Shown: in pieces, positions 1 through 64,000 of the stretch
Position numbering within the stretch: position 1 is the stretch's first letter
Layout: each line of letters starts with the position of its first letter
From: Squalus acanthias
Taxonomy: Eukaryota
Direction of reading: 5' to 3'
Assembly (NCBI GenBank): GCA_030390025.1
Contig: JASTWF010000033.1
Coordinates: 3,040,001-3,104,000, forward strand
DNA: 64,000 bases
Made by a program: the position numbers and the translations under genes
Notes under the pieces: model-generated
The model's database searches: none
What the model was told of the DNA's origin: nothing
Seen by the model: the letters and a program-made list of their open reading frames with translations, nothing else

Positions 1-449
1 TAAGAAATGTTAAATTAAAGAATGTGCCGTAAGAAGTAAATTCGTAAATAGAGAATGGTTTCGCTGACAGTGCGATGAGTAATGTCTGTGGTCAACATTG
101 AGGCCCACCAATGAGGCCACCAAGGCAATAATAGTACAACGATTACACAATCACCGCATGACCGGCTAGTCCGAATGGACAGATGTGAGGCAAACCGCTA
201 TGCTTGCAGTTTCGGTAGGGAAGTAACATTTGAACCTAACGTACATACTATAATTAGAAATCCGTTGCTAAGGCTATGTGATTGGATGAATAATGTATAA
301 AAGGAATCTCATACCAGTGTAATTTCGAGAAGAAGCAAGTTACTAGACTGCGGAGTTCATGGCTTCTTCTCCCAAAGATCTCTGAATATTAATAAATTGT
401 TTGCTTCAACCTATCACACAGACTGGAGTGATGTAATTTCTCCACAACA
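1..449 (+). mobile_element. 3' part of a retroviral-type LTR (solo or 3' LTR), truncated by the window start; unrelated to the foamy LTRs
   Basis: Reverse CCAAT (ATTGG 281-285), TATAAAA (296-302) and AATAAA (391-396) in LTR order; ends ...TTTCTCCACAACA at 449; no PBS follows. Confidence 0.55.
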
Positions 450-458
450 ACGCGGAAA

Positions 459-938
459 TGGTGGCATATTGATTATGTTACTCTATTAGTAATCCAGAGG
501 CCTGGACTAATAATCTGGAGACATAAGTCCAAATTTCTCCCCGGAAGCTGGGAGTTTCAATTCAGTTAATTAAATACATCGGGAATATAAAAGCGAGTAT
601 CAGTAATGGTCACTGTGAACTAGCGGATTGTCGTAAAAAAACTTCTGCTACATAATGTCCTTCAGTCAAGGAAATCTGCCGTTCTTACCTGGTCTGCCCT
701 ATATGTGACTCCAGACACACGTAAATGTGATTGACTCTTAACTGCCCCCTGAAGTGGCCTATCAAACCATTTACTTTTACCAAATCACTATGACAAAGTC
801 AGCACTGTGGGAATACCTTCACCAAATGTACTCCAGCGGTTCAAAAGGCAGCTCACTACCACCTACACAAGGGGAATTAGGGTTTGGCAATAAATGCCGG
901 CCTTGCCAGCGACGCCCACATCCCGTGAATGAATAAAA
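459..938 (+). mobile_element. tRNA-derived shark SINE with LINE-derived 3' tail
   Basis: Degenerate tRNA-like head (GGTGGCATA...CTATTAGTAATCCAGAGGCC); tail GGCAATAAATGCCGGCCTTGCCAGCGACGCCCACATCCCGTGAATGAATAAAA matches the 3' end of the LINE at 39336-40724. Confidence 0.75.
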
Positions 939-944
939 TCCGAA

Positions 945-1126
945 AAAACAGGTTATCTGGTCATTATCTCATTGCTGTTTGTGGGAGCTTGCCGTGTGCA
1001 GATTTACTGCTGCATTTACTACATTACAACAGTGACTACACTTCAAAAGTAGTTGATTGGCTGAAAAGCGATTTGGAACGTCCGGAGGTCGTGACAGGCC
1101 CTCTTTAAATGAAAGTATTTCTTTCT
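945..1126 (+). mobile_element. DeuSINE (SacSINE1-like) 3' fragment with L2-type tail
   Basis: GGTCATTATCTCATTGCTGTTTGTGGGAGCTTGCCGTGTGC...CATTACAACAGTGACTACACTTCAAAAGTA, the typical Deu-domain plus L2 tail; homologous to 54415-54540 and 58530-58960. Confidence 0.65.
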
Positions 1127-1130
1127 ATCC

Positions 1131-3810
1131 GAACGAGGCCGTTCGGCCCCTGGAGTCTACGTCTACTCTTTCGAAGGAGACATCCAGTTATTCCCACTCC
1201 CTCACTCTTTCCCCATATCCCTGCAATTATTCTCCTTCAAGCAATTATCCAATTCCCTTTTGAAGGCTACTATTGAATCTGTACCCACCACCCTATCAGG
1301 CCGTGAATTCAAAATCCTAACCACTCGCTGTGTGAAAATGTTTTAGCTCATGTCGCCTCTGGTTCTTCTGCCAATCACCTTAAATCTGTGCCCTGTGGTT
1401 ATTGAAACTTCAGACATTGGAGTCAGATTCTCTTTATTTACTCTGTCTAAATCATTCATGATTTTAAACATCTCCATCAAATCTCTTCTTAGTACTCTCT
1501 GCTCTAAGGAGATTAAACCCAGCTTCTTCAATCTATCTACGTAATTCCAATCCATCACCCCTCGAACCGTTATGGTAAATCTCTTCTGTACCTTCTCCAA
1601 AGCCTTCACGTCATTTTTAAATTGCGGTGACCAGACCAGGACACAATACTCCAGCTGGGGCCGAACTAGATTTTTTTTATAGATTTAGCATAACTTCCTG
1701 GCTTTTGTACTCTGTGCCTCTATTTATAAAGCCCAGGATCCTGTCTGCTTTATTCACTGCTTTCTTAACCTTTACTGCCATATTCAACAACCTGTGCACA
1801 AACACCCCCAGGTCTCTCTTTTCTTGCACGCAATTTATAATTGTAATATTTAGCTTGTACTGTCTCTCCTCATTCTTCCTACCAAAATGTATCATCTCAC
1901 ACCTGTTTGCTTTGAATTAAATCTGCCACGTGTCCGGCCATCCCACTAGCCTGTCTCTTTCGTCTTAAAGTCTATTACACGCTCCCTCAGTGGTTACTCC
2001 ACTTCAAAGTTTCGTGTCATCAGCAAATTTCGAAAATGTGTCCTTACTCTCCCAAGTCCTATCATTAATGTTTATCAAACAGCAGTGGTCTTAGTACGGA
2101 ACCCCGGGGACCACCACTGTTTACCTCCCTCCAGTCCGAAATGCAGCGTCTCATCACAACTCTCTGTTTCTATCAGAAGCCAATTTTATATCCATGCTGC
2201 TGCTGCCCCTTTTATCTCATGGGCTTCAATTTTGCTAACAAGCCTAGTATATGGCACTTTATCAAACGCCATTTGAAAGTCCATATACACAACACCATCT
2301 GCACTGCCCTCAACCGCCCTCAGTGTTAACTCAACAAAAACTCAATCACGTTTGGCAAACGTAGTTTTCCCTTAACAAATCCGCGCTGGCTCACCTTTAT
2401 TACTCCAGACTTTTCCAATGGCTGTTAACTTTCGCCCGGAATATTGTTTCTAAAAGTTTCCCCACCACCGACATTAAACTGACTGGTGTGTAATCGCAAG
2501 TTTTTTCTTTCGACCCTTTTTTGAACAATGGTGTAAAGTTCGCAATCCTGCAGTCCTCAGCACCACCCCTATACACAAGGAGGCTTGTAAAATTGTGGCC
2601 GGCACCTCCGCAATTTCTACCCTTACTTCCCTCAGCATCCGAGGTTGTATCTCATCCGGACCGGGTGATGATCCACTTTAATTACCACCAGCCTTACTAG
2701 TACCTCCTCGTTATCTATTTTTTATCTCATCCAGTATCCCATCAACCTCCTCGTTTACCATAGCTTTGTCAAAGGCCTCTTACTTGGTAAACACCGACAC
2801 AAAGTACTCATTTACTACCTCAGCCATGCATTCTGCCTTCAACAATAGTTCTCCATTTTGGGCCATGTGCGGCCCCACCGCTCCTCTGACAATCCTTTTA
2901 CTGTTAATGTGCCTATAGGAGACCTTTGGATGCCTCTTTATGTTAGCGGCTAATCCATTCTCGTACTGTCTCTTTACCCCTCTTATTTCCATTTTCAATT
3001 CTCCTCTTTACTTTTTATATTCAACCTGATTCTCCCTTGTATTATCAAGCTGACATCTGTCATTCGCCGCCTTTTTCTGCTTCATCCTACTCTCCAACTC
3101 CTTCACCATCCCGGGAGCTCTGCCTTTGGTTGCCCTCCATTTCCACCATGTAGGAAGTACCTGGACTGCACCGAACCATCTGCTTTTTAAAGGCCTGCCA
3201 TTGCTCCATTACATTTTGCCTTCTTGTCTTTGACTCCAATTTACCCGGGCCAGATCCTCCTCAATTCGCTAAAATTAGCAAACTTTCCGCTATACAGTTT
3301 ATATTCTAGATTGCTCCAAGTCCTTCTCCATAACTAATCTAAACCGTGCAATATTCCCGAGATGCACACCCACTGCGACATTCTACACTTGACCCACTTC
3401 ATTCCCCAGGGCTAAATCCAACAATGCCTCCGTCCTCGTTGTGCAGGGAACATACTGATAAAGAAAATTCTCCCGAACTCTCTTCAGAAATTCCTCCCCC
3501 TCCCTGCCCTTAACATAATTAGTATCCCAGTCTCTATTAGTGTTGCATTATCACTATTCTATTGTTCTTGCACCGCTCAGTAATTTCTTTGCAATTCTGC
3601 TCCTCTGTCACCAAATCCCAGTTTGGCCCCTAAATACAGCAGGCAGCGTAATAGGTCCTCTACTGTTTCTCAACTCCAAACAAATAGATTCTGTATATGA
3701 CACCTCAAGGACATTCTCTCTTTCTGGAACTGGAATATTTCCCTTAATCTAAACTGCTACCCCTCTTCATTTTCCCCTTACCTCTCTTTCCTTAATACCT
3801 TGTACCCAGT
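1131..3810 (-). mobile_element. Degenerate CR1 LINE (ORF2 EN-RT remnants and 3' tail)
   Basis: Fragmented ORFs IHFGRKNEERQYKL...RDLGV and KALEKVQKRFT; GGGCCGAACGGCCT-type 3' stem-loop at about 1131. Confidence 0.85.
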
Positions 3811-4194
3811 CTAATTAGAAACTTAAAATAAACTACTTAGATACAAGGTGATATATAGAATTACTGTTAACTCTGTCTAAACTACACTGCAATTTTTATA
3901 TTCGATCCTCAAACTAAACTTGCAAACTCTAAATTATTTACCCAAGCTTAACAGGAGCCGTCGAGTTACAAAATACAAAGAACCTAAATATTGGATATTT
4001 AATTTAGAATAATTGGCTGCACTCCTTCATTTTAGCTGGATGTGAGAATCCACCATCCTCCTCTCCACTGAAATGTTACCATCAACTCTTTCCCAACTTA
4101 CACTCTGCTTGCCAACCACACCGATTGTGTTTTACCCAGCTCTGTTTCCCTGATTCTGATTATATTTAATGTCAATGCCGTCTCTCCGTGGAGC

Positions 4195-5425
4195 GATCCA
4201 GTCAGTCGCATTTCTCCGCTCTATCCACGTAGCTCTTCAAAACATTGAGTGTCTCCTCTTCCACCATTTCCATCGGCAGCGAGTAAATGGTCCTCACCAC
4301 TCGCTGCTTGAAAAAGTTTTTCCTCATATCCCCCATGTATCTCCTGCCCAAAACCGTAAATCTCTGTCCCCTAGTCCTCAACTAGTGAGAACAGCCTTTC
4401 GCCGTCTAGCCTATCCAAACACGTCATAATCTTGTACACCTCTATCAAACAAGGACCCCTCAACCTCCTTTGCTCTAATTAAAACATATCCAACTTTTCC
4501 AAACTGTCTTTGTCGCTAAGATCACCCATCCCCGGAACCATACTGGTAAAATTCCGCTACGCCCTCTCAAGGGCCTTCACATCCTTCCTAAACATTTGCG
4601 ACCAGAACTGGACGCAATACTCCATTTGTGGCGTAACCAGCGCTTAAATAGGTTCAGCATAACTTCTCTACTTTTGCACTCAATACCTATATTTATGAAG
4701 CACAAGCTCCCATATGCTTTGCTAACCACTCTCTCAATAAGTTCTGCACATTAACTCCCAGGTCCCTCTGCGCCTGCACATTCTTTACTACTGTGCCATT
4801 AAGTGTATCTTTCCTCTCCCTGTTCCTTCTGCCAGAAAGCATCAGCTCACACTTCTCTGTATTAAATTCCATCTGCCACGTGTCTCCCCATTCTGTTAGA
4901 TTTTCTGTGTCCTGCTGCATTCGATCGGTATCATCCTCACTGTTTGCCATATTCCCAAATTTGGTGTCATCGGCAAAATTTAGAAATTCTACTCACTATT
5001 ACAATATCCAGTTCATTTATATATATCACAGAAAGCAGTGGTCCCAGCACTGACACTTTGGTAACACCACTGTCTACCATGCTCCAAACTGGCAAACAGC
5101 CATTTACTACAACTCGCTGTTTTCTGTCCTTAAGCCAATTCCTTAAAAAAGCTGCCACTGACCCACCTATTCCAGGAGCCTCAATTTTGTTAACCAGCCT
5201 TATCTTTGGTTCTTTGTCAAACGCCTTCCTAAAATCCATGTAGACAACATCCATTGCATTCCCTTCATCAATCCCCCCTTTTACTTCGTCAACAGATTTT
5301 GTTAGATTAGTCAAACACGAACTGCCTTTTACAAATCCATGTTAGCTTAAACCTCTCCAAGAGCCCGTTCATTTTTTGCATGATAATTTTTTCTAAACTT
5401 TAACCACCACTGAAGGTAAACTAAA
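4195..5425 (-). mobile_element. 5'-truncated CR1 LINE fragment (RT C-terminal half)
   Basis: DVVYMDFRKAFDK, RKQRVVVNG, WQMEFNTEKCE and QRDLGV motifs. Confidence 0.85.
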
Positions 5426-5516
5426 TTCAAATCATTTGGTTCAATTTTTTTTTACTTTTACCTTGTGTTTTTCTGTCCTTTGCCCTATTGCCAAGTACTA
5501 AACTCACTCACAGTGC

Positions 5517-5807
5517 TCGCTGCCAACTCCAGCTCCTGCCCATGGTAACTACAACTGATGAATTGTAACCAGGGGCTAAAACCTGTCTCCAGGTGACATC
5601 ACAAAGGAGCCAGGAGCCAACCACACAGCATTCAGTGCAGGCCCCGCCCACTAGCGGTGTGACAGGGTGAACTGGCCAGGCTCTGCTCCTGGTGCAATCT
5701 CACTGGACTTGAGCACAGTTTGCAGGATCTGTCCATTCGTGTTGTGGCCCTGTCTCGGACCCTAGCTCCCGCCTAACGACGTCCTATGCAGGGTGCACAA
5801 CCTCCCA
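5517..5807. repeat. About 290-bp direct repeat, copy 1 (copy 2 at 7328-7610)
   Basis: CGCTGCCAACTCCAGC...ACAAAGGAGCCAGGAGCCAA...GCACAGTTTGCAGGATCTG...CTCCCGCCTAACGACG shared by both copies. Confidence 0.85.
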
Positions 5808-6499
5808 TCATTAATCTTCACGAATCCTGTTTGCCGACCTCGTAATTTGAAGTCTCAGTATCCAATACCCGTCCCACCACTCTTCCATCTCTTCCTTCAT
5901 CCAACCGAAGACGTGGCAAGATGATTGCAGCAGGATGCGATAAAGAGATGTTCTGCTGTTGATGGAGGAAAAGCTCCCAAGGGCAATGTTGAAGCCTTTT
6001 GATATGTGAGCAAGATGGACGTTGGCTATTGTCACTGAGCATGTCCTTCCTCTTTCGCATCACTCTGTGGTCTCTGGTACAGTCCTGCAAATGCCTTGTC
6101 AGGAAATGCAGGACATCTGAATGACGGATCTGGTCATCAAAGAGGAGCTGAAATAAAAGGAATTGAAGAAGACAAAGGTGAAACATTTCTTAAGTTTAAC
6201 TTCACACACCGCAATATTCCAGCAGCAACCACACGAACAACATAAAGTGCAGCGAGAGCTGATCTCTAGCGATTGCTTGTGGAGCCACAGATTTAGTGTT
6301 GCATATTCCCAGGGTCAGCAAAAGTGGTTGGGATGTTTCGGTCTCTTGAGCTGATCTATGTGAGTATGTGGAATGTACCTGATTTCAGGCCAGTGCTGGG
6401 TACATGAACTGATTGGTCAATGAAGGTTTCAGTCAGTCTCACAGGCAAATTCAAACCAAGAATTAAACTACTTACCCCAAAGAAGAAACTGCATTATTT

Positions 6500-6980
6500 G
6501 TCATTCATCTTTGGGAGAGGTGGCAAAACGTTTAATAACTTTTTCTGAGACGTTTGTCCCGTATAGTTTTCCATTGAATTTTTGTCCCCATGCCAGGTCA
6601 GCATCTCTAGAACAGAAAGGACAGAATAGTGATGGGTCCACCATCCTCCGGGGATGTAATGAACCAGCCTGATTTGGTGCAGAATTCAACACAAAACGCC
6701 ACACATCTTTGTGACAATGTCTAAAACTCGAATGTAGCTGGTAAAAATAAATGGAGGTGGAATAATGTTGGAATGCAAAATGTTTGCAACTAAAACGGAG
6801 TGGAACCTATTCCACTCTAAAGTGTGAGTGTCTGGTTTCAGTGTGTCAGGAAATGTGAAAGGTGAGACTTCTTTGACTTTACAGCTACTGACACCATACT
6901 CGGGGCTGAAGGATTCGGAATGTTGTTTAGACAGCACCAAAAATCTCATGAATTCATGTAAAGAGAGAATTTCCACTTAT
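6500..6980 (-). pseudogene. Possible L1/Tx1-clade LINE ORF2 C-terminal zinc-binding (zf-RVT-like) remnant
   Basis: Translation HKDVWRFVLNSAPNQAGSLHPRRMVDPSLFCPFC resembles the zf-RVT pattern K.F.WR...N.LP...L..R....DP.CP.C; heavily decayed. Confidence 0.35.
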
Positions 6981-7327
6981 CTTTTTACGGCTCCTTTTCT
7001 TATTTCCAATCCCTCTCAGAAATCCCGATCATAGAGAAGCAGCTACAAAGGCAATTGACACAATTACCTGGGAGGCACCATTATGCCCCTGTCCCTTACC
7101 TCCCTCCCATCTCAATGTCTGTGCAAGTTCTGGGCACATAGGCTCCATTCCACTTCCCCAGGGGAAGCCTTGCGAATACCTAATGTGGAGGGACAGCATC
7201 ACGAGCTTACCACCCCTTTTTACCTGCCTTTGCCCAGCGGAAATAAGCATTCCCCAGACCAAAGAAGAGGATAATTGGGCTCTGACTCATGTCCACCGAT
7301 TCCTCCTCCTGTCCATATGTGATGTTC

Positions 7328-7610
7328 ACGCTGCCAACTCCAGCCCGCGGTGACTACAACTGACGAGTTCTAACCAGGGGCTAAAGCTTGACTCCAGATG
7401 GCATGACAAAGGAGCCAGGAGCCAATCACACAGCAGCCAGGGCAGGCCACGTCCACTGGCGCAGTGACAGGGTGACATGGTCAGGCTCTGCTCCTGGTGT
7501 AGTCTCACTGGACTGGAGCACAGTTTGCAGGATCTGCCCATTTGTGTTATGGCCCAGTCTCCGAACCCCGCTCCCGCCTAACGACGCCTCCAGCAGAGAG
7601 CACAGCCCCC
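7328..7610. repeat. About 290-bp direct repeat, copy 2
   Basis: Aligns by eye with 5517-5807. Confidence 0.85.
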
Positions 7611-8146
7611 AATATTTGATTTTAGGACTCTTGCATTCCAACCTCCTAAATTGAGGTCCGAGTATTCAATGTCCTTAACGACCCAATATCCCTAAAATGT
7701 TTTCATCTCCTTTGAAACTGGGAACTAAGCATTCCACAGACCCATAGAAGAGGAATATACAGACTTGTGTTACATCCAAACATTCCTCTTGCTGTCAAAG
7801 TATGATGTAAATCGGCAACTTTACTCCATTTACCCGCCTTGATTCTATAACCCTTGATACACTTGCCTAACAAAAATCTATCAATCAAAGTTTCGTAATG
7901 TTCAATAAAGTATCCTCAACAGCATTTTGGGGGAGCACAGCCTCTAATATTAGGTTTTATGACGCTGGTATCGCAACCTCCAAATGTGAGATCCCACTAT
8001 TCAATGTTCCCCACATCCCAATGTCTCCACATATTTTAACTCTCCTTTGCAACTGGGAACTAAGCATTCCACACTCACATGGAAGAGGAATATAGGGACT
8101 AGTTTCACATCCAAAGATTCCTCCTACTGTCATTAGGAGATGTAAA
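7597..8146. repeat. About 215-bp local duplication (7597-7811 and 7933-8146) separated by a minus-strand CR1 3' fragment
   Basis: GAGCACAGCC...TCTCCTTTG(A/C)AACTGGGAACTAAGCATTCCACA...GAAGAGGAATATA...ACATCCAAA present twice. Confidence 0.8.
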
Positions 8147-8443
8147 GCTGGGCATTGTCCGTGCTCCCCTCGTTGTAAATGCGATAGTTGTGAATTTGCC
8201 GCGTTATCCTTTACTATACATTAAGCATTATTTCTGTGTGATTTCTCAGGACATTATATAATACTTGAAATAAACCAAACATCAATACGAATAAAAACTG
8301 AGCGCAACGCTGAAAGTTTCACAGGAAATAATCAAAAGGAAGAGGGGTGAATTAAAGAAAGAATAAACTAAATTAAATTTGGAAAATTCTGGAAAGACTG
8401 AGCAGGTCCTGCAGCAACTGTGGAGAAGGGAAGCTCGGGTTAA

Positions 8444-11400
8444 TGGTACAAACGGGACGGTCTGCACCTGGGCAGGGCAGGGACCGATGTCCTAGGGGGA
8501 GTATTTGCTAGTGCTGTTGGGGAGGGTTTAAACTAAAGTGGCAGGGGGTTCGGAACCTGAGCAGGGAGACAGAGGAAAGGGAACAAAGGATAAAAGCTAA
8601 AGACAGGAAGGAGAAAAACAAAAGTAGAAGGCAAAGAACTCAACGGTTTAAATCAAACATGGTCACAGTAAATAATAATTCATATAGGTCTACGAGCGTT
8701 AAAAAACAAGCCTGAAGGCTTTGTGTCTTAATGCAAGGAGCATTCGGAACAAGGTGGATGAATTATCTGCGCAAATAGAGGTCAATGAATACGATTTGAT
8801 TGGGATTACAGAAACATGGCTCCAGGGTGGCCAAGGCTGGGAACTCAACATCCCGGGTTATTCAATATTTAGGAACGATAGGCAAAAAAGAAAGGGAGGT
8901 GGGGTAGCATCGCTGGTTAAAGAGGGGATTAACACAATTGAAAGGATGGATATTAGCTGTGATGATGCGGAATCTGTATGGGCAGAACAGAGAAATAACA
9001 AGGGGCAGAAAACGTTAGTGGGAGTGGTATATAGACCTCCAAACAGTAATTCTGAGGTTGGGGACGGCATTAAAAGGGAAATTAGAGAAGCATGCAGTAA
9101 GGGCACAGCAGTCATCATGGGTGACTTTCATTTACATATAGATTGGGCTAACCAAATTAGTAAAAATACTGTGGAGGAGGAATTCCTAGAATGTTTACGA
9201 GATGGTTTTCTGGAACAATATGTCGAAGAACCAACGAGAGATCAGGCCATCTTAGACTGGGTATTATGTAACGAGAAAGGATTAATTAGCAATCTTGTTG
9301 TATGAGGCCCCTTGGGTCAGAGTGATCATAACATGATAGAATTCTTCATTAGGATGGAGAGTGAAGTAGTTGAATCAGAGACTAGGGTGCTGAATTTAAA
9401 TAAAGGAAACTACGATGGTATGAGGTGCGAATTGGGTAGGGTTGATTGGGGAATGACACTTAAGGGGTTGACGGTGGATAGGCAATGGCAAACATTCAAA
9501 GACTGCATGGATGAACTACAGAATTTGTTCATCCCAGTGTCGCATAAGAATAAAACAAAAAGGGTGACTCAACCGTGTCTAACAAGGGAAATTAGGGATA
9601 GAATAAGATCCAAGGAGAGGGCAGATAAATTGGCCAGAAAAAGCGGTAGCCCTGAGGATTGGGTGCAGTTTAGGATTCAACAAAGGAAGACAAAGGGATT
9701 AATTAAGAAGGGGAAAATAGAATATGAAAGTAAGCTTGCTGGGAACATATAAACTGACTGTAAGAGCTTTTATAGATATGTGAAGAGAAAAAGATTAATG
9801 AAATCATGTGTAGGTCCCTTGCAGTCAGAAACGGGGAAGTTATAATGGGGAACAAAGAAATGGCAGGCCAATTAAATGCATATTTTGGTTCTGTCTTCAC
9901 AAAGGAGGACACAAATAACCTCCCAGAGATGTTGGGGAACATACGGTCTGATGAAAGGGAGGAACTGAAAGAAATCAGTAATTGCAGTGAAATGGTGTTA
10001 GGGAAATTGACGGGATTGAAGGCCGATAAATCCCCAGGACCTGATAATCTACATCCTAGGGTACTTAAGGAAGTGGCCCTAGAAATAGTAGATGCATTGC
10101 TGATCATCTTCCAACATTCGATGGAATCTGGAACTGTACCCATGGATTGGAGGGTAGCTAATGTTACCCCACTATTCAAAAAGGGTGGTAGAGCGAAAGC
10201 GGGGAATTACAGACCGGTAAGCATGACAACGGTATTGGGGAAAATGCTAGAGTCCATTTTAAAGGATGTAATAGCTGAGCACTTGAAAAACAGTGACAGG
10301 ATCGGACAAAGTCAACATGGATTTACAAAAGTTAAATCGTGCTTGACTAATCTACTGGAATTTTTTGAGGATGTAACTGGGAAAATAGATAAACGAAAAC
10401 CAGTAGATGTGGTGTATTTGGACTTTCAAAAGGCTTTCGATAAGGTCCCGCATAAGAAATTAGCATGTAAAGTTAAGTCACATGGGATTGGGGGCAAGGT
10501 ATTGACTTGGATAGAGAACTGGTTGGCGGACAGAAAGCAGAGAGTAGGAAATAATGGGTCTTTTTCCGAGTGGCAAGCAGGGACTAGTGGGGTACCGCAG
10601 GGATCGGTCCTTGGACCCCAGCTATTCACAATATACATTAATGATCTAGATAAGGGAACTAAATGTAATATCTCCAAGTTTGCAGATGACACAAAGCTGG
10701 GTGGGATTGTGTGCTGCGAGGAGGATACCGAGAAACTCCAGGATGATTTGGACAGGTTGGGTGAGTGGGCAGAAGCGTGGCAGATGCAATATAACGTGGA
10801 TAAATGCGAGGTAATCCACTTTGGTGTCAAAAACAGAAAGGCAGACTATTATCTGAATGGCAATAGATTGGGAGAAGGGGAAGTGCAACGAGACCTTGGT
10901 TTCCTTGCGCACCAGTCGCTGAAAGTAAGCATGCAGGTGCAGCAGGCGGTGAAGAAGGCAAATGGTATGTTGGCCTTCATAGTGAAAGGGTTTGAATATA
11001 GAATCTAGGAGCAGGAGTAGGCCATTCGAGCCTGCTCCACCATTCAATACGATCATGGCTGATCATTCAAATCCAGTACCCTGTCCCTGCTTTAATCCCC
11101 ACAGTACACATATCCCACCCTACCCCCGTAACCCCACGTATTTAATTCCCCCTTACATATTCCATCCTATCCCCATAACCCCACATATTTAATCCCCCCC
11201 TAACACTAAGGGTCAGTTTATCATAGCCAAATCAACCTAACCCGCACATTTTTGGACTGTGGGAGGAAACCGGAGCACACCCACGCAGACACGGGGAGAA
11301 TGTGCAAACTCCACACAGACAGTCACCCGAGGTCAGATTCGAACCCGGGTTCCTGGCGCTGTGAGGCACCAGTGCTAACCACTATGCCACCGGGTTGGAA

Positions 11401-12013
11401 TAAAGGAACAGGGATGTCCTGCTGCAGTTGTACAGGGCCTTGGTGAGACCACACCTTGAGTACTGTTTGCAGTTTTGTTCGCCTTATCTGAGGAAGGATG
11501 TTCTTGCCATGGAAGGAGTTCAGCGAAGATTCACAAGGCTGATACCTGGGATGGCAGGAATGACATATGAGGAGAGATTGGGTCGATTGGGCTTATACTC
11601 GCTGGAGTATAGAAGAATGAGCGGGGATATCATCGAAACATATAACTTTCTGACAGGTCTGGACAAACTAGATGCGGGAAGAATGTTCCCGATGGTCGGA
11701 GAGTTCAGAACCAGGGGTCATAATCTAAGGATAGCGGATAAGCCATTTAGGACAGAAATGAGGAGTAATTCTTTCACCCAGAGAGTGGTGAACCTGTGGA
11801 ATTCTCTACAACAGAGTGTAGTTGAGGCCAAGTCATTAAATATATTCAAGAACGAGTTAGATATATTTCTTAAAGCTAAAGGTATCAAGGGATATGGGGA
11901 GAAGGCAGGCACAGGGTATTAAGTTTGGATGATCAGCCATGATCTCATCGAATGGCGGAGCAGGCTCGAGGGGCCGAATGGCCTACTCCTGCTCCTATCT
12001 TCTATGTTTCTAT
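8444..12013 (+). mobile_element. Near-complete CR1 LINE (end of ORF1, ORF2 APE+RT, 3' tail), disabled and interrupted by an antisense SINE
   Basis: APE motifs CLNARSIRNK, GITETWL, YRPP, GDF, SDHN; RT motifs DFQKAFDKVPH, GVPQGSVLGP, FADD; tail GGGCCGAATGGCCTACTCCTGCTCC...TTCTAT; stops and frameshifts at about 9305, 9752 and 11008. Confidence 0.95.
11003..11391 (-). mobile_element. HE1-type V-SINE head fused to a CR1 3' tail, inserted antisense into a CR1
   Basis: Minus strand GGTGGCATAGTGGTTAGCACTGGTGCCTCACAGCGCCAGG, V-domain TGTGTGGAGTTTGCACATTCTCCCCGTG, then CR1 tail GATCAGCCATGATCGTATTGAATGG...GGCCTACTCCTGCTCC; degenerate TSD GGGTT(T/G)GAATA at 10988 and 11392. Confidence 0.85.
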
Positions 12014-12268
12014 ATTCAGGTTTATGACACTTCTATAGACCGCAAATTTTAATCCTACCTTCCTCTCCACTGAAGTATTTGCAGTTTTTTTCACGCTTGC
12101 TTTTGTAAATTTCTATTCTGATTTGATATTTGCAGTATTTGTATTTGCATTTGTTTGTGGCCATCCAATGGGCAGTGCCTGCCCACTTCGGCTCCTTTGA
12201 TTGACAGCAATCTCTGCACTGGCGAGGGCAGCCCGAGGGGTTGCTGTGACTACAGGCTCCGGACAAAT

Positions 12269-12533
12269 ATTAATGGGCCGGGACCCCGGTAACTGGGGCC
12301 GCGACCCCTGTTAATGGGGCTGGAACCCCTGTTATTGGGGCCGCGACCCCGGTTAATGGGGCCGGTACCCCTGTTATTGGGGGCGCGACCCCGGTTAATG
12401 GGGCCGGGACCAGTGTTATTGGAGCCACGACCTCGGTTAATTGGGATGGGACCCCATTAATGGGGCGGCGACCCCAGTTTATATGGACCAAGACCCAGTT
12501 TAATGGGATCGCAACCCAGGTTAATTTGGCCGC
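12269..12533. repeat. 21-bp GC-rich minisatellite, about 12 copies
   Basis: Unit GTTAATGGGGCCGCGACCCC(G/T); gives TGVAAPI/TGVPAPL heptads in ORF 12270-12560. Confidence 0.9.
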
Positions 12534-12535
12534 TA

Positions 12536-25605: not shown

Positions 25606-26961
25606 TGAAGGAATAATTACAAGTCCTAGCCCTTATCGGGCTACCCCAGATCAGGTGTATTCCCCAGATGTTCACCTTCAACTAAAGTTAGAGATAGCCG
25701 AATTCTATAAGACGCTTAATTGATTGGTCTAAAGGTCAGACTACCTATCTCTAAAGGAAAGGAACGACGTGAAGATGTTACCGTCTTCCGGATAGCACTT
25801 TTAATAAGTTTACCTAGACTGTAACCTTCCGGATACTACGAGTGTCTGGAACACCCCCCAGAATTCTGCTACTCCTTTGAGAATACAGAAATTGAGTTCG
25901 CGAGTTTATACAGAAATACTCTGTGAGAGAATTCTAAAAATATTTAGATTTATTGAAGAACCGACATTTAGTTAACACCTGTTATGGCAATCGCAACTTT
26001 ATCCGTTCAAAATACAAATAGCTTACATTTCTTATGAGAGATCCTTTATCTCAAATCTTAACTTCGTAACATTTCCACACTTCTACTTATTTCTTAATCC
26101 AGAATATCCACCAAAATCAAATATATTGATCACCCGAGACTCAGAGTTGTAAACTTACAGAGTGTGCCTGTGAAGTTGAGAAACGCTTGCCCTTCCAGCG
26201 ACTTCTGACTTTTCAGCTGAAAAGCTCTTATTTTTATGCTATTTTTTAGTGGTATTTTATTTGAAGTATTCTGCTGATGTAAGCTAATTGTCTCTAGTGA
26301 TACTCTATTGAATTCTTTTCTATTCTTACTTTCGTTTCAACTGTTGCAACCAGACTTGTGTCTCTAACTTTAGGTGTTTCAAAAACTTATCATTTTTATG
26401 GTTATTATCGATTTATCTATTTGTTGCCATTCTTAGGAAGCATTTCGATTGAATTTCTAAATCACCTCTGCTGTTTGTAACACAGACTCCTGTCTCTTTT
26501 GCATTTCTTATTTACTTCAATTGGTTATATTGAGAACCATGTCTCCTTGTTCTAAGTTTAACATAAAACTATTTTACGGCAGGTATTTCTTTTACTTGAT
26601 GTGATTTTTTCAAAGGCACTTGTTTTTTTTAATGTTCTGTGCACCTGTTCGACGTGTTAGATTGTGACACTTTACTTGGGTCATTCCATTGTGTTGGTTC
26701 CAATGTCCAGACATAGAGGAACCTCCAGCCTGCTGTTTCAATAGGGCCATGTCTTTGTATTTACAAACATTTCCCATTTCAAAGGTTTTGATTTTTACAA
26801 CGTTGTTAACAACTGATCTTTATCTCAGAAGCCTGTTTTTCTGTTTTATGGCTTGTGTCGTTGAGGCTTTTAGATTTTTAACCCCAGTTTGTCATGTTTT
26901 AATATTATCAAATCTGGTTATAGGATGATGTATTTCGTGGAATATGGCTATTTCCTTCACA
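25606..26961 (-). repeat. 3' LTR of the foamy-like provirus (1356 bp)
   Basis: Minus strand starts TGTGAAGGAAATAG and ends TTATTCCTTCA; AATAAA at 25954-25949; aligns to 33041-34815. Confidence 0.95.
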
Positions 26962-26972
26962 CCGCCACCTTG
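26962..26972 (-). other. Degenerate polypurine tract
   Basis: Minus strand AAGGTGGCGG directly abuts the 3' LTR TG. Confidence 0.5.
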
Positions 26973-27579
26973 ACCAAAAGATGAGCTTAAAACTTCAGGG
27001 CAGACTTTGGTCAATGATACTCATAAGGTTACAATAGCATATTAAGTTCACGAGATGCACAATCATGTGCTGCATGAAAATTCTTTTAAAATCATCCTAG
27101 GACTATGTTTTGCCTTATTTTAAATTGAACACAATTTAAAAGGTAGATAGTACATAGTCATGTAATGAGCGAAACTACATGTCCTAAGAATGTTCAATCG
27201 GCAGATGTAAGTTCACTGTAGGTGAGTTATTCATACGAGTCAAGGAGACGTCATTGGAAACTAGTTGAAGCTTGACACGCTGATCCTTCGATCCGACGTG
27301 TGTACAGATGATTGTATTCGTAAAGGCCTTGCCGGGCACTCAGTTGATTCCTTCTTTATCCGCGATGTCTTCCTCCTTCATTAAAGTAACTCATTGATCT
27401 TTCCTTGTGTCAGTTGTTGCTTTTCGCAAATCCAAATCCTGATGCGTTGCCAAGTAACGTGTAGAAGAGCTGACGACACCTTCTGACTTCCCATCGTCAG
27501 TAATTCGATCGCATCCATTTCCTGTGTCGTGTTGCAAACTGGGTCTTAAAAGACAGTATACAACTGCACCTTGTATTGT

Positions 27580-30500
27580 TCATCCTTTTCGATAGCCTGC
27601 AGGACATCTTTTGATATTGTATCCGGAGACAGTTTTAAAAATATGCTTGCCATTCGGCTGGTTAACATTTATTTGAACTGATCTTTCGTTAATAACAGAA
27701 TGTATTTGAACAGGTTTTTTCCACTTCGGTCTTAAACCAGGTTTCTGCTCGAACTTCTTTTCCTGTACCCATTCTCCTACTATGGGTTGCCAAGCTTCAT
27801 TTGTCAATGTTTTCTGCCTACTCGCCTCCCTTATCCTCTGATCAATTCGATGAATCTCCTCTGTTACTTCTTTTTTTAAATCTAACTGCCGCTGCCGGGT
27901 CAAGGACTCAGAGTGAGTAGAGGTAATAAAAGAACTATGGGTAAGCGGTGTATGCATCTCAACCCCATACATTAGATAATATGGAGGTTTAGGGGCACTA
28001 TCCCTGATGCAGATGTTATTGCATTATTGAGTGATAGCTGCACCTCCGCAATGATGGTGGTCAACTTATTCCCCCTGATTCTCAACAGTTTGACCAATAG
28101 CTTTTTTACTTCCTGGTTTTTACGTTCAACCAGCCCCGCTGATTGCGGGTGACGTGCGTGCTGTGATGTAACCCAATCCCCCTTTGTTCGCAGTACTCTT
28201 TCAAGACCTTGGATAAAAATGTTCCGCCTTGATCGGAGTGTAAGATTGTGGGTGCGCCAGCTACAGTAATTATATCAGAAATAGCCCTGGCAAGTGCGGT
28301 TGCCAAAACAGTTTTTGTGGGGACCAACCAGCAAAAGGAAGTGCATCCATCCACACAAACGAGAACATGTCTATATCCCAAAGATGGTGGGAAGTGGTCC
28401 AATAAAGTCAATGAAGAATTTTCCCATTGGCTCTTCAGCTTTCACAGGAGCCAATGGTGGTGGCTTAATTAGTGATGACTTATTGGTCAAATAGCATGGC
28501 TCACAATTTACCACGTATGTTTTACAGGCTTTAAGCATGCTTGGCCACCAATATAAGGGGGTCAATTTAAAGAATGTTGTTCTGGCACCACAGTGTGCTT
28601 GACTTATACCCTCGTGAGCTTCTTTTACAAGCTGTTCTCGTTTGTGGCTCGGGGGTACTTCTCGGTTTCCATTGGGCAACTTAACTAGTACAATACCGGT
28701 AGGGGTTTCCGAGTAAGAGTACTTTGGTGGATATCCTGGTGGACTCTCTTGTGTTGGGTCTAATAGCTGAATCAGTTAGTCATCCTGATTAGCTGCCTGT
28801 TCTGCACTAGTGATTACACTAACATCGGCAGGCCCCTCTCGAGGGGGTGTCATGCAGACCGAACGTTTCGCTTGTTCGTCTGCAAGACTGATTCCTTTTG
28901 AGTGTACTGTCTCAGTGGTATGCCCGTTTAAATGAATCACCTGACAATGATTTTTCTCCATTCTCGAACGGAGAATGTCTTCCCACAATGTCTTATGTTT
29001 TATGGGTTTGCCCTTATGATTGGTAAAATTTGTTTGTTCCCAGAAAACTAGATCTTTGTTATATCCTCTTTTACAGGAGTCACTATCCGTGCAGATTAGT
29101 GTGCGTTTAATAGAATCTGCTTTCTCTAAAGCATATCGTAATGCTGCGGCTTCAGCATATTGCGCTGTCTTATTGCCAAGGGGCATAGACAGTAATTCTT
29201 CTGGATAAAAAGAATAGGAATCTCGAAAAGTCTCTACTACTATCCCCATCCCAGCTGAAGATTGTTGGGATGTCCCTTTTTTAATCGTCATTGGCGATCC
29301 ATCACAGTAAATAACTTGATGTTATTCTGTAAGCGGTCTCATAGGTCTTTGTCTGATTCCCTCCTGTGTAACAGCATTCTCCATGATGGGGAGATGCTCT
29401 AAGTCAATTTCCGGGGAGAGGAAGTTAAAAATGAGTGTAGGATCTTTCAAGAATGATGCCCATTTATCATATCGGATCTGGGTGGCTCTTTTTTCATCAG
29501 AAGCCATCCTCAATACTGATCTTAAATCGGGAATCTCAATATAAATGGTGAAAGGGCCCTTCCATTGAACGGTTCGTGCCTTGATGAGGCATTGGACTAC
29601 CATAGTCATGACCCTTTCTTTTTTACTGTCCCTCCTTTCGACATTGGAACAGTTATACGAATGGAACTGAATGGGCACTCTGCTCTTTTCATTATAAAAA
29701 CTGCAACATGTACTTTAGGTAATGACCTGAGATGAATATTGAGGGGAACTTGTAGGTCCCGCTGTTCCAGGTCTATGGCTTTTTGTACCTCTCGGCATAA
29801 TTGTTGCAATATTGAGATATCGTCTGGTGAAAATATGAATGTTCCTTTCGCTGCTTCGCCCACTCCAGCATACAAGGGTGCTGAGAGCTCTGCAAAGGTT
29901 GGTGTAAAGGATCGAGCAAAATTCAGAAGTCCTAAACTGGCTTGCAGGTGTTTCAGAGTTTTAGGATATTGAATGGTGGCTAATTTTTAATTTATAGGTT
30001 TGAGTTAATCCTTACCGTTTCCAGTTATTCTCAGGCCCAGAAAATCTACCTCTTCCCGAACTAGTTGACTCCTTTTTATGTTGATTAAATACCCAGCAGT
30101 TGTAAGTCTGGAGAAAACACTATCAATGGCTTTCAAGTGTTCTTGGAGATTGTCATGTGACAAATATATATCGTCCACATAAGAATTGACGTTAGGTAGG
30201 TATTTTAAAAGGTCAATGATATGGGCTGAAAAGAGAACGGGACTGTTTTGAAATCCCTGGGGCAATCTGGTCCAGCAATACTGATGGCCATCGGGTCCAG
30301 TCATTGCAGTTTTTGGCCAATCAGATTGTTCGATTGGATGTGACCAGAAGCCGTTTGCTAGATCAATATAAGATTTATATTTTTCCCTCGTGATTCCAGA
30401 GAGAAGGGCTGTGGAATTTTCCTGTTGTAAAGTATGTGGGGCCGTTACCTTATTTAAGTCTGTATAATCGACCACTAATCTCCACCTCCCATCTGGTTCA

Positions 30501-31170
30501 GCAAAACCAAACAATGGTGAATTAGTTCTTGATGCCATTTTCGTTAAGACACCTTGTTCTGTTAGTTCGTTGAGCGTTGTTAGGAGATCTATTTTTCTTT
30601 TATGGTCTCGAATAGGCCTCTGTTTCTTAGGCTTGTACCAGCCAGCATCAAGTGGGTGGGGGTTGATGTTTATCTTTCCACATTGATTTGGATGGCGTTG
30701 TAGATACGGGGAGTATTTATTTATTAGTTTCTCGAGGAGGTCTTTGCCTCCCCCCTCTAGGCAATTTCGATCAAGCTGTGTCCGAACATGTTTTTCCCTG
30801 TCATCCTGGTTTGTGGATGCTTCTACAGGTTTGGTTGAAATATTAAGGTAATGTTGCATGTCTGGTTGTCTTATAATGCGGGAACTGGCCAATTGTGGGA
30901 CCAGTCCTACATCTAGGGTTACCGTTATTCCATATTTAGTAATATATACTTTGTAAAAATTAATTATTTTGTTTCTGTTTTGTGTCAATCCCCCAAATGA
31001 TTTTTGTTACAAATTGGACTTCCCAAACCTGTCCAGTTAGTTATTATAATTGCATGATCTATTACAGTGTAATCAGCCTCCGTATCAAACAGGGACTTCA
31101 CTTGTGTGTTTTTGGGCAAGGTTGCCAAGGCTTAGGGGAATTCAAGAGGACCTGGCTTGGTGCCAGGCAT
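27580..31170 (-). pseudogene. pol: Foamy-type pol (protease-RT-connection-RNase H-integrase) with stops and frameshifts
   Basis: PR LFDTEADYTVI (DTG mutated, 31086-31078); RT KYKSYIDLANGFWSHPI, QYCWTRLPQGFQNSP, YVDDIYLSHD; RH YCDGS..AGMGIV, PLGNKTAQYAE, CTDS, NHKGKPIKH; IN GYPPKY, AH..AHCG..LYWWPSM..CEPC, FFIDFIGPLP, LHSDQG, VERKN, WQPIVGEWVQE..LRPKW. Confidence 0.95.
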
Positions 31171-32744
31171 TCAATCCTGGGATTGCTCATCCTCAGGATC
31201 CTGAGCTTAATTTGCTGCTTTGTCTTTAATTATTTTAACTGATTTTTGTCCTCCACTTGGGAGTATCATATTTTCCAGATCCCTGAGGGGGTTTGTTGGA
31301 CCGTTTATTATCTTGACGACCCTCCTGTTGAGGTGGACGTTGGTTCTGCCGGGAGTCTTTTTGATCCGCATCAGTTTTCCCGATATCGTCCCATGGCTCT
31401 CTGATAACTTTGTCCAGTGTAAAAGCTGTCCCCATAGGGAGTCCACTGTCTTTGGCTTTCGTTTCCAGGTCTAGCCCCTCGTCTATCCTATCTTTCCGAG
31501 GAGAAATCTTTCTCGTATTGTGGGCGAGTTGGTGATGCAAACATTCTGGAATACACTCTTGGGGGTCCCGAGCCACGAGCTTGTGACTGGGCGGGGTGGA
31601 CTTGAGACTTGTGTCTATACCGTCCTTGGTTCTGAATACCAAAGGTACCTTCTCCGGTTATTATATCCCTAGTTTCTGATCTCATTATAGGTTTAGTTTG
31701 GGGTAGAACTAAGAGGTCATGATTTAATTGGATAATACGTTTGACATTATCCCATTTTTGTTGGTTATCGCGATAATCGTTAAGAGCACCCTCACAAGCA
31801 AGTTTGAGGGCTGTATTTTGGTATTGATTGGCCAGGCAACCGTGGACAATATCCCAGTTATCCTCTGTAAGTACTTTGCCTATTCTGTAGGCAGCTACCA
31901 GTCCTTTAGTTGTGGCTGTATTAGTGAGTATTTCCTTGATGGAACCCATTACGTGTCCTCCCTGAGTTACCGTGAGAACATAAGTGTATATTTGAACCCA
32001 GTTGTTACACTAATTTAACGGGGGTATTAAGACTGAACTTAGTATCATTTGCAGTAGTTGCCTCAGGTTTTGAGCATTCCAATCTTAGCAACAGGTTTCC
32101 AATTTATCAAGGTTATTTAGAATCCAGCAAGTTTTTTCCTGGCTTGTGTTTCCTGGTTTACCACACATCGTGTAGATAGAACTGAGGTTTACTTGACCTT
32201 GGGGCGCAATTTGTGGTTGCTGGGGTTGGTTTACTGGACCATTAATCATTGCACGTCAATCATGTAGATAACAGTGAGCCAGTGCCTGTCGGCATTGATT
32301 ATAATGAATTCTAAGCTCTCTATAGTTTTCTCGAAGATTGTGGTCATTTATTTCTTCATGAGTTTGCCACTTTAACCGTAATCCATGGCCCCCAGGAGGA
32401 TAGGCTGCTCCGGGTCCTGCTATTCGGTCATGGTTGCCACCACCTTGTTGGGCACCGTTCAATAGGCCTCCCAATTAAGCAGGTGTGCACCTTATCATTA
32501 AGGAATTTATTGGATCTGGTGTATTTGTTTGATTATCCCACAGGATATTCTGTATCCCCAGGTTCTGGGGATCAACATTAATCGTACCATGAGTTCTAAC
32601 GGCTCCTAAGGCATCAAAGCCTTCTATTTCAAAAATTATCACTTGGTCTTGTGGGGCTTCAGGGATAGGATTATTTCCCCTAATAAAGCAGTCGTTTAAA
32701 TTTTCTAACAAAAAGACTTGGCCAATTCCGACAGGGTTTGCCAT
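31171..32744 (-). pseudogene. gag: Foamy-type gag (about 520 codons, interrupted by stops)
   Basis: Single frame from ATG 32744 through in-frame stops to 31488: N-terminal LENLNDCFIRGNNPIPEAPQDQVIIFEIEG; capsid-like GLVAAYRIGKVLTEDNWDIVHGCL (cf. foamy GVATAYTLGMMLSGQNYQLVSGII); G/R/Q-rich C-terminus; no Cys-His knuckle. Confidence 0.8.
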
Positions 32745-33020
32745 TTTTTCAGGACCTAACCTCGGTTAGGATTTAATTGCATCAGGACCTAACCTCGGTT
32801 AGGGTTTAATATGAACTTTATAAGAAGCTTCTAGACCTCAATGGTATATTGAGGGAATTCTGATTTAACTTCTACAAGGCCTGATCAAGGACTTGTTGTC
32901 TCTAGAAACATAAATCTGGGTCTTAGTACCACCGTCAGTAAAACACTCCTTCTATACTTAACAATCTACAGGATATATATAGATATAAATATAAGTATAG
33001 GTTCTGTATCAACTCGTTAA

Positions 33021-33038
33021 CACACACGTTCGGGGCCA
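33021..33038 (-). other. Primer-binding site, tRNA-Lys1,2-like (degenerate)
   Basis: TGGCCCCGAACGTGTGTG two bases after the LTR ...CA; 13/18 match to TGGCGCCCAACGTGGGGC. Confidence 0.7.
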
Positions 33039-33040
33039 AC

Positions 33041-34815
33041 TGAAGGGATAATTACAAGTTCTAGCCCTTTTCGGGCTACCCCAGATCAGGCGTATTCCCC
33101 AGACGTTCACTTTCAATTAAAGTTAAAGATAGACGAATTCTATAAGTCACTTAATTGGGTCTAAAGGTCAGACTACTTATCCCTAAAGGAAACGAATAAG
33201 GTGAAAGTGTTACCATCTTCCGGATAACACTTTTAATACGTTTAACTAGAATGTAACCTTCCGGAAATTATAAGGGTCCGGAATACCCCCCAGAATTCTG
33301 CAACTCCTTTGAGTATACAGAAATTGAGTTTGCGTGTTTATACAGAAATACTCTGCGAGACAATTCTAAAAATATATAGATTTATTAAAGAACCGACATT
33401 TAGTTAAGACCTGTTATGGCAATTGCATCTTTAACCGTTCAACATACAAATAGCTTACATTTCTTATCAGCGATGCTTATTCTCAAATCTTAACTTCGCT
33501 AAATTTCCACACTTCTACTTATTTCTTAATCAAGAATATCCACCAAAATCAAATACCTTGATTAACCGAGACTTAGAGTTGTAAACTTACAGAGCGTGCC
33601 TGTGAAGTTGAGAAACACGGTGACATAGTGGTTAGCACTATTGCCTCACAGCGCCAGAGACTTGGGTTCAGGATCCGGCCCCGGGTGACTGTCTGTGTGG
33701 AGTTTGCACATTCTCCCCGTCTCTGCGTGGGTTTCCTCCGGGTGCTCCGGTTTCCTCCCACAGTCCAAAGATGTGCGGGTTAGGTTGATTTGGCAATGAT
33801 AAATTGACCCTTAGTGTTAGGGGGATTAAATACGTGGGGTTACGGGGATAGGGTGGGATATGTGTCGGTGCAGTCTCGATGGGCCGAAATGGCCTCTATG
33901 TGCACTGTGGGATTCTGCGAACATTCTGTAAACGCTTGCCCTTCCAGCCACTTCTGACTTTTCATCTGAAAAGCTCTTATTTTTATACTCTTTTTTAGTG
34001 TTATTTTCTTTGAAGTATTCTCTTAATGTAAGCTAATTGTCTCTTGTGATACTCTATTGAATTGTTTTCTATTCTTACTGTAGTTTCAACTGTTGCAAAT
34101 AGATTGTGTCTCTACCTTTAGGTGTTTCAAAGACTTATCATTTTTATGTTTATTATCGATTTATCTATTTGATGCCATTCTTAGGAAGTCTTTCTATTGA
34201 ATTTCTATATCACCTCTGCTGTTTGTAACACAGACTCCTGTCTCTTTGCGTTCCAAGTTTAACACATAAACAATGTAATTGCTTGGGGTCGTCTACTGAT
34301 GTAATAGTTACAAAGTCTCTCTGTAGTTACTTTTTACAATTTGTAATTCAAAAACACTTCATCTAGGGTGTTCTTTACATTTCTTAGTTACTTCAATTGG
34401 TTATATTAAGAATCATGTCTCCTTGTTTTAATTTTAACATAAAACTATTTAACGGCAGGTATTTATTTTACTTGGTCATTTTTTCAAAGGCACTTGATTT
34501 TTTAATGTTCTGTGCACCTGTTCGACGTGTTAGATTTTGTCGCTTTACTCCGTCATTCCATTGTGTTGGTTCCAATGTTCAGACATAGAGGAACCTCGAG
34601 CATGCTGTTTCAATAGGGCCATGTCTTTGTATTTATAAACATTTCCCATTTCAACTTTGTTAACAACTGATCTTTATCTCAGAAGCCTGTCTTTCTGTTT
34701 TATGGCTTGTGTCGTTGAGGCTTTTAGATTTTTAACCCCAGTTTGTCATGTTTTAATATTATCAAATTTGTTTATAGGATCATGTATTTCTTGGAATATG
34801 GCTATTTCCTTCACA
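33041..34815 (-). repeat. 5' LTR of the foamy-like provirus (1775 bp including a 313-bp SINE)
   Basis: Same termini as the 3' LTR; TATAAAAA at about 33987-33980; AATAAA at 33386-33381; extra about 130-bp U3 segment (about 34250-34378). Confidence 0.95.
33617..33929 (+). mobile_element. HE1-type V-SINE inserted into the 5' LTR
   Basis: tRNA head ACGGTGACATAGTGGTTAGCAC, V-domain, tail GATGGGCCGAAATGGCCTC; absent from the 3' LTR; AAAC on both sides. Confidence 0.9.
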
Positions 34816-34968
34816 GCACAACCGAGGAGCAGATAGAGAGACCACTCGTTCTGCCTCCCCTCAGATAGCCCTGGCCTGTCAGTCAAACCCAATTTTCACA
34901 GTTCACAGCACCTCATCAAACAGTGAGCTGCTTCCCCCACCTTGATCCAGAACCCAAAGTGAGTCTGT
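34816..34968 (-). pseudogene. 5' part of a putative dynein-like pseudo-exon split by the provirus (3' part at 25601-25586)
   Basis: Acceptor TCCTCCTCTCCGTTCACAG| at 34969; after removing the provirus the exon ends ...CATGTAG|GTACGT at 25585; DSLWVLDQGGGSSSLFDEVL resembles dynein ED.N.LL..GE...LF..DEL. Confidence 0.35.
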
Positions 34969-35819
34969 CTGTGAACGGAGAGGAGGATAAACGTGCAGTG
35001 TCCTCAATAAAATATTCTTGCGTCTGTATGCGCCCTCCCCCAGTGACCTTTAGTAATAATTAAAGTTTGTAGCTAACTATTAATATAATGCAATACATCA
35101 AAACACCTGTAAAATGTCTCTTTCTTTGTAAAATGATGTGCAAACTCTAAACTCTAAACAGATTTTTGCGAATAAATTTTTTGCTGCTCCCAAGTTCCCA
35201 GAGTGAGCGAGGCGACGGCTGATAGCAGCGATGGCCGCCTTAGACAGCGCATTACTGCCTATTCCTAGGAATCAGATATTACTGCGACAGAGTTGTGCAG
35301 AGCTTTGAGTCTTTAACGTATAGGTGTAACAAACAGATGTGTGAGCGCTACACTCTGAGCAGTTTTATTTCCATTGCAAGTCTCTGTTTCTGCGGGCACT
35401 TGAATTTTGTTTCCGACACGATGATTCTGTTTCTAGCAGAGACTTACATTCCCCGGATTCCCAACCAGTGCCTTGTGTAACTGGTTGTCTGTTAGTCTTC
35501 AGACAGCCCGGATCCTGTTAAACTGAACAGTTTCTCACTGAGATCACTCTGTTATAAACATTGAAGATTTTTACCCAGACCCTTAAAAATAGTCTATAAA
35601 GTGAGAAAAGAATGAAAGTTCATCAAATTCGGTGCAATGGAGCACAGGTTAATAAAGTTATCCCCGTCACTCTGTAACCACGTTAGGCATTCCTTCAAAC
35701 TGTCGAATAAATTACACTTCGGAAAATAATTATTTCTGTGTAAAATATGTAATGGTTCCTCAACTGTTTTATAAAGATTTAATTCACGATCTAAAACTCG
35801 AAGTTGCATGAAACAGCAC

Positions 35820-36380
35820 CGCACCTTCCACATTATACCACCAGGGACGCACACTCGCGCTTACTCACACTACAGACCTGGTAAGATGCATTGTTTACAT
35901 TAAGCTCAGGAGCGCACAGACAGCCCTTCTCTCACTACAGACCTGGTAAAATGCATTGTGTACATTAAGCCAGCAGGGTGCGCACACGCAGCCTTACGCT
36001 CACTACAGACCTGGTAAGGTGCATTGTGTACATTAAACCACCAGGGGGCGCACACTCGCCCTTAATCAAACTACAGACCTGGTAATATGCACTTTCTACA
36101 TAAAACAACCAGGGGGCGCACACTCGCCCTTATGCACACTACAGACCTGTTAAGATGCCCCATGTAGCTTAAACCAGCAGGGGGCGAACGCTCGCCCTTA
36201 CGTGTCCAACAGGCCTATAAACATGCACCATGTACGTTAAAAAAAACAGAACACGTTCAGTCGCCCTTACTAATCTTACAGACCTGTAAACATGTACCTT
36301 GTAGCTTAAAGTACCAGGGAACACATAATCGCCCTTAATTCGAGGACATACATGTTAACATGCACCGTGTACAATAAAGG
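35820..36380 (+). repeat. 68-bp tandem repeat (about 8 units) with CTCF-like cores
   Basis: Cores CCAGCAGGGTGCGC (35970), CCACCAGGGGGCGC (36038), CAACCAGGGGGCGC (36106), CCAGCAGGGGGCGA (36174) at exact 68-bp spacing. Confidence 0.85.
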
Positions 36381-36384
36381 GTGT

Positions 36385-36665
36385 AGATCAGCTGAAGATA
36401 ATTGGTGGGGTGGGGAGGACCGATAGTATATTAGGTGGGGTGGGGCGGGGCTGAGTATATTAGGTGGCCTGGGGAGAAGGTGCAGATATTAGGTGGGGTG
36501 GGGTGAAGATGAAGTAATTCGGCGGGGTGGGGAGGAGGTGAAGCTAGTAGGTGGGTGGAGAGGAGCTGAAGACATTAGGTGGGGTGAGGATGAGCTGTGG
36601 ATATTAGGTGGGGTTTGGATGACCTCAGGATATCAGGTGGGGTGGGGAGGAGCTCCAGACATCTT
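36385..36665 (+). repeat. About 30-bp G-rich tandem repeat
   Basis: GATATTAGGTGGGGTGGGG-like units repeated about 9 times. Confidence 0.8.
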
Positions 36666-38414
36666 GAATTGTGAGGTTTTGGATTGGCTCCCTATACGAA
36701 ATGAATGGAAAGGACAGGTTACTTACCACGGTTGCAGCTACTTATGGGTAATCATAATGCTGTACAACCGAATCCAGACAATGTACAGCAGTGAGGGTTT
36801 AGCTGTTGCTTTGTGTGTGGAATATGGCGAGCATTGTATGTAAACAAGACAATTTTCTATTTTCCACACTGAGCCAGTGTGCGGTCTCCATGTCTTACAC
36901 CAATATTTTTTTGTAAACCTCCTGGAATCGTCATGTGTCCCTTCTCTTTGTGTGTGCTGTGGGAAGTAGGCGCTGGAACTTTCACCTTTTGGGGGGTGAA
37001 AAACAGACGATATGGACTGTGCCTTTGTGAACATTCCCGATTTCCATTCCATTCATGTCAGTCCTGCGGGCGTTCAATCTCATCTCACCCGGTTTTAGCC
37101 TCGTACACGGGAAAGTCCGGCCGCTAATTGTTTCCAGCATCTCCTGTTTCTCTGTTGCTGCTCGCGTGTCCTTCCTGGTTTTTACACAAATGACCATGAG
37201 CTGATAACGTCATCTGAAAATATAACTGTCAGCAGACAATCAAAATCCGTTACAGTGGTGCAATAATTTCCGTTACTGACCGCCGACTGGAACAATGCTG
37301 TTTTTAGGATTTTGCCGTTCTTCCTTTTAAGTCTCATCGAGACACCTTCAAAACCTGCGGTGAGGACTCCAACATCTACACAACGGTGCACCAGTAGAAT
37401 ATTTGCAGCTCTCCCGGGAAAAGGTGAGCCCCACTCAACAAGAGGTGCAGAACCGAGCAAGCCAATTGTCATTACCATTTAACACATTTCAAAATTAACC
37501 AGTTAATCTTTTGTTTGCAAATGGCCGTATATAGAAATGCAATCTGCGGGTGATGCCCATCCTACCTCCTGGTATTTGTTTTTTTTAGCGCCAGTGATCT
37601 ACCTCCACTTATGGAACACGACTGATTTCCCGTCCATTGATATTAATGGTGTTCCATTTTAGCTATAGCCGTGAGATCCGCCCCTTCCAGATTTGCCTCC
37701 CTACACTACGCCCATGCGATGCTTAACACCCATGAGCGAAATACAAAATTTTACTCAGGTTTCACAGTAGTTTGCTGAACTACTGTTTGGAGGGTATTGC
37801 TGATTTGGTGTTACCAGATTTAAGAGGTTTTTAATAGCAATATAAAATAATGTGCGTTTGATTGTACAGTTATTGTAAGCTTTCAGTTATGAATAAATGT
37901 ATTACAAATTCGCAGAAGTATATTAGAGAGTGCTGGTGTTCTTGTAGTTCTCTAATGTGGTTGGATAGTTAATTAAACAAAAAGCTCCAACACGTAAGAC
38001 TCCCTCATGATTCTTTCACTTTTGAATCTCTCTTACTGTCTACTCCATGTCCTCGGTTTATTCATTCGCCTCCAACGTTGATGACCTTGTCCTTAGTAAC
38101 AACTTGCTCTTTCCCCGAGGTTTGGCTCCATCTTCACTCCGTCAATTCTAAGAGCCACAGATTTCAGGGTACGCTGCGCAAACCTTGTTCTTCCATCACC
38201 AGATCCGTCAAGCACTGTCAGACCGAGCTCAACACTGCAAAATCGGCCCACTACTCCAGTAGATCAAAGATATCCCACGACAAACAATCTCCTTAAATCC
38301 CTCTACGCTGTCTCTGCAACCGTCACCTCCAAAAACAAGTGTGAGGAGCTCAGGGACATCTTAGTCGCTAAGATTGAGACTATCTGTTCAGTTGTCGCTG
38401 CCACATCTCCTAGC

Positions 38415-39335
38415 TTGGATTTATATAGGATAAGTCCTGTCTAACGAACCTTGTTGATTTTTTTGAGGGGTTAAATAATGCCGTTCACAAGATCGTGTCT
38501 ATCGATGTAACTTATGTTTTCCCAGAAGGCATTCGATATTGTTACACAGAAGAGGCCGTTAATAAAAATGAGAGCACATTTAACTGGAGGCAAACTATTA
38601 TCATGGTTTTTTAATTTATCAGAATGTAGGAGAAAGAGACTAAGGATTATGGGTATGTACTCCATTGGCACAATGGGTCTAGTGATGTCCGCCAGGGATC
38701 TCTACTGCGGCCTCAGATTTTCACTATATTTATAAATGAATTAGCTAAAGGAGTAGAGAGGCATATATCCAAGTTTGCTGACGACAAAACATTAGGTGGC
38801 TCAGTAAATAATGTAGTTCGGAGCATAAAGTTGAAAAGGGACATTGGCAGATTAAGAGCGTGGAAATAGCTGTCACAGATGGAGTACAATATGGGGCAAT
38901 GTGAGGTGTTCCATTTTGGAAATAAGAAAGGAAGAACAGAGAATTTTCTAAACTGCGAGAAGATAGCAACTATTGAAAAGTAAAAACTATTAGGCGCCTA
39001 AGTTCAGAAATTAGTAAAAAATACAAAAAGACAGGTACAAAAATAATTTAAAAAGCTAAATGAAAGTTAGCCATTATCTCAATTGGGCAGGAATACAAAA
39101 TGGTGGCAGTGATGTTACAATTATATTAAGCTCTGATTAGAGCCCATTTAGAGTATTGCGTTCAGTTCTAGGCAACGCACCTCTGGAAGGAGTGCAGTGC
39201 ATATTCACCAGATCGATACTGGGACAGAAAAGATTGAATTATGAGGTCAGATTGAATAGACTAGACATTTATTTCCTTGAGTATAGAAGATTGAGAGATG
39301 ATCTAATAAACGTATTTAAGAAAATAACAAAAGTT
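38415..39335 (+). mobile_element. Highly degenerate CR1 RT fragment
   Basis: TCCAAGTTTGCTGACGAC (SKFADD), CAGAAGGCATTCGAT, GVQCIFTRSILG. Confidence 0.75.
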
Positions 39336-40724
39336 TTTTTAATGAATTCATTCATGTGATTTGGGCGTCGCTGGAAAGGCCAGCATTTATTGCCCATCAC
39401 TAACAGCTCCTGAGAAGGTGATAGTGAGCCGCATTCTTCAACCGCTGCAGTCCGTGTGGTGATGGTCCTCCCACAGTGCTGTTAGGGAGGGTGTTCCAGA
39501 TTTTTGATCCAGAGACGCTGAAGGAACTGCGATATATTTCCAAGTCAGGATGGTGTTTGACTTGGAGGGGAATTGGAGGTGATGGTGTTCCAATGCGCCT
39601 GCTGCCCTTGTCCTTCTAGGTGTTAGATTTCGCGGGTTTGGGAGGTGCTGTCGAAGAAGCCTTGGGGAGTTGCTGCAGTGCATCTTGTAGATGGTACACA
39701 CAGCAGCCACAGTGCGCCGGTGGTGGAGGGAGTGAATGTTTAAGGTGGTAGATGGGGTGCAAATCAAGCGGGCTGCTTTGTCCTGGATGGTGTCGAGCTT
39801 TTTGAGTGTTGTCGGATCTGCACTCATCCAGGCAAGTGGAGAGTATTCCATCACATTCCTTACTTTTGCCATGTAGCTGATGGTAAGACTTTGGGGAGTC
39901 AGGAGGTGAGACACTCGCCGCAGAATACCCAGCCGCTTACGTGCTCTTGTAGCCACATTATTTAGGTGGCTCATCCAGTTAGGTTTTTGGTAATTGGTAA
40001 GCCCCAGCATGTTGATCGTGGGCGATTCGACGATGTTACTGCCATTGGATATCAACGGGAGCTGGCTGCACTCTATCCTGTTTTAGATGATCATTGCTGG
40101 GCACTTGTGTGGCGATAATGTTACTTGCCAATTATCGGAGCAGCCTCGATGTTGTCCCCTGCTTGCTGCATGCGGGCATGGACTGATTCATTATTTGAGG
40201 AATTGCGAATGGAACTGAATAATATGCAATCGCCAGCGAACTTCTGACCTTATCACCAAGAGATGGTCGTTGATGAAGCAGCTGAAGGTGTTCGGGCCTA
40301 GGTCACTGCCATGAGGATCTCCTACAGCGATGCCCTGGGCCTGAGATGACCGACCACCAACAACCACAAACATCTTCCTATATGCTAGGTATGACTACAG
40401 CCAGTGTAGAATTAACCCCTGATTCTCATTGACCTCGATTTAACTCGGACTCCTTGGTGCTACCCTCGCTCAAATGCTTACTTAATGTAAAGGAGAGTCA
40501 TTCTTATCTCACCCCTGGGATTCAGCTCTTTGGTCCATGTTTAGACGAAGGCTGTAATGAGGTTGGAGACGACTGCTACTTGTGGAACCCAAACTAGGCA
40601 TCGGTGAGCAGATTATTGCTAAGTAAATGCCGCTTAATAGCATTGTCGGCGATACATTCCAGCTCCTTGCTGATGATTGAGAGCTGGCTGATGAGGCGCT
40701 AATTGGCCGGATTGGATTTTCTAG
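39336..40724 (-). mobile_element. CR1/L2-group LINE, 3' portion (partner of the SINE at 459-938)
   Basis: RLGILRRVSHLLTPQSL...MEYSPLAWMSA..TTLKKLDTIQDKAARL; tail GGGCAATAAATGCTGGCCTTTCCAGCGACGCCCA. Confidence 0.8.
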
Positions 40725-41042
40725 GGTCACCGATTCTGTTCGTTCACAATATTCACCATCGATTTTAGTTCATGCGGCTCCAGCTCCACTTCACTTTCAA
40801 GTCTTCATAACATTTTGGAAAATAAATTGCTCAGGATCAGAAAAGCCACCCTTAACCCGCTCTGGTCTTGGAAACAATCGCTTCATTTCCAATCTCTTTT
40901 CTCTCACCAAACACCATGACTGTTTTGTCACCTCCCAATTCCGTGCCAATTTTGACAGAAACTCCATGTTTGAATTTACCAATCAGATTCCCGCCCCTGC
41001 CACAGCAGTGAAGGAGCCATGACTACTGCTGACATCCCCGTT

Positions 41043-44000
41043 AGAAACATAGAAACATAGAACATCGGTGCAGGAGTAGACCATTCGGTCCTTCGAGCCT
41101 GCACCGCCATTCAATGCGTTCATGGCTGAACATGCTACCTCAGTACCCCATTCCTGCTTTCTCGCCATGCCCCTTGATCCCCCTAGTTGTGAGTATTATA
41201 CCTAACTCCCTTTTGATTATATTTAGCGAACTGGCCTCAACAACCTTCTGTGTTAGATAATTCCACAGATTCACCACTCTCTGGGTGAAGAAGTTCCTCT
41301 CATCTCAGTCTTAAATGGCTTCCCCTTTATCATTAGACTGTGACCACTGCTTTTAGTTTTCCCTAACATTGGAAACATTCTGCCCGCATCTAATTTGTCT
41401 AAACCAGTCAGGATTTTAAACGTCTCTATAAGATCCCCCCTCATTCTTCTGAACTCCATAGGATACAAGTTCAGTTGATCCAGTCTTTCTTGATATGTCA
41501 GTCTGGCCATCCCAGGAATCAATCTAGTGAACCTTCGTTGCACTCCCTCAATAGCAAGAATGTCCTTCCTCAAGTTAGGAGACCAAAACTGCACACAATA
41601 CTCCAGGTGCGGCCTCACCAAGGCCCTGTACAACTGTAGCATCACCTCCCTACTCCTGTAGTCAAATCCCCTTGCTATGAAGGCCATCATGCCATTTGGT
41701 TTCTTGACTGCCTGCTGCACTTGCCTTCCCACCTTCAGTGACTGATGTACCATGACGCCCAGGTCTCGTTGCACCTCCCCTTTCCCTAATCTGCCAACAT
41801 TCAGGTAATAGTCAGCCTCCCTATTTTTATCACCAAAGTGGATAACCTCACATTTATCCACATTGTACTTCATCTGCCATACATTTGCCCATTCACCCAA
41901 CCTGTCCAAGTCACTCAGTAGCCTCCTAGCATCCTCCTCATTGTTCACACTGCCTCCCAATTTAGTGTCATCTGCAAATTTGGAGATATTACAATTAATC
42001 CCTTCGTCCAAATCATTAATATATAATGTAAACAGCTGGGGCCCCAGCACCGAACCCTGCGGTACCCCGCTGGTCAATGCCTGCCATTCTGAAAAGTACC
42101 CATTTATCCTACTCTTTGTTTCCTGTGTGCCAACCAGTTCTCAATCCACGTCAACACATTACCCCAAATCCCATGTGCTTTAACTTTGCACACCAATCTC
42201 TTGTGTGGGACCTTGTCGAAGGCCTTCTGAAAGTCCAAATACACCAGATATACTGGTTCCCCCCCGTCCACCCTATTGAAACATCCTCAAAAAATTCCAG
42301 AATATTTGTCAAGCATGATTTCCCTTTCACAAATCCATGCTGACTTGGACCTATCATGAAGCCACTTTCCAAATGGTCTGTTATGACATCTTTAATAATT
42401 GATTCCATCATTTTACCCACCACCGATGTCAGGCTGACCGGTCTATAATTCCCTGCTTTCTCCCTCCCTCCTTTTTTAAAAAGAGGGGTTACATTAGCCA
42501 CCCTCCACTCCTTCGGAACTGATCCAGAGTCTAAGGAATGTTGGAAAATGATCGTCAATGCATCCACTATTTCCAAGGTCACCTCCTTAAGTACTCTGGG
42601 ATGCAGACCATCAGGCCCTGGGGATTTATCAGCCTTCAGTCCCATCAATTTCCCCAACACCTTTTCCCGACTGATAAGGATTTCCCTCAGCTCCTCCCTC
42701 TTACCAGATCCTTTGATCTCTTTTATTTCCGGAAGGTTGTTTGTGTCCTCCACAGTAAACACCGAACCAAAGTACTTGTTCAATTGATCTGCCATTTCAT
42801 TGTTCCCCGTTATGACTTCCCCTGTTTCTGACTGCAGGGGACCTACGTTTGTTTTTACTAACCTCTTTCTTTTTACATATTTATAGAAGATTTTGCAGTC
42901 TGTTTTAATGTTCTCCGCAAGCTTCCTTTCATATTTTATTTTCCCTGCCCTAATCAAACCCTTCGTCCTCCTCTGCTGAGTTTTAAAGTTCTCCCAGTCC
43001 CCGGGTTTGCTGCTACTTCTGGCCAATTTGTATGTCACTTCCTTGCTTTTAATACTATCCCTGATTTCCCTTGTTAGCCATGGTTGAGCCACCTTCCCTT
43101 TTTTATTTATACGCCAGACAGGGATGTACAATTGCTGTAGTTCATCCATGCGATCTCTAAATGTCTGCCATTGCACTTCCTCAGATAACCCCTTAAATAT
43201 CGCTTGCCAATCTAACCTCGCCAATTCACGCCTCATACCCTCAAAGTTCCCCTTATTTAAGTTCTGGACCATGGTCTCTGAATTAACTGTTTCTTTCTCC
43301 ATCCTAATGTAGAACTCCACCATACTATGATCACTCTTCCACAAGGGGCCTCGTACCACAAGATTGCTGATTAGTCCTTCCTCATTACACAACACCCAGT
43401 CCAGGAGGCCTCCCCTCTAGTTGGTTCCTCAACATATTGGTTTAGGAAACCATCCCTTAAACACTCCAGGAAATCCTCCTCCACCGTATTGCTTCCAGTT
43501 TGAGTAGCCCAATCTATATGCATATTAAAGTCATTCATGATAACTGCTGCGCCTTTTTTGCATGCACCTGTGATTTCCTGTTTCATACCCTCCCCCACCT
43601 CACTACTACTGTTTGGAGGTCTGTACACAACCCACACTAACGTTTTCTGCCCTTTGGTGTTCCGCAGCTCAACCCATATTGATTCCACATCCTCCAAGCT
43701 AATGTCCTTACTAGCTATTGCATTAATCTCATTTTTAATTAGCAATGCCAGCCCACCCCTTTTTCCTTTTATTCTATCCTTCCTGAATGTTGAATACCCC
43801 TGGATATTCAGTTCCCAGCCTTGATTGTTCTGGAGCCACGTCTCTGTAATCCCAATCACATCATATCTGTTAACATCAATTTGCACAGTCAATTCATCCA
43901 CCTTATTACGGATACTCCTTGCATTAAGACACAGAGCCTTTAGGCTTGTTTTATTAACACCCTTTGTCCTTTAAGACTTATGATTTAGTATGGCCCTTTG

Positions 44001-45495
44001 TGTTTCTTGCCTTTGTTTACTCGGATTTCCCTTATTGTTTCTCACCCTTCTAACATTTGTTTCTGACTGCATATTACTTCCCCCTGTTTCGCTACATAGG
44101 TTTCCATTCCCCTGCCATATTAGTTTAAATCCTCCCGAACTGCCTTAGCAAATATTACCCCGAGGACATCGGTTCCAGTCCTGCCCAAGTGCAGACCGTC
44201 CCTTTTGTACAGGTCCCACTTCCCCCAGAACTGGTACCAATGCCTCAGGTATTTGAATCCCTCCCTCCTGCACCACTGCTCAAGCCACCTATTTAATCTC
44301 GCTATCCTGTTCATGCTAGTCTGATTAGCACGTGGCACTGGTAGCAACCCAGAGATTACTACCTTTGAGGTCCTACTTTTCAATTTAGCTCCTAGCTCCC
44401 TAAATTCTGCTTGTAGGACCTCTTCCCGCTTTTTACCTATATCGTTAGTACCTACATGCACTACGACAGCTGGCTCTTCACCCTCCCTTTCCAGAATGTT
44501 CTGCAGCCGCTCCGAGACATCCTTGACCCTTGCACCAGGGAGGAAACATACCATCCTGGAATCTCGGTTGCAGCCACAGAAACTCTTGTCTATTCCCCTT
44601 ACAATTCACTCCCCTATCACTATAGTACTACCACACTTTTTCCCGCCCTGCTGTGCAGCAGAGCCAGCCATGGTGCCATGAACCTGGCTGTTGGTGCCTT
44701 CCCCTGGTAGGTAATTTCCCCCAACAGTATCCAAAACGGTACATCTGTTTTGGAGGGAGACGACCGCAGGGGACTCCTGCACTACCTTCCTGATATTGCC
44801 CTGCCTCTTGGTCACCCATTTACTGTCTGACCTAGCCTTTACCCGCGCTGTGTTCAACTCACTAAATGAGTAATCCACAAAGTTCTCGGCATCGTGGATG
44901 CTCCAGTGTGAGTCCATCCAAAGCTCCAGTGCCGCCATGCGGTCCGTCAGGAGCTGCAGCTGGACGCACTTCCTGCACACATAGTTGTCAGGGACACTGG
45001 AAGTGTCCTTGATTTCCCACATAGCACAGGAGGAGCACGACACGGTTCCGAGATTTCCTGCCATGTCTTAACCCTTATATTACTTTGTTAAGTTAAGTCC
45101 CTGAAAACAAAATATAAATCGAACCTACCTTTTAAATTCCCTCTACCCCTAAAGGTTAGAGGAGGTGGGAGGGAGGGAGACACTACTAGCGTAGTGTCTC
45201 GGGTTTAGCAACAGCTCCACCTATATACGGGTACCAATGAATTGGCCCCGCCCTCTGACTTTGACCCCTGCTGATTGATTAGAAAACTGGTTTCCACTGC
45301 CTGCTGTGCCAATTTACTGCTACTGTAGTGTAACCTTGTTTTACTCTTCTTAAACCTACAGAATCCCAAATAGTTAACTTTACCCCTCCACTTAAACTGC
45401 TTAAGTACTCTTATCAAGAATGATTTAAAGAGAACTAATAATTAAATAACTACTCCCACTTACCCAAACTCACAGCACTCTCTGCTCACTTGCAC
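41043..45495 (-). mobile_element. Full-length CR1 LINE (5'UTR, esterase-type ORF1 from 45064, ORF2 APE-RT, tail), disabled
   Basis: ORF1 CSSCAMW..CRKC, VVVHVGTNDIG, DGLHL; ORF2 GITETWL, GVPQGSVLGP, FADD; tail (TTTCTATG)n; possible CCGTT TSD. Confidence 0.95.
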
Positions 45496-47369
45496 TCCGT
45501 TGACCGTGTTTCTCTTGTCCTCCTCCACCTGTCTGCGGCCTTTGACGCAGCTAACCACAGCTTCCTCCTCCAAAGCCTCTCCTTCAGTGTCCAATCCAGT
45601 TGGACTGCTCTCGACTGGTTCTAGTCACGCCTATCAAATCAATGCCAGAGCATCTCCAGCAACGGCTTATTTGCCTGCCCCGCACATTTTGGTCTAGTTT
45701 CTCCCACAGACAAATCCTCTGCTCTTTCGGATTACTCATCTACATGCTCTCCTTTGGCAACATCATCTGGAGACAAGGAGTCATCTTCCACAAGTACGCT
45801 GACGACACCAATCTCTACGTCTCCACCACCTGTCTCGATCTCTCCACTGCCGCTGTGCTGTCAGATTTTCGGAGGATTTTACAGCGCTAGATGAACCGCA
45901 AATTCTTCGTTAATCATTGGGAAATCCGGGACCATCGTCTTCTCCCCTTGTCCCAAACACTGTGCCCTGGCCCCTGTTGCAACTTGTATTGTCCAACCTC
46001 TGTCTGTGGTTGAACCCGGATGTTTACAGTTTCGAGTTCTATTGCATTTCTAGGCGAGACTGTGACAGTATAACGTTTCCTTCACTTCCTCCTCTGCAGC
46101 ATTGCCCTGCTGCCTCCCTATCTCAGCCCATCTGCTACTGAACCCTCATCTGTGGCTTTTCCAACTTCAGTCCCTGCTATTCCAAAGCTCTCATGACTGG
46201 CATTCCCCAAGCGCAGCAAACCTGAACACATTTAAACCTCTGCTGCACTTTTCCAAAGTCCCGCTTACCCAATGTTGCTGTCACGTGCCACCCCCAATTT
46301 AAAATATTCATCATGTCCTTGCTGCTCCCTCTGTCTGTTACCTCCTCCAGCCTTAAGACTCAACCACCGAAATCTCTGCTACCTATCCATGCTCCACTGT
46401 CGCCTTAGCATTGGCGACCCTGCCTGCAGCCGCCCTCGCACCATGCTCTGGATTTCCCTCCCTAAACCTTTCGCCTGTCCATCTTCTTTTCCTCCTTTGA
46501 GACCCTCCCTAAAACCCGGCACTCTAGCAAAATGTTCAGTCGCCCCGCCGAATGTTTACTTTTAGTTTTGGTGCAGCTTCCGCTTCTGTTCGATGACGCC
46601 TCTGTGATTTGCATTGTGACGTCATTTCACTGTAAATCTCGATATCAATCTTAGTTTTGATCTTGCAAACAATGTCCTCTTCGCATTTTTTCCCAAACAT
46701 TATTTTTCAAAATAAACGGTTAATGATTGATCCCAGAGATTGAAATATTTTCAACATTCTAACGATCCTTACCCCTTTTGTCTCTCCCTTCAGCAAAAAG
46801 ATGTTTATAATTTTAACTGAGCGATTGTGTGAACATTGCGATTTCGAATTAGATTTCCCTTTTATATCGCGCCCAATCTTCGACATCATTGACTTCGGGC
46901 GTGGTGTACAAGGGCGGCTGATTCGATTTCGTCCATGAGCACAATGGTTCACACGTGAAATGTGGCCACTTGTGTGGAACCAGCTGTCAGCAGCCTTGTA
47001 ACAGCGAGATATGGAGTCCGTTGCCAAATCTGATCTCTGATTCAGAAAGTGAGAGGACCAATCACAGGGCGTCAAACGGAAACAAGAGCTGACCTCCAAT
47101 GTCGACGTTTAGTCATCATTCACCAGACCTGGCTAGATCCCATTAAGACATATAGGGCCTCGGTGTCGTCAGTCACAATTACTTTTTATACCTGGATCAT
47201 TCTGCAGAGCAATTACAAAGCCTGGCTTATTTTCACCAACCGTAAATATCTGCGTAAAACACTTCCTCTTGATAATTCCATCATCACTTCTAACAACACG
47301 TGTCAGGAGTGCACAGGCATATCTCTGAAAGTGAGAGAACAATTTGTAAAAGCTGCAATAAAAAACATA

Positions 47370-48555
47370 GAAGATGCATAGAAGCATAGAAGATATGAGC
47401 GGGAGTAGGGTTTTCGCCCCCTCGAGCCTGCTCCGCCATTTAATGCGATCATGGCTGATCATCCAAATTCAGTACCCTGTCCCTGCTTTCTCCCCATATC
47501 CCTTGATCCCTTTAGCCTTAAGAAAAGTATCTGTCTCATTCTTGAATATTTTTAATGACTTGGCCTCAATTGCCTTCTGTGGTAGAGAATGCCACAGATT
47601 CACCACTCTCTGGGTGAAGAAATTCCTCCTCACCTCAGTCCTAAATTGCTTATCCCTTATCCTTAGATTATGACCTATGTTTCTGGACTCCCCCGCCATC
47701 GCGAACATCCTTCCTACATCTACTCTGTCTAGTCCTGTTAGAATTTTATAAGTTTCAATGAGATCCCCTCTCATTCTTCTGTACTCTAGCGAATATAAGC
47801 CTAATCGACCCAATCTCTCTTCATACGTCATTCCTGCCATCCCAGGTATCAGTCTAGTAAATCTTCGCTGCGCTCCTTCCATGGCAAGAACATCCTTCCT
47901 CAGATAAGACGACCAAAACTGCACACAATACTCAAGGTGTGGTTCCACCAAGGCCTTGTACAACTGCAGCAAGACATCCTTGCTCCTGTACTCGAATCTT
48001 CTCGCTATGAAGGCCAACATACCATTTGACTTCATATTCGCCTGCTGCACCTGCATGCTTACCTTCAGCGACTGGTGCACAAGGACTCCCAGATCTCGTT
48101 GAACTTCCCTTTTTCCCAATCTATTGCCGTTCAGATAATAATCTGTCTTCCATTTTTAGCCACCAATGTGGATAACCTCGCATTTATCCACGTTATACAG
48201 CATCTGCCATGCATCTGCCCAATCACCGAAACTGTCCAAATCATACTGGAGTTTCTCTGCATCCTCCTCATAGCACACACGCCACCCAGCTTTGTGTTGT
48301 CTGCAAACATGGAGATATTACATCTAGTTCCCTCGTCTAGATCATTAATATATATTGTGAATAGCTGGGTCCTAGCACCGATCTCTGCGGTACCCCACTT
48401 TTCATTGCCTGCCACTCGGAAAAAGACCCGTTTATTCCAACTCTTTGCTTCCTTTCTGCCAGCCAGTTCTCTATCCAAATCAGTACCTTACCCCCAATCC
48501 CGTGTGCTTTAACTTTGCACGCTAATCTCTTATGCGAAACCTTATCGAAAGTCTG
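47370..48555 (-). mobile_element. 5'-truncated CR1 LINE
   Basis: ORFs 47469-48119 and 48337-48561 with CR1 RT C-terminus and tail. Confidence 0.9.
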
Positions 48556-48589
48556 AAACATTCTGAACCATTAGGATTTAATAAAAAGG

Positions 48590-49770
48590 GCGATAGGTTG
48601 CAAAGCAAAGATGAAACGGCACAACTGTGCCAAATGAATTTCAATAAGGGCATCAACTCTGGAGCTAGAAAGGAAAGAACAGGTTCTTTTCTAAATGGTG
48701 AAAATCTAAAAACAGTGGAGGTCCAAAGAGACTTAGGTGTCCATGTACACAGATCACTAAAATGTCATGGACAGGTACAGAAGATATTCAAAAAGGCTAA
48801 TGGAATTTTGGCCTTTATATCTAGAGGACTAGAAATCAATGTGTTATAAATCATGCTACAGCTGTACAAAGCCCTGGTTAGACCACACCTGGAGCACTGG
48901 GAGCAGTTCTGGGCACCAAACCTTAGGAAGGAGATATCGGCCTTAAGGGAGTGAGTTCAGATTTACTGGACTGATACCGTAACTCCAAGGTTTCCAGTAC
49001 CAGGAGAGATTACACAACCTAGGGTGGCATTCCCTGGGATTTAGCAGATTACAGGTTTATTTGATAGAATTTTTCAAAATATTAAAGGGAACAGAAAGGG
49101 CACAGAGAGAGAAAGTGAATCCGCTTGTTGATGATTCTAGGACTGGGGGCCATAGTCTAAATATTATAGCCAGGCATTTCAGGAGTGAAGTTAGGAAACA
49201 CTTCTACACACAAAGGTTGGTAGAAGTTTGAAACTCTCTTCCACAAATGTCAGTTAATTCTGTGTCAATTGTTAATTTTAAGCCTGAGATTGATATATTT
49301 CTGTGAACCAAAGATATCAAGAGATACGGGAAATAAGCGTGTATATGAAGTTACGTCACAGAACGGCAATGATCACATTGAATGGCGGATCAGTCTCGAG
49401 GGGCTCAATGGGCTGCTGCTGTTCCTCTGTTCCTGTGAGAGACGTAGAGACGATGTTTGCACTTGAGGGCGAGACCAGAATTAGGGGCCACACATATAAG
49501 AGAGTCACTATTAAATCCAACAGGGAATTCAGGAGCAAGGTCTTTAAACAAAGAATAGTTACAATGTGAAAATCCTTACCACGGGGAGTAGTTGAGGCGA
49601 ATAGCGTAGATGCCATCAAGTGATAGCTAGGAAAGTTAATGAAGGAGAAAGGAATGGACGGATATTTTGATGGGGTGAGATAAAGAGGGCTGGGAGTTCG
49701 CTCATGTGAGCATAAACACCACATGGATCTGTTGAGTCGAATGACCTGTTTCTGTGCTGCAAATACTTTT
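48590..49770 (+). mobile_element. Two adjacent CR1 3' fragments
   Basis: VEVQRDLGVHVHRSLK..KANGILAFI with tail at about 49430; second fragment LEGETRIRGHTYK with tail at about 49760. Confidence 0.75.
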
Positions 49771-49989
49771 TACTACCGGGTAATACCGTGTAATTTCCAC
49801 CCTTCCAACCCTGAAACCATTCAATCAATTCCATCGGTACCAGCTAGTAATTGGGAATTCGATAGTCAGGTGGACAGATAGGCAGTTCTGCTACCGCAGA
49901 CTTGAGACCGATATGATATTTTGCCTCCCTAGTCCACGGTGAGGGACAGCACCGAGAGAGTGCAGAAAATTCGGCGGGGGGATGAGGTA

Positions 49990-52890
49990 GAGCCAGAATC
50001 CTGGTTCACGTTAGAATCAACGAAATACTGATGAAAAGGGTCGAGACTGAGCAGGAAATTACTTCCTGGATTACTCCCAGTGTAGGGCACTAATGAGACT
50101 AGAAATCGGAGGATATGGCAGGTTAATGCGTGGCTAGAGACATGGTGCAGGAGGGAGGACTTTAGAATTCTGGGGCATTTCGACCAGTTCTGTGGCAGGA
50201 GGAACCTGTTCAAGATGGGCATGTTGTACCTGAACTGAGCAGGTACCAATCTCCTGCGGGCAGGATAACTACTGATGTGGAGAGGATTTACACGAATTCA
50301 GAAAGTTGGGCAACAAGCTGTAGTATTAAAAAGTAGAAAGAAGGTGAACAGAGGACTGGGAGAGAGATTTCGATATATAAATATTAGAGATTTAGGTCAG
50401 ACCATAGAAAATACAAAGAGGTCTAGGGTAGGTTTGGAGTGCTGGTTCAAAAAGCGGAGGATTGAATGCTTAATATTCCTGGGTAAAAGGTATACAGTAA
50501 TGACATGGGAAAGAAAAAAAAGTAGGAGAGGTCGCATTTATGAATAAGGAAAATATTCCAATGCTAGAACGAGAGACCGTCCTTGAAGCTGAAAGGCAGA
50601 ATCTATTTGGTTGGAGTTGAGAAACAATGGAGGAGCTAATACGCCACTTGGTGTATTTTATGGGCCAAATAGTGGGATGGAAATAGAGGAGAAGATTTGC
50701 GGGTAAATTACTGAGAGATGCATGAACTATAGATCAGCGTTAATGTGAGACATTAAATACCACATATTGAATGTGACAGTGATTGAGTTAAGGGCAGAGA
50801 GGGGGAGGAATTTCTGAAATGTGTTTAGCAGTAAATAATCAGTATGTTTCCTGCACAACGAGGACGGAAGCTCTGCTGGATCTAGTCCTGGGGTATGAAA
50901 TGCGTCAACGGGGGAATGTTAGAATGGGGGAACATCTCGGAAATAGCGATCATATTATCCGAAGGTTTTGATTAGTTATGGAGAAGGACAAGGATCATTC
51001 TAGAGAAAAATACTTCAGTGGAGGAGAGCCACTTTCAGCGAATTGAGGAGGGTTCTCTCCCGGTTAACTTGGTGTCAAGGTCTTGCAAGCAGAAATGTAA
51101 TTTAGCAGTGGGCGGCCTGTAAATAGTAGATGGTCCGGGAATTGGCCAGGTACATTCCCACAAGGGAGAAAGGGCGGCAACCAATAGAGAGCTCCCTGGA
51201 TGGTGAAGTATTTGAAGAGTAGGATGAAGCAGAAAAGGGGAGTATGTGAAAGATGTCAGCTTGATAATATAAGGGCGAATCTGGCTGAATATAGAAAGTT
51301 CAGAGAGGAAGTGAAAAAAGAAATAAGAGACAGTACAAGAATAGATTGGCGACGAACATAAAGATGAATCCAAAGGTCTTCTATAGGTATATTAACAGTA
51401 AAAGGGTTGTCTGAGGAACGGTGGGGCCGATTAAAGAACAAAATGGAGATCTATTGGTGAAGGCAGAAGGCCTGATTGAGGTAGCAAATGAGTACTTTGT
51501 GTCAGTATTTACCAAGGAAGAGGACTTTGCCAATGCTGTGGTAAACGAGGAGGTTGTCGGGATACTAGTTGAGATAAAAATAGATAACGATGAGGTACTT
51601 GAAAGGCTGGTGGTCATTAAAGTGGATGAGTCACCAGATCCGGATGTAATTCAGCGAAGGATGCTGAGGGATGTAAGGGTAGAAAATGCGGGAAGGTTTT
51701 GGCCACAATCTTTCAATCCTCCTTAGAGACAGGGGTGTTGCCAAAGGACTGGAGGGTTGCACATGTTAGATCATTGTTCAAGAAAGGGTAGAATGAAGAA
51801 CCTGGCAATTACAGACCAGTCAGTTTAATGTCGGTGGTGGCCAAGCTTTTTGAAACAATAATCTGTGTGAAAATTAACAGCCACTGGGAAAAGCATGGCC
51901 TAATAAAGGAGAATCAGCGCAGATTTGTTAAGGGCAAATCATGTTTGCCTGACGTGATTGAGTTTGCTATTCAGTTAATGGAGAGGGTGGATGAGGGCAG
52001 TGCGGTTGGTGTTGTGTATATGGACTTTCAAAAGGCGTTTGATGAATTGCCACATACTAGGCTTGTTAGCAAAATTGAAGCCCATGGGATAAAAGGGGCA
52101 GTAGCAGCATGGATATAAAATTGGCTTGTAGATAAAAACAGAGAGTTGTGGTGAGACGCTGTCTTTCTGACTGCAGGGAAGTTTACCGTGGTGTTGCCGG
52201 AGGTTCAGTACAAAACCACTGCTGCTTTGATAAACATTAATGCTTGGTCTTTTGGGTAAATGGCTCATTTTCGAAATTTGCAGATGACGCGAAATTTTGA
52301 AGTGTAGTAACCACTGAGACAGCTAGTAATAAACTTCAAGAGGAAATCGAGAGGCTAGTGGGATGGGAGGATACGTGGCAGATGTAAATCAACGCAGAAT
52401 GTTGCGAGGTGATACATTTTGGAAGGAAGAATGAGGAGAGACAGCAGAAGTTAAATATTACAATTATAAATTGGGTGTCAGAACAGAGAGACCTGGAGGT
52501 GTTTGTGCACAAGTTTTTGAAGGTGGTAGGAAAGGTTAACAAGCAGTTAATAAAGCAGACAGGATCCTGGACTTTTTAAATAGAGGCACAGAGTACAAGA
52601 GCCAGGAAGTTATGCTGAACCTATAAAATACGCTATTCCGGCCCCAGCTGGAGTATTGTGTCCAATTCTGGTCTCCGCACTTTAAAAAGTACGTTAAGTC
52701 TTTGTTGAGGCTACAGAAGAGATTTACCATAATGGTTCGAAGGCTGAGGGATTAGAATTACGTGGATAGATTCAGAAGCTGGGGTTATTCTCCTTAGAGC
52801 AGAGAGTGATAAGAATAGATTTCATGGAGGTGTTCAAAAGCATTTAGACAGAGTAAATAAAGAGAAACAGTTTCCAATGTCTGAAGGGTT
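49990..52890 (+). mobile_element. Degenerate CR1 LINE (ORF1 end to ORF2 C-terminus)
   Basis: GPIKEQNGDL..NEYFVSVFTKEE, VVYMDFQKAFD, IHFGRKNEERQ. Confidence 0.85.
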
Positions 52891-52934
52891 TCCTGCTCTT
52901 CTGCATCTTTATCTTCAGCATCTTACTCTTCCAT

Positions 52935-53085
52935 CTACCAGTGGGTGCTGTAAATAAAAAATCAAAGCATAATTTTCCAGTAATACTCAGCAAGTCAGGC
53001 AGAATTTCGACCTCCGAGGTGAACTCTTTCTCTCAAGCCACGGATGCTGCTTGACATGCTGAGTATTTCCAGTATTTTATGTCTT
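52935..53085. mobile_element. MER6/Penelope-derived short inverted-repeat element (a fragment is also at 8383-8443)
   Basis: AATACTCAGCAAGTCAGGCAG...CTGCTTGACATGCTGAGTATTTCCAG inverted arms. Confidence 0.55.
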
Positions 53086-53539
53086 GCCAGAGGCCCTCCT
53101 TTACCATCCAAAGCCTTGCAAACGTCCGGCAGCACTCGTTGAACCCCTGTATTTAATAAAGCTGTTTAAATATGTATTGCACCAAGCCAATCCTTCAATA
53201 ACCTAAATAAAATCGTGTCCAAAAGCTTAACTACAAACTCGCCTGGCAGATGTGTGCTTCCCTTTAAAAGGTGCTGACAGCGTCTCTGTAGGTCTGCTGC
53301 ACGCTGAGTTTTCAAGCGCGCTCAGAACCCTGCGCTAAACTCAGCGCTAACGTTTAAGTTCGAAGAGCGTGAAGTTACAAGGGGTTGCACCCCAAATGAC
53401 CATGGCCAGCGCTGCTATCGTCCCTCATTAAAATGGCGGCCGCCGAATCCCGCGACAGAGAAGGGCGATAGAGATGCGAACGCCATTTTCGCCAGTGCAG
53501 CGACAGGACGGGTGGTGATAAACAGCCCAATTTCTAGGC

Positions 53540-54090
53540 CACAGACTCACTGGCTGACACACAGACTCGAGACTCACTCACGCACATACAATATCTCTGA
53601 GACTTACTCCCTCACACACAGCCGCTGAGACTCACTCTCTCACAAACAAACTCGAGAAACACTCTCTCAAACACTTTATCCCTGAGACTCAATCTCTCAC
53701 CACATATGCTGAAACTCAACCACTCACACACAGACTCGAGACACACTATCTCACAAACAGACTATCTGAGACACACATGATCTCGAGACTCACTCTCTCA
53801 CACACAGTATCTCTGAGACCCAATCCCTCACACACAGATTTTGACAATCTCTCTCACATACAGAGTCTCCGAGTCGTAACATCAACATGGTGGACCTCAT
53901 TTGACTCAAATATGTGCCGTCCGCCATGTTTGTGTGATGTCTGGTCTGCCATGTTTGTGTGACCTATGCTCGGCCATTTTAGTTTGACAGACGTTCAACC
54001 TGTTTATGTGACGTTTTTCGGCTATGCTTTTTGACGTTCTTTCGGCAATGTTTGCATGACATGCGGTCGGCCATGTTTGTGTCTCGTGCT
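53540..54090. repeat. Two adjacent minisatellites of about 26 bp (GAGACTCACTCTCTCACAC-type; GGCCATGTTTGTGTGAC-type)
   Basis: Visible tandem units; the second type recurs at 57800-57925. Confidence 0.75.
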
Positions 54091-54574
54091 CATAACACTA
54101 CTTTTTTATTTGAAAAAACAACGTGTTTTTTTAAATTTAACTCTCCCTGTAATTTGTTCAATGTTTTTTTTTATTGAAATGCAAGAATAACTATTTAAAA
54201 TCCGCTGTTCTCTTGTTCTGATTGTTGTACTTTCCCTTCCAGTCTTTCCATTTTTAAGATTAGAAAAAAATAAGAATTTTCCCGCTCCCCCAAAAAAATT
54301 CTGTGCTCCGTCCGGTGTTTGAGCCCCCGACCTTGGACTTGTATCAAACTAGGTTGAGAACCCATTGACGTTTCGTTTCTTCCGCCTGATTGAATTACGT
54401 TTTCCATTATATTACATTTCGTTTTCCGACATTACAACAATGGCTACATTTCAAAAGCACTTAATTGGCAGCAGGGCGCTTTGGGACGTCCTGAGGTGGT
54501 GAAAGGCGCATAAACAAAATGTAAGACAATCTTTTTTCGTTTCCGTCCTTGTATTTTACTTTGTACACGTTATC

Positions 54575-57148
54575 TGAAGCTGCCAATCACCCCTCTCCTT
54601 CCGGCAACCTTCAGAGAAATTCCTGCACTTCCCTCTCTGTATACAGTCTGCAGCTGCCAATCATCCACTCTCCTCCAGTGAACTGGCAGAAAAACACCTG
54701 AACTTCCCTCTCTGTATACAGTCTGCAGCTGTCAATCACCCACTCTCCTCCAGTGAACTGGCAGAAAAATTCCTGCACTTCCCTCTCTGTATACAGTCTG
54801 CAGCTGTCAATCACCCACTCTCCTCCAGTGAACTGGCAGAAAAATTCCTGCACTTCCCTCTCTGTATACAGTCTGCAGCTGTCAATCACCCACTCTCCTC
54901 CAGTGAACTGGCAGAAAAATACCTGAACTTCCCTCTCTGTATACAGTCTGCAGCTGCCGATCCCAAACTCTCCTCCCGGGAATTTCAGCATGTATCTCTC
55001 TACAGAAAGTCTGCAGCCATCAATTACCCACTGCCTTCACGGGAAGTGTCAGAGAACTTCCTGCACTTATCTCCCTGCCTACAGTCTGCAACTTTTTATC
55101 ACCCGCTCTCCTCCAGTGAACTGGCAAAGAAATTTCTGCACATATCTCTTTGGCTAAAATAGTCATCTACCAATCAGACATACTGCTCCCGAAAACTATC
55201 AGAGAAATTAATGCAGTGATCAATCTGCCTAAAATAGGCAGCTACCAATCACACACACTGCTCCCGGGAACTATCAGAGACATTTCTACTCTGATCAATC
55301 TGCCTAAAATAGGCAGCTACCAATCAAACAAACTGCTCCCGGGAGCTAGCAGAGACATTAATACACTGATCAATCTGCCTAAAATAGGCAGCTACCAATC
55401 ACACACACTGCTCCCGGGAACTATCAGAGACATTAATACACTGATCAATCTGTCTAAAATAGGCAGCTACCAATCACACACACTGCTCCCGGGAGCTAGC
55501 AGAGACATTTCTACACTGATCACTCTGCCTAAAATAGGCAGCTACCTATCAAACAAACTGCTCCCGGGAGCTAGCAGAAACATTTCTACACTGATCAATC
55601 TGCCTAAAATAGGCAGCTACCAATCACAGACACTGCTCCCGGGTGCTAGCAGAGACATTTCTACACTGATCAATCTGCCTAAAATAGGCAGCTACCAATC
55701 ACACACACTGCTCCCGGGAACTATCAGAGACATTTCTACACTGATCAATCTGTCTAAAATAGGCAGCTACCAATCACAGACACTGCTCCCGGGAACTATC
55801 AGAGATATTTCTACACTGATCAATCTGTCTAAAATAGGCAGCTACCAATCACACACACTGCTCCCGGGAACTATCAGAGATATTTCTACACTGATTAATC
55901 TGCATGCACTCTGTAGCTGCTTATCATAAACTTTCTCCCGTTAACTTTTAGGAAACATCTTACACTTATCTCTCTGCTCACAGTCTGCAGCTGTTGGAAT
56001 GTGATCGTATTCTTATTCTGTGCTGTAATAGATAATCATCTAGAAACTGAAGTATGAGAAAGAGTAGCCAGCACGGATTACAAATGGGTGGACATGCTTG
56101 ACCAGCCTTATTGAATTATTTGAAGAAGTACCAGAAAGGCGGATCAGATTAATTCAGTGACCGTAATATTTTTGAATTTCAAAAAACCTTTGTTGATATA
56201 CCGCATAATACACTGAACGCTAAGGTCAGAACATGTGGAGTCAGGGGACAAGTAGTAGAATGGACAGCAAGCTGCAACAAAGCAACACACAGAGAATAGG
56301 GGCTAAAGGGAATTATTCAGATTGTAAAATGGTGGGATCGATGCTGGGACCACGGTTGTTCTCTATTTACATAAACGAAGTGAACTACATGGATGGTAAG
56401 TTTCTAAATGGGGTAGAGGAACATTGATATCTGATGTACAGAAATAACATCAGTAAAGATAGCGACGCAGGTAAATAGATCCTCTAAAAAAAACAAAGCA
56501 CTGGGCAACGTTTGTAGAGCGGTAAAATTGTAATGCAGAGAAGTTAATTAAATTTGAGGTGAATAGCATAGATGCATTTAAAGGGAAGCTATATATAAAC
56601 ACATGTGGGAGAAAGGAATAGAAGGATATCTGGATGTGGTTAGATGAAGATGGGTGCGAAGAAGTTATTGTGGAGCAGAAACCTGTTGGGTTGAATGGCC
56701 ACTTTCTCTGCTGAAAATACTTATGAATACTTTGAACACACTCTCCTCCCAGGAACTGTTATAGAACTTCCTGTACTGATCTCTCTACATGTAGTCTGCA
56801 GCTGTCAAACATAAACACTTTTTCTAGGGAAATGTCAGAAAACTTCCTGCATTTCTCTCTCTGCAAAAAGTCAGCAGTTGTCAAACACAGACCCACCTCC
56901 CGGGTTCTGTCAGAGAACTTCCTGCACTTATCTCCCTGCAAAGAGCCTGCATCTGTCAATCACACACTCTCCTCCCGGGTTCTGTCAGAGAACTTCCTGC
57001 ATTTCTCCCTCTGCAAAGAGCCTGCATCTGTCAATCACACACTCTCCTCCCAGATTCTGTCAGAGAACTTCCTGCACTTATCTCCCTGCAAAGAGCCTGC
57101 ATATGTCATTCACACACTTTCCTCCCGGGTTCTGTCAGAGAACTTCTT
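54575..57148. repeat. 75-bp satellite family in three subarrays (54575-55150, 55150-55905, 56735-57148), with a decayed CR1 fragment at about 56040-56720
   Basis: 75-bp period (54647/54722/54797; 55231/55306); shared core GCAGCT..CAATCAC.CAC.CT.CTCC. Confidence 0.9.
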
Positions 57149-58529
57149 TCCTTTACATGGAATTACATAGAATTGAGAGCAAGCAGGTGTTGTTCGCTTT
57201 GATGTAGAATCAGTGATATTCCACTGCACCCAACATAAGCATTGTTTTACATGCTTTTACTTAAATTGTAAATAAGTTAAAATTCAAGTCGAGATTCTAT
57301 TCAGCACATGTGGTTGACGATGTTTAGCCTCTGATCCGGGTGTGTGGTGCGTGTCTGATCACGGTGTTGATAACGAGTTTCTTGCTCCGGCTCTGCTTTA
57401 TTCTCAGGGTAAAGGGGAATTTTTGATTCAAGTCCGTTTTTGAAACAGCAAACATTCACAAACTGTGTTCTGAAGAATTAGTAATAACTGTTGAAAGAAA
57501 ATATTAGCTGCCTTAGACAGGATCATTTTCTTCTGCCACTATCTCAGTTTTGGAAACCAAATATTTTATTCTGACAGAAAAATAAGATTTGCAATTATTG
57601 AGGGCCTATCGCCAGCTTGGGACATCGCAAGAGGCTGTACAGCCTTGGAGGCACAAACTGAGCGCGGGGCTGGAGCCGACCTTTGAGGCCTTTCCCGAGC
57701 CCATGTTGACAATCGGACATTCGCGGTCCCTGTGACGTGGGGAAGGATTGTGGCGTCATTCACGGCAGGGCAAAGAGCAAAGGCGGGTCGGCCGTGTATG
57801 TGTGACGTCATGTGGGCCATGTTTGTGTGACATCATGTGGGTCAAGTTTGAGTGACTTCATTGGGGCCTTGACTGTGTGACGTCATGTGGGCCATATATG
57901 GGTGACATCATGTGCTCCATGTTTGAGGATATCAACAAAAAGTTTGTTTTAAATTCAGCTCTCCATGTAATCTCATTAATGTAAATAGTTCATTGCAATG
58001 TGAGAATGAAACTTCTCCCTTGCAAAACTCAGTGATTTTAAATAATAAATTACTCGAACAATATCAAGCTCAACATTGTCTTTTACACACCACAGACGCA
58101 AAGCTCTGCACAACTCTGCTTCAGTAGGGTCTTGATTGCCAGGGATGGAGAGTAACGCGCTGTCTGAGGCGGCATTCGCTGCTTTCCCCCGGCAGTGGGT
58201 TATTGGAGAGAGCTGGGTGGGACAGGCGGCCTGAATGTTGCTGCTTGTCGCCGCCTCACTCATAGTTACCAGTGCGCCTTTTAGCCCCTCGAGCCTGATC
58301 CACCATTCAATGAGATCAGGCTGATCTCTATCTTAATCCATCCACCTGCCTTGTCTCCACATACTTTTATATGCGTGCCTAGCAACAATCTATCGGCCTG
58401 CGATTTAAAATTATTAATTGAGCTGGAATCGATATCTTTTGTGGCATACAGCTCCACACTTCCACCAGGCTTAGCGTGAAGAAGTGATTCCTAACTTATC
58501 TCCAGAATTACTGCCTCTGATTGGAAAAA

Positions 58530-58960
58530 GTAAGACAGACTTGCATTTATATCGCGCCTTTCACGATCACCCGATTCGCAATGCACTTTACAGCCAATGA
58601 AATACTTTCTGAAGTGTATTCGCTGTTGTAATTTTGGAAACACGGCAGCCAATAGGCGCACTGCAACCTCTCACATACAGCAATGTCATAACGGCCAGAA
58701 AAATCAGTTGATTAAGAGATAGATATTGGGCCGGGACATCAGGGATAACTAGCCTGATAACTACTCGCTAAATAGTACACTGGGATTTTTACGTTCATCT
58801 GCAAAAGCAGACGGGATCTCGGTTTAACGGCGACAGCCGTATTATGGCACCTCTGAGAGTACAGCAATCACTCAGTATTGCAGTATAATGTCAGGTCCCT
58901 GGCCTGGGACTCGAAACCAACATCTTGTTAATACAGAGGTGAGGGTGCTACACACGGAGC
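58530..58960 (-). mobile_element. DeuSINE (SacSINE1-like)
   Basis: Plus strand AGACTTGCATTTATATCGCGCCTTTCACGA...GCACTTTACAGCCAATGAA (reverse L2 tail), Deu-domain remnants and tRNA-like head near 58900-58960. Confidence 0.7.
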
Positions 58961-59212
58961 CACAGCGGACACACTTGAACTTTTGGGACGATATCAGACA
59001 CATTCCTATGAGGGGGACAGGAAGGGCATCCAAGATCTCCATCTCTCTGAATGACTGAAGATATCGTCTCTTCGTGGGCGGGAGAGCGAATCCCATCGCT
59101 TCTAGAAATTGTGATACTGCTTATTTCGGTCTCTTCACCAGAAGCCATTCTAAGCATTGCGGTGCACGGCATTGTTGTGGTCAGGGCGGGACTGCCGCAG
59201 CCGATGTGTGGA

Positions 59213-59284
59213 GCGGTGATTGTATAGTGGTTAATGCTCTGCCTTGTGGTCGCTGCAACTCCGGTTAGAATCCGAGTGACGGCA
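59213..59284 (+). pseudogene. trnH: tRNA-His(GUG) pseudogene
   Basis: GCGGTGATTGTATAGTGGTTAATGCTCTGCCTTGTGGTCGCTGCAACTCCGGTTAGAATCCGAGTGACGGCA is colinear with vertebrate tRNA-His (72 nt, GTG anticodon); B-box GTTCGA mutated to GTTAGA and stems disrupted; T-run downstream; no CCA. Confidence 0.85.
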
Positions 59285-59579
59285 TCGCTTTATTTATTTT
59301 ACCCTCTGCCACACATGCTAATAGACAGCAGCAAGAAATCAATCTTTACTCTGTATTTGTGTTGATAGCGAATTCCTATTAACTGCCTTTACATCCCAAC
59401 ACACTCACAAGAATGTGCCTGGTGCTCCAACACTGAAACCCGCATCTTCTGCCGGTGTTGTCTTTTTCCACAATTAATAGACTTCCATTACTTCCGCGTT
59501 TCTCTTCCAGTAACACTTCTCTGCGGCCTTCCCTTATCTAACATTCAATTTCACCTTCCTACTCATTTAACATCGCTCT

Positions 59580-60636
59580 GCTTCGGGAGAGACTGGGGAG
59601 ACAGACGGTAAGACAGAGGGCTTGGCAGACACGAGTGTGCAGTAAAACGATAGACAGACAGCGGGCAGACAGAACGTTAATCATGCAGGGAGACAGATGG
59701 TGTGAGACAGACGAGGAAGACTGGCGGGGAGGGGGGCAGATAGAAAGAAAGGGTGGGGTAATAGAGAACAAGAGACGGATGGGGTAACAGATGAGGAGAC
59801 AGCCGGCGGAGAGACAGAGGGGGAGACAGACTAGGAGACTGACGGGGCGACATTGAGGTGAGACACAGAGATAGATACGGGTGAGAGACCCACGGGGAGA
59901 GACAGGCAAGTGATTGAGAAGGTGTTGCGCAGACAGATCGTGGGAGACAGACGGAGGAGACACACGGTGGGAGAGAAACGGTGAAGACAGAGACAGAAAC
60001 AGACGGGGGAGCAGGATGGGGGAGAGAGTCTGCTGGAGACAGACGGGGGAGAACGAGGAGAGTCTCAGAGAGAGAAAGATTGGCGGGATGAATGATGGGG
60101 AGAGATAGACGGGGTAGACAGAGAAAGAGAAAGAGATAGAGAGAGAGACAGACAGACAGGGGGAGTCAGTCTGGGAGACAGACGGGATGGGGAAGACAGA
60201 GAAAGAGCGAGATAGTTGGAGGATACATCCGGTATTGCAGAGCGGTTGTCAGACAGGGGATACAGAGAGAGAGGCAGAGGGACAGACAGCGAGAAACAGA
60301 GCGTTAATCAGACGGCGAGGCCGATGGTGTGAGAGAGACAGAGAAGACAGGCGAGGGAGGTCACAGAGAGACAGGCGGTGGGGAAATCGAGAGAGAGAGG
60401 GAAAGAAAGAGAGAGAGATATGTGGGGAGAAAAACGGGAAAACAGGCAATGAGGTGGGGGACTGAGAACAATTATCATAAGGGCAGAGAGATGGCGTGAG
60501 ACAGACGAGGCAGACATGCGTGGGTGTGACAAAGAGTGAAAGACGCTAGGGGAGAAAGTGATAGAGACAGATGGGGAGACAGGCGGGGAGACTGACGGGG
60601 CAGACAGAGAAAGACCGAAAGTGGTGGGGAAAGAGA

Positions 60637-60705
<69 letters not shown>

Positions 60706-63170
60706 GATTGAGACAGATGGGGGAGGTAGGCGGTGGGGAGATAGATGGGGTAACAGAGTGAAAAAGAGTTGGGGAACGGATGTAACGAGATAGAAGGGGA
60801 GATAGACGGTGGAAGAAGATGGGTGGAGACAGAGAGAGAAAGATATACGGTGTGAGGTAGAGAGAGAGCGGCAGACCCTTGGGGGAGCGACATACCTACG
60901 GTAGACAGAGACGGATGGAGACAGACGGGGGAGACAGATGTTATTTTGACACAGAGAGAGACAGATAGGGGAGTCAAATAGGACTAACAGTTGGGAAGAG
61001 GCAGACCTGGGAGACAGATGGAAGGGAGGAGGAATGAGACAGACAGTGGAGACAGGCGGGGGGAGACAGAATGTGAGTGCACGGAATTGAGAGAGGGAGT
61101 GGTACAGATGGAGGGCGATGAGACAGAGTGGGAGACAGACAGACACGGAAGACAAACGGGAGACAGACAGGGGATAAAGAGCAAGACAGACATATGGGTA
61201 GGTAGATCGAGAGACAGACTGGGGTGAGGGGAGAGGTACGGGAGAAAGAGACTGATGGAGACAGACGAGTGAGACAGAGCGAGAGAGACAGACGCAGGAA
61301 ACAGAGAAAGAGACACATGTGAAGACAGAATGAGTGAGACAGACGGGTGGAGACAGATAGAAATGTAGACGGAAGATACAGACAGGGATAGATAGAAATA
61401 TATCCAGACGGTGGGAGGAAGGCCGTGAGGAAGGAGGGGCATATTGATAATCAGATGGGGAGACAGACGACGTGGGACAGACGGGGCAGACCGGAAAAAG
61501 GGTGACAGAGAGAGATAGACAGGCGGAGAGAGCGAGATATACAGTTGTTCTGACCGACTGGGCATCTGGCGGGGAGGCAGATGTGGGTGACAGAAAGAGG
61601 CAGAAGGGTGGGTGACAGATGGGGCAGACAGAGAAAGACGGACGTTGGGGGAGATACAGAGAGAGAGACAGGTTGTGGAGACAGACTAGAGGAGTCAAAT
61701 ATTAAGAAAGACGGAGTGATACAGATGGGGATAGACAGAGAGAGTAAGAGACGTGAGGGAGACAGACGAGGGAGGCAGACGGTGTGGAGATAGATGGGGT
61801 GACAGAGGCAGAGATTAATATGGGGGAGACAGAGGCAAAGAGAGAAAGACGGGGAGGGTGGTGTCTGACGGGACCAGACAGAGAGGGAGACAGACGGGGT
61901 AGGCAGAGGGGTGTGACAGGGTGATTAAGGGCTATGCTGTAGACAAATGGAGGAGGCCGACCGTGTTGCGATAGCTGTCGAGACAGAGGTAAATGTTAAT
62001 ACGGGGGAGACAGAGTGAAAGAGAGTGAGCCTAGGCCGTGGCGGACGGTATGCGACATAGAGAGGGTGACAGACAGAGGAGGCAGATGGGCGTGAAAGAG
62101 AAACAGACATTCGGTGGTAGATAGAGACAGATCGACAGACACGGAATTGTGGAGACAGATAAATGGGGAGAGAGACGGATGGAGACTGACTGGGGGAGAC
62201 AGATGGTTGATAGCAAAGAGAGTGGCAGATGGTGGAGTCAAACGGGGGTGACAGATGGGAGGTAGCAGACCGAAGAGGAAGATGGAATGGAGGCAGATGG
62301 AGACAGAGAGGGGAGACAGACAGGGCAGAGAAGAATGGGGGGAGAGTGACTGATGAAGACAAATGAGGGAGACAGAGAGAGAGGGAGAGACAGACAAGCG
62401 AAAGAGAGGGAGAGACAGACAAGGGAAACAGAGGGAGTGCCAGACAAGGGGAACAGAGAGAGAGACAGACAAGGGAAACAGAGGGAGAGACAGACAAGGG
62501 AAACAGAGGGAGAGACAGACAAGGGAAACAGAGGGAGAGACAGACAAAGGAAACAGAGAGAGAGACAGACAAGAGAAAGAGAGGGAGAGACAGACAAGGG
62601 AAACAGAGAGAGAGAGAGACAAGGGAAAGAGAGGGAGAGACAGACAAGAGAAAGAGAGGGAGAGACAGACAAGGGAAACAGAGGGAGAGACAGACAAGGG
62701 AAACAGAGGGTATGCCAGACAAGGCAAAAAGAGGGAGAGACAGACAAAGGAAACAGAGGGAGAGACAGACATGTGAAGGCAGACGGGTGGACCCCCGGGG
62801 GCGTGAAAATAAAGCGAGCGACTGAAGGGTGTCGACAGTGAGAGCGAGACAGATGGAGAAATATGCGGGGAGTCAGATGGGGAAGATAGAGAGAGATAAC
62901 GTTGCGGGGCGCAGGGGTAGACAGGAAGAGGCAGAAGCGAGTGACATGCAGGGTAGACAGAAGGGGAAACTGAAAGAGATTAGACGTCATTGAGACTGAA
63001 AGCGATAGGCAGACGTGGGCGGTAAGACTGCGAGCGAGAAAGACGCTGTGAGACAGACGTGGGAGAGACAGAGAGAAAAAAACAAATAGAGTGAAGACAG
63101 ATGGGAGGGAGTCAGAGGGGAGACAGCGAGAGAGACAGATTGTTAGACAGACGGGCGGAGACAGACAAGG
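59580..63170. repeat. 3.6-kb GA-rich low-complexity tract, including (GA)n at about 60640-60700 and a 25-bp minisatellite at 62365-62770
   Basis: GAGACAGAC-based degenerate repeats; unit GAGGGAGAGACAGACAAGGGAAACA. Confidence 0.9.
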
Positions 63171-63172
63171 GT

Positions 63173-64000
63173 GAACATAAGAACTTAAGAAATAGTAGCA
63201 GGAGTAGGCCATTAGGCCCTTCGAGCCTGCTCCAGCATTCAATGAGATCATGGCTGATCTTCTGCTTAAACTCCATTCACCGTCCCTATCGCCATATCCC
63301 CTGATGCCCTTACGAGTCAGAAATATATCGACTTCTGTTTTGAATATACCCAATGACTGAGCCTCTTCAGCCCTCTGGGGTAGAGAATTCAAAAGATTCA
63401 TGACCCTCTGTGTGAAGAAATTTCTTCTCATCTCAGTCCTGAATGGCCTACCCTTTATCCTGAGGCTGTGGTCCCTGGTTATAGACTCCACAACCAAGGG
63501 AAACATTCTCCTAGCATCCACCCTATCAAGCGCTGTAATAATTTTGTACGCTTCAATGAGATCCCCTCTCATACTTCTGAATTCAAGAGAATACAGGACT
63601 AGTTTATTCAATCTCTTCTCATACAACAGTCCCGCCATCCCAGGAATCAACCTCGTGAACCTTCGGTGCACTCCCTCTATGGCAAGTTTATCCTTCATTA
63701 GGTAAGGAGACCAAAATTGTGCACAGTACTCCAGGTGTGGTCTCACCAAGGCTCGATATAATTGGAGTAAGACTCTTTACTCCTGTACTCAAATCCTCTT
63801 CTAATGAGGGTCAGCATACCATTTGCCTTCCTAATAGCTTGCTGTACCTGCACATTCACTTTCAGTGACTCAGGTACAAGGAAACGCAGGATCCTTTGAG
63901 CATCTGCATTCCCCAATCTTTCACCATTTAGGAAATACTCTTCCTTTTTTTTCTACCAAAGTGGATAACTTCACATTATCCACATTATATTCCATCTGCC
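63173..64000 (-). mobile_element. CR1 LINE 3' portion, truncated by the window end
   Basis: VRPHLEYCAQFWSPYL..GVHRRFTRLIPG..RRNFFTQRV and CR1 tail at about 63175-63260. Confidence 0.9.

Follow-up and report, generated by a model that had tools for sequence, protein, structure and literature searches.

Env-less "superspreader" endogenous retroviruses (ERVs) with non-autonomous partners, such as IAP with its deleted forms and MusD/ETn, belong to class II and occur in the mouse. In foamy viruses reverse transcription takes place late and budding depends on Env, and the 4-bp target-site duplication (TSD) associated with them is not unique to this group. Spumavirus integration is described as making a 4-bp duplication (PMC2615609). 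In a review of the prototype foamy virus (PFV), priming is attributed to tRNA-Lys1,2, and env-deficient PFV is described as reintegrating within cells, a condition that the review terms artificial (PMC3185757). ERV-L/MuERV-L is described as an env-less relative of spumaviruses that has gag and pol only and that expanded in the germ line (PMC8278194). For cartilaginous fishes, the published descriptions of foamy-like ERVs report only pol for CmiFLERV of C. milii (PMC5512871) and no detected Gag or Env domains for ERV-Spuma.0-Sca (PMC10699275); supplement 2 of the latter paper gives a catshark ERV-Spuma.0-Sca consensus of 9,220 nt, whose LTRs measure 866 nt and in which 6989-8314 is annotated as an env ORF.

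We analyzed a 64,000-nt stretch of the Squalus acanthias genome (here called the window) that carries a foamy-like element on its minus strand, spanning 34815-25606. The original prediction had called this element a complete provirus, which is correct for its layout but not for its coding capacity: the ORF list places at least three in-frame stops in gag, and pol is broken into eight ORF pieces by at least four frame changes and three in-frame stops. Our analysis indicates that the element is an old, mutated member of a foamy-like ERV family in which env was lost once, and which then amplified, probably independently of Env, to at least 200 insertions.

The predicted paired LTRs, their TG...CA ends and the exact 4-bp TSD (GCAC) were all recovered by repeat search, alignment and reading of the flanks (Table 1). 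Direct repeats of the element fell into families D3 to D10, at spacings of 7432 to 7876. The unequal length of the two LTRs is secondary, reflecting a SINE-like insert in the 5' LTR, which postdates integration, and the loss from the 3' LTR, at 26498/26499, of 128 bp that are present in the 5' LTR and in other copies. Over 1,330 aligned sites, the LTR pair shows 107 differences (8.05%; K2P, 0.085). In the 5' LTR, TATAAA (33342-33337) and ATTAAA (33237-33232) are candidate promoter and polyadenylation motifs, picked by sequence match. The sequence of the primer-binding site was obtained from 10 other env-less copies and 3 env-bearing copies, and it reads TGGCGCCCAACGTGTGTG in six of those 10 env-less copies. 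We take this site to be putatively of Lys type (tRNA-Lys1,2). A tRNA gene search within the 64-kb window found none.

Table 1. Positions of the parts of the foamy-like element and of its flanking duplication in the window
Feature	Position	Strand	Remarks
5' TSD copy	34816..34819	-	GTGC on the element strand, GCAC on the plus strand
5' LTR	33041..34815	-	1,775 bp; TGTG...TTCA; direct-repeat search and alignment
SINE-like insert	33617..33929		313 bp; private to this 5' LTR; neither the 3' LTR nor the LTRs of other copies have it
Primer-binding site	33021..33038	-	starts two nt past the 5' LTR; two private changes in the window copy
gag, decayed	31488..32744	-	starts MANPVG...; foamy Gag central domain; cut by stops
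pol, decayed	27580..31657	-	+1 frame; overlaps the end of gag
pol, PR domain	30802-30617	-	
pol, RT domain	30496-30026	-	YVDD
pol, RNase H domain	29315-28863	-	
pol, IN zinc domain	28655-28479	-	
pol, IN core	28378-28160	-	
pol, IN SH3	27795-27658	-	
env remnant	27312..27587	-	first ~90 codons (leader-peptide region); overlaps the end of pol; no longer coding
Deletion junction	27282..27311	-	~30 nt aligning to neither side in env-bearing relatives
Pre-LTR stretch	26962..27281	-	homologous, in env-bearing relatives, to the final ~310-350 nt ahead of the 3' LTR
Polypurine-tract candidate AAGGTGGCGG	26971-26962	-	purine-rich; at the end of the pre-LTR stretch
3' LTR	25606..26961	-	1,356 bp; TGTG...TTCA; direct-repeat search and alignment
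3' TSD copy	25602..25605	-	GTGC on the element strand, GCAC on the plus strand

Judged by its sequence, the family is of foamy type: its Pol is closest to that of foamy viruses, its Gag is foamy, and an A9 protease is fused to RT. Pfam upheld the predicted foamy-type Gag and PR-RT-RH-IN order, with matches in the window element to Gag_FV_central (PF20672; 1.8e-11) and Spuma_A9PTase (PF03539; 4.3e-6) and, in pol, to RVT_1 (6e-24), RNase_H, Integrase_H2C2, rve and SH3_11. With simian foamy virus Pol, the RT piece shares 44-45% identity (E values of 1e-64 to 1e-66, with the next group at 1e-21). The best solved structure for PR-RT was foamy PR-RT (5e-69, versus 4e-23 for Ty3), and that for IN was PFV integrase (2.7e-63, versus 9e-13 for Ty3). 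By E value, foamy Pol was 40-50 orders of magnitude ahead of any other group. An RT phylogeny with foamy viruses, which had been suggested as a check, grouped the window with the named foamy viruses in a tree built without ERV-L, fish foamy-like ERVs or lokiretroviruses.

The family shares further features with exogenous foamy viruses (Spumaretrovirinae; simian and prototype). These are a YVDD motif in RT, a PFV-type integrase with an SH3 domain, a Gag that has the central domain but lacks a Cys-His box, a +1 pol frame, a 4-bp TSD, long LTRs and, putatively, a Lys-type primer-binding site. A motif search of five gag regions for a Cys-His box and a major homology region (MHR) gave no match in any of the five, and Met codons lie upstream of PR in the +1 pol frame, which overlaps the end of gag. 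Sister copies also carry a foamy-type Env that overlaps the end of pol. Unlike exogenous foamy viruses, the family is endogenous and of high copy number, its env is reduced to a short decayed remnant, it has no tas/bet-sized ORF, and one sister copy has DTGA as the PR active site.

The pol frame of the window copy ends at a stop at 27582-27580, and the 3' LTR begins 618 nt later, in agreement with the roughly 620 bp, without room for env, that had been predicted. This spacer contains three ORF pieces of 51-62 aa, none of which matched a Pfam family, and leaves no room for tas or bet. The window gave no match to foamy-type Env (PF03408), and about 90 decayed env codons are all that is left of the gene. 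The stop at 27580 is private to the window copy; of 30 env-less copies, 27 have a pol frame at least 52 codons longer, running for 68-96 aa from the anchor versus 16 in the window.

Elsewhere in the same genome, PF03408 was found at six places and env DNA of at least 600 bp at seven. These env-bearing proviruses (about seven) carry gag, pol and a foamy-type env, and their gag-pol identity to the window is 83-91%. They have ~3.2-4.3 kb where the window has the ~30 nt of the deletion junction, and the 5' env piece retained in the window is the start of the ORF that in these relatives runs into the PF03408 match. The nested env-less-type LTRs of the C20 and C6 proviruses were considered as "intermediate" LTRs, but this was rejected, as each inserted there as a solo LTR and one of them is flanked by a separate 4-bp duplication. 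No tas/bet-sized ORF was conserved in the env-to-LTR stretch among the five env-bearing relatives listed, where decay could mask a short gene. The earlier argument that the lineage became Tas-independent in turning into an env-less retrotransposon therefore does not apply in that form, and Tas-independence may predate the loss of env.

Comparison of the IN-to-PPT junction among independently inserted copies, also put forward at the outset as a check, showed the junction to be shared. A 1,151-bp IN-to-LTR query matched over its full length at all 40 scored places (88-100% identity; the top row is the window itself). With a 141-bp junction query, 40 of 40 scored matches carried the junction (448 first-look candidates are unverified); all 29 of the 29 other loci examined had this segment unbroken, whereas env-bearing loci aligned only up to 27312. 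A 30-mer spanning the junction occurred 201 times in the genome and its reversed control not at all; in calibration it found 28 of 29 env-less loci and none of six env loci. Genome copy counts are to be read as lower bounds or as unverified candidates. In a tree of the IN region, one branch separated 30 env-less from 6 env-bearing rows with an SH-aLRT of 100; as this tree is unrooted, the direction, deletion rather than gain, rests on the truncated env ORF. The same junction in all copies examined, together with the undeleted env-bearing sisters, points to one ancestral deletion that was later amplified as the origin of the env-less state. Of 30 copies, 5 still have the ATG of the retained env start and 21 share a stop at its codon 14; a functional small ORF at this position was rejected on these grounds. 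The original proposal of a lineage of env-less spumavirus retrotransposons is consequently right in that a foamy-type env-less lineage far outnumbers its env-bearing kin, and needs amending in that this lineage arose by internal deletion, though a single ancestral one.

Not all env-less copies retain the full gag-pol region. At least eight other places have RT and the env-less junction at the spacing of the window, while a deletion in RT (30665->29401) is common to 15 of 29 loci; a 30-mer of its junction had 65 genome matches versus 0 for the control, giving at least 65 copies. One IN stop is common to 14 copies and was found in none of the four RT-containing ones. Since RT-deleted copies are without RT and many of those sampled have the IN stop, they were mobilised in trans. 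In the IN-region tree the RT-deleted copy L018 does not group with the main RT-deleted clade, for which recombination or tree error must be invoked. Both the 5' leader/gag start and the 3' pol region have been retained in the deleted derivatives. The packaging signals of foamy vectors are described as lying in the leader/gag start (the R-to-gag-start region) and in 3' pol (PMC3185757), and by analogy the regions retained in the derivatives may act as packaging signals.

We infer that env-less spread inside germ-line cells is the likeliest mechanism. In our reading, an env-bearing foamy-like virus (~12-13 kb, with 1.16-kb LTRs) entered the germ line, and one descendant lost env in a single deletion of ~3.2 kb that reached from about codon 90 to several hundred nucleotides past the env stop. 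The resulting gag-pol-only element, with a much-changed LTR, then multiplied to at least 200 insertions. In its cycle the LTR would drive the genomic RNA, the full-length RNA would yield Gag, Pol would be made from a +1 frame of its own, and a Lys-type tRNA would start reverse transcription. Capsids without Env would stay in the germ-line cell and return DNA to its nucleus, where a foamy-type integrase would insert it with a 4-bp duplication. The shorter RT-less derivatives are parasites, copied by proteins supplied in trans.

The main competing explanation is that the env-deleted genomes were defective passengers, enveloped by the Env of co-resident env-bearing relatives and re-infecting germ cells. 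The closely related env-bearing proviruses are present in the same genome, and the tolerance of the family for trans-complementation is evident from its RT-deleted derivatives. Moreover, the terminal branches of the env-bearing relatives (0.027-0.09) and their LTR divergence (~4-11%, from self-matching pairs) are similar to those of env-less copies, so that the two classes may have been active jointly and a helper Env could have been available simultaneously. However, about 7 env-bearing places face at least 201 env-less junctions, a ~30-fold or larger excess. Env-less-type solo LTRs are nested in two of six env-bearing proviruses, indicating that env-less activity went on after those proviruses had integrated, and the decay of the env start is shared among copies. 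Intracellular reintegration is, in addition, described for env-deficient foamy virus (PMC3185757). None of these points is decisive, and we regard helper-dependent spread as unlikely while giving it real weight.

Other explanations fared far worse. It is very improbable that segmental duplication of a few insertions, rather than transposition, produced the many copies: three loci (L006, L010 and L011) are near-identical, truncated alike and located on one contig at 99.2-99.6 Mb, but the 40 scored matches are spread over many contigs, the terminal branches of env-less copies in the IN-region tree are long and star-like, and four of five extra copies tested have different flanks and a 4-bp TSD of their own (TGTG, CAAC, GATG and GAGG, against GTGC in the window; these TSDs come from the window and RT-deleted copies only). 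The env-less family represents independent integrase-type insertions. The alternative kept by the original prediction, that one copy had suffered an internal deletion of its own, is refuted. The env-less state did come from a deletion relative to the env-bearing relatives, but the junction recurs in every other copy examined (29 of 29 loci, 40 of 40 scored matches and 201 30-mer matches), with differing 4-bp TSDs. We likewise see very little chance that the element never had env and belongs to the class III elements of ERV-L type or to the Gypsy-type LTR retrotransposons. ERV-L is itself env-less and related to spumaviruses (PMC8278194), but it is marked by YIDD, an MHR and a dUTPase downstream of IN, whereas the Squalus family has YVDD and neither an MHR nor a dUTPase domain after IN. 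The foamy Gag central domain, the A9 protease, the truncated foamy env start and the PF03408 Env of sister copies also stand against such an origin, and the Squalus genome, unlike the situation with ERV-L, still holds the env-bearing progenitor type.

Amplification of this family after a single loss of env, independently of Env, therefore remains our preferred reading, and in its outline it is of a known kind, that of env-less amplifying ERVs (superspreaders and ERV-L), in that env was lost, gag-pol was kept and copies are in excess over env-bearing kin. IAP and MusD/ETn share the env loss with a large copy excess and the internally deleted derivatives mobilised in trans, but they are class II elements of the mouse. 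CmiFLERV and ERV-Spuma.0-Sca are likewise foamy-like pol elements of cartilaginous fishes; relative to the published descriptions of these (PMC5512871, PMC10699275), the Squalus family differs in that Gag and Env homology is detectable and the loss of env is a shared, amplified deletion. The catshark consensus, compared by annotation only, is annotated otherwise than the Squalus family (PMC10699275, supplement 2). Env-deficient PFV constructs and minimal foamy vectors resemble the family in intracellular reintegration and in the R-to-gag-start and 3' pol regions that vectors are described as needing and that the natural deleted derivatives keep (PMC3185757); those are laboratory constructs, whereas the Squalus pattern is found in a germ line, with a packaging role that is inferred only. 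On balance, we lean towards viewing the family as a natural switch of a true foamy-type lineage from infection to Env-independent germ-line retrotransposition, with env-bearing progenitor-type, autonomous env-less and RT-less parasitic forms kept in one genome, the deleted forms marking the minimal cis-acting regions and the changed U3 marking a change of promoter.

A germ-line family with loss of env followed by such a copy excess would be natural evidence for genome invasion by this intracellular route, and this family also has non-autonomous parasites of its own. It would explain the pol without env described in surveys of shark foamy-like ERVs (PMC5512871, PMC10699275), and families of this sort would escape surveys that demand an env downstream (PMC4422223). 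As a set, the three forms resident in this genome would offer a comparative system for the changes in Gag, Pol and LTR that accompany the switch, for the sites of packaging signals and for host silencing.

Direct-repeat search and alignment placed the two LTRs of the provirus exactly where the original prediction had put them, and the predicted GCAC target site duplication (TSD), which reads GTGC on the element strand, was found at both element ends. Pfam domains occurred in the order Gag_FV_central, Spuma_A9PTase, RVT_1, RNase_H, Integrase_H2C2, rve and retroviral integrase (IN) SH3. The pol-frame stop (27582-27580) lies 618 nt from the 3' LTR, and none of the ORFs in this spacer matched Pfam. 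Together, the layout, LTRs, TSD, domains and spacer confirmed the observation of an env-less provirus. The description of this provirus as complete holds for its layout but not for its coding capacity, since gag and pol are broken in the window: pol is divided into eight ORF pieces with at least four frame changes and three in-frame stops, and gag has at least three in-frame stops.

The unequal lengths of the two LTRs are secondary. The 5' LTR carries a SINE-like insert that neither the 3' LTR nor the LTRs of other copies have and that therefore postdates integration, and the 3' LTR is missing 128 bp present in its 5' partner and in other copies; the canonical env-less LTR, taken from locus L002, is approximately 1.48 kb. 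The LTR pair differs at 107 of 1,330 aligned sites (K2P 0.085), and the insertion is therefore old; its age, calculated as 0.085/(2r), would be approximately 40-85 My if the neutral rate r is taken as 0.5-1 x 10^-9 per site per year. The DNA around the provirus is repeat-rich, and the repeats observed there are listed with the features of the element.

Features of the provirus, its surroundings and the solo LTRs within env-bearing proviruses
Feature	Position	Strand	Remarks
5' LTR	34815-33041	minus	1,775 bp; TGTG start, TTCA end
3' LTR	26961-25606	minus	1,356 bp; TGTG start, TTCA end
TSD	34819-34816 and 25605-25602	minus	GTGC on element strand
PBS	33038-33021	minus	
SINE-like insert	33617-33929		313 bp; only in the 5' LTR; tRNA-derived SINE appearance
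LINE-type remnants	8703-11922	plus	AP endonuclease and reverse transcriptase
LINE-type remnants	20793-24611	minus	as above
LINE-type remnants	41271-43970	minus	as above
68-bp tandem array	35821-36379		about 8 units, decaying; just beyond 5' LTR
29-bp G-rich array	36390-36654		just beyond 5' LTR
69-bp array	25375-25553		just beyond 3' LTR
75-bp tandem repeats	54573-57146		three blocks, up to 10 units, 92% matches
Purine-skewed region	60001-62800		GC skew 0.58, AT skew 0.52
25-bp AG-rich tandem array	62380-62771		inside the purine-skewed region
Env-less-type solo LTR	C20 provirus (L041), oriented 17581-18807		own 4-bp duplication
Env-less-type solo LTR	C6 provirus, oriented 9505-10945		

A 333-aa RT piece had 44-45% identity with Pro-Pol of simian foamy virus (E 1e-64 to 8e-66); proteins with gamma-type domains came next (3e-21). 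Among solved structures, foamy PR-RT chains matched the RT best (5e-69), ahead of Ty3 (4e-23) and MLV or HIV (approximately 1e-14), and the IN piece of a sister provirus matched PFV integrase at 2.7e-63 and Ty3 at 9e-13. A 36-row RT tree, built without ERV-L, fish foamy-like ERVs and lokiretroviruses, united the window with three sister copies in one clade (SH-aLRT 100). This clade grouped with four named foamy viruses, one unnamed foamy-domain protein and one catshark protein (94), and a further split (98) set it apart from 22 gamma/epsilon-like and other rows. The window pol lies in the +1 frame and overlaps the gag end; a sister copy has an overlap of 350 nt, and Met codons precede its protease. 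RT carries a YVDD motif, and neither a Cys-His box nor an MHR was found in any frame of the five gag regions searched. By these features foamy viruses are distinguished from ERV-L in PMC8278194 (Table 2). An ERV-L or Gypsy identity was rejected on the YVDD motif, the missing MHR and dUTPase domain, the foamy Gag central domain and A9 protease, and the retained foamy env start with PF03408 Env in sister copies.

The genome of origin (3.7 Gb) was searched for the IN-to-LTR junction. A 1,151-bp query reaching from the IN C-terminus to within the 3' LTR had full-length matches in all 40 scored places (88-100% identity; 548 first-look candidates), the top one being the window itself. A 141-bp junction-spanning piece was contiguous in 29/29 other loci, and all 40 of its scored matches, from 448 candidates, carried the junction. 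A right-breakpoint 30-mer, which at up to 3 mismatches matched 28 of 29 env-less and 0 of 6 env-bearing loci, occurred 201 times (reversed control, 0). The env-less architecture is therefore family-wide, and a deletion private to this copy, one of the two alternatives originally proposed, was rejected. At least eight other places hold an RT segment and the junction at the window's spacing, so that the gag-pol-only form is multi-copy in its own right. The 5' ends of five further copies were taken for TSD reading; one piece was without the LTR start, and the other four gave perfect and different 4-bp TSDs (TGTG, CAAC, GATG and GAGG). The junction is thus shared by independent insertions. Spumavirus integration produces a 4-bp duplication (PMC2615609). 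Three near-identical, similarly truncated loci on one contig (L006, L010 and L011; 99.2-99.6 Mb) are probably a segmental duplication and not separate insertions. Such duplication was rejected as the general origin, given the four differing TSDs and the spread of the other copies over many contigs.

The Pfam Foamy_virus_ENV model gave 11 matches over cut-off in the same genome, in six places (best 3e-22), and env DNA stretches 600 bp or longer were present in only seven places. In gag and pol DNA, six env-bearing proviruses share 83-91% identity with the window. Their alignments to the window stop at window 27312 and restart at approximately 27281, and between the matching points they have an extra 3.2-4.3 kb, which matches approximately positions 79 to 969 of PF03408. 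In one relative the env ORF begins MEEQYKV and continues in frame into this match. Window 27587-27312 corresponds by homology to the start of the env ORF, so that the window keeps env codons 1 to ~90 and ~310 nt before the LTR; this truncated ORF shows that env was lost by deletion and not acquired. The copies do not maintain the remnant: of 30 env-less copies, 5 keep its start codon and 21 have a common stop at codon 14. A single branch of the IN-region DNA tree divides 30 env-less from 6 env-bearing rows (SH-aLRT 100), consistent with one deletion event. In the region of window 27506-27582, the pol frame of env-bearing copies ends after ...GCD; this stop is an Arg codon in 27/30 env-less copies, whose pol frame extends 27-55 codons into the former env start, and the window's stop at 27580 is private to it. 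Within the C20 env (L041:4300-5600), a ~300-bp piece (query positions 157-452) matches ~20 dispersed short genome places and is probably an unrelated inserted small repeat.

Between env-less and env-bearing elements, the LTRs have diverged far more than the genes. In the env-less LTR, alignment with the 1.16-kb env-bearing LTR (~69%) is confined to the 3' 720 nt; the first 640 nt is unaligned, barring one match of ~100 nt (68-165, ~70%). Of 10 other env-less copies, 6 have TGGCGCCCAACGTGTGTG as the PBS, and one env-bearing copy has TGGCTCCCAACGTGGGGC; we take both to match the tRNA-Lys1,2 site used by PFV. The passage on the PFV primer in PMC3185757 names tRNA-Lys1,2 without a site sequence.

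A common deletion (30665-29401) removes all of RT from 15 of the 29 other loci; three more have shared larger deletions, three are contiguous like the window and eight are uninformative. The 30-mer across the RT-deletion junction occurred 65 times (control, 0). One premature IN stop is common to 14 copies (10 RT-deleted, 2 with larger deletions, 2 uninformative) and is present in none of four RT-containing copies. The placement of L018, an RT-deleted copy, outside the main RT-deleted clade of the IN-region tree points to recombination or tree error. All four further copies with TSDs are RT-deleted and were therefore mobilized by proteins made elsewhere. Every deletion class retains the leader/gag start and a 1.7-kb 3' pol region, which may be the counterparts of CAS-I and CAS-II in foamy vectors (PMC3185757).

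The general phenomenon has precedents in env-less superspreader ERVs and in ERV-L. In earlier reports, pol alone was detected in C. milii foamy-like ERVs (PMC5512871), and Gag and Env domains were not found in shark and jawless-fish Spuma ERVs (PMC10699275), whose catshark consensus carries an annotation unlike that of the present family (supplement 2) but may or may not belong to it. The PMC4422223 survey would skip env-less elements because downstream env was required, and the text of PMC5210030 contains none of six terms looked for, "retrotransposition," "env-less" and "copy number" among them. Within the literature searched, mostly titles and abstract openings on endogenous foamy env-less elements, we found no published account of an amplified env-deleted foamy-like family.

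Env-bearing relatives similar in age to the env-less copies could have provided Env to env-less genomes, but we regard this as the less likely reading. The copy excess, at least 201 env-less junctions against seven env-bearing places, favors spread without Env, as do the env-less-type solo LTRs inside two of six env-bearing proviruses, which are also useful for relative timing, the env remnant decay common to copies and the remodelled LTR. The original interpretation is supported in part: an env-less foamy-like lineage stands, and Env-independent spread is the probable reading. The env-deleted element would have spread through the germ line by within-cell re-integration, relying on two known traits of foamy viruses, late reverse transcription and budding that depends on Env, and would also have carried parasitic deleted forms along with it.
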